From IMG/VR virus record IMGVR_UViG_3300025121_000021: DNA of 64,000 bases; one strand, 5' to 3'. The notes below the pieces were generated by a model. It did not search any database. It was not told the DNA's origin and saw only the letters and a program-made list of their open reading frames with translations. The DNA is from an uncultured virus (IMG/VR IMGVR_UViG_3300025121_000021). Its lineage: Duplodnaviria > Heunggongvirae > Uroviricota > Caudoviricetes. Of the stretch, positions 1-64,000 are shown in pieces. Position numbers and translations under genes: made by a program. Positions within the stretch are counted from its first letter, which is position 1. Every line of letters starts with the position of its first letter.

Positions 1-1
1 A

Positions 2-847
2 CCAAATACCGCTAATCTTCAACATATTCAAATTTTAGAAAAACCAAAAACTGTTGTAAAAGATTCTGTCAATTATCATCTTAAAGAAGATGACGCTTAT
101 ATAGGATGGGCCGACGGAGATTTATTAACTACTTATTGGAATATAGTTTTAGGTACTGGAACAGTAGACGATGGGATTAGTGATGCTGGCCGCGACGTTT
201 TATATCTTTTAAGTAGCCGTTCAGCCGCTGAATATAATGGAGCCTACAAGACTAATTGTGGAAGCCTTAGTGTAGATAATATTGGATTACGCTTCAAATT
301 AAAAACCAATAACTTCTCTAATGGTTTTGCTGGAGTAGACGAAAATACTACTTTAAAATTAGAATTAGTTCCGACAGATTCTACTCTTATTACTGTTTTT
401 ATTTACGAAGATAGTATTTACTACCGCCCTAACCTTGGACCATTTATATACATATGTCCTTGGACAGCCGATGTCTATCATGACTTATTTTTCAAATTAG
501 ACGGAACTGCTACTGCTGGAGGAATTGGGATAAAAGAAGTATGGGTAGATAAAGTCTTGCAAGCATCAAATCTAGCAAGTTCAATGAGAACTATCGTAAG
601 TACTGGTAATAGTGTTTGGATGAGACTAAGAGGTAAAACTGCTGGTAATCCTGACATGCCAGGATCTGCTCATGCTTATATAGATTCTATAACTTTAGGA
701 AGCGTAGACGATGACACTTATGCTGTCCCATATATAGGTTCTAGTTTCACAATGGACGCCTTAGACAATAGATATTATTATATTACTAATAACAATTCGA
801 CCGATAAGAGTATTGCTGTAGTATTTCAAAACGAAGGTAATTTATGA
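2..847 (+). CDS. Partial (5'-truncated) virion structural/tail-associated protein
   Basis: Frame 2 reads open from base 2 to the TGA at 847, so the track ORF 557..847 is only its 3' end. Composition is beta-rich, and it has an ATGA overlap with the next gene. Confidence 0.6.
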   Translation, partial: PNTANLQHIQILEKPKTVVKDSVNYHLKEDDAYIGWADGDLLTTYWNIVLGTGTVDDGISDAGRDVLYLLSSRSAAEYNGAYKTNCGSLSVDNIGLRFKLKTNNFSNGFAGVDENTTLKLELVPTDSTLITVFIYEDSIYYRPNLGPFIYICPWTADVYHDLFFKLDGTATAGGIGIKEVWVDKVLQASNLASSMRTIVSTGNSVWMRLRGKTAGNPDMPGSAHAYIDSITLGSVDDDTYAVPYIGSSFTMDALDNRYYYITNNNSTDKSIAVVFQNEGNL

Positions 848-3246
848 AAAATTATGGGGATTTAAATTTTGTAAATAGTGCTGAGGCACAATTTGGGACA
901 TATTCTACCGGCGGCTATCCATTAATTATGTATGGAGATACTGCAAGCGATACAATATTCTTGCAAAGGACGATCACTACTCCTTCCGCTTCTACGACCT
1001 TTGAAATTATAGATATAGATACTTTCAACTTTACGTCTTCTGCAGCAGCAGTAACCAATGGTTATGAGATAGAATTTATTTCTCCTGACGCTTCTGCGGC
1101 TGGAGTTGGAGGTAGTTTCAAGTTTACTTTTGGAGATGGATACTTCGGAGATATTGATGGTTCTTTAATACTATCTAACCCATATAGGGTAGATGTAGAT
1201 GAAGCCTTTTTCATTACTCAAGGACAAGGAAGTTTATATACAGGTTCCCTTGGTTTTGTTAATCCAAGTGTAAATAAAAACTCTTCTGTTCCTTGTACTG
1301 GCGTAAAAGCTCTTGCAGTTTTTGGTCATGATGGAACAAATTACATGGAAAGTTCTTTGTTTTCTTTTGATTACTTGGCAAACAAATATCTTTACATTGG
1401 AGGTCCAGGAACCTCTAATAAAATATTATTTGGCCCACAAGTAAATTGGTGGAGTGATAGCTTTACCAGTGGAAAAACTGGAGCAACAACTGCCTTTTTA
1501 GCAAGCAGTACAGTTTATTTTGATGGAGGGACAGGATATTTCCAAGGTATTAGTGGATATAAATCAACCGTACAAACTCAAACAGATTTCATTCTTAAAG
1601 CTGGTGACGCTGTTACTGGAGCAATTGAAGGTGGAAGTCTCTTTTTACAACAAGGGGCGCCGGGTTGGGGGGGTGCGCCTACTCCTGAAAGAGGAGTTAT
1701 TTTAGTTGCTTATAAACCAAATGATGTGACACCATATACAATTGGATTTTTTGGAAAGGATAGTTCAACAACCTGTCCCCAAAGTATTGCTTTTGGACCG
1801 TGTCAGCCTTCGGGGTATACAGCAGCAACACCCAATCTAGGTCGGACAGACAATCGTTGGGGAACTCTTTATTGTAAATATGATTTAGAAGGTAATGAGG
1901 TTGCAATAGACCTTATTGGAAACATTCGTTTTGATAATACTTACTCAGGTACAATTTTTGGAGAAGACAAAGCCTCAGGAACAGGAACTTCTTTAACGAT
2001 ACAAGCGGGTGGTGGTGGGACAGGAGTTGGCGGAATTCTATACCTCAAAGGAGGATCTGGAGCTAGTGCAACCGGTAATGTATGTATACAATCCAACACA
2101 ACAAATTACTTAACTCTAGACGCAGATGAGTTTTATCCTTCCGAAACAAACACTATCTCATTAGGTATTAGTACTTCTAAACGTTGGTCTAATATATATA
2201 CTCATATGTTAGATATAAAAACACAAAATGACACACATGTTCCATTAGCTATTCAGAACGCAAGTGGAATAAGTACTTTTCAAATAGCAGGTTCTGGCAG
2301 TAATTATAATATTACTGCTGCAGCTCAAAGTTTCACTATGAGTACTACTGGCGATTGTACTATTCAACCAGGTGGGTCTATTGGCAACAACATGACTCTT
2401 ATTGCCGGGACTACTAGTAGTGGGGATGGAGGTACTTTATACCTTAAAGGTGGAGTTGGTGTTGCTAATGGCGGAAATATTGTTGTTCAAACTGGAGTAC
2501 AAGGAACAACTACAGTTAGTCTTAAACATTATGTCACTAGCGTCTCTAAGACAGTAACATGGGGAAATAATTGTTTATACCCAGGTAATTCTTCTTATGA
2601 TCTAGGAGCAACAACTAATCCTTGGGGAGACCTCCATCTTGTAGGAGACATTTCCGCTGCTTCTATGACATTAACCGGAGATGCAACACTCAAAGATTTA
2701 TATCTTACTGGTAATTGTTATGTAGATAGCGCTATGGTTATCAGCGGAACTACACAAACTTGGGTTGGCTCTGGCGGTGTTGATACTAATGGAGTAGTTG
2801 ATGGAGCCGGAGGGTTCAAAATAAATGGAGCGAGTACTGTCTCTAATACTAACCAGTTTAATGGAGCCGGGGGTGTCAATACCAGTGCATCAATCACTTC
2901 ATCAGGAACATATATTGCAGGTACAGGATCATGTTATGGTAGTTTTGCTGGTGGTGTCCAATCTGGTGGCACTAGTACTGCTTTTCGAAAGATAAGATGG
3001 GAAACCGTAAGTGGATTATATATAAGTACTTCGGAATTTTCTGTGAATTGGACCCGAGGAAGCAAAGTAATAGTAGGAATCAGTGCTATTTGGTTCGACA
3101 ATGATGCAGCAACTTATTATGTTTTACCGTCACATAGTCATGATACAACTGCTTACTATACTGGAACTGCATTTAAAGCTACAAATACAGCAGATTTCCT
3201 AGCAGCAGATACAGTAACATTTACAGTATATTACTATATACCTTAA
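844..3246 (+). CDS. Tail fibre / receptor-binding-like protein (800 aa)
   Basis: G/T/S-rich, with thrice-repeated modules 'L.AG....GG.L(Y/F)L..G' and 'LG....(R/P)W..(L/I)'. Confidence 0.6.
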   Translation: MKNYGDLNFVNSAEAQFGTYSTGGYPLIMYGDTASDTIFLQRTITTPSASTTFEIIDIDTFNFTSSAAAVTNGYEIEFISPDASAAGVGGSFKFTFGDGYFGDIDGSLILSNPYRVDVDEAFFITQGQGSLYTGSLGFVNPSVNKNSSVPCTGVKALAVFGHDGTNYMESSLFSFDYLANKYLYIGGPGTSNKILFGPQVNWWSDSFTSGKTGATTAFLASSTVYFDGGTGYFQGISGYKSTVQTQTDFILKAGDAVTGAIEGGSLFLQQGAPGWGGAPTPERGVILVAYKPNDVTPYTIGFFGKDSSTTCPQSIAFGPCQPSGYTAATPNLGRTDNRWGTLYCKYDLEGNEVAIDLIGNIRFDNTYSGTIFGEDKASGTGTSLTIQAGGGGTGVGGILYLKGGSGASATGNVCIQSNTTNYLTLDADEFYPSETNTISLGISTSKRWSNIYTHMLDIKTQNDTHVPLAIQNASGISTFQIAGSGSNYNITAAAQSFTMSTTGDCTIQPGGSIGNNMTLIAGTTSSGDGGTLYLKGGVGVANGGNIVVQTGVQGTTTVSLKHYVTSVSKTVTWGNNCLYPGNSSYDLGATTNPWGDLHLVGDISAASMTLTGDATLKDLYLTGNCYVDSAMVISGTTQTWVGSGGVDTNGVVDGAGGFKINGASTVSNTNQFNGAGGVNTSASITSSGTYIAGTGSCYGSFAGGVQSGGTSTAFRKIRWETVSGLYISTSEFSVNWTRGSKVIVGISAIWFDNDAATYYVLPSHSHDTTAYYTGTAFKATNTADFLAADTVTFTVYYYIP

Positions 3247-3255
3247 GGAGTATTT

Positions 3256-3798
3256 ATGCTTAAGTTCATTTACTGGTTGTGGATGTTTTCTAGCTGGGTT
3301 ATGAAATTTTGGTATAATATCCGTTATGTTTTTAAAAAAAAGCAAGCACTCAAAGACCTGAAAGCTTGGGAAAAAACTTTTGCCGAGTGTGAATCTCTAG
3401 ATGATATTAGTAAACAGTTAAGTATCGCTCCCTTGCGATGGAAGTCAGATTATTTTGGTGGGACCTTAGATAATATATCTGAACCTTGGGTGACTCTTGC
3501 TGCTAAAGGTGGAGACTGCGATAGTCTTGCAAGACTATGGTCTCATCTCTTAGAATTCTGTCCTATCGTCACTGACGTTTATCAGTTTGCTATGGTTGAA
3601 GGAGTTCGCGGCCATGTTGTTGTCGTATTTAAAATGAGAGACAATCATAGATGGTTTGTAATAAGTAATTTCTTCCTTCTTGGATCTACATATGTTAAAT
3701 TCTCTACGATAGGAGATCGTTTTTATCGTTATTTTAGTCATGGATATCTTTACGACAACAATCTAAAACTAATACAAATAGTAAAACCAGGAGATTAA
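3256..3798 (+). CDS. Transglutaminase-like cysteine protease domain protein
   Basis: GGDCDSLA (catalytic Cys) and GHVVVV (His) motifs. Confidence 0.55.
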   Translation: MLKFIYWLWMFSSWVMKFWYNIRYVFKKKQALKDLKAWEKTFAECESLDDISKQLSIAPLRWKSDYFGGTLDNISEPWVTLAAKGGDCDSLARLWSHLLEFCPIVTDVYQFAMVEGVRGHVVVVFKMRDNHRWFVISNFFLLGSTYVKFSTIGDRFYRYFSHGYLYDNNLKLIQIVKPGD

Positions 3799-4212
3799 AT
3801 GTACTTTAGTCCCGAAGAAAGAATTGCTAGAAGAGTAGGAAAGTTCAAACCTAAAACTATGAGTAAAGAATTTCCTATTAATTCTAATCATGTAAAAGAG
3901 ATATCTGTTATTCGGGAAGTTAAAATTGTAGAACAGTTTGACAAGAAAAAGTTAAATGATATTGCGCGCGAATTAGCTAAAGAAATACTAAAAGAAATTT
4001 TAGCCTTAATTCCGCAACAACAATTAAAAGAAATTTCAAATAATATTGATAACTTAAAACCCAAAGGTTTAGATTTACAAATACCTATATTACCTGATAA
4101 AATAAAGGTTGAGAGAGTTGCTCCAGATGGGCTTGATAATGTCAAAGTCCAATCTCAGACAACTAGTTCAGACATAGATAATATCCTTGCAAAATTAGCA
4201 GGAGTTTTATGA
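3799..4212 (+). CDS. Hypothetical protein
   Basis: ATG directly after the upstream stop, GGAG RBS, overlap with the next gene. Confidence 0.6.
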   Translation: MYFSPEERIARRVGKFKPKTMSKEFPINSNHVKEISVIREVKIVEQFDKKKLNDIARELAKEILKEILALIPQQQLKEISNNIDNLKPKGLDLQIPILPDKIKVERVAPDGLDNVKVQSQTTSSDIDNILAKLAGVL

Positions 4213-5249
4213 GTTTTTTCGGTCTTGATGTTGGTACTTCTAACTTAGTTTCCGCTTATGAATTAGGCGGAAAAATTCTTTATAAGAAAGTTAGAGATGC
4301 CTTTTATGTAATAAATTTAGACAAAGGGATAGGAATAAATCCTTTACAAGCCGCTGGTGTTTCGTATCTAGAACAAGATGGCAAGATTTTTTTGTTAGGT
4401 GACGATGCGGTACGGTTTGCTGCTGGACAAAACCAACAGGCCAGACGCCCCATGAAGAATGGTCTTATATCTGATATAGACCTAGAGGCTGAAGGTATGA
4501 TGATAAAGCTTTTAAGTGCGGTTACTTCTAACATACCAGAAGGAAGTATCGTGAAATTTTCTATCCCTGCCAAACAGTTGGGAGCAGATGATAGTCCATT
4601 GGTTATTCATTCGGAAATTATACAAGACATTTTACAGACATTAGGGTTTAAAGGAAGTCCAATAAATGAGGCTGCTTGTGTAGTTTTATCTGAATTGGCC
4701 GAATTAAAATTTACTGGTTTAGCTATTTCTGCTGGTGGTGGATTAATTAATTCTACGATTTGTAATCTTGGCCAACCCTTATCTGATTTCACTTTCAGTA
4801 TACAGGGCTCTGGAGATAAGATAGATCAGATAGTTGCTAATTCTTTACGAGGGCTTGGAGTCTCAACGACTTCTATTACTTTAGCCAAAGAAAGAATGAG
4901 TAAAGAGAAACGGGGTATTTATAATCCTGCAGGCAGAAATTCCAAAGAGCAAAGAATAGAGAAAGGTATTGCCTCTGCCTATAAGAGTATTATAGATAAT
5001 TTCGTTGACAATTTAGAGATGGTATTTGCAACTTCTCACAATATTCCAAACTTTGAAGATAAACTAGCCTTTGTAGTTGCTGGAGGAACCGCTTTAATGC
5101 CTGGGTTCTGTGATTATTTAAATGAAGCAATGGCGCGCAAAAAATTTCCTATAGAAATAGATCAGGCCCATTTAGCTTCTGAGCCACTAGATTGTGTGGC
5201 AAAAGGTGCTTTAATTGCTGCGAGGTTGACAAATGGCCAATCAATTTAA
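4209..5249 (+). CDS. Actin-like ATPase (MreB/ParM/Hsp70 superfamily)
   Basis: GLDVGTSN phosphate-1, INEA connect-1, SAGGG phosphate-2, AGGTALMPG adenosine motif and C-terminal PLDCVAKG. Confidence 0.8.
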   Translation: MSFFGLDVGTSNLVSAYELGGKILYKKVRDAFYVINLDKGIGINPLQAAGVSYLEQDGKIFLLGDDAVRFAAGQNQQARRPMKNGLISDIDLEAEGMMIKLLSAVTSNIPEGSIVKFSIPAKQLGADDSPLVIHSEIIQDILQTLGFKGSPINEAACVVLSELAELKFTGLAISAGGGLINSTICNLGQPLSDFTFSIQGSGDKIDQIVANSLRGLGVSTTSITLAKERMSKEKRGIYNPAGRNSKEQRIEKGIASAYKSIIDNFVDNLEMVFATSHNIPNFEDKLAFVVAGGTALMPGFCDYLNEAMARKKFPIEIDQAHLASEPLDCVAKGALIAARLTNGQSI

Positions 5250-5460
5250 AGGTTTTATAGACAATATTAGTTTAATTGTTCAAATTATTATAGTCATAGG
5301 TGCTCTTTTAGGTTTGACTGGCTGGGCTTTAACAGAAGCTAGAAGTTATACAGATCTTCAAATTGAAGCAGTCGAAAAGTATAATATTACTGTACAAAAT
5401 GACACAATTAAAAGACTAGATAGAATTGAAAATAAACTAGACCGAATGCTAGAAAAATGA
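5233..5460 (+). CDS. Small membrane protein (holin/lysis-associated-like)
   Basis: One N-terminal hydrophobic helix plus a C-terminal coiled coil, LDRIENKLDR. Confidence 0.45.
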   Translation: MANQFKGFIDNISLIVQIIIVIGALLGLTGWALTEARSYTDLQIEAVEKYNITVQNDTIKRLDRIENKLDRMLEK

Positions 5461-5702
5461 AATGGTTAACTGATCCTAAAGATAATACTCCCTCAGTAAG
5501 TTTAACACTCTTATTAGTAGCTTTCATGGCTACACTAGTATGTGTTTTATTTGGAGGTTCCAGCTTTTTACTAGGATCTATGACCATAGTTATTCCTAGC
5601 GCAGACACAACATTTTTAGCCACTATTGCTGGATTATATTTTACTCGACGCAATATTACATTTGGATTTAAAAGTTCTAATATAGAGAGACCAGAAATAT
5701 GA
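5457..5702 (+). CDS. Putative holin
   Basis: 81 aa with two hydrophobic segments and a charged C-terminus. Confidence 0.45.
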   Translation: MKWLTDPKDNTPSVSLTLLLVAFMATLVCVLFGGSSFLLGSMTIVIPSADTTFLATIAGLYFTRRNITFGFKSSNIERPEI

Positions 5703-6187
5703 GCGAAGTTACAGAGACCATTATAGTCCAACAAGTTGTTTTATCTGTAGCCGGAGCTTCTACAGTCGCATATGACATATTAGTTGATGGTCGTTATTGC
5801 AATTTTAATATCCTAGAAGAAGATGGAACTGATTATTTAAAAGTTAAAGACGATGATGCTAGGATAGGAGATATTGTAGTATGGCGCTCTTCGGATACTA
5901 CTCCTAAGATTAGAATTACTTTCACTTCTGCTTTTGAAGGATTGTTAGTTGTATTGGGTGGAGCAACTGAAACTTATGAAATTCTTGACCGTATAGATGA
6001 TTTAGAAATCGCGGTTAATACTTTGATTAATGCTGCAAATTATAAATTTGCTAAAGTTGTTCCTGTAAGTTCTGCTATTGACATTGTATCCAATCGTTGT
6101 TCTACAGTAGAGACTCGTCTACTTGATATAGAAGAACAACTTACCCGTCTCAATCGTTACTTAAACACTACTACAGTGATTAGTTAA
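5699..6187 (+). CDS. Hypothetical protein with C-terminal coiled coil
   Basis: ORF with ATGA overlap and a heptad pattern at the C-terminus. Confidence 0.55.
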   Translation: MSEVTETIIVQQVVLSVAGASTVAYDILVDGRYCNFNILEEDGTDYLKVKDDDARIGDIVVWRSSDTTPKIRITFTSAFEGLLVVLGGATETYEILDRIDDLEIAVNTLINAANYKFAKVVPVSSAIDIVSNRCSTVETRLLDIEEQLTRLNRYLNTTTVIS

Positions 6188-6256
6188 CGAAACCCTTCTG
6201 TCTAATTAGTTTCTAAGTTACAATAAATTTTAATATAGTTTTATTTGGAGTATTTC

Positions 6257-7225
6257 ATGGGCGAATTACGTGATATTAATTTATTAGGTCGAATGAACCA
6301 AGCTGTAACCAGCAAAGTGACTTTACCATATCGTTCAGATTGGTTAAGACCCACAGAAGCATCAGTTATAGACATCCATGGTAACGTTCTGGGCCATTGC
6401 GCGCGTTCTATTTACTACCGCATCAAAGGGGAAGGGGTTACCAATCCTATGTCTCTAAAGGCCTTAAAACGCGCTGAATTGGGCAACTATGTAGAAGAGG
6501 CAATTCGGAATAGAATTCGCGACACTGGATTATATGTCGGATCTAATATGAGGTATAGAAACCAAGAATATAATATTTCTGGAGAAATGGATTGCTTAGT
6601 AAAACATGGAACTGATTATATTGCCGTAGAAGTAAAAAGTTTCTGGGGGTATAACGCAGAACGTGAAATTATGGGAGGTTGGAGAGGTAGAGGAAATGGA
6701 CGTTATTTTGAACCTGGTAAACCAAAGGATAATCATCTTTTACAATTATTAGTTTATATTTCTTCTTTTAATGAAACTAGAGCAGAAGAAAATAATGGTT
6801 TCTTTTTAACCGGAGGTAAATTAATTTATTCTTCGCGTGACACACAAGATGACAAAGAATTTGATGTAGAAATTGTAGAAGGAGCCAATGGAGTTCATCA
6901 CGCAAAAGTATCTTGTTTGTGTGAAGACGGAAATTATCATAGAGTCCTAAGAGACGACTTTACTATAGAAGGACTATACGAACGTTATGTTTTTATCCAA
7001 GGCAAAATAAATAGGAACGAAATCCCAAACCGTGAATTTAGGAGATTTCTAACTAACGCTGAAATTACTACTGCTGCAGAAAGTGGAGAAATTTCTAAAA
7101 CTACTTATGCAGAATGGCAACGAAGTCCTAATGAGCTTAATACAGAAAAATGTGGAGGATCATGGCAATGTTGCTACTGCGATTTCAAACAAATTTGTAC
7201 ACCTTGGGCAGCTAGACAAAACTAA
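6257..7225 (+). CDS. Cas4-like / PD-(D/E)XK exonuclease
   Basis: N-terminal CAR, G..D..EVKS core, QL..Y, and C-terminal CCYCDFKQIC Fe-S cluster cysteines. ATG at 6257 follows GGAG. Confidence 0.75.
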   Translation: MGELRDINLLGRMNQAVTSKVTLPYRSDWLRPTEASVIDIHGNVLGHCARSIYYRIKGEGVTNPMSLKALKRAELGNYVEEAIRNRIRDTGLYVGSNMRYRNQEYNISGEMDCLVKHGTDYIAVEVKSFWGYNAEREIMGGWRGRGNGRYFEPGKPKDNHLLQLLVYISSFNETRAEENNGFFLTGGKLIYSSRDTQDDKEFDVEIVEGANGVHHAKVSCLCEDGNYHRVLRDDFTIEGLYERYVFIQGKINRNEIPNREFRRFLTNAEITTAAESGEISKTTYAEWQRSPNELNTEKCGGSWQCCYCDFKQICTPWAARQN

Positions 7226-7251
7226 TCTGGGAGAATTGATTTTAAGGTACT

Positions 7252-9870
7252 ATGCGTATAAATAATTTAGATGAATTAATCCAAAATTTAAAACTGCGTT
7301 TAAAAGAATATTTACAAATGCACGACATAGATACGTCGCGGCATTTTTTTTGTATAAACCCTGAGCATGAAGAAACTGTTCCTTCTTGTAGTATAGTTCC
7401 ATCTAACCCATTGATAGGACATTGCTTTTCCTGTTTAAATAGTTTTGATATATTTCGTGCTGCACATTGGTTAGAAGATTTGCCAGAAGAAGGGGATGAT
7501 TTTGTTAAAATAACTGTCCCTACTTTAGCTGCAAAGTTTGGTTTATCAGTTGAATATACTGAAGCAACCGACGAAGAAAAATATCGGATCAAAACTTATG
7601 CGGCATATAAAGCTGCTGCAGAATATATCGCTTCTAATATTACTCCTTTGGCCATGGCTGAAATTGAACGTAGAGGTTGGCCTTTAGATTTAGTTAAAGA
7701 AGAATATATTGGTTCTGTCCCAGACTATAGAAGTTTTAGACAGCATCTTAAAAGTTTAGATTTTGAGGCGCGCTTTTTAGACGATATAGACTTAGATAGA
7801 CAAGATATCTTCAATGAAAATAATTTACTTTTTACTGTTTCTGACGAGTATGGTAAACCAGTTGGGTTTGCTGCTCGTAATCTTATGTATGAACAAGAAA
7901 GCAAAGACTTTGAAAATAATAGAAGAGGCGAAGCACCTAAAAAATATATTAATTCTAAAACCGGAACTGGTCCTAAGTGCAATATATATCAAAAGTCAAA
8001 ACGACTTTATATGTTACATAGAGCAAAAAAATGGCAACCACCTCTCTATATAGTAGAAGGATATAGTGATGCTATTACTTTAGTTGCTCATGGAATAAAT
8101 AATGTAGCCGCTTGTGGTGGGACTGCTTTTACAGATGACCACATAGATCTACTCAACCAATTAAAGATACGCGAAATTTGTCTTATGCTTGATGGAGATG
8201 AACCTGGACAAAAGCGTATGGAAAAAATCATTCAAGAAAAATTTTCTCAATATAGAAATTTTGAGATTGGAATTATTACAATTCCAGATAAGAAAGATCC
8301 CGATGATTATATCAGAGAATTTGGGCCAGAAGAATTTTTAAAGTTACCAGTATTTACTCCATTTGAATGGAAACTTCGTAGGTATGAAGACCGCGAAGAT
8401 CCTAATAAGATTGTCGTCGAAATGATTCCTTTGATTATTACAGAGTCTTCTCATATTAAAAGAGAAGACATGATACGTGACTTAGCTACTCATACTGGAT
8501 ATTCCCAAGAAGCTATCTTAGCAGAAGTTTCAAGAATGGAAGATAGTAGTGAAGAAGTTAAAATCAATGAATTTAAAAATGTCGGAACTTGGATTTCGTC
8601 AGAAATAAAAAGAAATCCAGGGCAAATTGAACTCATTCTTTCTCAAGGTATAGAACGAGTTGGTAGTTTAACCGAGAATTTTAAAACCACAGATCTTTTT
8701 GACGTGTGTTTAAAGACAGTTCAAGACAATAAACTAGAAGAAGAAGTAAGGCCAGCACAAGTTAAAGCCTTGAATCTTGGTCCTAACTTTACTGAACTAT
8801 CTCGTTGTATAGAAGGAAACTGGTCCGATTCAGTTGCTTTCTTTATTGGAGGCGGAGCTAATGCAGGTAAATCTTTATGGCTTTCTCAGTTAGCTTACAA
8901 TATTGCTAAACACACTGAAGATGTAATTGTATTTGTACAAACACTAGACGACAATAAGTCTCAATGGGAAAGTAAAGTATTAGCTTGTATAGCCCAAAAT
9001 CATATAGATAGAGATACACCCGCATACATTTCTATTAATAAGTTAAGAAATCCTAGTTATTATACGCAACCCGAATTACTAGAGAGAGAAGGAAATGACC
9101 AGCTATTAGCTATCAGAGATAAAGCATACAATGAATATATGGAGTTAATTAGAGGTCGTAAATTACTTGTGGTTGATGCCACCGGAAATGAAGCTGGATT
9201 AGGTAAATGTCCAGATTTTAAAACTGCCATTACTTTCTTAACTATGCTTCGCAAGAAAAATCCTACTAAAAAGATAGTATGGGTGTTAGATAACTTCCAT
9301 GATTTATTAGACGGAGACGCAGAAGATGAACCCGTCCGAGTCAAAAAATTAGCCAAACAATATCGAACTTTAGTCAAACGGCTAAAGCTTATTGCTTTCG
9401 CAAGCGTAGAATATACCAAACTTGATCCTAAAGAAAGACCAAATAATCGTAAGATCGCATGGAGTGTCTCATTGGAATATGCAGCTAGTATGATTATCCA
9501 TATCTATAACAAATTGAATGGATTCATACAATGTGGAGAAGGTGATCTATGTGATGCATACCACGAAGGGAAACCTTGGATGAGATCTCTAATGAACAAT
9601 ATAGAGAAAATGCCTATTGTAGAATTGATTATTGGTAAAAATAAAATTACCAGTGTCAAAAATGAAGTATTCTATATGAAGATGTACCCTGATTTAGGAC
9701 GACTTGAAGGTATTACAAGTGAAGAATATAAACAGATTATTACCGAACATCAAGGTGAGATAGTACAAGACCTTAACGATGATAAGACAATGCAAGCTAA
9801 ATATCTATGGAATACTGAAGGTCTATTAAGTGAACATAAGAAGAAGTGGGCTAAAGAGATTGTTCAATGA
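7252..9870 (+). CDS. Fused DnaG-type primase / DnaB-like helicase
   Basis: Zn finger (C..PEH...HCFSC), TOPRIM VEGYSD / LDGD / KDPDD, Walker A GGANAGKS and Walker B WVLDN. Confidence 0.85.
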   Translation: MRINNLDELIQNLKLRLKEYLQMHDIDTSRHFFCINPEHEETVPSCSIVPSNPLIGHCFSCLNSFDIFRAAHWLEDLPEEGDDFVKITVPTLAAKFGLSVEYTEATDEEKYRIKTYAAYKAAAEYIASNITPLAMAEIERRGWPLDLVKEEYIGSVPDYRSFRQHLKSLDFEARFLDDIDLDRQDIFNENNLLFTVSDEYGKPVGFAARNLMYEQESKDFENNRRGEAPKKYINSKTGTGPKCNIYQKSKRLYMLHRAKKWQPPLYIVEGYSDAITLVAHGINNVAACGGTAFTDDHIDLLNQLKIREICLMLDGDEPGQKRMEKIIQEKFSQYRNFEIGIITIPDKKDPDDYIREFGPEEFLKLPVFTPFEWKLRRYEDREDPNKIVVEMIPLIITESSHIKREDMIRDLATHTGYSQEAILAEVSRMEDSSEEVKINEFKNVGTWISSEIKRNPGQIELILSQGIERVGSLTENFKTTDLFDVCLKTVQDNKLEEEVRPAQVKALNLGPNFTELSRCIEGNWSDSVAFFIGGGANAGKSLWLSQLAYNIAKHTEDVIVFVQTLDDNKSQWESKVLACIAQNHIDRDTPAYISINKLRNPSYYTQPELLEREGNDQLLAIRDKAYNEYMELIRGRKLLVVDATGNEAGLGKCPDFKTAITFLTMLRKKNPTKKIVWVLDNFHDLLDGDAEDEPVRVKKLAKQYRTLVKRLKLIAFASVEYTKLDPKERPNNRKIAWSVSLEYAASMIIHIYNKLNGFIQCGEGDLCDAYHEGKPWMRSLMNNIEKMPIVELIIGKNKITSVKNEVFYMKMYPDLGRLEGITSEEYKQIITEHQGEIVQDLNDDKTMQAKYLWNTEGLLSEHKKKWAKEIVQ

Positions 9871-10535
9871 CCTACGAAGATATTTATAGTTTTTTATATT
9901 GTCCTTATACTTTAAATTTTGGAAAAGTTAAACGTCAAGTAGACGTAACAATTCTAGAAGATATGGCCGTAAGGACTTTTAGACAAGAAAAAGAACAAAA
10001 AACTTGTCTAACTCAAAATGAATTCACAAAATTATTCAATAAATATTTTTGGAGTAACAAGGAATTAAACGAAACGTCAATGACATTATCTAATCAATGG
10101 TATTCTATAGTTTTACAATGGTTTAAATGGTATAAAAATTATGAAGGTGAATTACTTAATATATACGTTCCATTTTTATTAGATACTGTATTAGCTGATT
10201 ATTTTATTGCGCCTTTAGTTTTTTTTGATAAAACATTAATTGTACATACATTTAATCAAAAATTAGATTCATTAGCTTTATTTAACAAAGATTTATATTA
10301 CCGTACTTTAGGGTTAGCAATTTATCAACAATTTAAAGTTTACGCACATATAACAAATTGGTATGTTACTCCAAGAAATATAGTACGTAATTTTACGTTA
10401 GAGACTAACGATGCTTTTTTACATAGAACAGAAGAATTACTAGTTGAAATAATCAATCGTATACGAAATAAAACACGTTACCCGGTATTAGAAAGATGCA
10501 AGGATTGCTTGCACAAAGATATTTGTTTTTTGTGA
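9867..10535 (+). CDS. Degenerate PD-(D/E)XK-like protein
   Basis: N-terminal YCP and C-terminal CKDC...IC as in AddB/Cas4-like folds. Catalytic residues are not evident. Confidence 0.4.
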   Translation: MTYEDIYSFLYCPYTLNFGKVKRQVDVTILEDMAVRTFRQEKEQKTCLTQNEFTKLFNKYFWSNKELNETSMTLSNQWYSIVLQWFKWYKNYEGELLNIYVPFLLDTVLADYFIAPLVFFDKTLIVHTFNQKLDSLALFNKDLYYRTLGLAIYQQFKVYAHITNWYVTPRNIVRNFTLETNDAFLHRTEELLVEIINRIRNKTRYPVLERCKDCLHKDICFL

Positions 10536-10541
10536 GGAATT

Positions 10542-10733
10542 ATGGATAAAACAATTATTATATATGAAGACAAAGAAATAGGAGAAACTATTAAGGAAGA
10601 AAAGAAAAAGAAGAGCAATAGAGATCCTATTTTTCTTGTTTGTCCCTACTGTGATACCGATATTGAAGTAGGAAACGATCGAGGCAGGATTCTTTGCTCA
10701 TCTTGTGGAGGACTAGCTGGATACGTAAAATGA
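10542..10733 (+). CDS. Zinc-ribbon protein
   Basis: CPYC...CSSC. Confidence 0.6.
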   Translation: MDKTIIIYEDKEIGETIKEEKKKKSNRDPIFLVCPYCDTDIEVGNDRGRILCSSCGGLAGYVK

Positions 10734-11116
10734 GCGTTTTAAATGATCTAGTTGGAAAAGCTATTAAAGAATCTGCTTACTTTAAGTTTCATAAAATTAA
10801 AGCTGAATATCCTTTAAATAGTATTAATCCCGATTGGAAATCTAAGAAAGAAAAAGTTGACTGGGCCATTCTATCTTGGGGAATAGCAATTGAAGTAGAT
10901 GGAGAACATCATTCTAAACCTACAAGATATGGAGGTATATCAGAAGGAGAAGCCGAAGATAAATTTGTTTCTCAAGTACGAAGAGATGACTATAAAAACT
11001 TTTATTGTCATGAAGCAGGTTGGCAACTTATAAGAATAAGTTATTTAGAACGATTAAAAACCGAAGACGAAATTATAGACTTTATCTTAGATGAGGTAGT
11101 AAATGGGGCAGGTTAA
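10730..11116 (+). CDS. DUF559/Vsr-like endonuclease
   Basis: IEVDGEHH and AGWQLIRI motifs. ATG at 10730 overlaps the upstream stop. Confidence 0.7.
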   Translation: MSVLNDLVGKAIKESAYFKFHKIKAEYPLNSINPDWKSKKEKVDWAILSWGIAIEVDGEHHSKPTRYGGISEGEAEDKFVSQVRRDDYKNFYCHEAGWQLIRISYLERLKTEDEIIDFILDEVVNGAG

Positions 11117-11705
11117 AACTGATAAATGGATCCTACCCGAAGGAGAGACTTGGCCAAATAAAACAGCCCCAATCAAACACATTGTTTTACATTGTACTGA
11201 TGTACAACCAGGAATCAATCAAAAAGAATGGGATGTTATAGCCAATATAAACAAAAATTACAGACGACCAAATAATCACATAAGTACAAAACCACTACCA
11301 TCAATACCATATCATTACGCAATAGGTGAATCTCAAGTATGGTGGCTCTTGGATGAGAAAAAACTAACATGGCACGCTAAAGGGATTAATATGTCTTCAA
11401 TAGGATTAGCTATGTTATATAGAGCTACAAATAGTAGATATTCGCCTCCTTACACTATGATGCTACGAGTAATAGATTTAATTGCTGAATTATTATTTAA
11501 ATTTAAACTAAACTTAGATAGCACAAAACTTAGTCCAAACACATCGGTTATGGGTCATAGAGAAGTTGGAAAATACTTAGATATGACAACTGAGAAGGGT
11601 CCAACGGTGTTGAAAGAATGTCCAGGAAATCTTATAGACCTGGATTTACTACGGTATGAAGTTATGTTACGATATGAAATTTTATTTGGAGGAAAAAATG
11701 GATAA
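11103..11705 (+). CDS. N-acetylmuramoyl-L-alanine amidase (Amidase_2 endolysin)
   Basis: IVLHCT, YHY, WHAKGIN, GHRE and KECPG Zn-binding motifs. Confidence 0.85.
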   Translation: MGQVKTDKWILPEGETWPNKTAPIKHIVLHCTDVQPGINQKEWDVIANINKNYRRPNNHISTKPLPSIPYHYAIGESQVWWLLDEKKLTWHAKGINMSSIGLAMLYRATNSRYSPPYTMMLRVIDLIAELLFKFKLNLDSTKLSPNTSVMGHREVGKYLDMTTEKGPTVLKECPGNLIDLDLLRYEVMLRYEILFGGKNG

Positions 11706-11851
11706 TTTATATATTAGCGAAGACGATCTTAAAAATGCAGTAACTAATTCAAACGCTTCACAGGTTTTCGTGGAAACTCTCTACGACGAAGATGAGGATA
11801 TGTTAGAATATATATTAGAGGCCGATAATTCTATCTTCTTTAATTGCTAAA

Positions 11852-12175
11852 ATGCATAGGTCAACTTGGAAAGCAATGGAAAGGAGAATAGCTCGGTTTT
11901 TTGGTGGGGAACGTAATATAGGATCGGGGTCATTGAACAGACCGGATAGATCATCGTCAGATAGCACACATCCTACTCTCTATATAGAGTGTAAGAGTCG
12001 TAAGAGTTTTTCCCTACTTACGCTTTGGCGCGACACACTTATAAAAGCTAATAAAGAAAAGAAAATTCCTTTGGTTGCCATTCACGAGCTTGGCAAACAG
12101 GGCGATTTTTTGCTTCTTAAAAAGGAGGATCTGCAAGCCATAGCAGCTCTTGTTTCGGAAGGTAAATTTGATTAA
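11852..12175 (+). CDS. Putative Holliday junction resolvase (Hjc-like)
   Basis: WKAMERRIA...D...IECK pattern. Confidence 0.6.
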   Translation: MHRSTWKAMERRIARFFGGERNIGSGSLNRPDRSSSDSTHPTLYIECKSRKSFSLLTLWRDTLIKANKEKKIPLVAIHELGKQGDFLLLKKEDLQAIAALVSEGKFD

Positions 12176-12206
12176 CCACTGCCCGTAAATTGAGTAGGAG
12201 AAAAAC

Positions 12207-13508
12207 ATGAATATCTGTATTGTTGACACAAATGTCCTTCTTGCCGATCCTTATATTGTAAATAAATTAGATGATGATCTCATTGTCGTTCCTCTTGCTG
12301 TCATAATGGAAATAGACAAGAAGAAAAAAGAACAATCAGATATTGGAATTTCCGCTCGCGAAACTTCTCGGGTTTTAAATAAATTAATAAGTGCGCCTGA
12401 AGTTCTTAATGCCAAAGGCAAAAAAATCGAATTTAAAGACGCGCAGACTCTTTATCCTTGCGAATTAAATAGCAGACTTAATCCACTTTTTGCCGACGAT
12501 GCCATTGTCATGATTGCAGCAGATTATGCAACGAATAATTTAAAAGACACAGTTGTTGTCTTCTCTGAAGATATTGCAGTAAGACTTAGAGCCAGAGCTT
12601 ATGGAGTTAAGTTTAGAAGTCTAGATAAGTTTTCTATAAAGACTGAAGGTCTATATTCCGGCTGGAGAACTGTAACTGTTAAAACAGAAATCATTGACAG
12701 ACTTTATGATAAAAGGATTGTAAAGGTAAAAGAAAAAGTTTTCTTCCCTAATGAGTGTGTTTTATTAAAATCTGAAGATGATAAAAGTCAAGCCTTAGCT
12801 CGTTTTGTTGAGAGTCGGGGAGGGTTAGTTCCTGTTACGACAAAGAATAAAAAAGCCTATGGTCTTGTATCTAAAAATCTAGAGCAGAGTTTTGCTTTAG
12901 ATCTTTTATTTGACCCAGCAATTAAATTAGTAACTTTAACCGGAGAGAGTGGTACGGGTAAAACAATTCTTGCCTGTGCTGCTGCTCTTCAGCAAACACT
13001 CGAAGATCATGAATATAGAAAGGTTTTAATTAGCCGTCCTATATTCCCATTAGGAAAAGACATCGGTTTCCTCCCTGGTCCGGCTTCTGAAAAATTAGAC
13101 CCTTGGATGCAACCAATTTATGATAATATTGAACTACTTAACTCGTTTAATCAACCAAAGAAAAATCACAAAGGTCAATCTAAAGAGAGAATAGTAGAAG
13201 AGTTAATAGAGGTCGAACCTATTACATATATTAGAGGACGTTCTATTCCACAACAATTTTTTATTATAGATGAAGCACAAAATACAACACGACACGAAAT
13301 AAAAACAATTATCACTCGTGTAGGAGAAGGAACTAAAATAGTCCTCACTGGAGATATTAAACAAATAGATAACCCTCATGTAGATATGTTCTCTAATGGA
13401 CTGTCTTATGTGGCAGAGAAATTTAAGGGATATGCTATTGCTGGTCATCTTGCTTTAACAAAAGGAGAGAGATCAGATTTGGCGACTTTAGCTTCTAAAA
13501 TTTTATGA
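12207..13508 (+). CDS. phoH: PhoH-family ATPase with N-terminal PIN domain
   Basis: VDTNVL PIN motif, GESGTGKT, IGFLPG, YIRGRS, DEAQN and GDIKQID. Confidence 0.9.
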   Translation: MNICIVDTNVLLADPYIVNKLDDDLIVVPLAVIMEIDKKKKEQSDIGISARETSRVLNKLISAPEVLNAKGKKIEFKDAQTLYPCELNSRLNPLFADDAIVMIAADYATNNLKDTVVVFSEDIAVRLRARAYGVKFRSLDKFSIKTEGLYSGWRTVTVKTEIIDRLYDKRIVKVKEKVFFPNECVLLKSEDDKSQALARFVESRGGLVPVTTKNKKAYGLVSKNLEQSFALDLLFDPAIKLVTLTGESGTGKTILACAAALQQTLEDHEYRKVLISRPIFPLGKDIGFLPGPASEKLDPWMQPIYDNIELLNSFNQPKKNHKGQSKERIVEELIEVEPITYIRGRSIPQQFFIIDEAQNTTRHEIKTIITRVGEGTKIVLTGDIKQIDNPHVDMFSNGLSYVAEKFKGYAIAGHLALTKGERSDLATLASKIL

Positions 13509-13514
13509 GGTATA

Positions 13515-13851
13515 ATGAAAACAGTTACAAAAGAACAGTTTGTACAATTTTTGAATGAACTTTTAGCGCTAGACAAAGAAGCAATACAGAAATTATTTTT
13601 TTTATAGGGTACCATGCAATAAATCCATGGCTGGTCATCCAACAGTACAGTGTAGAAAGATGAGCGACGAGACCTATTCAATGGGTCTTCTAGGATTATT
13701 GAATGGATTATTTGATGGTCCTGATGAGCATCCTCATTGGGGAGCTTTTTATAGGAACGTAAATGTGGATGATAATGGTGACGAGATTGAACTTATTAGT
13801 TTTGGCGTTATAACTAATGAACTAATAAAAAGCTGGAAAGAACAAGAATAA
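13515..13851 (+). pseudogene. Hypothetical gene split by a +1 frameshift in a T8 run
   Basis: ATG at 13515 (GAGG RBS) stops just after the T8 run at 13596-13603. Removing one T joins it in frame to ORF 13627..13851 (..KLFFYRVPCNKSMAGHPTVQ..). Confidence 0.6.
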
Positions 13852-13865
13852 ATAAGGAGTTTTTT

Positions 13866-13934
13866 ATGGCAGATAAGAAAAAGAAGTGTGGGAAGAAGAA
13901 GAAGGATTGTCAAGATTGCGATTGCGATTCTTGA
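13866..13934 (+). CDS. 22-aa Lys/Cys-rich microprotein MADKKKKCGKKKKDCQDCDCDS
   Basis: Strong TAAGGAG RBS upstream of the ATG. Last + strand ORF before the strand switch. Confidence 0.45.
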   Translation: MADKKKKCGKKKKDCQDCDCDS

Positions 13935-14161
13935 GGAGTTTCTAGCACTCTAAAAAAATAATATTCTCTCATCTCATTTTTTCTCCATTTAATGCCTGGT
14001 ATGCTATCAAGCATTTTATCTATATCCAAAGAACAAAGACAACATCCAAAATCTGAGATTTTATCATAAGCTTCGTCTTTAATTACTTGACCGCCTAAAT
14101 GTTTGACGATCATTATAAAGTCTTCTACTCTATCTATTTCGAATTTGGCTTTAGAGCACAT
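13910..14161 (-). CDS. Hypothetical Cys-containing protein
   Basis: ORF with GAGG RBS and CCLC. Confidence 0.5.
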   Translation of the reverse strand: MCSKAKFEIDRVEDFIMIVKHLGGQVIKDEAYDKISDFGCCLCSLDIDKMLDSIPGIKWRKNEMREYYFFRVLETPQESQSQS

Positions 14162-14193
14162 ACGTCCTCTCTATTTGTTTTGTCTTTTTATTA

Positions 14194-14519
14194 TTAAACT
14201 TTTAAATGAAATATTTCTTCTAATAACTCTTTCGTAAGATGGTTGTATGGCTGTATTGATATTGTGTCATGTACCACGTCAAGCCAATACCATATACATG
14301 TCTCTTCTCCTGGGTTTTCCCGTTGTTTCCTCCGTATATCTTCGCCATGAATTTCAAGATAGTTGTTTACTATGTTATCGATTCCCTGGCGTATTGTGTC
14401 CATTACTTCTTTTGTTAATGGCAATCCTACAAAGCTATTTAGGAAATTTCTAAGAGTGGCAGAGGAGTTAGATACAAGTTTGAGATAGAATTGATTCAGA
14501 GTATTTCATGCTTCTTCAT
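14194..14519 (-). pseudogene. Hypothetical gene, probable frameshift near its 5' end
   Basis: AGGAG RBS plus ATG at 14519 (MKKHEI) is out of frame with an open frame from ~14498 to 14194. Removing a CT dinucleotide restores it. Confidence 0.45.
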
Positions 14520-14550
14520 TTTTATCGGTTCTCCTGATTTCGTTTTTACC

Positions 14551-14988
14551 TCACGGTGTTGGTCTTTTAGCGTTGCACCGATAGCATAATGGACGTCTAC
14601 CGTCGTCCTGGTACACGATGTTGCCAATTTCTGGAGCAAACCCACAGACATTACAGCATTCCCTTTCCTCTTCCTCGTCTTCTACTGTAGCCTTCCATTT
14701 CATATCTGCTTCTTGCGACGCCCTAAGAGCACTTTTACAAGCATAAGAGATTGATTCCTGGTTTCGTTTTAACCTGGCAATTTCTATCTCAGCAGTATTT
14801 AAATTTGCCGCAATAATACGTATAGTTGCTTCGAGATAATCAATTAAACTACAAGGATCAGCATCAAGAGACTGAAGTTTTTCGCCCCTAAGTTGGTCTT
14901 GCTTCCCCTCTGTGTCGTAAATAATAGCATAAATGTAAGAATCGTATTCTTGTTCCTCTTCTTTTTCTTCGGTGGTCTCAATAATCAT
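14551..14988 (-). CDS. Hypothetical coiled-coil protein with C-terminal Zn finger
   Basis: CCNVC...CYRC. Confidence 0.55.
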   Translation of the reverse strand: MIIETTEEKEEEQEYDSYIYAIIYDTEGKQDQLRGEKLQSLDADPCSLIDYLEATIRIIAANLNTAEIEIARLKRNQESISYACKSALRASQEADMKWKATVEDEEEERECCNVCGFAPEIGNIVYQDDGRRPLCYRCNAKRPTP

Positions 14989-15209
14989 TCATCACCTGTC
15001 GTTTTGTCTTTAAAAAACTTACATGTCAAATATAAGACTCCTAGAGTGTCTCTTGATACTGCATAGTCATCTAGGTCAACTATTTCCTTACAGTTGTCCC
15101 AAGGACCCTTTGTGCAAAATTGGCAACAATAAAGTATGTGTTCAATATCTGCGAATTTATCTCTCTCTGGTAATCCTTCTGTCCACGCATATCCTGGTTG
15201 GTGACTCAT
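14985..15209 (-). CDS. Hypothetical Cys-rich protein
   Basis: ATGA overlaps at both ends and a GGAGG RBS. Confidence 0.5.
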   Translation of the reverse strand: MSHQPGYAWTEGLPERDKFADIEHILYCCQFCTKGPWDNCKEIVDLDDYAVSRDTLGVLYLTCKFFKDKTTGDE

Positions 15210-15682
15210 GATTTCCTCCCGTACTTTTCTCGGTCTAACTCATCAACAGCACTCCTTTTCAGATATTCACCCTCAGCAAGGGCAAGCAGTAACTTTTCCC
15301 GAGCGATTTCCTTTTGCTTCATGTCACTGGCCGCAGACTCCTCGCTGGTAAACGATCTCGTTTCGATCTCGTGTAGAGTTCAAGACGAAATTCCTGCCGG
15401 GTGAATGAGTATTTTCCTCCCACACTCACATTGCACTGCAACATCCTGCTGAAAATTCAATTTTTCATTTCTCATCATTGAGAAAAACACTTTGTCCTTC
15501 GTTGCTTCGAATGCTGCTCTCGCACAGCATGGATGCTCCTCTATAAAATATGAGTCGCTGATCGGAGGGAAAACAGCGGTAATCGCCTCAGTTGGTATAT
15601 TCATACCTCCCTCAAATAAAACTTCCGCATTTAGGGTCGAAGTACCTTGGTGCCCTGGTTTAGGAATTGTATTAGTGGCCAT
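15206..15682 (-). pseudogene. Hypothetical gene with in-frame TGA at 15380-15382
   Basis: The same frame continues 57 codons past the stop and ends in an ATGA overlap with the next gene. Confidence 0.5.
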
Positions 15683-15977
15683 ACTTTTTAGTTAAAAATG
15701 CTGTGGCTTCTTTTATGCAGTCTTCCCATTGTTGGTCTTTATCTAAGATTGCTTTCCATCCAGTTGAGCCTGTAATATCTCGTAACTTAGACTTTGATAA
15801 AAGAACCTGAATCTGCTTGAAAACAATTCCTTCTGTAGTATTTTCATCCCAATCTTTATTCGCACTTGCTATATGTTTTTGCATAATATCAAGAGAGACT
15901 TTTCTTAATTCTATTTCAAGTAAAGCAATAGCTAAAATATCAATTATTTCTTGTTTGCTGATGTCGTCTGGAAACAT
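15672..15977 (-). CDS. Hypothetical protein
   Basis: ORF in operon context. Confidence 0.55.
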   Translation of the reverse strand: MFPDDISKQEIIDILAIALLEIELRKVSLDIMQKHIASANKDWDENTTEGIVFKQIQVLLSKSKLRDITGSTGWKAILDKDQQWEDCIKEATAFLTKKYGH

Positions 15978-16429
15978 TTTTTTACCTCTTCTGCTTGTCC
16001 TTTACATTCACACCGACCCCAAATAGCACAACTGTTAATGAAGTCTTCAACCTCTTTTGGTAATTTTGGTTTCTCTCGTAGCTGTTTTTCTAATTCTAAA
16101 ACTTTTTGATAATATTCTTTGCTTGATCTCCACGCAATTGCCATCATACTATCCGAATTGTCAAAATGTTTTGTTTTTAAGTTTCCATATTCGAGTTTGA
16201 GTGTTCTTAACTCTTCTCCTTGGAGATAATTGTTTTTCTGGTGTTCTTTTAACTTTTCTCCATAAAACAATGTCTTTTCTACAGCTTCGGCACTTGCTTT
16301 TTCTTTGAATACGTTAAACGATATATCAAGATGCTTGGCGCGATGTTTCCAATAAACTTTGAAAAAGAGTGTTACTCCTAATAAAATTGTTTCAACAATA
16401 ATAATCCCTATTAATATAGAGCTATACAT
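15944..16429 (-). CDS. Hypothetical membrane-anchored coiled-coil protein
   Basis: N-terminal TM helix. Confidence 0.55.
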   Translation of the reverse strand: MYSSILIGIIIVETILLGVTLFFKVYWKHRAKHLDISFNVFKEKASAEAVEKTLFYGEKLKEHQKNNYLQGEELRTLKLEYGNLKTKHFDNSDSMMAIAWRSSKEYYQKVLELEKQLREKPKLPKEVEDFINSCAIWGRCECKGQAEEVKKCFQTTSANKK

Positions 16430-16441
16430 AAACTTCCTTGC

Positions 16442-16957
16442 TTAACTCGGAACAACTTCTGGAGTTACAGATATTCTTTGATAATGCTTGTCTATAAGGG
16501 CAATCATCTTTGTGAAGAAATTGAAAGTATCAATTTTTTCTACTTCTAAAGCAAAATTATCTTCGATCCAAAAATCAAATGATTTACCTGGCAGTTGGAA
16601 TGTTATCTGTAAATGTCTATATCCTACGTCGTCACTTAACAACCATGTAACAATATCTAAACCATCTGAAGTGTCATCATTTAATATACAATAACCTTTT
16701 ATTGGTTCTTGATTTGGAACAAGATTTCTAAATGTTTCTTCTAAAGACTTAAATATATCCGATAGTTTAAGTAACATTTTTGTATCGCAATATAAAGATA
16801 TAGTATGCGTTTGATCTGCTAAAATTATTTGAACAGAATCTGAAACCCAAAACTCTGGAAATATTTCAAATTGATATTTAAAGTCAAAATTATTAGTTAC
16901 ATAAAGAAGGTCTCCTTCTTTGTCACCGTCTTTGAGTACTTGTTCAAGTAGTATCAT
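16442..16957 (-). CDS. Hypothetical protein
   Basis: ORF with AGGAG RBS. Confidence 0.55.
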   Translation of the reverse strand: MILLEQVLKDGDKEGDLLYVTNNFDFKYQFEIFPEFWVSDSVQIILADQTHTISLYCDTKMLLKLSDIFKSLEETFRNLVPNQEPIKGYCILNDDTSDGLDIVTWLLSDDVGYRHLQITFQLPGKSFDFWIEDNFALEVEKIDTFNFFTKMIALIDKHYQRISVTPEVVPS

Positions 16958-16964
16958 ATTTCTC

Positions 16965-18782
16965 CTATGAAAGTAGATGTGATTTTTTTATTTCATTATC
17001 TATTTCTTTTACCCAATGAATCATTTCTCTAGTCCATGTAGTTAGAATTTTTAATTCTTTCTCTAACTCTTTTGACCTATTTAATGGAAGCGCATAGTAT
17101 TCAATAAATAGTCTTGTATGGAATGGCAATATAACATCCATCAAGACCTTACTAAATAACGGGTAAAATGTTAGTATTTTATCTAAATGTTTTTCATAGT
17201 CTTTAATATTGCTAGAGAACTTTGACTCTAGCTTGACGAGAAATTCAGATAAGTCTGTATGTAAATTAGATAAAAAGTCTTGCGCCTCTTTTAATTTGTT
17301 TTTTATTTCTATTGTTGTTTCGTATATTGAAACCGGTTTGTTTGCCTCTCGTTTTAAAGGACAAATAACTTTTTGCGGAAGTATTCTTAACAGGTCATCA
17401 AAATCTATTCTTTTAGAATCGATTATTTGAATTCCATATTCTTTAGGTATAACATTATAAAAATTAAGTCCAAATTTATTAATCATAAAAGTAGTGGTAT
17501 CTGAGAAGTAAGCCCAAATTTGATTTGTCTTACGAGGTAATTCACAATTACCCATTTTTTCTATGATTTTATCGTCTGTTTTTTCTATCTCTATGTCTGG
17601 ATCGTTGTTAAGTAATACGTTCTCTGTATGACTTTTGCCACTAAACGGATCATAAGCTAAATCATTTCCTAATACGGCAATAGTAGAACATCCCATTCTG
17701 TGTAACATAGCAATAGCTAAGTTTGAAACAGTAGGGCCTATATAGTTAGGTTCGAGTTTTGGGAATAGCCAATTAACAAAATGTAAAATTCCCGAACTAA
17801 ATATTAATGGTCTGTTGCCATAAGTTTTCATGATCTCTGGATGTTGTAACGCCAAACAAAAGAGAGGAAGATCATTGGGTATACTATTCATTTCAAAGAA
17901 TTTTTTAATTTCTTCATGCCTTTCTAAGGTTGCTACAGCATCAAGTTCTAGTTGTGAATCTAACGAAATCTTTAATGAAGAATCGCAGCATATAATAACT
18001 GCGCGGCCATTTAATTCCTTAAGTCTATCTTTATAGAGATCAAGAGAAGGACCAGAACATATAACTATCCCTGGTAATCCTTTGCATATATCTTTATACT
18101 CGACAGATCTATGACTAGCAATAATCGTTTCTATATTTTGTATAATATGTTGCACGCCTAGAAAATAATCTGCACTTGAATTGCCGTAAGTTTTAATAAC
18201 TGTTTTTATGGCTTCCATTGTTACAGCATCATAATCTTTATAGATTTGTAAAAATCTATTAGAAGTTTCTAGCAAAGTAACCCTTCTAATGCATTTCAAA
18301 CTCATCCCCCAAGGGTGCCTACTAAGAATATCTATCAATGTCGTTTTAATACTAATAGGAACCATTCCTATTAAGAAGAATACGTTAGCATGGTTAATCA
18401 GATTAGTTCTATCAACGGCATGTAAAAATGCACGAAATACTTCTATATCGTGTTCAAGAATTATGTGGCCAAAAGTTATTGGATTCTTTTTGGCGAGAAT
18501 TTGATCTATTTGATGTCCTAGACCAAGACCATAATATAGGATAATCCTAGGAGGTGGAACATCTGTTTTCTGATTCTCAAAAGAAATTTTTAGATCTTCT
18601 TCTGCTGCTTTATAGTCACCTATGACTCTGGCTACTCCTTTGTCCTCAAAAGTCAGATATATATTTTTATTAAGTTGTTTCAGTTTATATCGCGGGTCTT
18701 CGGGAGTCTCTTTTAGATGTTTCCAGAGATCTGGATATCTATATTTTAAGGCATATAAGTTTTTTTTATAAAAATCTTTCAT
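16965..18782 (-). CDS. Maf-type (motility accessory factor, DUF115/MptE-like) glycosyltransferase
   Basis: YGLGLGH N-terminal domain, IVICSGPSLD, ICCDSSL and GPTVSNLAIAMLHRMGCSTIAVLGNDLAY. Length ~600 aa matches Maf proteins. Confidence 0.75.
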   Translation of the reverse strand: MKDFYKKNLYALKYRYPDLWKHLKETPEDPRYKLKQLNKNIYLTFEDKGVARVIGDYKAAEEDLKISFENQKTDVPPPRIILYYGLGLGHQIDQILAKKNPITFGHIILEHDIEVFRAFLHAVDRTNLINHANVFFLIGMVPISIKTTLIDILSRHPWGMSLKCIRRVTLLETSNRFLQIYKDYDAVTMEAIKTVIKTYGNSSADYFLGVQHIIQNIETIIASHRSVEYKDICKGLPGIVICSGPSLDLYKDRLKELNGRAVIICCDSSLKISLDSQLELDAVATLERHEEIKKFFEMNSIPNDLPLFCLALQHPEIMKTYGNRPLIFSSGILHFVNWLFPKLEPNYIGPTVSNLAIAMLHRMGCSTIAVLGNDLAYDPFSGKSHTENVLLNNDPDIEIEKTDDKIIEKMGNCELPRKTNQIWAYFSDTTTFMINKFGLNFYNVIPKEYGIQIIDSKRIDFDDLLRILPQKVICPLKREANKPVSIYETTIEIKNKLKEAQDFLSNLHTDLSEFLVKLESKFSSNIKDYEKHLDKILTFYPLFSKVLMDVILPFHTRLFIEYYALPLNRSKELEKELKILTTWTREMIHWVKEIDNEIKKSHLLS

Positions 18783-18783
18783 A

Positions 18784-19962
18784 TTAAAAATTTGTTACAT
18801 CATATAAATAAGTTGTTTCTTCTGCCTGTGCAAAGGCTTCATCTCGACTTTGTCCTTCTTGAATAGCTCGAATAGCACGTTTCTGAGACTGGCACTTTTC
18901 TCCAAATTCAATTTTGACTTGGTCAATTTTCTTCATATTTAGTTGAAGATTTTTCAACAGACCCCGTAAACTATCAAGACAATATTCCATTGTTCCAAAA
19001 ATAATAGAACAAGTAATCTTTTCATGAGCCGAGTGAGATATATCTCTATAGTTCCACAAAGGGATAGTACTATAGAGAGAATTACATAGGCTGATGATTA
19101 AATTAGTTAAACCACAGATACGTTCTTCTAAAACCGGATTAACTTTATGAGGCATAGATGATGATCCTCTTTGATGAGGAGACTTATAGGTGATAAGTTC
19201 GTCTACACCTTCTATTTGCATAAGTCTTAGGTCTTGAACAATTTTATGTATAGATCCTGCTAAAATTGCTATATTATTAAAATATGTTTGATATAGATCT
19301 CTGGAAATAATTTGCGTCGAAATATTTTCTTTTTCGAGAGATAAAGAATAAAGTGTTTTTTCTATCATACGTAGGTCTTGTTTTTGGAAGTATTTACTTT
19401 CCCCAACAGACCCATTGAATTTGCCATAATAAATATGGCTTCCTAAATTCAATTGACTAGTTAAAAACATTTCATTCCAATTTTCAAATAGACTAGACAC
19501 AGAAATTTCTTCTGCAAATTTTCCATGAGTTCTGATCAACATTGTTTTTTCAGAATAGTATAGTCCTAAATTTGTCAATTCATGTCTACACAAATTAAGG
19601 CTTTCCCTTATGATATTAATACTGTCTCTCATCATAAGACTATAAGCTGTATCTTTTAAATCACTAGATGTTAACCCTGCATAATATTTACCAATATCTA
19701 AGTCTTGGAAAATGTATTCCATTAATTCTAGAAAAGCATGTATATCATGTTTATAATAATCGTTTAAATGACTCCAGAGCTTGACGTTTTCGTCGGTTAA
19801 TTCCACCAAACTTAGGTCTTCTAATGTGACAGATTGATGCTCATATCGCATTCGATAATAAATAAATGTTCCAAGGACTTTTGCCCAAGTTTCTAACATA
19901 TATTTAAGTGACCAAATTTTTTCACATTGAGGACCTATGTATGGAGAAATTAAATCTAACAT
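18784..19962 (-). CDS. purB: Adenylosuccinate lyase
   Basis: GLTSSD, RTHG, fumarase-family signature GSSSMPHKVNP and RDISHS. Confidence 0.9.
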   Translation of the reverse strand: MLDLISPYIGPQCEKIWSLKYMLETWAKVLGTFIYYRMRYEHQSVTLEDLSLVELTDENVKLWSHLNDYYKHDIHAFLELMEYIFQDLDIGKYYAGLTSSDLKDTAYSLMMRDSINIIRESLNLCRHELTNLGLYYSEKTMLIRTHGKFAEEISVSSLFENWNEMFLTSQLNLGSHIYYGKFNGSVGESKYFQKQDLRMIEKTLYSLSLEKENISTQIISRDLYQTYFNNIAILAGSIHKIVQDLRLMQIEGVDELITYKSPHQRGSSSMPHKVNPVLEERICGLTNLIISLCNSLYSTIPLWNYRDISHSAHEKITCSIIFGTMEYCLDSLRGLLKNLQLNMKKIDQVKIEFGEKCQSQKRAIRAIQEGQSRDEAFAQAEETTYLYDVTNF

Positions 19963-20894
19963 GGTAATACCTCTATTTCTGGACCAGGTGACCAACTTAA
20001 ATATTTTACCCTAGGAATTATACGACGAATGGCACCTAAATATTCGCTAATTGTGCAAAAATCGTGGCGCTCATTTTTGTATATAAAAGCTTTCATCGTG
20101 GTATGAACTAAGACATCACATTTAGTAATAGCGATTTCGTCTATAGGAACCGTATTCAATACTGTCTTGATTTCGTCTAGATCTAGTAAATAACATTTAC
20201 GAGGTCTACCTGTAGTAGTACCATATTCATGGCCTATCTCGCGTAGTAAGGGTAGGTCTTCCCTATATGGAGGTCCCTCACCTACTCTTGTTGTATAGGC
20301 CTTCATGACGCCTACAATGCGTTTAATCCCATATCTACAAGATGGGAATATGCTTGATGAAGTAACGAATGGGTAATGACCGCAATCTACATCTAAGAAA
20401 AAGCCTTGGTTTCCCTCGAAGAGATAAGATCCATTATAGAAAATTTTATTTTCATATGACTGAAACGGAGTAATAGAATCTAAATCTCTAATACGGTGAC
20501 CAATCCTCATCGCTTTATCTCGGTAACAAGGGCCATTACCACTTCCAGTTGTCCCTAGTTTATGGTTTGCGTCTTCTTCTTTATGAGAAGATGTAATGAG
20601 ATGTGTATTTTTGTGGATATGTATTAGTTCGGGATCAAACCCGGTTGCTTCTTTTTGAAGTTTTTCTAAGTCTATTACCATTCCTGGTTCTAGATAGCAA
20701 GGAAGTCCTTCTACTATCCCACATGGTAAGTGATGAAGCTTGTAAGTAGTTCCATCTTTTACTACAGTATGACCTGCGTTGCAGCCTCCTGAGTATCTGA
20801 CACATCCTTCAAAAGTTTCATGCGTTACTAGATGGTGAACTACTTTTCCTTTACCTTCATCTCCATACTGCATTCCAAAAACTAATGTATTCAT
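19956..20894 (-). CDS. purA: Adenylosuccinate synthetase (short form)
   Basis: QYGDEGKGK, GGCNAGHT, GTTG.G.GP.Y.DK, YPFVTSS, KAYTTRVGEGP and EYGTTTGRPR. Confidence 0.9.
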   Translation of the reverse strand: MNTLVFGMQYGDEGKGKVVHHLVTHETFEGCVRYSGGCNAGHTVVKDGTTYKLHHLPCGIVEGLPCYLEPGMVIDLEKLQKEATGFDPELIHIHKNTHLITSSHKEEDANHKLGTTGSGNGPCYRDKAMRIGHRIRDLDSITPFQSYENKIFYNGSYLFEGNQGFFLDVDCGHYPFVTSSSIFPSCRYGIKRIVGVMKAYTTRVGEGPPYREDLPLLREIGHEYGTTTGRPRKCYLLDLDEIKTVLNTVPIDEIAITKCDVLVHTTMKAFIYKNERHDFCTISEYLGAIRRIIPRVKYLSWSPGPEIEVLPC

Positions 20895-20895
20895 A

Positions 20896-21147
20896 TTATT
20901 CTTCTTTTAATATTTCTGTTTTGATAACAAAAGCAACTTCTCTCGTTCCCCAAATATGATCTCCATTTTTTCCTCTCCATGTAGGATTCCATTCTTTTGG
21001 GAAATCAAGGCCTAGACCAATGTAAGAGATATTATATTTGTGATCATTTTCGTCATATATGATAAGCTGACTAGTTGCTGTAGAAACACAATATTGCCAC
21101 TGTTTATTATTAACACATATTTTATGGAAGTTTTTTCTATGTTTCAT
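20896..21147 (-). CDS. Hypothetical protein
   Basis: ORF with tight stop/start coupling. Confidence 0.5.
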   Translation of the reverse strand: MKHRKNFHKICVNNKQWQYCVSTATSQLIIYDENDHKYNISYIGLGLDFPKEWNPTWRGKNGDHIWGTREVAFVIKTEILKEE

Positions 21148-21536
21148 TACGATTTTAGCATATCAGCAATTTCTGATAATGTTTTAGTTTTAAGCCAGTC
21201 TACACTAACCATTACATCTTTATAGCAAGGGACATCTTTTACAAAAACTACATAGTAAGGTTCTGAGTTTTTAACTAAAAGAGCTGACCCACAATAATAG
21301 ATATAACTTCGAGCGCCTGCTCTTGTGAGGTCATAACACCACAATGGATGATCTTCTATAAATTGAAACTTTATTGAAAGTATTGCTTTGGTCTCTAGAT
21401 CAGTCAAACTTAAAATTTCCCAAAAGTAGGGTAGTCTCCATCCTACAGGAATTTGTATTTCATTTTTTGGCAAAGGACCAAAATGATTTGACCATAGTTT
21501 ATTATTGTATGTCCAGAGTGTTGTATTTTCAGTCAT
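21147..21536 (-). CDS. Divergent DUF1566-like protein
   Basis: GWRLP..EI motif and C-terminal VVFVK, shared with the paralog family. Confidence 0.35.
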   Translation of the reverse strand: MTENTTLWTYNNKLWSNHFGPLPKNEIQIPVGWRLPYFWEILSLTDLETKAILSIKFQFIEDHPLWCYDLTRAGARSYIYYCGSALLVKNSEPYYVVFVKDVPCYKDVMVSVDWLKTKTLSEIADMLKS

Positions 21537-21551
21537 AAATGTCCCCGGATT

Positions 21552-22496
21552 TTAATTTTCATCATCTTCATATTCGTCGTCGTCGTTTTTGAATCCGCCC
21601 ATCATCGCCATCATCATCATAGGATTCATGGTTCCTTGGGCTTGGCCGCCCATCATTCCGCTCATTGCCATCATCATCATCATGTTTTTATCTATTTTAC
21701 CTTTATCCCCTTGCATCATGAGCAACATTGGTAACATAGGATTCTGTGTTCCGGTGGACATATCAAACAACTGTTTAACACACATGAAACCCGATTGACC
21801 AAGCATCTGTACTTTTCCAGCTTGCACTATGGTTTTTCTGCTGTCTGGTTTTAAAACCTCAAGTGAACTTTCAAGTTTTTTAATAACCCAACCAAGAGGT
21901 TCTCCATCAGCACCAAGAATAATATCGCCTAAGGAGATGGCAGTAATAGGTTGGCGCATAGCGAATGCAGGTAACGCTACTTCGAACTCAACTAAACAAC
22001 GTTCAGTAACGTATTCTTCTCCTTCCTTGACTAGTAGTGTTACGCCATCCTTTGTAACAATACCAGTTTTGCCGCTCATTACATCCCATACAATTTTATC
22101 TGTTTGGCAAAATAGATGTTTTGCTACATTTCCCATCTTCATAGTAATACTCCTTTTTTTCTTTTCTGTCTTTTTATTTAAAGGTGTTATGTTTTTTTGA
22201 TCTGATTTTCTTTTTTCTTCTTCAAAACAAAAATCTTCTAATTTATCCTTAGTGGTTACCATTATTCCATAAGAGGGATGACGAACAGTACATTTGTCTC
22301 CATCAGTATTTAAAACTGTGACAATATTATTGTTATATGGAAGTGTCTTGAGCCGAGCTATTTTTGTTTCTTTTTCTGGTTCTAGATCAGGTGTCCCATA
22401 AAACTGACATTCTGGATAACATATTGAACTAGCCGTAATAGTTCCACTAGGCATATTCCGTTTTCGTGGAGACCCAATTTCCCAAACTTGTCCCAT
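21552..22496 (-). CDS. Hypothetical protein with Met-rich C-terminus
   Basis: NMMMMMAMSGMMGG...NPMMMMAMMGG followed by an acidic tail. Confidence 0.65.
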   Translation of the reverse strand: MGQVWEIGSPRKRNMPSGTITASSICYPECQFYGTPDLEPEKETKIARLKTLPYNNNIVTVLNTDGDKCTVRHPSYGIMVTTKDKLEDFCFEEEKRKSDQKNITPLNKKTEKKKRSITMKMGNVAKHLFCQTDKIVWDVMSGKTGIVTKDGVTLLVKEGEEYVTERCLVEFEVALPAFAMRQPITAISLGDIILGADGEPLGWVIKKLESSLEVLKPDSRKTIVQAGKVQMLGQSGFMCVKQLFDMSTGTQNPMLPMLLMMQGDKGKIDKNMMMMMAMSGMMGGQAQGTMNPMMMMAMMGGFKNDDDEYEDDEN

Positions 22497-22497
22497 A

Positions 22498-22878
22498 TTA
22501 CATCATATCTTTAGGATCTTCTTTAGGAAGTTGAGTCAAGCGCTTAACGCACTCAGGCATAATTTGCACCCAAAGTAATTTTGATGGGTCCATTAACTTC
22601 CCATTAACTAATGACATGAATAAAGTTTCATCTAAAGTCTTTTGACACATTGATTCACTTGGAAAAATTGCACTTACTTTATTTTCAGAAGTCTTCCAAA
22701 ATGCAATTTCTGGAAAAAATGGACAACTAATTGCTTGTTCTAAGTCTGCGTGAGGAATGTCTTTGGCAACACATTCGTATTTTTGACTATCAACATTTTG
22801 CTCTATAAAATAAGTAGTAAAATGTCCGGGTTTGGCAAAACATCCTGTAAGTAATAATACTAAAAATAAATATTTCAT
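22498..22878 (-). CDS. Putative lipoprotein
   Basis: Lipobox LLTGC after a hydrophobic signal. Confidence 0.55.
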   Translation of the reverse strand: MKYLFLVLLLTGCFAKPGHFTTYFIEQNVDSQKYECVAKDIPHADLEQAISCPFFPEIAFWKTSENKVSAIFPSESMCQKTLDETLFMSLVNGKLMDPSKLLWVQIMPECVKRLTQLPKEDPKDMM

Positions 22879-23888
22879 ATAGCCCCTTTGCGAATTTGAT
22901 TTTCAATTATAGTGTTACTGGAGACTTCTACCATTGTTAAATTTCTTTTTTCTGCAAACGAATGTATATTCCCGTAAGAAAAACCACTTCGGATTCCACC
23001 GATTAGTTCTGTAATGATATGTTCGGCAGATCCTTTATACTTTACTAATGTACTTTCTCCTTCGGTATGTTTATTGGTATTAGCATAGTATTCTACCTGG
23101 AAATCTCGGCTAGCTTGGCCTCTATACTTTTTATATGCGACGCCGTCTATAATAATCAAATTTCCGGGAGTTTCATCTGTTCCAGAAAGTAAAGATCCTA
23201 TCATGACAGTATCTGCTCCTGCTGCAAAAGCTTTAACCATATCACCGCTATTACGAATCCCTCCGTCAGCAATAATGGGAATATAATTTTCTTCATCTCG
23301 ACCATAATCGCATTGCATAATGGCCGATAGTTGGGGTATCCCAAACCCTGTTACTAACCGGGTTTTACACATTGCACCGCAACCCACCCCTACTTTAATA
23401 GCATCAGCACCCCAATCTGCAAGGCTGATAAAACCTTGTTCAGTGCAAACATTTCCTGCAATTATGTCGATATGATCTCTAACAGCCTTTTTTATTTTTG
23501 TAATTGCTTCCTTCATTAAGATATGGTGACCATGTGCCATATCTATACAAATGATATCTACACCTGCTTCGTCTAGAGCTTGAGCCCTTTCTATAAAGTC
23601 ATCTTTGACTCCAACGGCTGCAGCAACAAGTTCGCAGTTTGTATCAGAAACTTCATTGACTTGTTCTTGGATAGATAAAAAACGGTGGATAATACCTAAG
23701 CCACCTGTTTTTGCCATTAAACAGGCCATTTCGCCTTCGGTAATAGTATCCATATTAGAAGATATAATTGGCTGACTGATACTATATCTTTTGGTTACTT
23801 TTGTAGTTAAATCAATTTGGTTGTTAAACCGGGATAGTATGTCTGAAAATTTTGGCCTTAATAAAACATCATCAAATGTTAGTAGCAT
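22875..23888 (-). CDS. guaB: IMP dehydrogenase / GMP reductase family protein (no CBS domains)
   Basis: [50 protein letters not shown] and YRGQAS. GuaB versus GuaC cannot be resolved by eye. Confidence 0.8.
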
Positions 23889-25452
23889 AATTTCCTCCTA
23901 GTTGATTTTCCATCAATCGCATTTGTTCTTGGTAACGACTATAGGGATTATCTAAATCTTTGTCATTAACAAACCCTAAGAACGGAGCAATATATGGTTC
24001 GCGTGAAATTGCTTGCTTGGCAATTTCGACACAGATTGCCCTATAAGTAGGATGTCCATTTACTTGTGTTCTTAACTCACATAAATGTTGAAGTTCGGCA
24101 AGATTCATCCCTATCATCCATCTGACTTTATGACCATATAGGGTGCAGTATTCAGAAGCACCACTTTCTGATGCATCTACTAGGTTAAATAAACCCGTAA
24201 CTCGGTCTACTAGATCATAAGCTTCTTGATCCAAATGAATTTCGTTAAATTCTTTTGGTAATACAAATCCAATATCAACTGTTAATAGTTGTCGTTGTTG
24301 AGTCCCCACCCGATGTCGTTGCAAGTCTCTATATTCAGAGAATGGGCATTCAATTTCGAATGTAAATGGATAGCCTATTTCTAATCCGCGTCCTAATTTA
24401 CTTCTTCTAGAAAGACGAGCTGCTACTAAATTTTCAAGAAATTTAGTGCTATCAGTTTGTAATAACATACCATAATTGTGATTTAAACTATTAAAAGGTA
24501 TATCTAAATAAGGATATAGAATAGATGTCATAAAAACATCACTTGATAATAGTGATGTAGGGATATACGTCACTTTAAATAAACTATTGTCTTTTTGAGG
24601 CAATGGAATACTATTGGTTATCTCTAAAATATCTGAAATATCTATACTGTTAATTGGCCTAGGAGGCTCTTTGTGTATTAGAAAAGTTGGAATTATTTTT
24701 TCTAGTTCTTGTAGTAGTTCAGTCCCTAAGGAATTGTTTTCTAGATCGTCAGAATAAATTAATGAATATACTAGATGTCTGAAAAATCGGGCATTTCCTG
24801 CTATACCAACATTGGTAAGTGTAGAAGCAGGAAGTAGGCAACGTGCGACATCTAAAGCTGCACATTTGATAATGTTTTCATAAGTCTTATTGTACATTTT
24901 CCTAGTCTTAGGAGCGTATAATAGCTTATCTTCTTTAGGAAATTTTGCGCGGAAATATCCAATTAGGTAACTAACTGCCTTGTTGTATAAGACGAAACAT
25001 TCATCCATTACTTTTACATATAAGTCTTGATATTGGCCTATCCCTTCTGGAGCCTGTAAATATTTCCATTGCTCTTGACCCGTTAGTGGGTCAATATACT
25101 TTTGATCATATTGATTATAACGAGATGACTGTTCTATAAAAGAACAACCCACTCTATGATTTTCTATTGCTTTGGCTTGGATTTGGCTAATATTTTCTAT
25201 ACCAACATGAAGATATTCTAATTCAGCAACAGATTCGTCACCAAATTGGTTAACGACTCTATTGATTAAAATAGAACCCGCCTCTACATTAGGTTCTCCG
25301 TCTTTAAAGAATTCTTGAGTCAAAGTTTCTCGAATACTTTTTGTACTACGAGAATACCGTGCCATAGCTGCACTTGTCATTTCAGGAGGTAATCCTTGAA
25401 TAACAAAGATATTAGAATTATCATTAGAAAAATATTTGCTCATATCCCTCAC
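23872..25452 (-). CDS. thyX: FAD-dependent thymidylate synthase (tandem ThyX domains)
   Basis: ARYSRS, FGDESVAE, EQSSRY, DVARCLLP, RDLQRHR and ELRT...GHPTYR. Confidence 0.8.
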   Translation of the reverse strand: MRDMSKYFSNDNSNIFVIQGLPPEMTSAAMARYSRSTKSIRETLTQEFFKDGEPNVEAGSILINRVVNQFGDESVAELEYLHVGIENISQIQAKAIENHRVGCSFIEQSSRYNQYDQKYIDPLTGQEQWKYLQAPEGIGQYQDLYVKVMDECFVLYNKAVSYLIGYFRAKFPKEDKLLYAPKTRKMYNKTYENIIKCAALDVARCLLPASTLTNVGIAGNARFFRHLVYSLIYSDDLENNSLGTELLQELEKIIPTFLIHKEPPRPINSIDISDILEITNSIPLPQKDNSLFKVTYIPTSLLSSDVFMTSILYPYLDIPFNSLNHNYGMLLQTDSTKFLENLVAARLSRRSKLGRGLEIGYPFTFEIECPFSEYRDLQRHRVGTQQRQLLTVDIGFVLPKEFNEIHLDQEAYDLVDRVTGLFNLVDASESGASEYCTLYGHKVRWMIGMNLAELQHLCELRTQVNGHPTYRAICVEIAKQAISREPYIAPFLGFVNDKDLDNPYSRYQEQMRLMENQLGGNYATNI

Positions 25453-25697
25453 AATTTTTTAAGTTCATTTAATAATTCTTCTGGTGTCATAGAGTCATAT
25501 TCTTTTATCTGCTTTTTCATTTCTTCCAAAGACAAGGGAGGAGGAGGCAAATCTACTACGATTTTCTTTTCGAGTTCCAGAATTGAATCTGTTTTAGAAG
25601 GTTCTTTCTGTCTCCAGAAAAAGAATAAAGTTAAAAGACCCATTCCAAACCCACAAATAATTTGCCAATACTTTTTTATAAATTGCATAAACGCCAT
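25449..25697 (-). CDS. Small membrane protein
   Basis: TM helix and poly-Pro. Likely ATG at 25697 (MAFMQF) after AGGAG. Confidence 0.5.
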   Translation of the reverse strand: MAFMQFIKKYWQIICGFGMGLLTLFFFWRQKEPSKTDSILELEKKIVVDLPPPPLSLEEMKKQIKEYDSMTPEELLNELKKL

Positions 25698-25881
25698 CTG
25701 TTTTCTCCTGGTTTTAATTGATTCCAATCTTCAAAAAATTTTTTCCATCCTCCAATGGATCTGTAAATTTGGGCCTCTTCTTTATATGTGGTATAATCAA
25801 TCTCGCCATCATATTGATTTATATAGGCTATATACCCTTGTCGTTTGTTATCAAAAACAATAAATTCTTCCATAAACCCTT

Positions 25882-26334
25882 ATGTTTAAAATAAATAAGA
25901 CATTATTAGCTCGTATTGCAGATATATATATACGAAGAGGAGGTCTCATCTCCTCAAAGCGAGATATTATGAAATATCTTAATCAATTTATAGACGATAA
26001 ATTCTTAGATGAGAATAGGATTTTTTTTCAATTAAGAAATAAAAATCTTAATATTATTGCTAAAGTTTTAGCTGATGATTTACATTATCGAATTAATGAT
26101 ATTACTTTCCAAGGTACAAGTATAGGCGAAGTTGAAATCCCTTATTCGGATAACAACCTGCCTAATACTTGTTCTATTCTTAAGGAAGACTACTGCAATT
26201 ATCTTAAAGAAATTGGATTGAGCAAAAGAAATTATACTAGGGTCATTCCTCAGTCTGTTCGGTTTGCTTTTGGAATTCTTGCTTCTTCTCCTCAACGGCT
26301 TGAGAATCTCGATACGCCCGAATTGTCTCTTTGA
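25882..26334 (+). CDS. Hypothetical protein, lone + strand gene in the - strand block
   Basis: A 150-aa ORF fills a gap where the - strand has no convincing ORF. Its 3' end overlaps the convergent gene. Confidence 0.5.
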   Translation: MFKINKTLLARIADIYIRRGGLISSKRDIMKYLNQFIDDKFLDENRIFFQLRNKNLNIIAKVLADDLHYRINDITFQGTSIGEVEIPYSDNNLPNTCSILKEDYCNYLKEIGLSKRNYTRVIPQSVRFAFGILASSPQRLENLDTPELSL

Positions 26335-26602
26335 CTTTTACTTTTAATTCTTCTTCTGAGAAGATTTGTTTGTCTATTAGTAACGATTCGACACTCTGGA
26401 TAATTGTTCCCATCTCCATTGAGAAAGGTTTCAGTTCCATAAGAGAAGCAACAATTTGTGCTAATCGTTTTTCTAGGGTATCTACTCGAACTTTAGTATC
26501 TGCTAAAATAGTCTCTAAAAGCCGAGTAGAAGCTCCTAGATTATCAGTTAATTTTTCCAGTAAGCTTTCTAATTTTTCTTCGTTCATAAATCCTTTATTC
26601 AA
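26243..26602 (-). CDS. Hypothetical coiled-coil protein
   Basis: ORF coupled to the hsp20 stop. Confidence 0.55.
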   Translation of the reverse strand: MNKGFMNEEKLESLLEKLTDNLGASTRLLETILADTKVRVDTLEKRLAQIVASLMELKPFSMEMGTIIQSVESLLIDKQIFSEEELKVKVKETIRAYRDSQAVEEKKQEFQKQTEQTEE

Positions 26603-26903
26603 TTTGAATTATTTTTTGAGTTTGTTTGGGTTTTTCTGTTTCTATGATAAGCAAACCATTATCATATTTAGCTATAATTCTTACTGTTGTATCGTCTAAC
26701 ATACAATGATATTCGAAGCCAGGTTTATAATCCTTTTCTTTGTCTCCTTTACCTGTAATGACCAAACAATCATTTTCAATTTTAAGAGTTAAATCTTCTT
26801 TGGCATAACCAGCAACTGGAATTTGCCATTGACCAGTTGACGATATAGGGAACAATTCTGTCAGTAGATAGTCAAACGGATTACGGTAACTGCAATAGGG
26901 CAT
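26595..26903 (-). CDS. Small heat-shock protein (Hsp20/alpha-crystallin)
   Basis: VAGYAKEDL.LKIENDCLVITG and AKYDNGLLII motifs, GGAGG RBS. Confidence 0.8.
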   Translation of the reverse strand: MPYCSYRNPFDYLLTELFPISSTGQWQIPVAGYAKEDLTLKIENDCLVITGKGDKEKDYKPGFEYHCMLDDTTVRIIAKYDNGLLIIETEKPKQTQKIIQIE

Positions 26904-26934
26904 ATGATTACCTCCAATGAATTAAACATGTCTA

Positions 26935-26962
26935 ATAATAATTCTTACCTGTTTTCTGTCAA
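26935..26962 (-). promoter_or_regulatory. Sigma70-type promoter upstream of hsp20
   Basis: TTGACA (26962-26957), a 16-nt spacer, then TATTAT (26940-26935), in one of the few intergenic gaps. Confidence 0.6.
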
Positions 26963-27012
26963 GAAATAAGCGTAAATTAAAACTATTACTATTGTCATAA
27001 CAATTAAAAAGC

Positions 27013-27270
27013 TCATGTTACTTTCCTAATCTCGATCCATAAGTCTTCTTTGGATTTCATTAGTTTACTGAGATCCAGGTTCATATGTTCAATCTTATAT
27101 TTTTTTTCTCCTGTCTCTTCACATTCTGGGCAATCCATAGACTCTAAGTTTATGTTTGTTGGTTTCTTTTCGAGTCCTTTAGGAGTCCATTCATAATGAG
27201 TGGCACCATAGGTAAACCCACAATGAAGACATTTGAAGCAGAATCCATGATCAAATATTGTTGCTTTCAA
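27013..27270 (-). CDS. Zn-ribbon hypothetical protein
   Basis: CLHC...CPEC. Confidence 0.5.
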   Translation of the reverse strand: MKATIFDHGFCFKCLHCGFTYGATHYEWTPKGLEKKPTNINLESMDCPECEETGEKKYKIEHMNLDLSKLMKSKEDLWIEIRKVT

Positions 27271-27339
27271 GGAAACCTCTTATGCATTAAATACCAACCA
27301 CCCATTATAATGAGAGAGATCAAGAAAAGATCCATGATC

Positions 27340-28401
27340 TTATTTAACCTCTATCATATATTGCCAAGTGGTTTTGTATTTATTAGAAACTCCAAACAAC
27401 CATTGACCTGGGATTGCCGACACTGACATACGTTCAGATAAGTCGTCTCCATTCATCAAAGATGAATTTCTGAAAACGCGTAAATCTTTATTTACATCGA
27501 ACATAGTAAAGTGATGCCAATGGCCATATAACATAATCTGACATTTATGTAGGTTATGCCAACCTTCAAATTTACATTGAGAGGCATATGTTCCTGAATG
27601 TTTAGGAGCAGTATGGCGCGCCTGCATTCTCCAGCCTTTAACATCAAAATTGATAAAGTCTGTTCTGGAATAGCAGACACTTACATTAGTAAGTTCGTGG
27701 CAAGTATTTTTTAGTTCATCTACGAAAAATTCAAGCTGAGTATATAAGGCCAAATCATGATTAGATTCTTCACTATGATCTTTGCCCGCAGAACCATGAT
27801 TACCTTTTACACAATATACTTTTACACTAGTAAATATTTCGCTGACTGTTTTGAGAAGAGCAATCAGTTCATGAAGAACTGCACGCATTTGAAAGGGAGG
27901 AGTATCTTCTATATGATAGGCTTGTGTAGGATATATAGAATCGCCGTCTACTAGATCTCCGGCTAAGACTAAGATTAATTCATCTATAGGAGTGTTATGA
28001 GAAACGCGTTTTATAACCTTTAGACTATTAGATAATATCTTATGTAATCTTTCAGAGGCAATAGCCATATTATAGGTTACTGTTCCATCTTCGTCTCTGA
28101 CTTCTTTACCAAAGTGTAAGTCTGAGAGTAATAAGACAGCTGCTTCTGCTTGGTCGTCTGGTTTCTTTTTGGGCTTTGTCTCTAACTTTGGTGTTTGAAG
28201 CATTTCGCGAAGAGCGTGTACAATAGCAATTTCTTTTTCTGCTAATTCGGTAACTGTTTTTCTTGTAAGAGATTTGTCTTTTTGGTTTCTTATATCTAGA
28301 GCCATTGCTTCTACAAGAAGATCAAAGTCCCAGAATTCTCTATCTTTTTCAGTCATTGTATCGTAATATTTTTTGGCCCTACTAATTAATGTGTCTTCCA
28401 T
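27340..28401 (-). CDS. Calcineurin-like metallophosphoesterase
   Basis: SDLHFG, GDLVDG, GNHG and GHWH. Confidence 0.8.
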   Translation of the reverse strand: MEDTLISRAKKYYDTMTEKDREFWDFDLLVEAMALDIRNQKDKSLTRKTVTELAEKEIAIVHALREMLQTPKLETKPKKKPDDQAEAAVLLLSDLHFGKEVRDEDGTVTYNMAIASERLHKILSNSLKVIKRVSHNTPIDELILVLAGDLVDGDSIYPTQAYHIEDTPPFQMRAVLHELIALLKTVSEIFTSVKVYCVKGNHGSAGKDHSEESNHDLALYTQLEFFVDELKNTCHELTNVSVCYSRTDFINFDVKGWRMQARHTAPKHSGTYASQCKFEGWHNLHKCQIMLYGHWHHFTMFDVNKDLRVFRNSSLMNGDDLSERMSVSAIPGQWLFGVSNKYKTTWQYMIEVK

Positions 28402-28421
28402 ACAATCCTTAATAAAACTTT

Positions 28422-28772
28422 TTACTGATCTTTGTTTTGATTTTTTTCTTGTTTCTTCTCTTCAAAGTTTATCACATTTCCGGTCATACGTTTATCACGT
28501 AAAACAAATTTATTGTCTTCTACGGAAATCATGTACGCACAAGGATTTTCTCTTTCTCTTTCACAATATGAACATTCACAATTATCGTCATAACCATTTG
28601 TTTTAGCTAACTGTAAAAATAAATTCAAGATAGCGATAGGTGAACACTCTTCGCGAATAGATATCATTCCTTGTTTACCTTCGAGAGGTAATGAATTTAA
28701 AAATTTCAATATATCTTTCGACGAAACAAAAACTTCTTGCATTATAGAACCTCTACTTCTATAGGTTTCCAC
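28422..28772 (-). CDS. Hypothetical protein
   Basis: ORF with CECSYC. Confidence 0.5.
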   Translation of the reverse strand: METYRSRGSIMQEVFVSSKDILKFLNSLPLEGKQGMISIREECSPIAILNLFLQLAKTNGYDDNCECSYCERERENPCAYMISVEDNKFVLRDKRMTGNVINFEEKKQEKNQNKDQ

Positions 28773-29089
28773 ATTATAAAAGGATGGCGGGTATGAGTAC
28801 TGTTAAACGAGCAATAACTGAAAATAATTTGGCTATTAAGAATCCAAGCTGTATGTGTAAAAAATTTATCAGAAGAATCAGATCGATTTTTAACATAAAA
28901 CTCTATACCGACTTCAGTTAAAGGACTATGACGAAGCTCTTCCTCTACTTCTAATAAGTCTTGTATACTAGCAAGAGTAAATCCTTCCTGGGGAGCTGTT
29001 TTTAATTTTACGTCTTGAGGTTCAGTAAACATCCATATCTTCGGGTCACCTTTTTTGGTAATGGTATATATGTCTCCAATTCTCAACAT
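28742..29089 (-). CDS. Hypothetical protein
   Basis: ORF overlapping the dnaE stop. Confidence 0.5.
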   Translation of the reverse strand: MLRIGDIYTITKKGDPKIWMFTEPQDVKLKTAPQEGFTLASIQDLLEVEEELRHSPLTEVGIEFYVKNRSDSSDKFFTHTAWILNSQIIFSYCSFNSTHTRHPFIMWKPIEVEVL

Positions 29090-32000
29090 ACTCTTTTTCC
29101 AAATATAGATTTTAATTTATTTAAATTAATTTTCAATTCTTTATTTAACAGGTATTTATATTTATCTATTAAGTAATAAATATTTACTTTGTCCTCTCCG
29201 GTTTCATTTAAGAAATCCAAATCTGACAGAGTTTCTACTTTAAAAGATCCACGACGAATAGGTTTAGTTGGAATTCTCTTTTCTATTTTTCGAGGATAAA
29301 TAGATAGAGTGCGTTCTTCGGCAAATTCTTTAAACCTACATTGACCTTCTATATAGTAGACAGCGCCTGCTTCAATAGTATCTTTTATGCGTGTCCATTT
29401 ATCTGAAAACAAGACTACATCCGCTGTCCCAGTTAAATCTTCTACTGTTAAGATAGCCATTAATTGACCAGCATTTCTGCCGTTTTTAATAGTAATTTCT
29501 TTCACAGCTGTTATAAGAAATAAAAATTCGGAGTTAAAACTCTCTAATCCTTCTTCTAACACTCTTTCAATAGATGAATATCCGGCTTTATCTATCTCTG
29601 AAAATTCATCTAATGGATGACCGCTAAAATAAGTTCCCACTAAACTCTTTTCCAAAGACAATAAATCTAAGTTAGAATATTCGCCAAGTTTAACCCTATA
29701 CCACCAAGGGTTTTCTACATCTCTATTAAAGAGTGCATCATCTATTGCATACTCTATATGCTCTTTTCTAGTGTGAGGAAATTCATTTAATGCTCCTGCT
29801 TGAGCAAGAACATTTAAAGTTCGTGCCGTCAATTCTTTACAGGAATAGAGTCGGCCTGACAACTCATAGATGTCAGTGTATTTTCCTTGTTTTTCTCTTT
29901 CGTTAATAATAGAGTCGCATGCTACTTTAGAAGCTCCTTTAATACAAGATAAACCATAAAATATTTTTTTGTCTTTAATTCTGAAATCCGAATCTGAAAC
30001 ATTGACATTCGGAGCTAAGACATCAATTCCATTTTTTTTACACCAAGTTAAATACTTAGGAATATAAGAACGAGATTTCTCTGAGTTGTCTTTTCCTTTT
30101 ACATAAAATAGAGCGGCCATAAACTCAGCAGGATAATGTGTTTTAAGATAGGCCATTATATAAGTTATTAGAGAGTAACTCATGGCATGTGATTTATTGA
30201 AACCATAGAGGCCAAATTTTTCTATGGCATCAAATATTTCATTTGATGTTTTTTCTGTTATTCTATTTAATTTTGCTTGATCGACAAATTTTTTACGTTC
30301 AAGACGCAACTCGTTGATTTTCTTCTTCCCAACATGCTTTCGAAGGGTGTCCGATTCGGCCATTGTATAACAAGCAACGGCTTTACTAATTTCCATTAAC
30401 TGCTCTTGATAGATAAGTAATCCCTGCGTCTTCTCAAGGATTCTTATCACCTGTTCTTGTACTTGTGGATTTTCTGGGATATGGAATAAGATATTTATGT
30501 CGTTGGTTTCTTTGGCTCTAATGTATTCGTGGTGGAGTCCACTATCAATTGGGCCTGGTCGGACAATACTGACAATTTCTGATATATTTTCAATGCATCT
30601 GGGTTTTGTCCGAGCACAAATTTCTGAAAATAGTTGGGACCCTTCGAGCTGAAATATTCCAAGCATGTCTCCAGTCCCCAAATTATCATAAGTCTCCCCA
30701 TCATTTTCACATATGGATTCAATAATAAAGGTGGAATCATTTTTCTTAATAAACTCCTCTGTCTTCGAAATAACCCGTAAAGAATCTAGTCCTAGAATAT
30801 CAAATTTAACTAAACCTGCGGCTTCTAAGTCTCCCATGTCCCATTGACATGAGGTTACGCGTTTTTCATATTTAATACCTTCTTGATTTTCTAATCCTAC
30901 ATTTAAGGTATATGTAGGAACTATATCTGTAATTGGTATAGGTGAAACAATTATTCCTGAAGGGTGAACACTTAAACTTGTGATGACGCCATCAAATGTT
31001 TTGGCATATTTAAATAAATCTTTATATTTAGAATCATTATAATAAATAAAAATATCGTGATCTTTTGGTAAGAGTTCAAGCCTATCTAAATCAAAATTAA
31101 TCCCACGGTTTGAATCGGGGATTGCCTTAGCAATCATATCTGCTTCATTAAGAGGTATATTTAAAACGCGCGCAACTCCTCTGATTGCTCCTTTTGCCGC
31201 AAAAGGTTTAAAGACATTAATATGTAAAACTTTTTCTGGACTGTGCTTCTTGATACAGTATTCTATAACGCTGTCTCTATCTTCAAAGTCACAGTCTAGG
31301 TCGGGTAAACTTACTCGTGATGGGTTTAAAAAACGCTCAAATATTAAATTATATTTAACTGGATCTACATCAGTAACTCCTAATAGATAAAATATTAAAC
31401 TACCTGCTCCACTTCCACGTCCTGGACCAACTCTTATCTTATTCTTTTTTGCCCATTGTACATAGTCTGAAACAGCCGCGAAATAGGAAGCAAATTCCAT
31501 CTTCTCTATAACGGACATTTCATATTCTAAACGCTTTATGTATATATCTTTTTTATTTTCTGGTACTTGTTCTTCTAAACTTTTTAGCGCTGTTTCTTTT
31601 AGCCATTTAAGTGAATCAATTGAATTGCCATAGCAATCTAAATGTTTAGGAAATAAATAACCTTTATAGTCTAACTTACAGTTACAACGTTCTGCTATTT
31701 TGACAGTATTAGCTACAAATTCTGGATGATCTTTCCACGTTTCTTCTATTTCTTCTGGAGCCTGGAGATGACATTTCTCTGTATCCATATTAAATCTATC
31801 TTCATCAAGTAAGGTAGATTTAGTTTTAAGACACAATAGAATTTCGTGCGCCTTTTTATCTTCTTTATTAAGCCAATGAACATCATTGGTAATAACACAA
31901 GAAAGACCTGTCTCTTGTGCTGCTTGTATTAAATTTCCTGTTAAAAGATCCTGAATCTCCAATCCCAATCTTTGAAGTTCAATGTAGAAATAGTCCTTGC

Positions 32001-32463
32001 CAAACGTGCTCGCAAACCAATCCAATAAAGGTCTATCCACATTGCCATCTCCTGTATGGAGTAGAGTAGCCAGACAACCGCTAAGTATAATAAGTCCATT
32101 TTTGTGTTTCTCCAAAAGTTCTAATGTAATACGAGGCTTTTTATAGAAATATTTTTCACTATATGCAAGACTTGAAAGCTTAACTAAGTTAAGCCACCCC
32201 TGTTGATTTTCACACAGTAAAGTTATATGTGATATATCTTTACTTTCTAGATCTCTAGAGATATAAGCTTCCATCCCTAAGATGGGTTTTACTGTGCTGC
32301 TTTTAAATTCTTGATAAAATTTGTAAGCGGAAAATAAATTTCCATGTTCAGTAATAGCAACGGCGGGAAGCCCTAACTTTTCTGCTTTTTTCTTGAGTCC
32401 TTCGATAGAGACAAGTCCATCTAAGATACTATACTGAGTATGGAGATGAAGGGGCACATACAT
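29083..32463 (-). CDS. dnaE: DNA polymerase III alpha subunit (family C)
   Basis: PHP domain LHLHTQYSILDG, GPGRGSGAGS, FERFLNP.R..PDLDCDF, KFDILGL, YGFNKSHA and a C-terminal OB fold. Confidence 0.95.
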   Translation of the reverse strand: MYVPLHLHTQYSILDGLVSIEGLKKKAEKLGLPAVAITEHGNLFSAYKFYQEFKSSTVKPILGMEAYISRDLESKDISHITLLCENQQGWLNLVKLSSLAYSEKYFYKKPRITLELLEKHKNGLIILSGCLATLLHTGDGNVDRPLLDWFASTFGKDYFYIELQRLGLEIQDLLTGNLIQAAQETGLSCVITNDVHWLNKEDKKAHEILLCLKTKSTLLDEDRFNMDTEKCHLQAPEEIEETWKDHPEFVANTVKIAERCNCKLDYKGYLFPKHLDCYGNSIDSLKWLKETALKSLEEQVPENKKDIYIKRLEYEMSVIEKMEFASYFAAVSDYVQWAKKNKIRVGPGRGSGAGSLIFYLLGVTDVDPVKYNLIFERFLNPSRVSLPDLDCDFEDRDSVIEYCIKKHSPEKVLHINVFKPFAAKGAIRGVARVLNIPLNEADMIAKAIPDSNRGINFDLDRLELLPKDHDIFIYYNDSKYKDLFKYAKTFDGVITSLSVHPSGIIVSPIPITDIVPTYTLNVGLENQEGIKYEKRVTSCQWDMGDLEAAGLVKFDILGLDSLRVISKTEEFIKKNDSTFIIESICENDGETYDNLGTGDMLGIFQLEGSQLFSEICARTKPRCIENISEIVSIVRPGPIDSGLHHEYIRAKETNDINILFHIPENPQVQEQVIRILEKTQGLLIYQEQLMEISKAVACYTMAESDTLRKHVGKKKINELRLERKKFVDQAKLNRITEKTSNEIFDAIEKFGLYGFNKSHAMSYSLITYIMAYLKTHYPAEFMAALFYVKGKDNSEKSRSYIPKYLTWCKKNGIDVLAPNVNVSDSDFRIKDKKIFYGLSCIKGASKVACDSIINEREKQGKYTDIYELSGRLYSCKELTARTLNVLAQAGALNEFPHTRKEHIEYAIDDALFNRDVENPWWYRVKLGEYSNLDLLSLEKSLVGTYFSGHPLDEFSEIDKAGYSSIERVLEEGLESFNSEFLFLITAVKEITIKNGRNAGQLMAILTVEDLTGTADVVLFSDKWTRIKDTIEAGAVYYIEGQCRFKEFAEERTLSIYPRKIEKRIPTKPIRRGSFKVETLSDLDFLNETGEDKVNIYYLIDKYKYLLNKELKINLNKLKSIFGKRVC

Positions 32464-32470
32464 ATAATCC

Positions 32471-33322
32471 TTATAATGTTTCTGCGTCTGAAACTGCCAT
32501 AATAATGGCTTGTTGCTCTAGCTCATGAGGGGTCCTATAATAACTTTTAATCTTGTTAAATAGCTGAATAGCAATTTCTGGATTTTTGTCTATTAAAAAT
32601 AGTGCAGCAGCAAAAATATAACCATATTCTTGTTGAAGAATTTCTGGATCAACAACGTTTTGCCTTAGTAAATATTTATACTTATCTATTTCAGTTGTTA
32701 TTCGAAAATAATCATAATGTTCTTGTTTGGAAAAATATTCCAACCACTCACCTTGGTATGGCGAATCACGCATTGTCTGAAAGTACTCTTCTCTATAATA
32801 CTTATGATCCAATAAATCAATTTTTGACTCTTTAATAAAAAGAGGAATTGGTCCCATGAGAAGGGTAGAAGAGAAATATGTAATTAGAGGTAAATCTAAT
32901 GACATATTTTTTAATATTCGGTATATTTCATCATGATAAACTAAATCTTGTAATACAGATCCATCTACTCGTGAGAGATACTGATGTTTATTTTCTACGC
33001 TTGAAATAAAGTTTATATAGTCATGGTTTGTTAATATTCGAGAAAGACTGCAAGGTGTAAGTTTGTAGAAGTAACAAGAAACTTGTAGTGGTAATGAAGC
33101 TTGAACAGAAATACGTATATAATACATTTTTGTAAATTTAGACATAGTTTTTATCTCGTCTAAAGTTACAAACTCAAATGGATATTGGAAACCATCATAA
33201 CGCAATGTTTTCTGTTCGAAATCAATAGGAGAATAGAAACGTTCTCTTCGTGTTTTAAAAGCTGGATCATTAATCTTTATTAAAATATATCGGCTATGTC
33301 TCTCTTCATAGAAGTATTGCAT
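32471..33322 (-). CDS. Hypothetical protein
   Basis: 283-aa ORF. Confidence 0.6.
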   Translation of the reverse strand: MQYFYEERHSRYILIKINDPAFKTRRERFYSPIDFEQKTLRYDGFQYPFEFVTLDEIKTMSKFTKMYYIRISVQASLPLQVSCYFYKLTPCSLSRILTNHDYINFISSVENKHQYLSRVDGSVLQDLVYHDEIYRILKNMSLDLPLITYFSSTLLMGPIPLFIKESKIDLLDHKYYREEYFQTMRDSPYQGEWLEYFSKQEHYDYFRITTEIDKYKYLLRQNVVDPEILQQEYGYIFAAALFLIDKNPEIAIQLFNKIKSYYRTPHELEQQAIIMAVSDAETL

Positions 33323-33686
33323 CTTTCCTCTTAATTAGATTTTTATGTGGTTTGAATTCTATAAAAGTTTGTTCTGTCTCATAGACATCCACAATATTTT
33401 CTTTTTTATGTTTAATATAAGTGTCATGCCCAACTAAAGTTTCTGTTTCTGAAACTAAAACTTCTGAAACAGGAATGACGTTAGTAAAAGCTTCCTTTTT
33501 TGAGGTCGCTTTAAAATTCATATATTTATATTTAATATCTAAAAAATCATCTATTTTAAAAGGCAACTCTAAATTAATTGCTTTCTCAATCTCCTGGAAG
33601 ATAGAAGTAAATATTAATTCAATATCTTCAACTGATATTTTCTGCAACTTCGGGTTCTGGCATATTTCTTTCAAGATATTCGGCAT
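33306..33686 (-). CDS. Possible HU/IHF-like DNA-binding protein
   Basis: N-terminal helices, an 'F..I...L...F.I..F' pattern and C-terminal FKPHKNL. The resemblance is weak. Confidence 0.3.
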   Translation of the reverse strand: MPNILKEICQNPKLQKISVEDIELIFTSIFQEIEKAINLELPFKIDDFLDIKYKYMNFKATSKKEAFTNVIPVSEVLVSETETLVGHDTYIKHKKENIVDVYETEQTFIEFKPHKNLIKRKDAILL

Positions 33687-34143
33687 CTTCTACCATCTCA
33701 TCAAAGTGTGGTTGTATCTCTTTTACTATATTAATCAATCGCAAAAAAGTTTCCTCAATGACAGCAACGCTGCACAGAGCAGTAACAATTCCAAATCCTA
33801 CCTCCATTTGTAAATTGTAGGCAGGATGATCGTCTTCTACTTTTTCTTCTAACCAAACATTATAAATTTTAGTCCCATTCTCATACATGAAGGGGAGAAG
33901 AGAAGTAATGACAGCAGGTGGGTCATATTTAATTGGAATATTTAATTCGACCGGAATAGAAATATGAACCGTTGATGCATCTTGCCATAGAATACTAAAA
34001 ATTAACGAAATTTGTTCTGAATTAAAAGTAATACTATAGCGTGATCTTTCCATGCAGTCTTCAATTTTGATGTCTAATTCTTGTTCATCTTTTAAAATTT
34101 GTGCAAATTCGAGTATTGATTCTCTTAAAAAGTCATTTATCAT
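33628..34143 (-). CDS. Hypothetical protein
   Basis: ORF with ATGA overlap. Confidence 0.55.
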   Translation of the reverse strand: MINDFLRESILEFAQILKDEQELDIKIEDCMERSRYSITFNSEQISLIFSILWQDASTVHISIPVELNIPIKYDPPAVITSLLPFMYENGTKIYNVWLEEKVEDDHPAYNLQMEVGFGIVTALCSVAVIEETFLRLINIVKEIQPHFDEMVEDAEYLERNMPEPEVAENIS

Positions 34144-35501
34144 AATTCCTCAATTCGTGTTAAATCTACAGAGTAACCATTTTGTGCATAAGTTCTTGCT
34201 AGTTTTCTAGCATAACCCTTATATATATTATTACTATCTACTAAATAGTAAACGACAGAATCTTTTAGTCTTTCGGTTCTTCCTATACTTTGGAAGGCTG
34301 GTATATATCCAGCAAAGGGAGAGGCTAGAATAAGAGCATTGAGTCCAGGAATATCTAGACCCGTAGACAGAATAGACATTGTTGCAATAATAATAGGTTT
34401 ATCGTATTGCTGTTCTCTATGATCTTTTTTTCTATTGTCTCCTGTTATAACTCCACGATCTTCTATTTTTTCAGCTAAATAATATATTTGCTTCTTGCGA
34501 CAAGAAAGAATTAAAGTTTTTTTTTCTTGTTCTCGTAAGTCGTCAACTAAACTTAAAATTAAGTTATTGCGTCTTTCGTTTTCGCATATGTTGTTCATCA
34601 TTCTCGAATCGTTTAGTTTCGATCCTTGTTTGGTGTATCTGTATTGTTCTTTTATTCTAATAAAAGTTGGGTAAAATATAATTTTTGCTTTTCCTGTTTC
34701 CCTAATAGGCTTAGAATAAATAACTGGACCAATATGTAAATATAGTAAGCGCTGTAAACCATCATCCCTATCAACTGTAGCAGTAAGACCAATCCTACTT
34801 TTAGCAGGAAACAAAGACAAAACTCTTTGTCTTTCTGGCGAGCACATAGTATGTGCTTCATCGTATATACATACGCCGATTTTATTTATTACTTCTTTGG
34901 GAAAATCTAGCTTATATCCAGTTTGAACTAAACAAATGTAGCCCATTCTATCTTCCCATTCTCTTTTTCCTAAACCTATCACACCAATGTCTTCTGTTTT
35001 TAAATTGGTAAATTCTACGATTTTATCAATCCATTGTGTTATTAATGGTTCTACATGAACAAAGATAATAAATTGTCTTTTTAGTGTTGCTAAATATTTA
35101 ATTGCTAAAGCAGTTTTTCCAGCGCCCGTATGTAAATGTAAAATTCCATTACGATTTTTAAGTGCGGCATCATAAGCTTCAATTTGAGTTTGATCGCGCA
35201 ATAAAATATGGTCTATTATATTTATATACCTACCAGTTTCTGTCTCGTCTTGGGTTTCCCACCCTAATTCAGCGCGTCTTTCAGAAGTATTAAGCATACG
35301 AGGGACATATAAGTAATCATCATCTTCATGATATGCATTTATATATTGAGAAATATCTGTGGCATATCCGCTTTTAATTACTTTGTCATAAGCCTTGTTT
35401 TCTACAGTTAAGAATTTTTTTAATTCAGCACAAAGTTCAACTTCTAGTCTAGGAATTTGTATATGATTGTTTATCTTAACTTTCATTCTATTTTGACCCA
35501 C
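34140..35501 (-). CDS. Superfamily 2 DEAD/H helicase (XPB/UvsW-like)
   Basis: TGAGKT, YDEAH, GLTAT..R.DG, TGLDIP and QSIGR. Confidence 0.9.
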   Translation of the reverse strand: MGQNRMKVKINNHIQIPRLEVELCAELKKFLTVENKAYDKVIKSGYATDISQYINAYHEDDDYLYVPRMLNTSERRAELGWETQDETETGRYINIIDHILLRDQTQIEAYDAALKNRNGILHLHTGAGKTALAIKYLATLKRQFIIFVHVEPLITQWIDKIVEFTNLKTEDIGVIGLGKREWEDRMGYICLVQTGYKLDFPKEVINKIGVCIYDEAHTMCSPERQRVLSLFPAKSRIGLTATVDRDDGLQRLLYLHIGPVIYSKPIRETGKAKIIFYPTFIRIKEQYRYTKQGSKLNDSRMMNNICENERRNNLILSLVDDLREQEKKTLILSCRKKQIYYLAEKIEDRGVITGDNRKKDHREQQYDKPIIIATMSILSTGLDIPGLNALILASPFAGYIPAFQSIGRTERLKDSVVYYLVDSNNIYKGYARKLARTYAQNGYSVDLTRIEEL

Positions 35502-35836
35502 TTCCCTTCTTCATCTTTCCCTTCTACTTTTATTTCGCGCTCTATATTTTGTTCTATTTTCTCTTCAATATTTTTCAATGTGCCAGTTATACGAGCAGCC
35601 TCAAATATAAGCCAATCTTGAAATTTTTTACTATTGACCATTCTACGAAACGCTAACTTTTTATTCTGATTTTGAGATCTTTCGTCGGCTGCGTTTCCTA
35701 TCGCTCCTGAAGGTTCATGAGTACATCGAACTGCTGTATCTCTTTTGTTTCTATTCTGGCCTCCATTTCCTGAAGCCCTATAATATTCCCATTTTATATC
35801 TTTGGCTGTAACGCTAAAAAGTTTTTCTTTATCCAT
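35483..35836 (-). CDS. RF-1-domain GGQ peptidyl-tRNA hydrolase (ArfB/PrfH-like)
   Basis: RASGNGGQNRNK..TAVR.TH.PSG and ERSQ.QNK..A. Confidence 0.85.
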   Translation of the reverse strand: MDKEKLFSVTAKDIKWEYYRASGNGGQNRNKRDTAVRCTHEPSGAIGNAADERSQNQNKKLAFRRMVNSKKFQDWLIFEAARITGTLKNIEEKIEQNIEREIKVEGKDEEGKWVKIE

Positions 35837-36104
35837 TCGTCAATACTTTGAATAATTTTTCTTTAGCATTGGGAAATTGTTTTTCGTATTCTGGGTCAAT
35901 TTCTCCTAGAAGATATTCTCTAGATTCACAAATAATGATATTGTCTTCTGGTTTTGCTCCTATAATTTTACTGGTCGTAATTAATTTGCCATCTTCTTTA
36001 TTGGGGTAATTATATATTTCACCTACTAAATGGGAAGAGATTAATTCAGGAGCTTGGTAAGCATTTCCTCGTTGTATGACAAACCAATTTTCAATTCTAA
36101 CCAT
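35829..36104 (-). CDS. Hypothetical protein
   Basis: ORF in operon. Confidence 0.55.
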   Translation of the reverse strand: MVRIENWFVIQRGNAYQAPELISSHLVGEIYNYPNKEDGKLITTSKIIGAKPEDNIIICESREYLLGEIDPEYEKQFPNAKEKLFKVLTNG

Positions 36105-36450
36105 TTTTTACCTCAACTATGTTATACTCAAAATTTATAATGTAATTTCGATTTAGCAAATATGATTGATTGTAATTCTCTCCATAAACAAATAAATAAT
36201 ATTGTCTTTCACTAAAGAACCATTTTATAAAATTTCTCATTTCATTGTTTTCAGTAGGTTTCTTTGAAGGATCCCAAGGTCGAATATTCCATATAGCAGA
36301 AGATCTTGGCCAACCTTCTTTAAAGTTTATTTTTAAAACTAAATCATAGATTTTGGGTTTGGGGACATCCTCTATTTGATTCTTTTTAGACTTTTCCTCT
36401 GTTGATTCTTTGCATTCACAAGGTTTTTGTTTCTTGAAAAACCATTTCAT
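36097..36450 (-). CDS. Hypothetical protein
   Basis: ORF in operon. Confidence 0.55.
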   Translation of the reverse strand: MKWFFKKQKPCECKESTEEKSKKNQIEDVPKPKIYDLVLKINFKEGWPRSSAIWNIRPWDPSKKPTENNEMRNFIKWFFSERQYYLFVYGENYNQSYLLNRNYIINFEYNIVEVKNG

Positions 36451-36809
36451 AGTATCTCCGTGTTTATATTAAAAAGATTTTTTAATGTTTCGAAATCAAA
36501 AGGTTGTACATACCGTACATAATAGGTGTATATATCTTTAGAATCGCAACCAAGATCTCCACATTCAAGGCTTACAAGTTCAATGTAATCGATATTGTGA
36601 TTGGGATGAGGTGTCGAAGACCAGAACCAACTCTCTGTAAATCCCCAAACTTTATCAAAAAACGCTTGTTGTAGCTCTTCACTTGTTGGAAGTCTCCAGT
36701 TGTCTTTTTCTAAGTCTTTGGCTTGAAACCAAGTCATTGGTTTTTGGGTTGGTCCCCAAATTAATCTTCTTTGGAAGTCAATTGTAAGGCCATTGATTAC
36801 TTTAAACAT
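36447..36809 (-). CDS. DUF1566 (Lcl/C-type-lectin-like) family protein, copy A
   Basis: LIW...MTW..A...WRLPT.EEL...FWSS...YVR.V. Near-identical at DNA level to other copies in its 5' part. Confidence 0.75.
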   Translation of the reverse strand: MFKVINGLTIDFQRRLIWGPTQKPMTWFQAKDLEKDNWRLPTSEELQQAFFDKVWGFTESWFWSSTPHPNHNIDYIELVSLECGDLGCDSKDIYTYYVRYVQPFDFETLKNLFNINTEIL

Positions 36810-36811
36810 AT

Positions 36812-37186
36812 TTATTTGTCCTGATTATGATGTCTTCTTCTCTTATCGATAAGACCTGTCATTTCTTGTAAAATGCCAGAGACGGGGACATATCTTAATC
36901 CACTAATAATTTTTTCTAATTTACTTATATAAGAAGAAGAAGCATTATAATAATATACTTTACCTTTAAACTTTATATCTTTAATAGCTTGTGCAACTTG
37001 TATTAAACCTTTTAGTTTTTCATGTTTTATAAAACTAAGGAATATATATTTATAAGTATCCCCGTTTAGATATATTTCATCTAATATCCCTTCAACGGTT
37101 TTATAAGATTTTATCCAATCAAAAGGTAATACTTTTTTGTAGTTGTTAACCATTTCATCGTTATCATCATAAACTAAAATTTTCAT
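36812..37186 (-). CDS. Hypothetical protein, receiver-domain-like N-terminus
   Basis: MKILVYDD start. No clear phospho-acceptor Asp. Confidence 0.4.
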   Translation of the reverse strand: MKILVYDDNDEMVNNYKKVLPFDWIKSYKTVEGILDEIYLNGDTYKYIFLSFIKHEKLKGLIQVAQAIKDIKFKGKVYYYNASSSYISKLEKIISGLRYVPVSGILQEMTGLIDKRRRHHNQDK

Positions 37187-37575
37187 AGTTGTTGTCCGTT
37201 AGAGTTTATACCATTTAATAAATAAAGAGTCATCTGCTCTGCAGGGTAGTCTTCTTCCTCTAAAAAAATATCTAATAATGTCATATTTGGAGAAAAATAA
37301 TAAGAATTTTCAAGAATACACATTTCGTCTATCTCTTTTTTTTCAGTATGACCTATTTCGAATGACTCTAGAGTCCCTATATAGTTTTTAGTATTTAATA
37401 TATCTGTAATTTTTATAAAATATTGTTCTACAAACTTTAGGTGTTGTATAAGATAAAGGAGAATCATCCCTTTTTGTGGTTCTAGATTATTAACCATTGG
37501 AAGGTCTGTTATAGATATACAGTCTTTATCTTTTTTCCTTGATATCCTTAATGGATTTCTTTTAAAATAAATCAT
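37183..37575 (-). CDS. Hypothetical protein, tandem paralog 1
   Basis: MIYFKRNPLRI...DCI.IT.LP.VNNL. Confidence 0.6.
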   Translation of the reverse strand: MIYFKRNPLRISRKKDKDCISITDLPMVNNLEPQKGMILLYLIQHLKFVEQYFIKITDILNTKNYIGTLESFEIGHTEKKEIDEMCILENSYYFSPNMTLLDIFLEEEDYPAEQMTLYLLNGINSNGQQL

Positions 37576-37949
37576 AATTCTTCCTGTGATTCATTAAGTA
37601 GATAGACATTCACATTTCTTAAACTTGCTATTCCACAAGAAAATATTTCTGTCATTGTCATATTTGAATTATATTGATAAAACATATGGCCAAGACACAT
37701 TTTACTTACATCAGTATGTCTTTCATGTCGTAGACAAGTTTCCCATGTTTCCATTCCACAGGTATATATTGTATGAATTTTAGTGATATATGTTACCCTT
37801 CTTACAGATGGGTCAATATAATCAATTAAAAGCAACATACCTGTCATAAGTTTTAGATTATTAACAACAGGAAGAGTCGTTATAGGTATACAGTCTGCAT
37901 TTATCTTTCTTTTGTATATTCGTAACGGATTTCTTCTGAAATATATCAT
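37572..37949 (-). CDS. Hypothetical protein, tandem paralog 2
   Basis: MIYFRRNPLRI...DCI.IT.LP.VNNL. Confidence 0.6.
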   Translation of the reverse strand: MIYFRRNPLRIYKRKINADCIPITTLPVVNNLKLMTGMLLLIDYIDPSVRRVTYITKIHTIYTCGMETWETCLRHERHTDVSKMCLGHMFYQYNSNMTMTEIFSCGIASLRNVNVYLLNESQEEL

Positions 37950-38311
37950 AGCTTTTCTATATTTGATAAAAATGGATATAAATAACAGGAGGAAGAAAAA
38001 AGAAGCCCTAAACTATTTTTAGGATCATAACTACCACAAATATTAACTCCAAATTTTGTGTCTATTATAGACTGGAGAGAAATTTGGTTTCTATTTGTTT
38101 CCAAAAGTTGATACATATACCTTACAGATATATCTGTCGTCTCTATAATTTTTATTAAATAATAAGTACGCTCTGTATTTTTACAGAAAAGAACCATATT
38201 AGCTTGAGGTTTAATATTTGTTATATCTGGTAAAAATCGAAATTCATATAAATCTCCACGATCTGAAGGAAATGTTGTTAAGAGAACTGGATCTTTCTTT
38301 ATATATAACAT
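37946..38311 (-). CDS. Hypothetical protein, tandem paralog 3 (divergent)
   Basis: MLYIKKDPV...LPDITNIKP..NMVL. Confidence 0.55.
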   Translation of the reverse strand: MLYIKKDPVLLTTFPSDRGDLYEFRFLPDITNIKPQANMVLFCKNTERTYYLIKIIETTDISVRYMYQLLETNRNQISLQSIIDTKFGVNICGSYDPKNSLGLLFSSSCYLYPFLSNIEKL

Positions 38312-40554
38312 TAGTTCCTTTTTAAACTACAGGTGCCTCCCGAGCAAGCTGCTGTGGCTAATTGATCCGTCGAATCTATGACCTCATAGTAAGTTAGTTT
38401 TGAAAAATCTATATTTTTAAGGACTGAAACACGCTTTTCGTATTCCTCTTTACTAATCCTTTCTTTTGGAGCTAAGCGATATATATTGTCGCCATCTTCT
38501 TTAGGAAAGAAAGATAATCCGCCAACTATATCCCAATTTTCATAAACCCAAGCAGCAACCAACAACCATTCACCTTCTCCTACATATATGGTGCAACTTG
38601 GATTATGCTCACAGTAATTAATTTTAACCATCTTCCAATATTCTAATTGCTCAATAGCTGACAAAGTATTAGAAAATACTTCGGCTCCTTCAGGAGCCCT
38701 AACCGGGAATTCTACTGACCATATCGTTTCGTCATATTGATAACATGGAACGTTTTGATCTTTTAATAGTTTGAGCATTGGATCGGTATTAGAAATTTGA
38801 ATTCTATTAATATAGTAAGGTGCATAATGTGTGTGCATCCCTTCGGAAGCACCTACTACTTTAGATAAAGTGCCCGACGGTTTAATGGCTGTAATAGCAG
38901 AAGCAGGATTAATGTTAAATTGTTTCGCGTAGTAAGTATTAACTTCTATAGTTCTGTCGCGCAAAATCCTTAGAACTTCTGGGTTTCTTACCATAGGACA
39001 ATCCCATTGCCCAGTGATAGAAACTCCTAGAAGTCTTTCTTCTTTACAATTTTGTTCCCATTCGGGTGACATATCTGGAAAATAAGTCAATGTAGATTGA
39101 TATGTCCCAATTAAAGTAGCAACATCTATTTTATGCAATAAGTTTTCTAGAGTATCATCAAAACGAACTACAATCTCGCTTAAATTACATAAACTATTAG
39201 ATTGCAATACTATTTCCCCACAAGGGTTTACCCCTAGACTATTAATTCTTTTACCCAATAATTTAATTCTTCTAGGAGGTAAAGTTTTTCTAAAGGAATA
39301 GCGGTTGATAATTCCCCTCTCTCCCGACCCACTTTTAACTAAGTTTAACCATTCTTCCATAAAGACAGCTTCGCTTGGCTTATCAAATACCGGGTAAGCT
39401 ACAGAATTATTTGCCCACATTCTCTGTTTGTTTGTAGACAGCCAATCGCCTGCTTTAGCTAGCCGCATATGTATATCGTCTAGTTCAGAAATGGAAATTA
39501 AAGCACTTCTTCGTGTTGAACCCGCTTCGGTACATTGTCCAATTTTACAGAGAATATCATGTATGTCTATACTCTTTAATCTTGATCCTTGATTGGCCAA
39601 AATTCTATTGCGCGCAAAATTTACTAAGTCTATAAAAGGACGATCTCCAGAAGCACGACCACCCATTGTCTTTAAGGGAGTTCCTACTGGACGAATTTGA
39701 GATGTGTCTAAAACAAAATTTTGTCCATTATATAATAACTCTAATATATAATTAAAACTTTTGACCCAACCTTCTCTTGAATCTTCAACTATAATTACTT
39801 CTGGATCTACTCGCTTTTGATATTTAATTTTTGGAAGATCATGAATAATACTATTCTCAACGGAGAACCCTACTCCTACTCCAAGCATGAGTAAGTTCAT
39901 GGCCTCTCCGAAGCGTTGTAGCTCATTGGGAGTGAGATAGGAACAGTTATATGCACAGATATTAGTTCTATCTATTGGGAGTCCGGCTAGCTGAAAATGC
40001 CTCATAGAGAACATTGCTTTTTGTTCTAGTACTGATTCTCTAATTGTGTTGTAAGTAGGCTCGTCTAAAAGACCTCCTAACTGACGTCTCATATAATTAA
40101 CGCTACGATCTACAGTCTCTTCGTATACTTCTCTTCTATTATGTTGTGGAAGCCAACGAGCATATGTTCTTGCATAAACAAATTCTCGACGTAAGTCGTG
40201 ATCAAAATATTGTTTATTTCGAATTACTAAATCTCTATATTCTTGAGAAGGAGCATACTTTTTATTCTTTTTTCTTTCCTCTCTATAAAGAATAAAGTTC
40301 TTAGCAGTCTTGTGCATTTGTAGAGTTAAGAATACATATTCTACAACATCTTGTAACTCTTCTACATGAGGAATGTATTCTAGGTTTTCACTTAATTTTA
40401 GTTCAAAAAAATGTGAAATTTTATTTAGAACATCGTTATATAATCCTTGTTCTTCAATAGCTAAGGCATTTTTTATTGCTTTTTCTAATTTTTCTTCATC
40501 GAAAGAGACTGTTGTCCCGTTTCTTTTAATGATTTGATTTAAAATTTTATTCAT
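38311..40554 (-). CDS. nrdJ: Class II (AdoCbl-dependent) ribonucleoside-triphosphate reductase with ATP cone
   Basis: ATP cone IIKRNG...FDEEK, YNC, GVGVGF, GGRASG, RRSALI, NPCGE..L...LCNL, IKPSGT, HNPSCT and C-terminal ACSGGTC. Confidence 0.9.
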   Translation of the reverse strand: MNKILNQIIKRNGTTVSFDEEKLEKAIKNALAIEEQGLYNDVLNKISHFFELKLSENLEYIPHVEELQDVVEYVFLTLQMHKTAKNFILYREERKKNKKYAPSQEYRDLVIRNKQYFDHDLRREFVYARTYARWLPQHNRREVYEETVDRSVNYMRRQLGGLLDEPTYNTIRESVLEQKAMFSMRHFQLAGLPIDRTNICAYNCSYLTPNELQRFGEAMNLLMLGVGVGFSVENSIIHDLPKIKYQKRVDPEVIIVEDSREGWVKSFNYILELLYNGQNFVLDTSQIRPVGTPLKTMGGRASGDRPFIDLVNFARNRILANQGSRLKSIDIHDILCKIGQCTEAGSTRRSALISISELDDIHMRLAKAGDWLSTNKQRMWANNSVAYPVFDKPSEAVFMEEWLNLVKSGSGERGIINRYSFRKTLPPRRIKLLGKRINSLGVNPCGEIVLQSNSLCNLSEIVVRFDDTLENLLHKIDVATLIGTYQSTLTYFPDMSPEWEQNCKEERLLGVSITGQWDCPMVRNPEVLRILRDRTIEVNTYYAKQFNINPASAITAIKPSGTLSKVVGASEGMHTHYAPYYINRIQISNTDPMLKLLKDQNVPCYQYDETIWSVEFPVRAPEGAEVFSNTLSAIEQLEYWKMVKINYCEHNPSCTIYVGEGEWLLVAAWVYENWDIVGGLSFFPKEDGDNIYRLAPKERISKEEYEKRVSVLKNIDFSKLTYYEVIDSTDQLATAACSGGTCSLKRN

Positions 40555-40562
40555 AATTACTC

Positions 40563-40916
40563 TTATAAAATTTCTATTGTAAAATTTAATTCTTTTAAAA
40601 TCAAAGAATCAAGTGGTTTTACATATCGTACATAGTAGGTAAAACATTCATCCTCGTAGTCGGTATAGCCACTATAGAAAAGTATAACCCGTGAATAACC
40701 AGTATAATTAAAGTAGGGAGATGACGACCAAAAGTAATGTGATATAAATCCAGGAACTTTATCTATACATGCTTGTTTTAATTCATCAATTGTTGGAAGT
40801 CTCCAACTGTCTTTTTCTAAGTCTTTGGCTTTATTCCAGCTTCTTGGTTCTTGGGTTAATCCCCAAACTAATTTATTCTTGAAATCGATTGTAAGACCAT
40901 TGATTACTTTAAACAT
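40563..40916 (-). CDS. DUF1566 family protein, copy B
   Basis: Paralog of copy A, with WRLPTIDEL and FWSSS. Confidence 0.75.
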   Translation of the reverse strand: MFKVINGLTIDFKNKLVWGLTQEPRSWNKAKDLEKDSWRLPTIDELKQACIDKVPGFISHYFWSSSPYFNYTGYSRVILFYSGYTDYEDECFTYYVRYVKPLDSLILKELNFTIEIL

Positions 40917-40918
40917 AT

Positions 40919-41374
40919 TTATTTTCCTGTTGAACCAAACCCACCTTTACGTATTTCTTGTTTAATCTCCAAACCTGTTCTTACGATTGGGATCAAAATA
41001 CCTTGCGCAATACGATCAAATATATTCAAAAAAATTGTTTCTTCTGTTGGGTTATAAACTGGGATTAAGATTTCATCTCTATAATCACTATCTATAACAC
41101 CACTTCCAACAAAGACTAACCCTTGTTTAGCTATTGAACTACGCAAACGAACATCTAAAAACATATTAGATGACATTTTTTTGATAAACAATCCGGTTTG
41201 CAGCATGACTATTTCTTTAGGTTTGATTAACAATTGAGAAAGACATTCTTCCCATTCTATTGGGGCAAGAATAATATCAAAAGCTGCAGAACCTGTTGTC
41301 GCATAATGGGGCATTTTTTCTGTAGGATATAATCTATCTTCTGCTACTTTTAATTCAAATATATATTCTGTCAT
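40919..41374 (-). CDS. dut: dUTPase (trimeric)
   Basis: SAAFD, RSS, GVIDSDYR, RIAQ and RKGGFGSTG. ATG at 41374. Confidence 0.9.
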   Translation of the reverse strand: MTEYIFELKVAEDRLYPTEKMPHYATTGSAAFDIILAPIEWEECLSQLLIKPKEIVMLQTGLFIKKMSSNMFLDVRLRSSIAKQGLVFVGSGVIDSDYRDEILIPVYNPTEETIFLNIFDRIAQGILIPIVRTGLEIKQEIRKGGFGSTGK

Positions 41375-41730
41375 AATACCTCTAAGTTTTTTATAACTCC
41401 AAGCACTTCTAAAATTGAGGAGTTTAATGGTTGCACATAACGTGTAAGACAATAGTCATCTTTATAGGTGTAATAAGGTATGCCAAAACCGAAATTTACA
41501 GTCCATACATAGTCAGTGAAATTCTCATAAGGTGTCGAAGACCAGAACCAACTCTTTGTAAATCCAAGAACTTCGTCAATAAATGCTTGTTTTAATTCTT
41601 CACTTGTCGGAAGTCTCCAACCGTCTTTTTCTAAGACCTTGGCTTTATCCCAATTCATTGATCCTTGAACTGGTCCCCAAATTAATCTTCTATTAAAGTC
41701 AATTGTATAACCATTGATTTTTTTAAACAT
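41371..41730 (-). CDS. DUF1566 family protein, copy C
   Basis: Paralog, with GWRLPTSEEL, FWSST and WTVNF..G. Confidence 0.75.
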   Translation of the reverse strand: MFKKINGYTIDFNRRLIWGPVQGSMNWDKAKVLEKDGWRLPTSEELKQAFIDEVLGFTKSWFWSSTPYENFTDYVWTVNFGFGIPYYTYKDDYCLTRYVQPLNSSILEVLGVIKNLEVL

Positions 41731-42604
41731 TTAACAGGTTCCCTATTGTTAAATATATTTTCGAGAGTTCTTCTTTGATAGAAGTTTCCTCTCTCTTTAT
41801 AGATAAATTTCCAAAATACATTTCTAAACATTCTAATAGTAAATCTTTTATTTTAGATTCATTAGGACTATATTGGAGAGTACTTTCTAAGTATATTTTT
41901 TCAAGAGATTTTTCTTTATCTGCGAACCAATTTTCTAGATATTCTAAAGTCCATTCTCCTCTTCGTATAGCCTTAAGTTGTTCTCTATTTCTTTCTAAAT
42001 CTATGTCATGCTCTGATAAAATTTGTTCAACTTCATTTAATAGTCTTACTACATGATAACCAAACTTTATATCCCAACCATATTGACTGATAAGTTCAGC
42101 TCTATTTCCTTCAGGATTTTTTGTTTTGATTTTATGTAGCCGAGAATAGGCATAACCCTTAAAGGTATGCCATGCTTTTTTAGATAAGAATAGTTTTCTA
42201 TTCTCTCGCACTCTTTGTCCTACTGGTGTTATATGAATAATACATCTTTCAGGAACAAATAATGAATCTATCATATTAGGGTTACAATTCATACATAAAT
42301 CAAAATAACGAACGATATTATAGATATCAATATCATACTCCTTATCTTGATCCTTGATATGATGCTGTTGAAAATTTTGAAATCGCAGAGATTGTGTTCC
42401 GAACCCTTGTATTTCTCCAGCTTCATGAGGGAATATCATAGTACGAGAAGGCAGAGCAAAGCCATATATATCAATATCCGAAGTATTGCTGCTTGCTCCA
42501 TATGCAGTTGAGCCCATAATAACTTCATATTGAACAGACTTATCTATACCATATGGGCAATTAATAAGTTGTTTAGATTGTAATTTAGATATTAAACTTC
42601 CCAT
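41723..42604 (-). CDS. Predicted nucleotidyltransferase (YcgL/NrdC.11-like)
   Basis: GSTAYG...SDID.YG, NPN..D.LF, K..YH.VRL and L.AIR.G. Confidence 0.75.
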   Translation of the reverse strand: MGSLISKLQSKQLINCPYGIDKSVQYEVIMGSTAYGASSNTSDIDIYGFALPSRTMIFPHEAGEIQGFGTQSLRFQNFQQHHIKDQDKEYDIDIYNIVRYFDLCMNCNPNMIDSLFVPERCIIHITPVGQRVRENRKLFLSKKAWHTFKGYAYSRLHKIKTKNPEGNRAELISQYGWDIKFGYHVVRLLNEVEQILSEHDIDLERNREQLKAIRRGEWTLEYLENWFADKEKSLEKIYLESTLQYSPNESKIKDLLLECLEMYFGNLSIKREETSIKEELSKIYLTIGNLLNV

Positions 42605-42852
42605 ATATCCTTTTTTACTTCGAGTTTTTCTTTTTCGCTTAACTCTAATAGTAATTCTTTACTAATTTGATTTACCGGGTATATATATACTGTTCCTGAA
42701 TAACATTCGATGGTTATACACACTTATTCAGAATCTTTAATCGTTCCGCCTTTATCTATATACATTTGACGCAATGTATCTACAATAAGGTTAGTGAATT
42801 CTTCAAGATTTTCCTTTGATGTAATTTTTCCTTTAAATTTATCGATTTTCAT
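42592..42852 (-). pseudogene. Hypothetical gene with in-frame TAA at 42724-42726
   Basis: 42 codons, a TAA, then 43 codons in the same frame fill the gap exactly and overlap the next start. Confidence 0.45.
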
Positions 42853-42867
42853 TTTAATACCTTTTAC

Positions 42868-43491
42868 TTAAAGTAGTACTGCTGCTAACTTTTGGGTTTC
42901 TTTCAGGATTTTCTTTAGTGCGGTTTCTATGGTTTCTTCTTCTTCTCCGTGATACAATGCAAAATATTCCCAGCCGTCGTCTTTCTTAGCCATAGCAGAG
43001 AAGAGTTCAAAACTTAAAGATGCCTGGCACTTGATATAAGCTTTTAGTTCTTCGTACCCAGCTTGCCAATCCGGCTTGACGTCCGCAGGAAGTTTGAGGC
43101 GTTCTGCGTATCTCAGATACACATGAGCCGGTGGAAAGGTTTTTGTAACTAAAGGTTTTTTATGTAGACACTTCAGGGCATTGTCTATATAATAGTCTTT
43201 GCGCCATTTCTTATGGAGCGCCCTTTCGTAGGGTTCAAGGAGATGGTCTGGCTGCTGGTATGAGAAAAAGTCTCTGCGCGCGACTTTCACATGGCGACGC
43301 AGTAATCTTTTAAAGTTACTAAAAGAAATGTCTTGTACGCCTAAATCTCCTTCTGCTTGTACCATTTCTCCTTGATACCAATAATGCACCCCAGAGTTAT
43401 CTAGGTAAAACTCAGACAATAATTCTATGTGATTTTTTGCAACCAAAGGGTACATATTAGCAAAATAGAGTAGTTGGCGTTTTAGACTCAT
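42868..43491 (-). CDS. Hypothetical protein (GC-elevated)
   Basis: 207-aa ORF. Confidence 0.6.
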   Translation of the reverse strand: MSLKRQLLYFANMYPLVAKNHIELLSEFYLDNSGVHYWYQGEMVQAEGDLGVQDISFSNFKRLLRRHVKVARRDFFSYQQPDHLLEPYERALHKKWRKDYYIDNALKCLHKKPLVTKTFPPAHVYLRYAERLKLPADVKPDWQAGYEELKAYIKCQASLSFELFSAMAKKDDGWEYFALYHGEEEETIETALKKILKETQKLAAVLL

Positions 43492-43509
43492 TTTAATTCC
43501 TTATTTTTA

Positions 43510-43812
43510 TTATGGTCGCACACAACAGATATAACGACTATTATATTTGATGTCACTTCCAATAAAATTGTGCCTTACATAATAATATTGTTTTGACATT
43601 CGACATCTAGAAGATGACCATAAAGATTTATTTTTTATATACTTTTTAATTTCTTCTGGTCCATTCTCAAATAAATCAATAAGTTCTTCTTTAGAAGGGC
43701 ATCTTCCTTTTTGTTCTTCACACTAGATTTGAGTTTTCCTCCATGACATTGACTTTTCAGAGATTGGTCCCCACTTTAATCCGGTCCTAGGATCTTTGAT
43801 CCATTCATTCAT
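43510..43812 (-). pseudogene. DUF1566 family copy with premature TAG (43723-43725)
   Basis: MNEWIKDPRTGLKWGP...MSW...I*C...RCPSKEEL...LWSSS...ICCVRP. ATG overlaps the UDG stop. Missed by the ORF track. Confidence 0.7.
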
Positions 43813-44408
43813 TTTAAATTTTCTGTGTAAAAATTATAAAAAATCTGTGCATGTTCTTTTGCTAAGTCCATCATAGATGGGTTACGTAAAATGTATGCTG
43901 GATGCATTAACGGCATTACCTTATAAGTTTTACCTTCTAATAAATATTTTTTAACCTTACCACAATATTCTTTTACCCAATTTTGGATAACAGTATCAGT
44001 TAATGCTTGATATGTTGGCTTACCAAAAGTAATAATAAAACGCGGTTTTAATAAATTTATCATATTGTTTAAATGTGTTTTACACACATCATATTCTTCT
44101 GGCCGTGGATCTCGATCTTTAAATTGACCATTGACCATTGTTCTATGTAGGACTATATTTGTCCAAAATATATCTTTGTGAGGATCTATCCCAATAGATT
44201 CGAACATTTCATTTGCAAATTGACCACTTGGTCCTACGAATGGCAGACCTTGTTTTTGTTCTTGTTCTCCGGGTCCCATACCTATGACCATAATATCGGC
44301 CAGATAAGATCCCCGATTAACAACTATCTTAGAATTATTAGTATTTAGAGAACAAAGGGTGCAATTTTTTTCTTTAAGTTCTGTGCAATATGTTTCAAGC
44401 TGGTTCAT
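43809..44408 (-). CDS. Uracil-DNA glycosylase family 4
   Basis: C..C.L, G.GPG..E...G.PFVGPSG, TN.V and HPAYILRN. Confidence 0.85.
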   Translation of the reverse strand: MNQLETYCTELKEKNCTLCSLNTNNSKIVVNRGSYLADIMVIGMGPGEQEQKQGLPFVGPSGQFANEMFESIGIDPHKDIFWTNIVLHRTMVNGQFKDRDPRPEEYDVCKTHLNNMINLLKPRFIITFGKPTYQALTDTVIQNWVKEYCGKVKKYLLEGKTYKVMPLMHPAYILRNPSMMDLAKEHAQIFYNFYTENLK

Positions 44409-45450
44409 TCTTTGTCTCTATTGTGGTTAACCCATAGGATCTATCTAGCAAAAGTTTTAATTCTTCTGGGGGCATTGTTGCTAAATATTCAGCCATTCCA
44501 TTTCTGCCTTGTGCTACTTTTGTCCCATTAAGATAGTACCAAGCACCAGAATTTTCTAAGATACCTTTAGAACGTAATAAATCTACAGTACCAGCCCAAG
44601 GACTAAATCCTTGTCCAAACAGTAAATCTACTTCTGCTGTTCTAAATGGAGTAAATACCTTATTCTTTGCTGTCTTAATTTTACAAGTAAAACCTATTGG
44701 TGTTTCTTTTGGACCCACCCAATCTCCTTTTCGTAATTCTAATCTAATAGTTGCATAGAATTTTAATGCGTTTCCGCCGGATACCACATCTGGAGAACCA
44801 TAAGAAATTCCAATTTTCTGACGAAATTGGTTTATCCAAATAAAAGTACAATTAGCTTGTTGGGCTAATGGGTTAAGCTTGCGCAAAGCCTTAGACATCA
44901 TACGAGCTTGAAGGCCCATTTGTTGATCTTCCATTGTCCCATCTAATTCAGCTTTAGGAATTAAAGTCGCAACAGAATCTATAATAATTAAGCCATAAGA
45001 ACCAGTTCTACATAAAGTTTCTGCAATATCTAACGCTTGCTCACCGTAATCAGGTTGACTAATTGTAAGCCGATTCAAATCGACTTCTAATTTCTGTGCA
45101 TAATCTAGTTCTAGTGCGTGCTCAGAATCTATATATGCAACTAATAACCCCTGTTTTTGTGCTTGCGCACAAGCATGTAATGCAAGACTACTTTTGCCTG
45201 TTGCTTCCCATCCATATAATTCTATATGCCTTCCTCTTGGTAATCCCCTTCCTTTAGACAAATTATAATCTAAGTTTGGAAGACCCATAGGTATCCAATC
45301 TTTAATAGTGCATATATCTAAATCTTCGTTGGAAGCAATACAAGCTAAGCCTTCTCCAAATTGTTTAGCAATTAACTTAAGAGATAACTCTATTTCTTTT
45401 TGCTTTTCATCGTCTAAATTTTCAACAACTTCTGTATCTTTTTTAACCAT
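44395..45450 (-). CDS. recA: Recombinase A
   Basis: GLPRGR.IELYG.EATGKS, IDSEHAL, QPDYGEQAL, GLQARMMSKALRK, GGNALKFYA and KNKV..PFR. Confidence 0.95.
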   Translation of the reverse strand: MVKKDTEVVENLDDEKQKEIELSLKLIAKQFGEGLACIASNEDLDICTIKDWIPMGLPNLDYNLSKGRGLPRGRHIELYGWEATGKSSLALHACAQAQKQGLLVAYIDSEHALELDYAQKLEVDLNRLTISQPDYGEQALDIAETLCRTGSYGLIIIDSVATLIPKAELDGTMEDQQMGLQARMMSKALRKLNPLAQQANCTFIWINQFRQKIGISYGSPDVVSGGNALKFYATIRLELRKGDWVGPKETPIGFTCKIKTAKNKVFTPFRTAEVDLLFGQGFSPWAGTVDLLRSKGILENSGAWYYLNGTKVAQGRNGMAEYLATMPPEELKLLLDRSYGLTTIETKNEPA

Positions 45451-45457
45451 ATAATCC

Positions 45458-45829
45458 TTATAATATATCTAAGATTGGAGCTTCTTTAATTAAAAGTATT
45501 CGACCTCCTCCGCTCTTAACACGATATACACGAGGAAGCCATTTGGAAAAGGGTATTTTGTCTCTATCTTGTCCTGGAGTACCTACAGCATAAGGAACAT
45601 CAAGACACCAAAGGTATCTTGTTCCAACATGAAGGAAAGGACAGAATCTAATATAATTATTGTATTCTGCTTCTTGTAATTCAAATATTTCTTTTAAGGT
45701 AGGTAATCTAAAGTCTGAATTAGACGCACAAATTCTATCTTTCCTTTCTTCTCCCCAAAAGGTTTGAATGGGCGGATCCCAAAATTCTGTAGCAATATAT
45801 TTACCTGAGAAAAAGATTAAGTTTTGCAT
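45458..45829 (-). CDS. Divergent DUF1566-like protein
   Basis: DFRLPTLKEI..L...YLWC...GRILLIK. Confidence 0.45.
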   Translation of the reverse strand: MQNLIFFSGKYIATEFWDPPIQTFWGEERKDRICASNSDFRLPTLKEIFELQEAEYNNYIRFCPFLHVGTRYLWCLDVPYAVGTPGQDRDKIPFSKWLPRVYRVKSGGGRILLIKEAPILDIL

Positions 45830-45838
45830 TTTAAATCC

Positions 45839-46195
45839 TTATAGAATTTCTTTATAAAGATCTCGAACTAATAGAACCCTTCCATCTTTAACAGGGAAAG
45901 AATTACGGGTTGAACCTGAATGAATATGATAAGCAACTTGACCTTGTCCCTCTTGGCACCAAACAAATCTTCCACCAAATTTATAAAAGCGTTTATCAGG
46001 GTATTGGTTTAGACAATCGTTAAGTTCAAATACTTCAGTTAATGTTGGAAGTCGATAATCTGGATGTTGGCTTAATTTACACATTGCTGCATCATGTTCT
46101 ACACAAGCAATTTCTCTGTATTCTATTTTATAATATTTAATAAATACTAACAGTCTATTAAGTATAAATAAATCTTCTCCTATACAGTGATTCAC
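45839..46195 (-). CDS. Divergent DUF1566-like protein
   Basis: A..C...DYRLPTLTEV..L...FVWC...GRVLLVR. Tandem paralog of the previous gene. Confidence 0.45.
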   Translation of the reverse strand: MNHCIGEDLFILNRLLVFIKYYKIEYREIACVEHDAAMCKLSQHPDYRLPTLTEVFELNDCLNQYPDKRFYKFGGRFVWCQEGQGQVAYHIHSGSTRNSFPVKDGRVLLVRDLYKEIL

Positions 46196-46215
46196 TATAA
46201 TCTCCTTGCAAAAGT

Positions 46216-46869
46216 TTATTTTACCTTAATATTTATTTGGATAGGACTATGAATTAATTTATTAGCGTCATCACATAAGGCTGCGTTAATAGAAATTTTA
46301 TTATTTATTGCATGGGTTTCTACCATTCCATAGTTCTCATGAATATGACCAAAAACATGTAATTTAAGAGATATATTTAAAAGTCTATCTTTTAAGTCTT
46401 GGCAACCTATTCTATTTCCCTTAGAGAAGTCTAAGCAATCTCTAGGAGGTGTATGGGTAATGAGAATATCGGTATTATGTGGAATTTTTTCCCAAACTTT
46501 ACGTAAGGGTTCTCCTACTGGTAGATTAAAAGCCCAATTATAAAATACTGGTTGCCAAGGCGAACCATAAATATGTAAACCTTTAAATTGATAACTGTCA
46601 TCTTCTAAATAAATACAATTTTGATGTTTATTAATAGCCAAACTAGCTTTTTCTTTTCTTGATTGAAAAGCTAAATCATGATTTCCGGCTATAACAATTT
46701 TCAAATCATGTGGTTGTATTTTTAACCAATTACCAAATTCTTCAATTTCTTTTAAAGAACCAAATGTGGTTATATCTCCAGCAATAATTAAAAGGTCTCC
46801 ATTCGGAACTTCAAGATCTTTATAATGACCATGAAGATCAGCCATGCAGACAACTTGGATGTCTGACAT
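46216..46869 (-). CDS. Metallophosphoesterase
   Basis: ADLHG, AGD, IAGNHD, DILITHTPP and FGHIHE. Confidence 0.85.
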   Translation of the reverse strand: MSDIQVVCMADLHGHYKDLEVPNGDLLIIAGDITTFGSLKEIEEFGNWLKIQPHDLKIVIAGNHDLAFQSRKEKASLAINKHQNCIYLEDDSYQFKGLHIYGSPWQPVFYNWAFNLPVGEPLRKVWEKIPHNTDILITHTPPRDCLDFSKGNRIGCQDLKDRLLNISLKLHVFGHIHENYGMVETHAINNKISINAALCDDANKLIHSPIQINIKVK

Positions 46870-46882
46870 ATGAACTCCTAAT

Positions 46883-47347
46883 TCAACCCCATCTACGAAG
46901 GAGGTTAATAGCTTGTTCGGGATTTTGGTGTATAATCTTTTTGAGTTTTGTTGAATGAATACTTAATAAATCACAGAGTTCAGAATATGTAAGATCAAAT
47001 TTCCCAAAACTGAAACTTCCGTTTTTCATTAAAAAATATTCAGAAACTTGGAAATGATACGAACAGGTTAATAAAGGAATCTTTTGATGTTCAAATTCAA
47101 AGGCCTCTATTTCTCTGTTGTAATTTGTATTAATAATATGATTATTCAATGGGCAAGAAGAGCAATCAGGAGATAACGAACAAACTGTCTCGGGTTCATT
47201 ATGGTAATCTCGTATAAATGAGATTAAGATTTCTATTAAGAGTCTTTGGACTCTCACGCCTTCGATAAATTCGTCCATTGTGTATTCAATTGTTTTAAAG
47301 TAAGGCCCAAACCGCAATATTTGCGATGTGTTTTGCTTTTTTTGCAA
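46883..47347 (-). CDS. Hypothetical protein
   Basis: ORF with a Cys cluster. Start uncertain. Confidence 0.45.
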   Translation of the reverse strand: MQKKQNTSQILRFGPYFKTIEYTMDEFIEGVRVQRLLIEILISFIRDYHNEPETVCSLSPDCSSCPLNNHIINTNYNREIEAFEFEHQKIPLLTCSYHFQVSEYFLMKNGSFSFGKFDLTYSELCDLLSIHSTKLKKIIHQNPEQAINLLRRWG

Positions 47348-47583
47348 ATAGGGCAGGGAGTAATTGTACTTAATAAATTCATGAGTATTGGAAGCTCAAA
47401 ATTGTTTCCTAATTCTCCCTTAGAAAAAGTACTTGTAATTTGGTCTAAAGTAATAACTTTGTTATTAATTAAATGATCTACTGTTGCCACTGATATATAA
47501 TACGATATTAGATTAGAAACACCAAATGTTTTTTGTATTTTTACTAAAGATGTCTTAAACGCTTCTAGTAATTCATCCTTCAT
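47254..47583 (-). CDS. Hypothetical protein with Zn knuckle
   Basis: CPIC....H...C. Confidence 0.5.
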   Translation of the reverse strand: MKDELLEAFKTSLVKIQKTFGVSNLISYYISVATVDHLINNKVITLDQITSTFSKGELGNNFELPILMNLLSTITPCPICKKSKTHRKYCGLGLTLKQLNTQWTNLSKA

Positions 47584-47908
47584 AATCTTCTTCTTGGTCA
47601 GCTAAATCTTTATCATGTTCTTCACAAACATGAAGAATTTTGCCATCCGGAAATTCCCATTTTGCAATTGAAGCTGCTCCACATCTTACTTTATGAGTCG
47701 TTTCATTCCAAGGAAGAACAATCTCCACTTCACAACACGGTAAACTGGTCCTGACGGGTTTACAAGCGCAGTCATGTATTAACTCTCCGCATTTAAAACA
47801 AAAGTTTTCGGTATTGGTATAATATTTATCTTCTTTCTGTTTATGAACAATAGTTCCAGGAGCAGTAGGAATACGAGGTTCAGTGATTTTACGGATAGTC
47901 TTTCCCAT
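47573..47908 (-). CDS. Cys-rich hypothetical protein
   Basis: CFKC..CAC, CC, C...C..H. Confidence 0.55.
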   Translation of the reverse strand: MGKTIRKITEPRIPTAPGTIVHKQKEDKYYTNTENFCFKCGELIHDCACKPVRTSLPCCEVEIVLPWNETTHKVRCGAASIAKWEFPDGKILHVCEEHDKDLADQEEDYEG

Positions 47909-47917
47909 TTTTCTCTC

Positions 47918-48481
47918 TCAGTATTGATTTAGTTTACGTTCTGTTCCATTTAAAATCGCGGCAATATTTAATGCTTTTTGCGCATATTCTAATTTTTTAA
48001 GTACATTAGACCAAAATTCATATGCAATTTCTATTGCCATAGTTGTTGTCGTTAAAACTGCCACTTCGCTTTTAGCCAACTTTTCGCAATGCGCTCTATT
48101 AGTTAAAGCTTTACGAGAACCATCTTTTCTTTCTACTTGTCTCATAAAAGTTTTATATAATTGCCCTTGTTGGTTGTTTTCTGTAGAACGATTTGCATAA
48201 AGCATTGCCTGATAGCGACTTTTATAGTTTGAAGCTAATTGATATAGCTTAACTAAAGTAGCTACTGCCGTTCTACATTCAGAAATTGACATGTTTGGAT
48301 CAAAGTGAATAGCAAAATCTTTTTCCCAATCAACTAATGTTTTTCCATCAATAGTAAAACTATTAAGGAAAATGTCAGTAAATTTAGACAACATAAATTT
48401 ACCGATGTTAATTTCTTGGTCTAAATCATTTAATGGTTTTTCCGTATTGATAACTTCTTGTTCAGTGTGTTCTTCTGTCAT
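47918..48481 (-). CDS. Hypothetical helical protein
   Basis: 187-aa ORF. Confidence 0.6.
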   Translation of the reverse strand: MTEEHTEQEVINTEKPLNDLDQEINIGKFMLSKFTDIFLNSFTIDGKTLVDWEKDFAIHFDPNMSISECRTAVATLVKLYQLASNYKSRYQAMLYANRSTENNQQGQLYKTFMRQVERKDGSRKALTNRAHCEKLAKSEVAVLTTTTMAIEIAYEFWSNVLKKLEYAQKALNIAAILNGTERKLNQY

Positions 48482-49017
48482 TTTATTTCTTCTATTATAA
48501 TTTTTCCGCCAAATGTTTTAACCATTTTATATAAAATGTCTAAGTCTTCCATAGTTAATTCATTGCTATACATACCTCTTTTTTTATTGTCTGGATATAC
48601 TGCAATTGTATGCCCAGATTTTAGTGTTGTTGTAAACATTTTATTTGCCGAAGAACCCGTATGAGTTAAATTAATAATATCTTGGGGTTCTAACTCCAAA
48701 TTAGGTTTTTCACACATTAACACTGGTTCAGGTATAGAACATGTTTGTCTCAAAAGATTTTCTAAGTTTTGAGTTGTAACATTTTTAGTCCATATAATAA
48801 TTTCACGGTTCGGAAGAACGGATTTCCAAATTGTAATAGCTCGTTCTCCGTATAATATGCAATTATATGTATTGCTAAAATTTGTTAAAGTTGTTAATAG
48901 ATCTTTAGTTTTAATATTAGTGATACTAACAGTATTATAATTATATTCTAAAGAATCTAATTGAGACTGTAATATCTGTAAATCATCAGCAGTTGAGTAA
49001 AGAATAATAGGAAGCAA
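48478..49017 (-). CDS. Hypothetical protein
   Basis: TTG-start ORF with a GGAG RBS. Confidence 0.5.
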   Translation of the reverse strand: MLPIILYSTADDLQILQSQLDSLEYNYNTVSITNIKTKDLLTTLTNFSNTYNCILYGERAITIWKSVLPNREIIIWTKNVTTQNLENLLRQTCSIPEPVLMCEKPNLELEPQDIINLTHTGSSANKMFTTTLKSGHTIAVYPDNKKRGMYSNELTMEDLDILYKMVKTFGGKIIIEEIK

Positions 49018-49510
49018 TCAATTCTCCTTTCATTTCGTAATTATTATTATAAATATATACTTTAGGTAAATGAGCTATAATTTTTAGACTCTCGCTTTCG
49101 AAGTCTTTTGTTTTACCCAATAGACAATCATATAAGGTTTCCGACTCGCCTAAAAATATATGTAATACTTTTTTGGCGGCCATTAATTCTCTCATCTCCA
49201 TAAATGGGATAGCTGCTAAAATTGAAGCTAAAGTTCTATCAACAGTCAATAAAGTTTCATCTTCAATTAGTCTAGGAGGATTGGTGTAGATATTATCATT
49301 GATAATGCCTATAATTTTCTTGGGTTTGTTTTCAATAATAGAAGCAGTAGTAATATAAATATCTTCTGAAGGATTAACTTCTTTTACTAAACTTAAACTT
49401 TCTAGTATGTCGTTAAAGTAATATATAGTGTCTACATGAGGATTCCATTGTTTGTCTTTTAAATTTTTTCTCATTGAGAGAACTGTTTTGTATAGTAATT
49501 TTTGATTCAT
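48986..49510 (-). CDS. Hypothetical protein
   Basis: ATGA-coupled ORF. Confidence 0.55.
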   Translation of the reverse strand: MNQKLLYKTVLSMRKNLKDKQWNPHVDTIYYFNDILESLSLVKEVNPSEDIYITTASIIENKPKKIIGIINDNIYTNPPRLIEDETLLTVDRTLASILAAIPFMEMRELMAAKKVLHIFLGESETLYDCLLGKTKDFESESLKIIAHLPKVYIYNNNYEMKGELIASYYSLLNC

Positions 49511-49860
49511 AAAATTTCCATTGTAAAATTTAATTCTTTTAAAATCAAAGAATCAAATGGTCGTATATACCGTGCTGCAAGCCTGTAAGTTTTAAGACCT
49601 TCGACAACGTAACCGTTGTCGAAATCCACGTACCATGCGTGGTCGGCGTTGTCGATAAAGGACGATGACGACCAAAACCTATCCTCTGTAAATCCAGGCA
49701 CTTTATCAAAAAACGCTTGTTTTAACTCATCTTTTACCGGAAGTCTCCAACTGTCTTTTTCTAAGTCTTTGGCTTGATTCCAAGTCATTAGTCCTTGGAC
49801 TGGTCCCCAAATTAATTTATTTTTAAAGTCGATTGTAAGGCCATTGATTTCTTTAAACAT
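49507..49860 (-). CDS. DUF1566 family protein, copy D
   Basis: FWSSS...AWYVDFDNGY, a canonical DUF1566 C-terminal region. Confidence 0.8.
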   Translation of the reverse strand: MFKEINGLTIDFKNKLIWGPVQGLMTWNQAKDLEKDSWRLPVKDELKQAFFDKVPGFTEDRFWSSSSFIDNADHAWYVDFDNGYVVEGLKTYRLAARYIRPFDSLILKELNFTMEIL

Positions 49861-49867
49861 ATTTATC

Positions 49868-50185
49868 CTAAGGCATTAGATGTATCTTGTCTTGTAAAAA
49901 CCATAAAGCTAAAGATATAAAAATGCCAATATAAGCAGCGGCAACAACAGCGTGAATGCCTCCACCTAGACTAAAAAAAGTTAATATACTAAAAAGTGCG
50001 TCAGTAATAATATGATGTCTGACCATAAATTTTTGAAGTCTTATTGGAAGTTTATTAAATAAAATTAAGAAAACAAAAAATATTATTCCTCCTAAAATTA
50101 AACCCGTTAAGGCTATTCCGCCAATTATGAATGTCAAAATAAATAAAGTAATCAAACCTACGACAATTAAATTTTTACTTACCAT
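49868..50185 (-). CDS. Multi-pass membrane protein
   Basis: Several hydrophobic helices. Confidence 0.6.
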   Translation of the reverse strand: MVSKNLIVVGLITLFILTFIIGGIALTGLILGGIIFFVFLILFNKLPIRLQKFMVRHHIITDALFSILTFFSLGGGIHAVVAAAYIGIFISLALWFLQDKIHLMP

Positions 50186-50691
50186 CCAAGAATCTTAGAA
50201 AGTGCAGTACGAAGCATTATTTGACAAGATAACATTTCTTCAGGCGACATAAAAAATGTTCTAACATTCTCTTCTCCATTTTCTTTATGGCGAAGAGTAA
50301 ATCCAAAAGATGTTCCATTAAAGAAAACACTTAGTTGATTAATAACAGATCCCATTGCTTCTGTTTGTGCATTAGGATCATGGATCAAAGCTATTGATTT
50401 TCCTTTTTCATCATTATCTTGTAAAGCATAAGGCAATGTTTTTTCTAGCCAGTAAAGAATTTTTTCAATATCAATAAATCCTAACTTAAAACGTTGGATT
50501 TGTTCTAGTTGCATTTGATTATTTGCCATTGGGCAAATAGTTAACATTACAGAACCAGCCTGTAATTCTGTACATTTTTGTCCAGCAGAATTTGTCCATT
50601 CAGGTCCTTCTTTCGGTGAATATAACTCTAATTGAAGGCATGAAGTCTTCTTATATTTTTCAAATTTTGCAGGTCGAATAATTTTTTCCAT
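50179..50691 (-). CDS. Hypothetical protein
   Basis: ORF with AGGA RBS. Confidence 0.6.
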   Translation of the reverse strand: MEKIIRPAKFEKYKKTSCLQLELYSPKEGPEWTNSAGQKCTELQAGSVMLTICPMANNQMQLEQIQRFKLGFIDIEKILYWLEKTLPYALQDNDEKGKSIALIHDPNAQTEAMGSVINQLSVFFNGTSFGFTLRHKENGEENVRTFFMSPEEMLSCQIMLRTALSKILGW

Positions 50692-50699
50692 AATAATCC

Positions 50700-51053
50700 T
50701 TATAAAATTTCCATTGTAAAATTTAATTCTTTTAAAATCAAAGAGTCAAGCGGCCGCACACATCTTACATAATAGTCGAGAGCTTTATTATCATAGTCGG
50801 CGAAGCCGTAGCCGAGATGCACGTACCATGCGTAGTTGGTATACTTAATGAGAGACAACGATGACCAGAACCTATCTTTTGCAAATCCAGGAACTTTATC
50901 TATAAATGCTTGTTTTAATTCATCTCTTGTTGGAAGTCTCCAACCGTCTTTTTCTAAGTTCATGGCTCTACTCCAGCTTCTTGGTTCTTGGGTTAATCCC
51001 CAAACTAATTTATTCTTGAAGTCAATTGTAAAGCCATTGATTTCTTTGAACAT
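50700..51053 (-). CDS. DUF1566 family protein, copy E
   Basis: GWRLPTRDEL, FWSS, AWYV...G and YVRCVRP. Confidence 0.8.
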   Translation of the reverse strand: MFKEINGFTIDFKNKLVWGLTQEPRSWSRAMNLEKDGWRLPTRDELKQAFIDKVPGFAKDRFWSSLSLIKYTNYAWYVHLGYGFADYDNKALDYYVRCVRPLDSLILKELNFTMEIL

Positions 51054-51055
51054 AT

Positions 51056-51307
51056 TTAGTCTGTAGTTTGAAGTTTATCTATGAACTTCATTAAGTCTAA
51101 AGCTTCTACTAACAGTAGAGTAGCTAAGTTAGGATGAGAAAGATGATCGAGCATTAGTTGATCAACTTTATCTCCATATTGGATTGGAGATACTGCGTCT
51201 CCTAAGGCTGCTATGACCTGAGCCAATACTCGTGCTTGATCATTGTCATTTAATGCTGATTGATTAAGAATATTTATTATTTGATTAGCTGTTTCAATTA
51301 TAGTCAT
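51056..51307 (-). CDS. Hypothetical protein
   Basis: ORF in operon. Confidence 0.55.
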   Translation of the reverse strand: MTIIETANQIINILNQSALNDNDQARVLAQVIAALGDAVSPIQYGDKVDQLMLDHLSHPNLATLLLVEALDLMKFIDKLQTTD

Positions 51308-51666
51308 AATAACCGTAGTCTAAAATTACATATTTCTTTGCCAAGATCTTCTAAAGAAGTGACAGTATTGAGGATATTAAATAGGTCGGAAAATCCATCG
51401 TCTGTATATAAGGGGGTAACTGTTTTAAGGAAATTAAGGATTTGTAACCTATTCATATGAAATAATCTAAACCAATTTCCTAATTCTAGTAAACTACAAT
51501 CTTGCGAATAGGATATTTCAGAGCGGGGATATTTAGTAGGATCAAGAAAAGCTCTTGTGTCTTCTATAAAGAATCCGCAAAGCTTTCCCTGATCCTCCCA
51601 AATTAGGATAGGCCATAGATTTTTCTCAAATAGATCTTCGACTAATTGAGTAATATCCATGGCCAT
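51304..51666 (-). CDS. Hypothetical protein
   Basis: ORF in operon. Confidence 0.55.
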   Translation of the reverse strand: MAMDITQLVEDLFEKNLWPILIWEDQGKLCGFFIEDTRAFLDPTKYPRSEISYSQDCSLLELGNWFRLFHMNRLQILNFLKTVTPLYTDDGFSDLFNILNTVTSLEDLGKEICNFRLRLL

Positions 51667-51669
51667 TTT

Positions 51670-52014
51670 TTACCACCTAGGTTTAGTTGAAGTAGTAGTT
51701 GCAGGAGTAGTATTCTCTTGCTGAGTATTAAACTTAGTTAAAATAAAAGTATTTAATGCCTCGCGTTCTTCTTTACCCTTAGGGAAAGCTCCTTCTTGGG
51801 TGAATTTGCCTGATTTATCCTTCATGATATTCCCTTCCTTGTCCCTTTCAACGGGCCAGGAAACCCAAGTCTTATCATCTTTCTTAAAGATTGCGAATTT
51901 TACTGTGATTAAATCACAGAAAGTAATCATTCCTGCTCCAGCCAACACACCACTATTGATATTCCGTAGTGTAAAGTTTGTAACAGCACTTTCAATCTTT
52001 GTCTTTACGTCCAT
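51670..52014 (-). CDS. SpoVG-like nucleic-acid-binding protein
   Basis: T...L.....L.G...ITF.D.......IF.......VSWP..R.K.G.....AFP pattern. ATG at 52014 after AGGAG. Confidence 0.5.
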   Translation of the reverse strand: MDVKTKIESAVTNFTLRNINSGVLAGAGMITFCDLITVKFAIFKKDDKTWVSWPVERDKEGNIMKDKSGKFTQEGAFPKGKEEREALNTFILTKFNTQQENTTPATTTSTKPRW

Positions 52015-52024
52015 AATCTTTCTC

Positions 52025-53521
52025 CTAAATAATTTTACCATCTTTACATACTAATACTTTTTTCTCACCATTGATGGTAGAACCTAGTATAACTGATCTT
52101 TTCCAGATTTTTTCCATATATCTCATGACTACTTCACATTCATCAAGTTTTAATTCAAGTCCAAATTCTTGAAAATCTTGATGGTTTTCATGAGCTAAAA
52201 TTAAAGCTCCAGAATCTGCAACTCCTTGTATTGTGATTCTGGGAACACCATAATCGTAGGACATAGCAGATTGTTCAAAGCAGAAATCTTCAATACTCCT
52301 ATTCTTGAGAATAACTTCCCCTGTTTCGTTATCTCTTTGCATTGTACATAAATGTAACTTGTACATAAGTTTGTCAGTTAAGTAAGTTCTATAAAAAGAT
52401 GGATCGTCTTCGAATTTAACTACTTCTAGAACTTTATCCCATCCTTTAATAGTTGCTTTAACAATGTTTCCATCTTCGTCTCGAAACCTTTGGTTGTCAT
52501 CTTGTGGATAAGGATATAATTTCATATCTTTAGGAAGGCCATTGGTATAATAGTCGTCCCATCTTTCCCAGATGTCTCTAAGAATTTTATATCCTATATA
52601 ATATGGGTTATGCCCCATACGTCCAATCATGTGTTCTTCATCCCATCCCGGATTGATGACAGCAGAATTTAATGCGGCAAAATCAACCATATCCATATCG
52701 TTTAAGTACTTTTCCATAATTACGATATGAACAAGACTTGCAAATCCTTCATTAATAGTTTTAGTTAAGAATTGAGGATAGAAATAATAACTTTCTGCTC
52801 TCACTGTTAAGAGTACATCTTTTTGCCATTCTTCTAGATCAGGTGCGTAATGCGCAAGAAACCATAATAAATCAGGTTCTTTTCTTGGAGGAAATGTTTC
52901 GTAATTCCAAGAGACTTTACTTGTTACTTGAGGGCTTTCTTGTGTTAATAAGTCAATGATATCGGGTTCCGTATAACTAATTGTCCTTTCCTTCTTGGGA
53001 TATAGTGGTCTATTCTCGCCTTTTTGGGTATATGTAAACCAATCCAAATGACGCTCAAGAGCAAATGCCATAGTGATAAAGTCTTCTACTTCTTTCTCTC
53101 CATACATTTCTTTATAACGCTCTACGCGCAAACAAGAATCAGCAGCTCTTTGTACCATATCTTTAGGTACTTTAGATAATTGAATATTGTTTTTAAAAAC
53201 ATGTGCATGACCCATGCAATGGGCAATAATTAACTTATTAGTAACTAAATTGTTACTCGCATGCATAAAGGCATAAGTGGGGTTATTATTAATAATGGTT
53301 TCTAACGCTACCATACCATATTCGCTAGCGGCTTTTTGTTGTGTCCATGTAGGAGCATAGGAGAAATGACGCATACGTAGGGGTAGCCCATAGGTTGCGA
53401 TAATCGCCATTAATTTTGGAGGAACTGTTTCCCAAATAATAGGATCCCAAGACAATCCCATTTCGTGTGCTATTTCACTAATGGCTTTTACTTCTTCGTC
53501 GATGTGTCCTTCAACGAGCAT
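52025..53521 (-). CDS. spoVR: SpoVR/YcgB family protein
   Basis: YGLP.R..H.S, E.IIN.NP..A, AH..GH...FKNN, YFYPQ..TK.INEGFAS and NPY.IG. Confidence 0.9.
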   Translation of the reverse strand: MLVEGHIDEEVKAISEIAHEMGLSWDPIIWETVPPKLMAIIATYGLPLRMRHFSYAPTWTQQKAASEYGMVALETIINNNPTYAFMHASNNLVTNKLIIAHCMGHAHVFKNNIQLSKVPKDMVQRAADSCLRVERYKEMYGEKEVEDFITMAFALERHLDWFTYTQKGENRPLYPKKERTISYTEPDIIDLLTQESPQVTSKVSWNYETFPPRKEPDLLWFLAHYAPDLEEWQKDVLLTVRAESYYFYPQFLTKTINEGFASLVHIVIMEKYLNDMDMVDFAALNSAVINPGWDEEHMIGRMGHNPYYIGYKILRDIWERWDDYYTNGLPKDMKLYPYPQDDNQRFRDEDGNIVKATIKGWDKVLEVVKFEDDPSFYRTYLTDKLMYKLHLCTMQRDNETGEVILKNRSIEDFCFEQSAMSYDYGVPRITIQGVADSGALILAHENHQDFQEFGLELKLDECEVVMRYMEKIWKRSVILGSTINGEKKVLVCKDGKII

Positions 53522-53522
53522 C

Positions 53523-54725
53523 TTATTTCTCCTTTTTCGTTGTCCCAAAGAAGAACTGTAAGGTTTTATCTACATCTTCCTTGCCATTAATTAAAATAGC
53601 CTGGAATTTTTCATCAGTAATTTTGTTTCTAAGTAAGGAATATAATTCAGACCCTGAATTTGAGCTTACTTCCCATTGAAGTCCATAATTTCCCCATCCT
53701 AGATGTGGGTTTATCTCTCCATAACCAATCATAGAACATTTAGTTAATAACTTATCCACAAGTTTAACGTATAAGCGGTTATCATCGTCTCCCCAATTTC
53801 CACCGTCAGTTAAATGTACTATATAATTATTACATTTTGAAGGAGGGTGATGTTTGTCTATATGTTCGTCGGCTAATTTCAAAGCACTAGAACAAATAGT
53901 TCCTCCTCCCCAAGATACTTCAAAGAATTTCTTTTCTTCCTCAAACCAAGCTTGAGTATCGTGCGCAATAAAATATATATCTACTTTTTTATAATTATAT
54001 TTGAGGAATTGGACTATCCAGAAAAAGATCATTTTTGCAACGACACGAATTTCTTCAGTCATAGAACCACTGACATCCATTAATAAATAGACAGCTGCAT
54101 GAGTAGTATATTGAGGAATTTCTTCATAAGAAATTTTTACTAAATCTTCTTGTTTAAAATCTCCTACATATGCCTTTCCTGTCTCTGCTGCATTACGAAT
54201 GATATTTCTTAAAATAGTTTCTTCAATATCAGCGTTTGATATTGTATCAGTTGGCCTATAGGTGTTGTACTTTGTTTCAATAGACTCTACTGTCCTTTGC
54301 TCTTTTTCTCGTAAATTAGGAAGCCCTAACTGTCGAATCATTTCTTCGATAATGTCTTGTAAGTCAATCTCTACAGTATAAGTTGGATCTCCATGTTCAT
54401 TGCCTGCTTGTGGACCTTGTCCTTGACTAAAGGGGTCTCCAGGTTTAAGGACATCTCCTTCTTCTCCTAAAGCTTCTCCACTCGTATCAGAATAATCTGG
54501 TTGTGGTGTATCTTTGTTGGTACCCCAAATAAAACGCCTTTGTTTAATAGTCGGGATACGTACTTTAACTTTTTTGCCAGCACTATCAGATGTAATAATA
54601 TCTTCAGAGTTAATAATATCTTTCGCGCCGGATTTAATCGCTTCTTTTACACGTTCGGTATGTTTTCGCTCTTCCATATCAGTCTGGTTATTTAAATCCC
54701 AGATGTCATAGATGCTATCGCTCAT
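53523..54725 (-). CDS. yeaH: YeaH/YhbH (DUF444) vWA-domain protein
   Basis: LGLPNL.EK, MDVSGSM (MIDAS), FIAHDT.A, GGT.CSSA and H.TDG.NW..D. Confidence 0.85.
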   Translation of the reverse strand: MSDSIYDIWDLNNQTDMEERKHTERVKEAIKSGAKDIINSEDIITSDSAGKKVKVRIPTIKQRRFIWGTNKDTPQPDYSDTSGEALGEEGDVLKPGDPFSQGQGPQAGNEHGDPTYTVEIDLQDIIEEMIRQLGLPNLREKEQRTVESIETKYNTYRPTDTISNADIEETILRNIIRNAAETGKAYVGDFKQEDLVKISYEEIPQYTTHAAVYLLMDVSGSMTEEIRVVAKMIFFWIVQFLKYNYKKVDIYFIAHDTQAWFEEEKKFFEVSWGGGTICSSALKLADEHIDKHHPPSKCNNYIVHLTDGGNWGDDDNRLYVKLVDKLLTKCSMIGYGEINPHLGWGNYGLQWEVSSNSGSELYSLLRNKITDEKFQAILINGKEDVDKTLQFFFGTTKKEK

Positions 54726-55090
54726 AGTTCCTCACGATTAAACCCAAGTTCTAACAGTGTGTAAGAATCGAATGGTCGTATATAACATACAAAAAGAGGT
54801 CTCTCTTTTTCTTCGTTATAAATATTACCGTCAGTTAATCTTATACACCAAGCATAGTCACCAAATTGATTACCTATGCTGTAAGCTGAATTTGTCCAGT
54901 AATAATCTTTGATAAATCCTGGAGCTTCAAGTTCCCATATTCGTTTTAGTTGTTTAGCTGTTGGTAATGTCCATTCATATTGTTCTTGTCTTAAGGCTGT
55001 CCACCAACTCATTTTAATAGACTCTAATTTCCAAATTTGTTTTCTTTCGGTGTCGATTACGAAATTTTCAATTTGTTGGAATATACTCAT
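54722..55090 (-). CDS. DUF1566 family protein, copy F (divergent)
   Basis: MSW..A....W.LPT..QL...APGF....YWT...AWCI....G...V.YIRPFDS..L.EL. Confidence 0.7.
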   Translation of the reverse strand: MSIFQQIENFVIDTERKQIWKLESIKMSWWTALRQEQYEWTLPTAKQLKRIWELEAPGFIKDYYWTNSAYSIGNQFGDYAWCIRLTDGNIYNEEKERPLFVCYIRPFDSYTLLELGFNREEL

Positions 55091-55442
55091 AACTTTTCCA
55101 TTATAATTCCAAATTCTTTTAAAATCAAAGAGTCAAGTGGTCTCACACGCCGCACGTAGAAGATGGAGGACCTATATCATAATAGGCATCGCCATAGAAG
55201 AGGGACACGCTCCACACATAGCTTTGAAGGTAGTAGGTGTAGAGAGATGAAGACCAGAAGCGAGCACTTTTAAATCCAGGAACTTTATCTATAAATGCTT
55301 GTCTTAACTCATCTTTTGTCGGCAATCTCCAACCGTCTTTTTCTAAGTTCATGGCTTGAAACCAAGTCATTGGTTTTTGGGTTGGTCCCCAAATTAATCT
55401 TCTTTGGAAGTCAATTGTAAGGCCATTGATTACTTTAAACAT
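55087..55442 (-). pseudogene. DUF1566 family copy G, frameshifted in its variable region
   Basis: The family C-terminus YVRRVRPLDSLILKEFGIIMEKL* lies in another frame and ends in an ATGA overlap at 55087-55090. The span is 356 nt, one short of 357. Confidence 0.75.
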
Positions 55443-55446
55443 AAAG

Positions 55447-57471
55447 TTATTTTTTAGAGGCGCGGTTCACAAAAATAGTATTAACATATTTAATTAAAGC
55501 TTCTGCGCAAGATTCACAATATCCACGTTCTTGCAATCTTTTCCTGATAGCTTTTAAAACCTTCTCTCCATCTTTACCAGGCTTAGCTTTATCTAAGTGT
55601 TTGTCGAATGGGATACGTAACGTTTGCTTTGCTTTTGAGTATAAATATTTCTCAATTGCTTCACGTAAACGATCATGAGAATTCCACTTGAATTCCCCTC
55701 CTGCTTGTGTTACTTCCCAATGTTTACGAAATATTTCATGACGGAATTCACGTTTAGATGAAGAATTTACACCAATAGCAGATTCAATTGAATTCATCAA
55801 TTCATCATCCAATGGGATTTCATTCCCCATCTCATCTCTGGGTTTTTCTTCGGATAAGAAATTATTAATATTATCAATATAACGAGAGAATAATTCTTGA
55901 GCACGACTATCGATATCGGCAAGTAGTGCTCCTGCAACAGCCTTCTCGGCCATATCGTTATATTCTTCTAGAACAGTTCCAATATGACCTAGCCATTCTT
56001 TACGTGACTCTTCTTTGACTTCAGGATTCTCTTGTAAATACTTCTTAATCTTTGCAAGAATAGTTACTGGGTTAATACATGGGAATTCTGTATTGTCATT
56101 AATTTGATCAGCCATTGCACGATTAATACAATCTACGATCTTTCTGGGTCCTAGTCCCTCGAATCCTTCTCTGGTATGTTCAAGACGTAGAGGGCGCAAA
56201 TCTGATTTGTTTAAGCCGAATACGTCTTCTCCTGCATAGAAACGGATCTTCTGTTTAAGTCCAACAGCAGATCCTTTTGGTGGCTTTAGGCGAGTAAGCA
56301 TTGCGTAAAATGCTGCCACTTCTAAAGTATGTGGAGCAATATGAATTTTATCGCGATTTTGGTTTTGACGAAGAATCTTTTGATAAATCTTTTCTTCGTC
56401 CTTATAGCTTAAACAATAAGGCCAACCAATAGTCCATACGCGATCTTGTGTTGCTTCTTCTGTTAGATCTTCCATGAACTTACGGAATTCCGATTCGTTT
56501 GTATGCGAAATAATGAGTTCGTCTACGTCGATCATGGGGAGATTTTCAATTTTTAACTGTTTCTCTTGAGTTAAACTTAGTAAATCCATTCGCATATCTT
56601 TGGAAATCTTTAAAATTTCCATAAGTTCCATGATCCCACGATTTGCGTAATTAATTTCACCGGAATAATCATAACTAAACGGATCACTTAGACCATGTTG
56701 GCTCAATGTACTAATATTTTTTGTTCCTTTGAGGTCACTAGCTTTTTGAGACTTAGGATCTCCGGGCATAAAGTTACCGATACCTTGACGCTGACTAATA
56801 CTAATCAAAAATCGTTGTGATAAGAATTTCGAAATATCATCATTCAAGAACTTAGTTAGAACCTTTGCGCAATGTGGGCATAAATGGCCTTCGATTTTGA
56901 TACCTGTTGCTGTGAAAAAGTCTTCCCTAAGTTCATCGGGTAAGGCTCGTAATGGGTCTTCATTGATAGGACAATGGTTCTTCACGAGACCATACTTGTG
57001 ACTTTCTTCGTCTGTGAATGGATACTTGATCCGGTAAATAGCACCATCATCAGTATTGCTATATTCAGCTAGATTTCTTTTAATTTTGTCAACAACATCA
57101 CTCTTTCCGCTTCCTACTGGTCCCATGAATAGGAGTAGGCGGCGGCTTGCATCACTTTTATTTGCAGCAGATTTAAGATACTGCATTAGCATGCCAATAT
57201 TATCCTGAATTCCAAAGAATTGTTTTTCAAAGAAGTCATAAATTTCAATTTTCTTTCCCTTTTCCAGGGCATATTGATCTAGTTCGTATCGAATACCATG
57301 TCGATGAATCGAATTATAGACACGCCCAGCAGCATTAGCTGCAATACTAGGCTTATTTTTAACTAATTCGATATATTCAGATAAAGAGATAGTATGTAAT
57401 TCTACCTTGAGTTTGTCGTGCTTGGCCATTAATTGAGCAAGAAGATTCTCTTTGACCTCAGTGGTTGCCAT
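55447..57471 (-). CDS. prkA: PrkA/YeaG family AAA+ serine protein kinase
   Basis: FFGI, LLFMGPVGSGKS, CPINEDPL, LCPHC, ANRG.ME..E..K, HTNE.E, HIAPH, and GYCESCA at the C-terminus. ATG at 57471 after GGAGG. Confidence 0.9.
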   Translation of the reverse strand: MATTEVKENLLAQLMAKHDKLKVELHTISLSEYIELVKNKPSIAANAAGRVYNSIHRHGIRYELDQYALEKGKKIEIYDFFEKQFFGIQDNIGMLMQYLKSAANKSDASRRLLLFMGPVGSGKSDVVDKIKRNLAEYSNTDDGAIYRIKYPFTDEESHKYGLVKNHCPINEDPLRALPDELREDFFTATGIKIEGHLCPHCAKVLTKFLNDDISKFLSQRFLISISQRQGIGNFMPGDPKSQKASDLKGTKNISTLSQHGLSDPFSYDYSGEINYANRGIMELMEILKISKDMRMDLLSLTQEKQLKIENLPMIDVDELIISHTNESEFRKFMEDLTEEATQDRVWTIGWPYCLSYKDEEKIYQKILRQNQNRDKIHIAPHTLEVAAFYAMLTRLKPPKGSAVGLKQKIRFYAGEDVFGLNKSDLRPLRLEHTREGFEGLGPRKIVDCINRAMADQINDNTEFPCINPVTILAKIKKYLQENPEVKEESRKEWLGHIGTVLEEYNDMAEKAVAGALLADIDSRAQELFSRYIDNINNFLSEEKPRDEMGNEIPLDDELMNSIESAIGVNSSSKREFRHEIFRKHWEVTQAGGEFKWNSHDRLREAIEKYLYSKAKQTLRIPFDKHLDKAKPGKDGEKVLKAIRKRLQERGYCESCAEALIKYVNTIFVNRASKK

Positions 57472-58207
57472 TATTCCTCCTGAATTTATTAAGATTATTT
57501 TGGATATGATCAAGGTCTTCTTGATTAATTTGCTGAATATAATTAAGAATGCCTAAGGAATAAGATTCTTGATTAGAATTAACTAGCTTAAGGCTTAATT
57601 TTCTTTTAGTTCTACGAGATAAAGAAATGATATTGTTTTGAACTGTTATGCCTAAGACTCCAAATTTTTCAGTTTTAGGAATAATAGACTTAACTGGGCA
57701 TTTTAAATTGCCAATTGAATAGATATTTTTGAATAAACGAATAACATTTGGAATGTTATCTCTGCGGCATGAAATAATGATGTTGTCTACATAACGAGAC
57801 CATACAAAATCTTGATGAGTTTCGTATAATGATCTTTCTAAATATTGTATAAAACATTCGGCTAAAATTGGACTTGCAGGACTACCTTGCGGTAAGCTGT
57901 TTTGATAAAAACATATATCAAGCTCTTCATTTGTTAATAAATTCGGATATAGCCTAACAAAATTTTCTTTTATAATAGAGGGGAAAAACTTTTTAATATC
58001 TAATTCTATCCAATAATCATATTCAAATGGAAAATGATAATTAATAGTATTAAGAACAGATCTGAAACTAAAAATATTTTCTTTTATAGAAATAGAATTA
58101 TATATTCTTTTATGAATTTTTTTTAATTTCACTTTTGTCTCAGGATCAGGGATATTAATGTCTCTAAATTTATTATTAACTTTTCTAAGTTTTATACTAG
58201 TATACAT
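57458..58207 (-). CDS. Retron-like reverse transcriptase (249 aa, YVDN active-site variant)
   Basis: K..KFR.I..P, region-X-like NTINYH, LDIKKFFPSI, LPQGSPASP.LA, SRYVDNIIIS and region-Y-like VLGITV. Likely ATG is 58207; the track uses TTG 58243, which lies inside the RNA stem. Confidence 0.85.
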   Translation of the reverse strand: MYTSIKLRKVNNKFRDINIPDPETKVKLKKIHKRIYNSISIKENIFSFRSVLNTINYHFPFEYDYWIELDIKKFFPSIIKENFVRLYPNLLTNEELDICFYQNSLPQGSPASPILAECFIQYLERSLYETHQDFVWSRYVDNIIISCRRDNIPNVIRLFKNIYSIGNLKCPVKSIIPKTEKFGVLGITVQNNIISLSRRTKRKLSLKLVNSNQESYSLGILNYIQQINQEDLDHIQNNLNKFRRNNGNH

Positions 58208-58236
58208 ATTTATTACATTTTTTTTTAGGAAAAGAG

Positions 58237-58536
58237 ACACCAAGACTATAAGTAATCTAAATTGATATAGTTAACAACAATCTTTAATATTGGAATTGGT
58301 CCCTATAAAGGGACTCTCCCATAGCAAAGAGGTTATTAAGTATCGCCTTAGATTACTTATAGCTATCCTTGATTTTCATCTAGATACTTGGTGTATTTCA
58401 CTCGATTCAAATTATTTGAATCGAGAACTGGCCGAGTCCAGCTGCAGTCCAGTTCTAACTAACTTTATTTGAATGTAACCATTCAAATAAATTTAGTTTG
58501 TGAAATACATTTAAGATACTTATTTCTAAGTATCTA
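58237..58536 (-). ncRNA. Putative RT-associated structured ncRNA (retron msr/msd-like plus 5' multi-stem domain)
   Basis: Perfect 15-bp IR 58246-58260/58348-58362 and 8-bp IR 58237-58244/58387-58394. Hairpins at 58299-58314, 58401-58425 (11 bp), 58424-58456 (8 bp), 58464-58491 (12 bp) and 58514-58535 (9 bp). Closing 10-bp stem 58392-58401/58500-58509. This is the largest truly non-coding gap in the window. Confidence 0.75.
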
Positions 58537-59263
58537 ATGTGAAATATGTAAATTGACTATTGCTACTTAAACTAAATGTAATTTGTGTTGTTTTTAACAT
58601 TTTTGTGATAAATATTTCGCTTAATATAGCCAAAGCATGTAAAGCCGTCATCTGATTAATTAACATATTTTGTGGTGGACCATCTGCACATGAACGTTCA
58701 TGTGGTTTAGCATTATTTATTTCAGGATATAATTTCACAACATCATCTAAAATAACTTTTTGCTTATATGTTTCGTTATTAATTGGATTAGTAACAGCCA
58801 TTTGCCCTAAGTTACCTCCTAAGATAACTTGGCCTGTATCTAAATCATTGCCGCAATCCAAATAAAAATATTTGGCTTTCTTATAGCGATTTGCGCACAA
58901 AAGCCGAGCTTCGTCATTATCACAGCAACAAATTATAAGAGGGAGACAATCATAATAGTCATTCTTTATTGGTGTTTCTTTTGTTAAGAATTGAGGTTTA
59001 GCTATGATAGTTACTCCATAAGCGCGTGAGTATCTTTCTGCTAATACCTCAGCTTTATTTTTACCAATATCAGAAGCAATGAAGTTTTGTCTTAGAATAT
59101 TTTTGTCGCTAACAACATCTCCGTCCATAATATGAATATTAACTGGGCAAGATTTAAGAAATTTAATTAACCAAGGAATTAGCCAACTTCCTGTACCTCC
59201 TGCTCCAATAATTTCTATATGTCCAATGAAGTTTTGAGGTATGTTAATTAGTCCTATCTTCAT
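58526..59263 (-). CDS. E1-like ThiF-family activating enzyme (PRTRC-type)
   Basis: IGAGGTGS, DGD.V...N..RQNF...DIG.NKA, CCDN..AR, LDCGN...GQV, and SCAD with a candidate catalytic Cys. Confidence 0.9.
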   Translation of the reverse strand: MKIGLINIPQNFIGHIEIIGAGGTGSWLIPWLIKFLKSCPVNIHIMDGDVVSDKNILRQNFIASDIGKNKAEVLAERYSRAYGVTIIAKPQFLTKETPIKNDYYDCLPLIICCCDNDEARLLCANRYKKAKYFYLDCGNDLDTGQVILGGNLGQMAVTNPINNETYKQKVILDDVVKLYPEINNAKPHERSCADGPPQNMLINQMTALHALAILSEIFITKMLKTTQITFSLSSNSQFTYFTLDT

Positions 59264-60294
59264 GGTTTGGTCGTCCTAAAGAAATCTCGACGGGTTTTTT
59301 TAGCACCGGGACAAAAGCGTTCAAAATATTCTTCTTCGTCATCTGTCAAATCTTTGACTGGTGTTGGATGAAGACCTATTGCTCGGGGTTCTATAATGGC
59401 CTTTTCAACCACTTTATAAGGCTTATCCATTGCTATTCTTGATAATGCATCTTCTGGATATGTGATACATGATAAATCATTTTCTTTTAGAATCTCTTTT
59501 AGTGTTAATTGTTCGGTGTCGAATAAGTCTTTTAAGGAAATTTTCCCTTCTTCTTTGCCCATCATACACCATCTACCAGTAAAGGTAGGATCGGTAAAGA
59601 TGTTTCCGATAACACCATAAAATCTAGTTTCTGCATTATCTTTGTCATCTGTCTCACTATGGAAAGCTCCCATAGAATTATGAGAATGAATTTGCATAAC
59701 CTGTAAGTTTTTAGACTCATGAATAGGTGATAAATATGTAATTTTGCTATCTTTCTTCTGATCGTCTTCGTCGAAATCAAAGAATTTAATAGCAGCACCA
59801 CTTATTACTTGAATAGGAATATCAAGGAAATATTTTTTAGCTTCTGTATCCCACAAAATACGTGTCATAACTTCTACATTTTGCTCGGCAATGGCACATA
59901 CGTCAGTCGCTAAGATAAAACTTTGAAGTAATAACTCAATTGGAATTTTAGGAAGTAGGTAAACAAATCCATTCTCTTTAATAGAATTTTCGGTATATAG
60001 TAACGGTTCATCATACCCATGTGCCTTCTTCATAAAGAGAGCAAATTTTTGATATTCAACGCGATAAATACCGTTCTCTTGTATAGAATAAGCCACTGGA
60101 TGTTTAAGCGCAATAAAATCTTGAGCTGATCCTCCTAATACTTTAGGAATATATTTTGCCGCTAATTTATTTGTGGAAATAGTAGCAGGAGAAATAAGCT
60201 TACTTAAACTTTCTCTTTTTTTCTGAATCAAAGATTTAACTTTGTCATTATTTTCGCGTAGTTCATCAGATAAAAAGTAGAATTTCTTATCCAT
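59260..60294 (-). CDS. JAB/MPN+ metalloprotease (PRTRC protein A-like deubiquitinase)
   Basis: LPKIP, E.M..I.WD, P.Q..S and IHSHNSMGAFHSETDDKD (HxH-x7-S-x2-D), then YGVIG. Confidence 0.85.
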   Translation of the reverse strand: MDKKFYFLSDELRENNDKVKSLIQKKRESLSKLISPATISTNKLAAKYIPKVLGGSAQDFIALKHPVAYSIQENGIYRVEYQKFALFMKKAHGYDEPLLYTENSIKENGFVYLLPKIPIELLLQSFILATDVCAIAEQNVEVMTRILWDTEAKKYFLDIPIQVISGAAIKFFDFDEDDQKKDSKITYLSPIHESKNLQVMQIHSHNSMGAFHSETDDKDNAETRFYGVIGNIFTDPTFTGRWCMMGKEEGKISLKDLFDTEQLTLKEILKENDLSCITYPEDALSRIAMDKPYKVVEKAIIEPRAIGLHPTPVKDLTDDEEEYFERFCPGAKKTRRDFFRTTKP

Positions 60295-60977
60295 TAGATA
60301 ACTCCATCTATGTTATTGTTACGCAACCATACACGAAGATTTCCAATGCTATTTAAAGCATTATTTGGGAAAATTTTTCCACATAATGTTTGAGCTAATT
60401 CTTTTTGACCGTAATTTTGGTATTCGGCTATCACTGGTTTTTGATATAAATCATCATTAAATGTAGAAGATAGAAAATTATTAATAATTCCGATAGCACT
60501 TTCAATTCCATTTAAAACATGCTCAGTTGATCCCCAGCAAATTTTTCCATCATTATATGTATTACCATATGGCCAATGGTAGATTTCGGTACTTTGAGTC
60601 AGGGCATAATGTTTTAAACATATACAATAAGTATATGTGCTTGAACCAGCTTTAACAAATACAAATAAGGTGATAGGGATAGGAACATTATCAATTGCCT
60701 CAACAGCTGCACCTGTTCTTTTGTTATGGTAATTATAAGTTAATAAACTTGCTGGGTATGTAAATAAAAGAATTTCTTTATTGAGATTTCTGGTGTAATA
60801 AGAAATACCAAAACTATGAAAAGGGCCTAATTTAACTTCTTGTTTATCAACGAAGAAATTAGCAATTAAATGATCTGGAATTGTTTTATATATAATTTCA
60901 TTAGAGGCAGAAATAAATTTTGCATTAACTTCGCTTGAATTTTCTTCTAAAGTTAATATTAATTTTGAGTTATTCAT
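60294..60977 (-). CDS. Prokaryotic E2-like conjugating enzyme (Prok-E2_D / PRTRC protein B-like)
   Basis: P.P..LF, YHWPYGNTYNDGKICWG (catalytic Cys) and F..S.FN.D. Confidence 0.8.
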   Translation of the reverse strand: MNNSKLILTLEENSSEVNAKFISASNEIIYKTIPDHLIANFFVDKQEVKLGPFHSFGISYYTRNLNKEILLFTYPASLLTYNYHNKRTGAAVEAIDNVPIPITLFVFVKAGSSTYTYCICLKHYALTQSTEIYHWPYGNTYNDGKICWGSTEHVLNGIESAIGIINNFLSSTFNDDLYQKPVIAEYQNYGQKELAQTLCGKIFPNNALNSIGNLRVWLRNNNIDGVI

Positions 60978-60986
60978 TCTTTCCTC

Positions 60987-61766
60987 TTAAAGCCCATAAG
61001 TGATTACGTTGTTAATGTCTGTTACGAGAACGTTTGGAGGGGCAAATAAATTGCCGTCTATATAAAGAACTGAATTTTTATTTATGGCTTCTAATAAAAT
61101 TTTTAGATAAAGCGGTTGAGTTGTATCAATTTTGTTAATGTTATAACAAGTTCTATCAATCTCTAAAATATGAGTTAGTTTATTTGGTTGCCATACGTTA
61201 AACTCATAAACAATATTTTTAAATGTTGCTTTGATCTTTTTTGCTGTACTTCGTTGCAAATTATTACTACAAGATATTAAATAATTAAATACTTGTTCTG
61301 TTACGTCTATAGAAAGAGAATTCAACAATTGATTATTTATAATTTTATAACCTAAAGCTATATTAGGATTTTTTGTTGTTAATTTATTTTTAATATTCAT
61401 CAGAACATTAAAATCTTGTAGTATATTAATATTTTGATTTTCGTTTATTAAACAATAATCATAAATATTAAATAATTGTTCTGTAGTTGCACAATCAAAT
61501 AGGGCATGTGAACTTATCATAAAATTTGTAGACGTTAAATGAATTTGATTAACAGTAGGATTCGTTTTAAGGGCTTCTAAAATAGTTTCAGTCTTTTTAA
61601 GTAAATTGAGAAGTCCTCGTTTATTGCAATTTTCCATTCCTGGAATCGTTATTCGCATTCTTTCAATTCTTTTTTTATCTTCTGGAGTTAATGAAGTTAA
61701 AAATTTAGCAAAATTTTCTAAGATATTGTAAAACCCAATTACATCTTCTATCTCTATGGTATTCAT
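60987..61766 (-). CDS. Hypothetical protein in Ubl operon
   Basis: 259-aa Asn-rich ORF. Confidence 0.6.
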   Translation of the reverse strand: MNTIEIEDVIGFYNILENFAKFLTSLTPEDKKRIERMRITIPGMENCNKRGLLNLLKKTETILEALKTNPTVNQIHLTSTNFMISSHALFDCATTEQLFNIYDYCLINENQNINILQDFNVLMNIKNKLTTKNPNIALGYKIINNQLLNSLSIDVTEQVFNYLISCSNNLQRSTAKKIKATFKNIVYEFNVWQPNKLTHILEIDRTCYNINKIDTTQPLYLKILLEAINKNSVLYIDGNLFAPPNVLVTDINNVITYGL

Positions 61767-62032
61767 ACGAAGTCTCCATTAGTAGAAACAGAAGAAATTT
61801 TCTTGTAATTAGTAGCGACTAAGGCCCAATTAATTTTTTTAGCTTTTTGTTCTAGAAGATAAGCTTTTGCTTTATCAATTAATGGTTGATACAGTTTTAA
61901 ATATTTTAAAAAGTTATCAGCTTCTGTTACTCCTTTAGTAGTTCCTATTATGGACTTTAGGAGTAAGAACTCATATTCTTGAAGATCACTTTTTTTGTAT
62001 TTTTCAATTGTTTCTTGAAGATTTTTAAACAT
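61763..62032 (-). CDS. Hypothetical protein in Ubl operon
   Basis: 89-aa ORF with ATGA coupling. Confidence 0.55.
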   Translation of the reverse strand: MFKNLQETIEKYKKSDLQEYEFLLLKSIIGTTKGVTEADNFLKYLKLYQPLIDKAKAYLLEQKAKKINWALVATNYKKISSVSTNGDFV

Positions 62033-62054
62033 GTATCTTTTTTTTAGATAGGTT

Positions 62055-62094
62055 GAAAAAGGAAAGGGCTAGGAGAGACTTCCCCTAGCCCTTT
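62055..62094 (-). terminator. Intrinsic terminator-like hairpin downstream of the Ubl gene
   Basis: 11-bp stem AAAGGGCTAGG/CCTAGCCCTTT (62063-62073/62084-62094), followed on the - strand by CCTTTTT. Confidence 0.7.
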
Positions 62095-62121
62095 TTGGTT
62101 GGTCAAACGACTAATTTTTTT

Positions 62122-62304
62122 TTAGCCTAACTCTCCACGCTTTTGCTTAAAATCAAATACGGTGTTTCCATCCTCAGTATGAGTGGAAACTTCCACGTTG
62201 CGGGCGCCTTGGCCGTTTACCGCAACAATAATTGCCCTTGCATCTTCAAGGGTAGCAGTGGAAGCGAGTTCATACGTTTGACCATTGTAACGTGCACTAA
62301 CCAT
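62122..62304 (-). CDS. Prokaryotic ubiquitin-like protein (Prok_Ub / PRTRC protein C-like)
   Basis: 60 aa: YNG near the N-terminus, 'T.E..R' helix, C-terminal F....G.xG (FDFKQKRGELG). Strong AAGGAGG RBS, upstream of E2/JAB/E1. Confidence 0.7.
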   Translation of the reverse strand: MVSARYNGQTYELASTATLEDARAIIVAVNGQGARNVEVSTHTEDGNTVFDFKQKRGELG

Positions 62305-62319
62305 AAATCCTCCTTTTGG

Positions 62320-62583
62320 TTAACCAAACTTCAATATACTATGATCTATAGTAAAAGTTATTTCATTTTTATCGATGGTGATTGTGCTTACATTTAAATT
62401 TGGTGTTCTAATTATTTCTGGAGTAGTTAAAGTAAAATTTTCTTTTAGTGTTGGTAATAATTGTTTTAGTTTTTCGTTATTAATAAGAATGATATATGTT
62501 TCATTAACTTCTGAAATTGTTAAGTCTTTATCTTCTAAGCTAGGATAAAGTTCTAATATCTTTTTTTTTATGTTATTTAACAT
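62320..62583 (-). CDS. Hypothetical protein
   Basis: ORF in operon. Confidence 0.5.
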   Translation of the reverse strand: MLNNIKKKILELYPSLEDKDLTISEVNETYIILINNEKLKQLLPTLKENFTLTTPEIIRTPNLNVSTITIDKNEITFTIDHSILKFG

Positions 62584-62586
62584 TTT

Positions 62587-62934
62587 TTAACCTGATTGTA
62601 AAACTAAAAAAAAGATTGAATATGTAAAAAGAACTCCACTCAAAAATGAAACTACATACCATTTGGTTTCGTTTATTGCCGGAGATTTACTACTAATTAA
62701 TTGTTTCTTTAACAATATAAGATTATATTTCAAATTTTCGTTTTGTTTAATAGTTTGAGTATATTCAAGAATAAGTAAATCTTTTAAATCTTTTGTTTCG
62801 AGAATTTGTAATACTTTTTCTCTTGATAATAAATACCCATTATAAGGACTATCTTCTCCTTTTTGTAAATAAACTGGTTCCTCTGCAAAACTTAAATTGC
62901 AAAAAAGAAATAATGAAATAAGTATTAATCGCAT
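62587..62934 (-). CDS. Exported/membrane protein
   Basis: Signal peptide, coiled coil and C-terminal TM helix. Confidence 0.55.
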   Translation of the reverse strand: MRLILISLFLFCNLSFAEEPVYLQKGEDSPYNGYLLSREKVLQILETKDLKDLLILEYTQTIKQNENLKYNLILLKKQLISSKSPAINETKWYVVSFLSGVLFTYSIFFLVLQSG

Positions 62935-63380
62935 GTTTTTGCTTCTCGTACCTTCTTGATCATATCTAAAAGTAATTCATTCATTTCCCAAGACGCATCT
63001 TGATCTTTTTTTGTGAAGACTGTTAGAAGATATTGATAATCTTTGTCTTCAAGTTTAACATCTAAAGATTTAGATTTATCTTTATCCCATTGAAAATGAT
63101 TATTAGAACTTTCAAGTTCTATCTCTTTTGCTTCTTCTTCGCTTATTGTAATCTTTTTTAAAATTTTTAATCCAGATTCTAAATCTTCTGTACTACCTTT
63201 TAGTCCTCTGACTAAAGAAGTAATATATAAGCGTTCATAAATACTAAGTTCTTTTATTTCTTTCATATAACCTCTTAGATTATTAATCCTAATTCTGCAA
63301 TGGCTTTTTGTAACTCTATATATTCTTCTTCTGATACTTCTTCCAGCTTGTCTGGATAAATTAAATCTATAATATTCCAA
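62925..63380 (-). CDS. Hypothetical protein (true start probably the internal MKEIKEL)
   Basis: The internal ATG has a GAGG RBS, and the 5' extension overlaps the neighbouring gene. Confidence 0.5.
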   Translation of the reverse strand: MEYYRFNLSRQAGRSIRRRIYRVTKSHCRIRINNLRGYMKEIKELSIYERLYITSLVRGLKGSTEDLESGLKILKKITISEEEAKEIELESSNNHFQWDKDKSKSLDVKLEDKDYQYLLTVFTKKDQDASWEMNELLLDMIKKVREAKTCD

Positions 63381-63607
63381 GCAAAACGAGCTTCAGAGAC
63401 CTTCATTGGGTATTTATTTAAATAAGGAATATTTGTTGTTCCATCTAATACCAAACAATATATAGTATCTTGATGTTCAAATACCATTTGTAATCTTACA
63501 GATGTAATTTCTCCAACTTCATTATGGAGATATGGATATTTTAATCCACCAGGAGTAAAATATGTTTTCTTAAGATCCTTTTCTTTTGCATTCCAAATGA
63601 TTTTCAT
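63275..63607 (-). CDS. Hypothetical protein
   Basis: ORF in operon. Confidence 0.55.
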   Translation of the reverse strand: MKIIWNAKEKDLKKTYFTPGGLKYPYLHNEVGEITSVRLQMVFEHQDTIYCLVLDGTTNIPYLNKYPMKVSEARFAWNIIDLIYPDKLEEVSEEEYIELQKAIAELGLII

Positions 63608-63885
63608 TTATCCCTCTTCTTTTTCGTTTCTGGAACAGGGGCTTCTGTCACTTTACATACCATTTCAAATGTTGCTACATTGCCTGTTAAATCACGTACC
63701 ATAGCATAATGAGTAGGTGTGCTATCAACGGTTTTGATGATATGAATTAGTCGCCACTTATTCTTACAAGCTTCACATTGAATATCTGCCATGTAATCAA
63801 AAGTGGCAGAGATTTCTTGTCCACATCTAGCTTCTGAATTAGACCCTTCTTTATGTTTACATCTAAACTTTACATTAAACTGCAT
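63604..63885 (-). CDS. Zn-ribbon-like hypothetical protein
   Basis: C..., RCG and CEAC, with an AGGAGG RBS. Confidence 0.55.
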   Translation of the reverse strand: MQFNVKFRCKHKEGSNSEARCGQEISATFDYMADIQCEACKNKWRLIHIIKTVDSTPTHYAMVRDLTGNVATFEMVCKVTEAPVPETKKKRDK

Positions 63886-64000
63886 TAAGCCTCCTGGTTA
63901 ATAATATCCATTTCATCTTTAATATAAGAAAGCATTTGATTTTGGAAAAACAAATGAACATCCTGATGTTGTAACGCTTCAAGATTGAATTTGTATCCGT

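Follow-up and report, generated by a model that had tools for sequence, protein, structure and literature searches.

The locus described here raises the question of whether a retron-type reverse transcriptase (RT), encoded by a phage between genes for ubiquitin-like (Ubl) conjugation and the kinase gene prkA, works with any of these neighbours. The window analysed is a stretch of 64,000 nucleotides from the record of an uncultured virus of 190,284 bases, estimated by CheckV to be 84% complete. An earlier note on this DNA had taken its source for a large phage genome, which agrees with the size of the record and with the primase-helicase, DNA polymerase, ribonucleotide reductase, UvsX and PhoH that it encodes. 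The co-oriented run that had been reported, from Ubl through E1, structured DNA and RT to prkA, is present on the minus strand (where all the features given below lie), in the order Ubl, two ORFs, E2, JAB, E1, an ORF-free stretch of 282 nt, RT and PrkA.

The first gene of this run (62122..62304) encodes the Ubl, a protein of 60 aa whose sequence closes with RGELG and leaves a C-terminal Gly free. It can be aligned (62 columns) with a family of Ubl proteins present in 62 E1 loci, and the C-terminal G is invariant in that alignment. Its match to a phage Ubl HMM is weak (E 1.6e-4, in a 24-sequence set). The AF2 model (pLDDT 86) has the strand order beta-beta-alpha-beta-beta, and its best PDB matches are ubiquitin chains, although weakly (Foldseek E 0.03-0.2, with none at or below 0.001). 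A terminator-like hairpin lies 3' of this gene (62063..62094), with 14 pairs, 7 of them G-C, followed by a T-run; it was found by consensus match alone in a terminator scan, and could possibly be an attenuator that sets the ratio of Ubl to the enzymes. This hairpin qualifies the proposal that there is no evident room for separate transcription units. After it come an 89-aa ORF (61763..62032) and a 259-aa ORF (60987..61766), neither of which matches any family in Pfam, NCBIfam, PADLOC or PHROGs. An ORF of 96 aa is found at the position equivalent to the former in a related locus (L129). The 259-aa ORF has no jackhmmer relatives among the loci, but the slot that it occupies ahead of E2 is filled in relatives by an ORF of 196-316 aa.

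The remaining genes of the Ubl operon encode the enzymes. E2 (60294..60977) is of the Prok-E2_D type (PF14460, 34.9 bits for a cut-off of 25), and its catalytic C147, with N139 and P136, is kept in 29-31 of 31 phage E2s. The 344-aa JAB/JAMM isopeptidase (59260..60294) scores 23.3 bits with Prok-JAB, just below the cut-off of 25, and matches PRTRC_A with E 7e-11; its JAMM residues E141, H203-x-H205, S213 and D216 are intact, and are kept in 38-40 of 40 proteins. The 245-aa E1 (58526..59263), a ThiF-type adenylating enzyme, matches ThiF (E 1.6e-16) and PRTRC_ThiF (E 4e-33; 114.7 bits, below the cut-off of 144.75), holds the catalytic C192, and retains all 74 of 74 invariant columns. The operon is PRTRC-like. 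Judging from these intact catalytic residues, E1, E2 and JAB look alive.

The compact RT (57458..58243) has 261 aa if translated from TTG 58243, or 249 aa from ATG 58207. By sequence and by modelled fold, it is of the retron type, as had been claimed. It matches RVT_1 (E 1.3e-14), its top PADLOC models are the retron RTs RT_II-A and RT_III-A (E 5e-28), and all 18 aligned RT relatives match retron RT models of PADLOC and NCBIfam. Seven of its eight matches among PDB sequences are named retron RTs, the exception being 8bgj ("RNA-directed DNA polymerase"). The AF2 model (pLDDT 90.4) finds retron RTs at all of Foldseek ranks 1-15 (TMq 0.65-0.75), with RT-ncRNA complexes of DRT9 and DRT2 included in ranks 19-26. 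Three genomes of 190-207 kb (G000, G001 and G002) hold one RVT_1 match each, at the Ubl operon, and a synonymous change is the sole polymorphism that other samples show in the RT. We infer cDNA synthesis by this enzyme, with the qualification that a motif C reading YVDN rather than YADD makes polymerase activity uncertain.

Between E1 and the RT, the 282 nt without an ORF (58525-58244) are exceptionally foldable. A 316-nt segment (58545-58230) folds with -118.6 kcal/mol, compared with -57.6 +/- 4.9 in 100 shuffles, none of which equalled it (z -12.5), so that the description of about 300 nt of densely paired non-coding DNA is borne out. In the MFE fold and its helix table, this region is divided into three parts. 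Hairpin 1 (58507..58540), with 9 + 5 pairs, contains the E1 stop codon (58528-58526), an overlap that had been reported correctly. Domain 2 (58395..58506) is a junction of three hairpins (58498-58457, 58455-58425 and 58424-58402) closed by the helix AUUUCAC/GUGAAAU. Domain 3 (58237..58394) has an outer 8-bp helix that contains the TTG/GTG start of the RT, and a 17-bp a1/a2-like helix (58363-58347 / 58261-58245), followed by G58346, which closes an irregular 81-nt hairpin. Classical retrons, in contrast, show separate msr and msd stem-loops rather than one irregular hairpin between such arms. The minus strand is more stable than the plus strand by 11.6 kcal/mol (-118.6 vs -107); given so small a difference between the strands, a role at the DNA level or as antisense may apply. 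The region has no homologue among 199 other loci or in Rfam, and no second copy within the phage genome. Strongly folding ORF-free stretches are found beside the RT in several relatives, namely upstream of it in L125 (z -8.9), between E1 and RT in L085 (z -4.1), and downstream of it, with end-pairing then G, in L006 and L014 (z -6.6 and -7.2). Loci L129 and L080 have no E1-RT gap, and hence no such stretch between these genes, and in the nine-locus L013 clade a conserved ORF occupies the stretch ahead of the RT. The structured RNA is probably the partner of the RT.

The neighbourhood of RT and E1 was compared across phages. In 13 of 36 RT-anchored viral loci, divergent relatives of the RT adjoin ThiF or the full Ubl set (E1 within 10 kb), a count that takes in the phage's own copy (one locus); L003, with a relative of this RT, is likewise close to an E1/Ubl set. 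In metagenome loci, the RT is accompanied by a Ubl set in 2 of 80, one of them being the best-scoring of all. Conversely, an RT is found no further than 10 kb from E1 in 17 of 80 E1-anchored viral loci, and downstream of it in 14 of the 52 E1 clusters (90% identity) whose downstream flank spans 8 kb or more. Every linked RT of the E1-anchored set is downstream and co-oriented, and the 66 loci that extend 8 kb or more upstream of E1 hold none on that side. On the RT tree, the E1-linked sequences are found at several separate positions, and their gene arrangements number at least seven; in two loci the E1 stop and the RT start overlap (ATGA in L080, TAATG in L129), which points to translational coupling. 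Related loci are kin, and the locus counts therefore overstate the number of independent events. Bacterial PRTRC-like E1 genes, used as a control, have an RT nearby in 0 of 80 loci. The linkage of RT and E1 is thus recurrent and phage-specific, and the Ubl side of the association that had been proposed is supported by the neighbourhoods of homologues.

Downstream of the RT, PrkA, an AAA+ / Ser kinase (55447..57471; AAA_PrkA E 3e-94, PHROG 22605 E 2e-120), starts at ATG 57471, preceded by GGAGG, or at 57513; from the former, PrkA shares the 14 nt reported before with the end of the RT gene (stop codon 57460-57458). Two Lcl_C-like small ORFs, DUF444 (YeaH-like) and SpoVR follow according to Pfam (52025..55442), DUF444 also matching VWA_2 below threshold (17.7 bits, cut-off 27). 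The first gene after this block is a SpoVG-like one of 123 aa (51670..52041; Pfam SpoVG 17.3 bits, sub-cut-off), whose homologue in L085 (phmmer E 1.3e-4) is the gene next to the RT on its downstream side. A Whirly-like gene of 170 aa, with a single-strand DNA-binding fold (50179..50691; Pfam Whirly 20.5 bits, below the cut-off of 23), matches the Whirly protein of L140 (65.9 bits) with phmmer E 1e-3, and that gene is itself downstream of an RT. Whirly genes lie downstream of the RT in L129, L080 and L140, L003 has a weak Whirly match there, and SpoVG genes take this place in L085 and L074.

Some alternatives concern what the RT and the RNA do. The RT could be a non-polymerising RNA-binding scaffold, or have an unusual product instead of msDNA, like DRT2, which makes a rolling-circle cDNA encoding a repeat protein, or DRT9, which makes homopolymer DNA. 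The YVDN motif suggests this, and Asn replaces the second catalytic Asp also in six distinct relatives among 247 rows (P0038, P0067, P0136, P0190, L024 and L026) and in L080 (YGDN); the DRT complexes are among the fold matches, though lower, and on the plus strand, the RNA region has a 65-codon stop-free stretch, so that tandem units of up to 195 nt could be free of stops. We nevertheless find this quite improbable: all 18 aligned RTs keep both D70 of motif A and the first motif C Asp (D141), most relatives keep YADD (the E1-linked L003, L125, L129 and L065 included), retron RTs are clearly the closest in both sequence and fold, and by a rough, not computed, estimate, the stop-free stretch is compatible with chance for 282 AT-rich, palindromic nucleotides. 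It is also unlikely that the stretch is a cis-acting element within the operon, whether it attenuates or processes the transcript after E1, locks translation of the RT at its start codon, or consists of DNA palindromes to which a regulator binds, with the RT using another RNA or none. The inclusion of the E1 stop and the RT start in helices would fit such an element, as would near-perfect palindromes that are nearly as stable on the plus strand, and the missing gap in L129 and L080. However, some 300 nt at this z-score go far beyond the need of a terminator or operator, no hairpin of the region is followed by a T-run in the terminator scan, large structured stretches adjoin the RT in other relatives, and the G-U pairs favour the coding strand.

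Other alternatives concern the partner. That a stand-alone retron-like cassette shares an accessory (conflict) region with the Ubl operon, with no joint work, is a tangible possibility, although well short of an even chance. Most phage E1 operons, about three quarters (63 of 80 loci), have no RT nearby, and no RT occurs anywhere in the genomes of Bacillus phage WH1 and Acinetobacter phage ME3, so that the Ubl system can do without it. Other partners are seen beside RTs of this superfamily, such as bpMoxR + VWA in L005, L009 and L016, and stand-alone (msr-msd)-RT cassettes are mentioned by Mestre et al. 2020 (PMC7736814). In the L013 clade, the largest with a linked RT, E1 and RT are kept apart by five genes on the opposite strand, which fits co-location and shared function equally well. 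Against mere co-location stand the at least seven arrangements in several RT clades, the strand that is shared in every case, the constant downstream side of the RT in the E1-anchored set, the two E1-RT overlaps and the lack of RTs in the bacterial control. A service of the RT and its RNA to the PrkA-DUF444-SpoVR kinase operon can hardly be considered probable at all. The 14-nt overlap, with PrkA having its own GGAGG, would favour it, and the AAA+ (bpMoxR) and VWA genes beside compact RTs, set against the sub-threshold VWA_2 match of DUF444, offer a loose parallel, but tight overlaps are the rule along a 50-kb one-strand gene run around the operon. Moreover, across L001-L204, PrkA, DUF444 and SpoVR occur in no locus other than this phage's own copies; the block stands between the RT and the SpoVG-like and Whirly-like genes that adjoin RTs elsewhere; and PrkA is present in 17 phage records, 15 of them named and 11 of these Thermus phages, a count that concerns PrkA and not RT content. 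The block looks like a chance insertion, separate, lineage-specific and merely co-transcribed. The tripartite RT/Ubl/PrkA system proposed in the earlier note is therefore retained for its RT-Ubl side, and abandoned for PrkA as a partner.

The reading that we prefer, to which we give about an even chance, is that of a phage accessory module in which the PRTRC-like Ubl conjugation system cooperates with the retron-type RT and its partner RNA. A compact RT with its own structured ncRNA would be built into the 3' end of the Ubl operon and expressed together with it, the RNA of about 300 nt being carried on the operon transcript. The RT would bind this RNA and copy part of it into short single-stranded DNA, or remain with it as a ribonucleoprotein, while the SpoVG-like and Whirly-like nucleic-acid-binding proteins, which follow the RT in relatives, may handle the product. 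The Ubl enzymes would be in contact with the RT and its RNA, physically or through regulation, and may mark the RT-nucleic acid complex or be switched by it. In type II CBASS, a nucleotidyltransferase is controlled by E1-E2 and JAB proteins; the logic proposed here resembles that system, with the difference that a separate Ubl is encoded. In the literature searched, no published account of a retron-type RT paired with Ubl conjugation was found, in line with the earlier note, to whose author no described retron type with E1/E2/JAB/Ubl partners was known. The likely purpose of the module would be conflict, either between phage and host or between phages, and an RT with a structured RNA within a Ubl operon is apparently new to print.

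The reverse transcriptase (RT, RVT_1) of this phage is encoded on the minus strand (58243-57458), like every gene of the window from ~14.5 kb to 64 kb, and lies 3' of a ubiquitin-like conjugation operon. This operon comprises, in order, a 60-aa ORF with a C-terminal Gly (Ubl, 62304-62122), two ORFs of 89 and 259 aa that have no family, an E2 of the Prok-E2_D type (60977-60294), a JAB protein (60294-59260), and a ThiF-type E1 (59263-58526). An ORF-free stretch of 282 nt separates E1 from the RT, and the gene for PrkA comes directly after the latter. The earlier note had reported that a hairpin overlaps the E1 stop codon and that the PrkA start and the RT stop share 14 nt, and both observations are correct: the hairpin (58540-58507) encloses that stop, and the PrkA ATG is found at 57471, behind a GGAGG. 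Absent from that account was a terminator-like hairpin (62094-62063, minus strand), with 14 pairs and then a T-run, directly 3' of the Ubl gene. By separating this gene from the remaining operon, it may raise the output of Ubl above that of the enzymes. Promoter-like sites do not exceed chance (36 observed versus 40.9 expected).

The virus record of 190 kb (84% complete) holds the replication genes of a large tailed phage. A 312-aa ORF of the window (19956-20894, minus strand) matches PHROG 1211, '2-aminooxy adenylosuccinate synthetase' (E 3e-54), and this PurZ/PurA-like enzyme might, going by its homology, indicate modified adenine in the phage DNA.

The closest NCBIfam models of E1, JAB, and E2 are PRTRC_ThiF, PRTRC_A, and PRTRC_B, none of which reaches its curated cut-off (TIGRFAM scores of 114.7 vs 144.75, 42 vs 101.8, and 22.8 vs 131.45 bits, respectively). 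All four parts of the conjugation set (Ubl, E2, JAB, and E1) are present with their catalytic residues, as the JAMM residues of JAB, the E2 cysteine, the E1 cysteine, and all invariant E1 columns are intact. The 60-aa Ubl aligns with a small-protein family that has representatives at 62 E1 loci of phages and whose members nearly always terminate in G-x-K-G. Its model shows a beta-beta-alpha-beta-beta arrangement (pLDDT 86), a beta-grasp by predicted fold, and its best matches in a fold search of the PDB are to ubiquitin, although weak (E 0.03 at best). To judge from the sequence, the Ubl cascade is complete and apparently active. The 259-aa ORF gave no family in profile searches, no relatives among the fetched loci, and no usable protein-atlas result. 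A protein of ~300 aa from Bacillus phage vB_BceM_WH1 (gp211; locus L120, 2778-3677) consists of phage Ubl-family repeats (HMM E 5e-58) and bears the annotation 'virion structural protein', and so the Ubl of such operons may end up in particles.

That the RT adjoins a Ubl/E2/JAB/E1 set, as the earlier note had pointed out, is real and recurrent. The nearest RT relative found by word search (28% identity) comes from a viral contig of 207 kb, where the order is RT, 292-aa ORF, Ubl, two ORFs, E2_D, JAB, an inserted zinc-finger ORF, and ThiF. A viral profile scan from the RT returned 36 loci. The E1 HMM detected ThiF within 10 kb in 13, a count that includes the phage's own copy as well as a clade of nine loci whose ThiF gene immediately precedes the RT. 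Among metagenome contigs, only two of 80 kept loci carry the Ubl set, namely L125 (the best match) and L129, and the order of the latter is identical to that of the window (Ubl of 60 aa, two ORFs, E2, JAB, E1, and RT). The reciprocal scan, seeded with an alignment of four E1s because an alignment of seven was too divergent, revealed 288 viral stretches encoding E1 relatives; 80 were kept, and an RT occurs within 10 kb in 17 of these, or in 14 of the 52 E1 clusters having enough downstream flank. Every E1-linked RT in this set is downstream and co-oriented, and none is upstream among the 66 loci with enough upstream flank.

In the bacterial control (80 loci kept of 345 E1 relatives, mostly Clostridia), no RT was found beside E1, and the phage-type Ubl family appears in only four of the 80. 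Bacillus WH1 and Acinetobacter ME3, two cultured jumbo phages that possess the operon, hold no RT anywhere in their genomes. Each of three RT-bearing viral records shows exactly one RVT_1 match, at the Ubl operon, and the E1 stop overlaps the RT start in two loci (ATGA in L080 and TAATG in L129). According to these data, the link between RT and E1 is recurrent, phage-specific, optional for the Ubl system, and translationally coupled in some loci. E1-linked RTs are scattered across a quick LG+G4 tree of the RTs, which was used solely for this statement owing to its weak backbone and to under-called E1 labels (the clade of L006 was marked as lacking E1 before an HMM rescan). A complex of the RT with E1 predicted from alignments scored 0.00, a value that carries no weight either way.

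Some of these operons are interrupted by HNH or zinc-finger ORFs, which separate E1 from RT or JAB from E1 (L085, 11336-11983; L074, 10789-11412; L003, 14687-15460) and look like homing-endonuclease insertions. Compact retron-type RTs of viral contigs also exhibit a second recurrent set of partners, a bpMoxR AAA+ ATPase and a VWA protein encoded directly upstream, with a gap of ~300-500 nt before the RT (L005, 6717-10801; L009, 6591-10798; L016, 5909-10807).

Starting at its ATG, the RT is 249 aa long; initiation at a TTG further upstream would extend it to 261 aa, and the residues so added resemble the N-termini of its relatives. It is an outlier, as only 40 of 1.84 billion representative proteins reach E 1e-10 or better, the best non-self match being 35% identical; the phage GenBank collection gave only three matches, all weak (25-28% identity). 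Its best PADLOC models are those of retron RTs (E 5e-28), which also match 18 of the 18 aligned relatives, while scores against DRT types are weaker (RT_UG17, E 6e-15; Drt3a, E 1.5e-11), with no DRT2 or DRT9 among the matches listed. Named retron RTs make up seven of its eight PDB sequence matches. A structural model (pLDDT 90.4) places retron RTs at Foldseek ranks 1 to 15 and group II, DGR, DRT, and Abi enzymes lower, the DRT2/DRT9 structures occupying ranks 19-26 with TMq values of 0.53-0.66, compared to up to 0.75 for retron RTs. No single retron type is favoured by the model scores, the RT lies on a long, poorly resolved branch of the quick tree, and the NCBIfam model for RTs of the retron St85 family gives 97.1 bits (E 1.1e-27), below its cut-off of 235 bits.

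Two motifs, NAxxH and VTG, are specific to retron RTs. In an alignment with Ec86, NNATPH stands opposite NTINYH (the His alone is kept) and KVTG opposite GVLG; G186 of the RT is invariant in 18 of 18 relatives. Motif C reads YVDN instead of YADD, with D70 (motif A) and D141 present. The change from Asp to Asn in motif C is also found in L080 and, within an alignment of 247 rows, in six further distinct relatives, and the remaining catalytic Asp residues are invariant among the aligned relatives. Among the sequencing runs listed, the stretch is contained, as contigs, in 14 DNA metagenome runs and in no RNA run; four of the DNA runs were compared and show a near-clonal population with five substitutions over 7 kb and none within the RNA stretch described below. 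The single polymorphism of the RT across other samples is synonymous. The recurrence of YxDN, the invariance of the other catalytic Asp residues, and this lone synonymous change make the RT gene look maintained. The C-termini of the RTs are neither conserved nor Gly-ended, which argues against the RT being itself a Ubl-like substrate.

The RNA upstream of the RT (58545-58230, minus strand, 316 nt) has a predicted fold of -118.6 kcal/mol (z -12.5), and the opposite strand folds 11.6 kcal/mol worse. Three parts can be distinguished in this predicted fold: the hairpin over the E1 stop, a three-hairpin junction, and a long helix system. In the last of these, an 8-bp outer helix holds the RT start codon, and a 17-bp helix (58363-58347 with 58261-58245), followed by G58346, closes an irregular 81-nt hairpin. 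By energy prediction alone, this helix resembles the a1/a2 arms of retrons. The retron layout is thus present in part, with paired ends and then a G, and separate msr and msd stem-loops are absent; the three-hairpin domain falls outside the a1/a2-like arms, and only the 81-nt hairpin lies between them. The antisense strand of the RNA contains 65 consecutive codons free of stops (58290-58472, plus strand), which probably arise as a side effect of the palindromes, with a DRT2-like repeat ORF being formally possible.

A search of Rfam with the RNA stretch gave nothing, the sole row being IS128 (E 0.24, on the other strand), and no homologue was found in the other fetched loci by nhmmer or blastn, which returned only chance words of 15-18 nt. 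Apart from the palindromes of the stretch itself, no second copy exists in the phage's own genome, and a diversity-generating retroelement is therefore ruled out for want of a template/variable repeat pair; a DGR RT ranks 31st by fold. The sliding-window fold scan used a GC-regressed score. Strongly folding ORF-free stretches also occur by the RT in relatives, upstream of it in L125 and between E1 and RT in L085, and no gap separates E1 from the RT in L129 and L080. When the regions upstream of the RTs of the L013 clade, a group of RT-bearing viral loci, were aligned in search of a conserved RNA, a conserved ORF was found instead.

The closest metagenomic RT relative is preceded by a 1.4-kb ORF-free, very structured stretch (L125, 2963-4365) with two sub-threshold matches to the Y RNA-like YrlA (3263-3368, E 2e-6; 3588-3654, E 1e-4). 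In a clade of 40-50-kb viral contigs (L006, 8855-11050; L014, 4653-6990; L007, L008, L010-L012, L015, and L018), ThiF directly precedes an RT of 344-367 aa, and neither E2 nor JAB is detectable. In L006 and L014, the two members folded, a strongly folding ORF-free stretch with a retron-like RNA (paired ends, then G, and a long hairpin) lies downstream rather than upstream of the RT.

The earlier note had also considered PrkA as a partner of the RT, a proposal that does not hold, since PrkA, DUF444, and SpoVR were matched in copies of this phage only among the 204 fetched loci (L001-L204). In relatives, the RT is followed by a SpoVG-like gene (L085 and L074), by a zinc ribbon and then a Whirly gene (L080), or by a Whirly gene some genes on (L129, L140, and weakly L003). 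Both kinds are encoded in the window, each under its Pfam cut-off: a SpoVG-like gene (52041-51670, minus strand) is the first after SpoVR and matches that of L085 (phmmer E 1.3e-4), and a Whirly-like gene (50691-50179, minus strand) lies further downstream. Read most simply, this gene order reflects a 5.5-kb insert (PrkA, two Lcl_C-like ORFs, DUF444, and SpoVR) that has parted the RT from the genes that usually follow it. The Ubl side of the finding is real, and the PrkA neighbourhood is incidental.

The block itself (52025-57471, minus strand) represents a YeaG/YeaH/YcgB-like set in a phage. PrkA homologues are found in 17 phage records, including 11 of Thermus phages, Ralstonia phage RsoM2USA, and very large uncultured phages. 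Four paralogous small ORFs of 99-122 aa (55143-55442, 54722-55090, 50700-51053, and 49507-49860, minus strand) are scattered through and after the block. Three start with MFK[EV]INGxTIDF, all three scanned gave Lcl_C (DUF1566-like) matches, and two may flank the insertion points of the block. In L085, ARAGORN predicts a tmRNA-like gene (13403-13808) that follows the RT and the SpoVG gene at a distance of ~600 nt.

Among known systems, retrons (Ec86/Eco1, Ec83, Ec67/Eco2, Ec78/Eco7, and Eco8; types I-XIII, PMC7736814) hold the RTs closest to this one by profile, sequence, and fold. As in retrons, a structured RNA with its ends paired in a long helix and then a G lies directly upstream of the RT, and RT, RNA, and partner genes form one operon. 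Unlike retrons, the system is phage-encoded, its RT falls under the NCBIfam retron cut-off (97 vs 235 bits) with YVDN for YADD and is ~60 aa shorter than that of Ec86 over both ends (12-208 aligned to 60-267), its RNA lacks the separate msr and msd stem-loops of classical retrons, and its partners are Ubl, E2, JAB, and E1. No known retron effector was matched by PADLOC or Pfam among the 11-15 flanking proteins scanned. The retron classification of Mestre et al. 2020 mentions no ThiF, ubiquitin, JAB, PrkA, or kinase in its main text (PMC7736814). DRT2 and DRT9 share with this system a small stand-alone RT and a structured RNA of ~300 nt directly upstream; however, the fold of the RT is nearer to retron RTs, beneath all of which the DRT structures rank. 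We know of no Ubl partners of DRT2 or DRT9.

On the conjugation side, the PRTRC system (ParB-related, ThiF-related cassette; TIGR03735-03737) shares the order E2-JAB-E1 and a small Ubl, and Acinetobacter phage ME3 has genes with the annotations PRTRC protein A and ThiF. In contrast to PRTRC, no ParB_N was found at E 0.01 or better in the 190-kb record, which is 84% complete (the control was positive in 11 of 14 genomes), and an RT accompanies this operon and about one in four of those in phages, compared to none of 80 bacterial PRTRC-like ones. PRTRC itself is functionally uncharacterised, with no paper on its mechanism among the literature matches listed. Bil (ISG15-like) is also a four-part Ubl, E2, JAB, and E1 set, which conjugates Ubl during phage infection; contrary to Bil, the set described here is encoded by the phage rather than the host and carries an RT. 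In type II CBASS, Cap2 (an E1-E2 fusion) and Cap3 (JAB) control a CD-NTase, and both systems join E1, E2, and JAB in one operon with a nucleotide-polymerising enzyme. CBASS E1-E2 models are the only PADLOC matches of E1 (E 4e-8), and the scan of 11 proteins gave no other conjugation-type family, a result that depends on the coverage of Bil in the library. Unlike type II CBASS, the phage system has E1 and E2 as separate ORFs, a free-standing Ubl, and an RT in place of the CD-NTase, and no CD-NTase or cyclic-nucleotide effector model was matched in the 11 proteins. No description of a retron-type RT paired with a Ubl/E2/JAB/E1 operon was found in the portion of the published literature searched.

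The best-supported reading, which we hold at about even odds, is that the RT and its RNA work with the Ubl operon as one module. In such a module, the RT would bind the RNA and copy part of it, or simply hold it; Whirly and SpoVG-like proteins would take the single-stranded product; and the Ubl cascade would act on the RT-nucleic acid complex or be steered by it. The nearest known logic would be, by analogy, that of type II CBASS, where a nucleotidyltransferase is under the control of E1-E2 and JAB proteins. More tentatively, these phages may possess a family of systems that mechanistically couples reverse transcription to ubiquitin-like conjugation, with RT and RNA serving as sensor, scaffold, or substrate and either directing Ubl/E2/JAB/E1 or being under its control, together with Whirly and SpoVG-like single-strand-binding proteins, and that would constitute a new virus-encoded class of RT-based conflict system.

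It is rather unlikely that the RT and the Ubl operon merely share a genomic island, a reading to be set beside the RT-free operons of WH1 and ME3 on the one hand and, on the other, the RTs of the E1-anchored set, all downstream and co-oriented, and the stop/start overlaps of two loci. Less probable than this co-location is each of the remaining explanations. A purely cis-regulatory role of the RNA would concern a fold that takes in both the E1 stop and the RT start. An RT serving as a scaffold, or making an odd product, would accord with YVDN in motif C and would have to be reconciled with the invariance of the other catalytic Asp residues. A link to PrkA would draw on the 14-nt overlap, and PrkA was matched in copies of this phage only.

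Retrons are bacterial anti-phage systems consisting of an RT, an RNA, and a toxic effector, and bacterial Ubl-conjugation systems (CBASS Cap2/Cap3 and Bil) are host defences. Here, RT-based and Ubl-conjugation machinery are united in one virus-side operon, repeatedly in large uncultured phages, and recognising the PrkA neighbourhood as incidental spares a false lead. The compact RT of ~250 aa with a defined RNA may interest builders of retron-based DNA-writing tools. If the RT and the Ubl genes work together, retron-type RTs would gain a new kind of partner, phages would be shown to deploy RT-made nucleic acids, and the uncharacterised PRTRC-like Ubl operons that are common in phages (288 viral stretches) would obtain their first functional handle.
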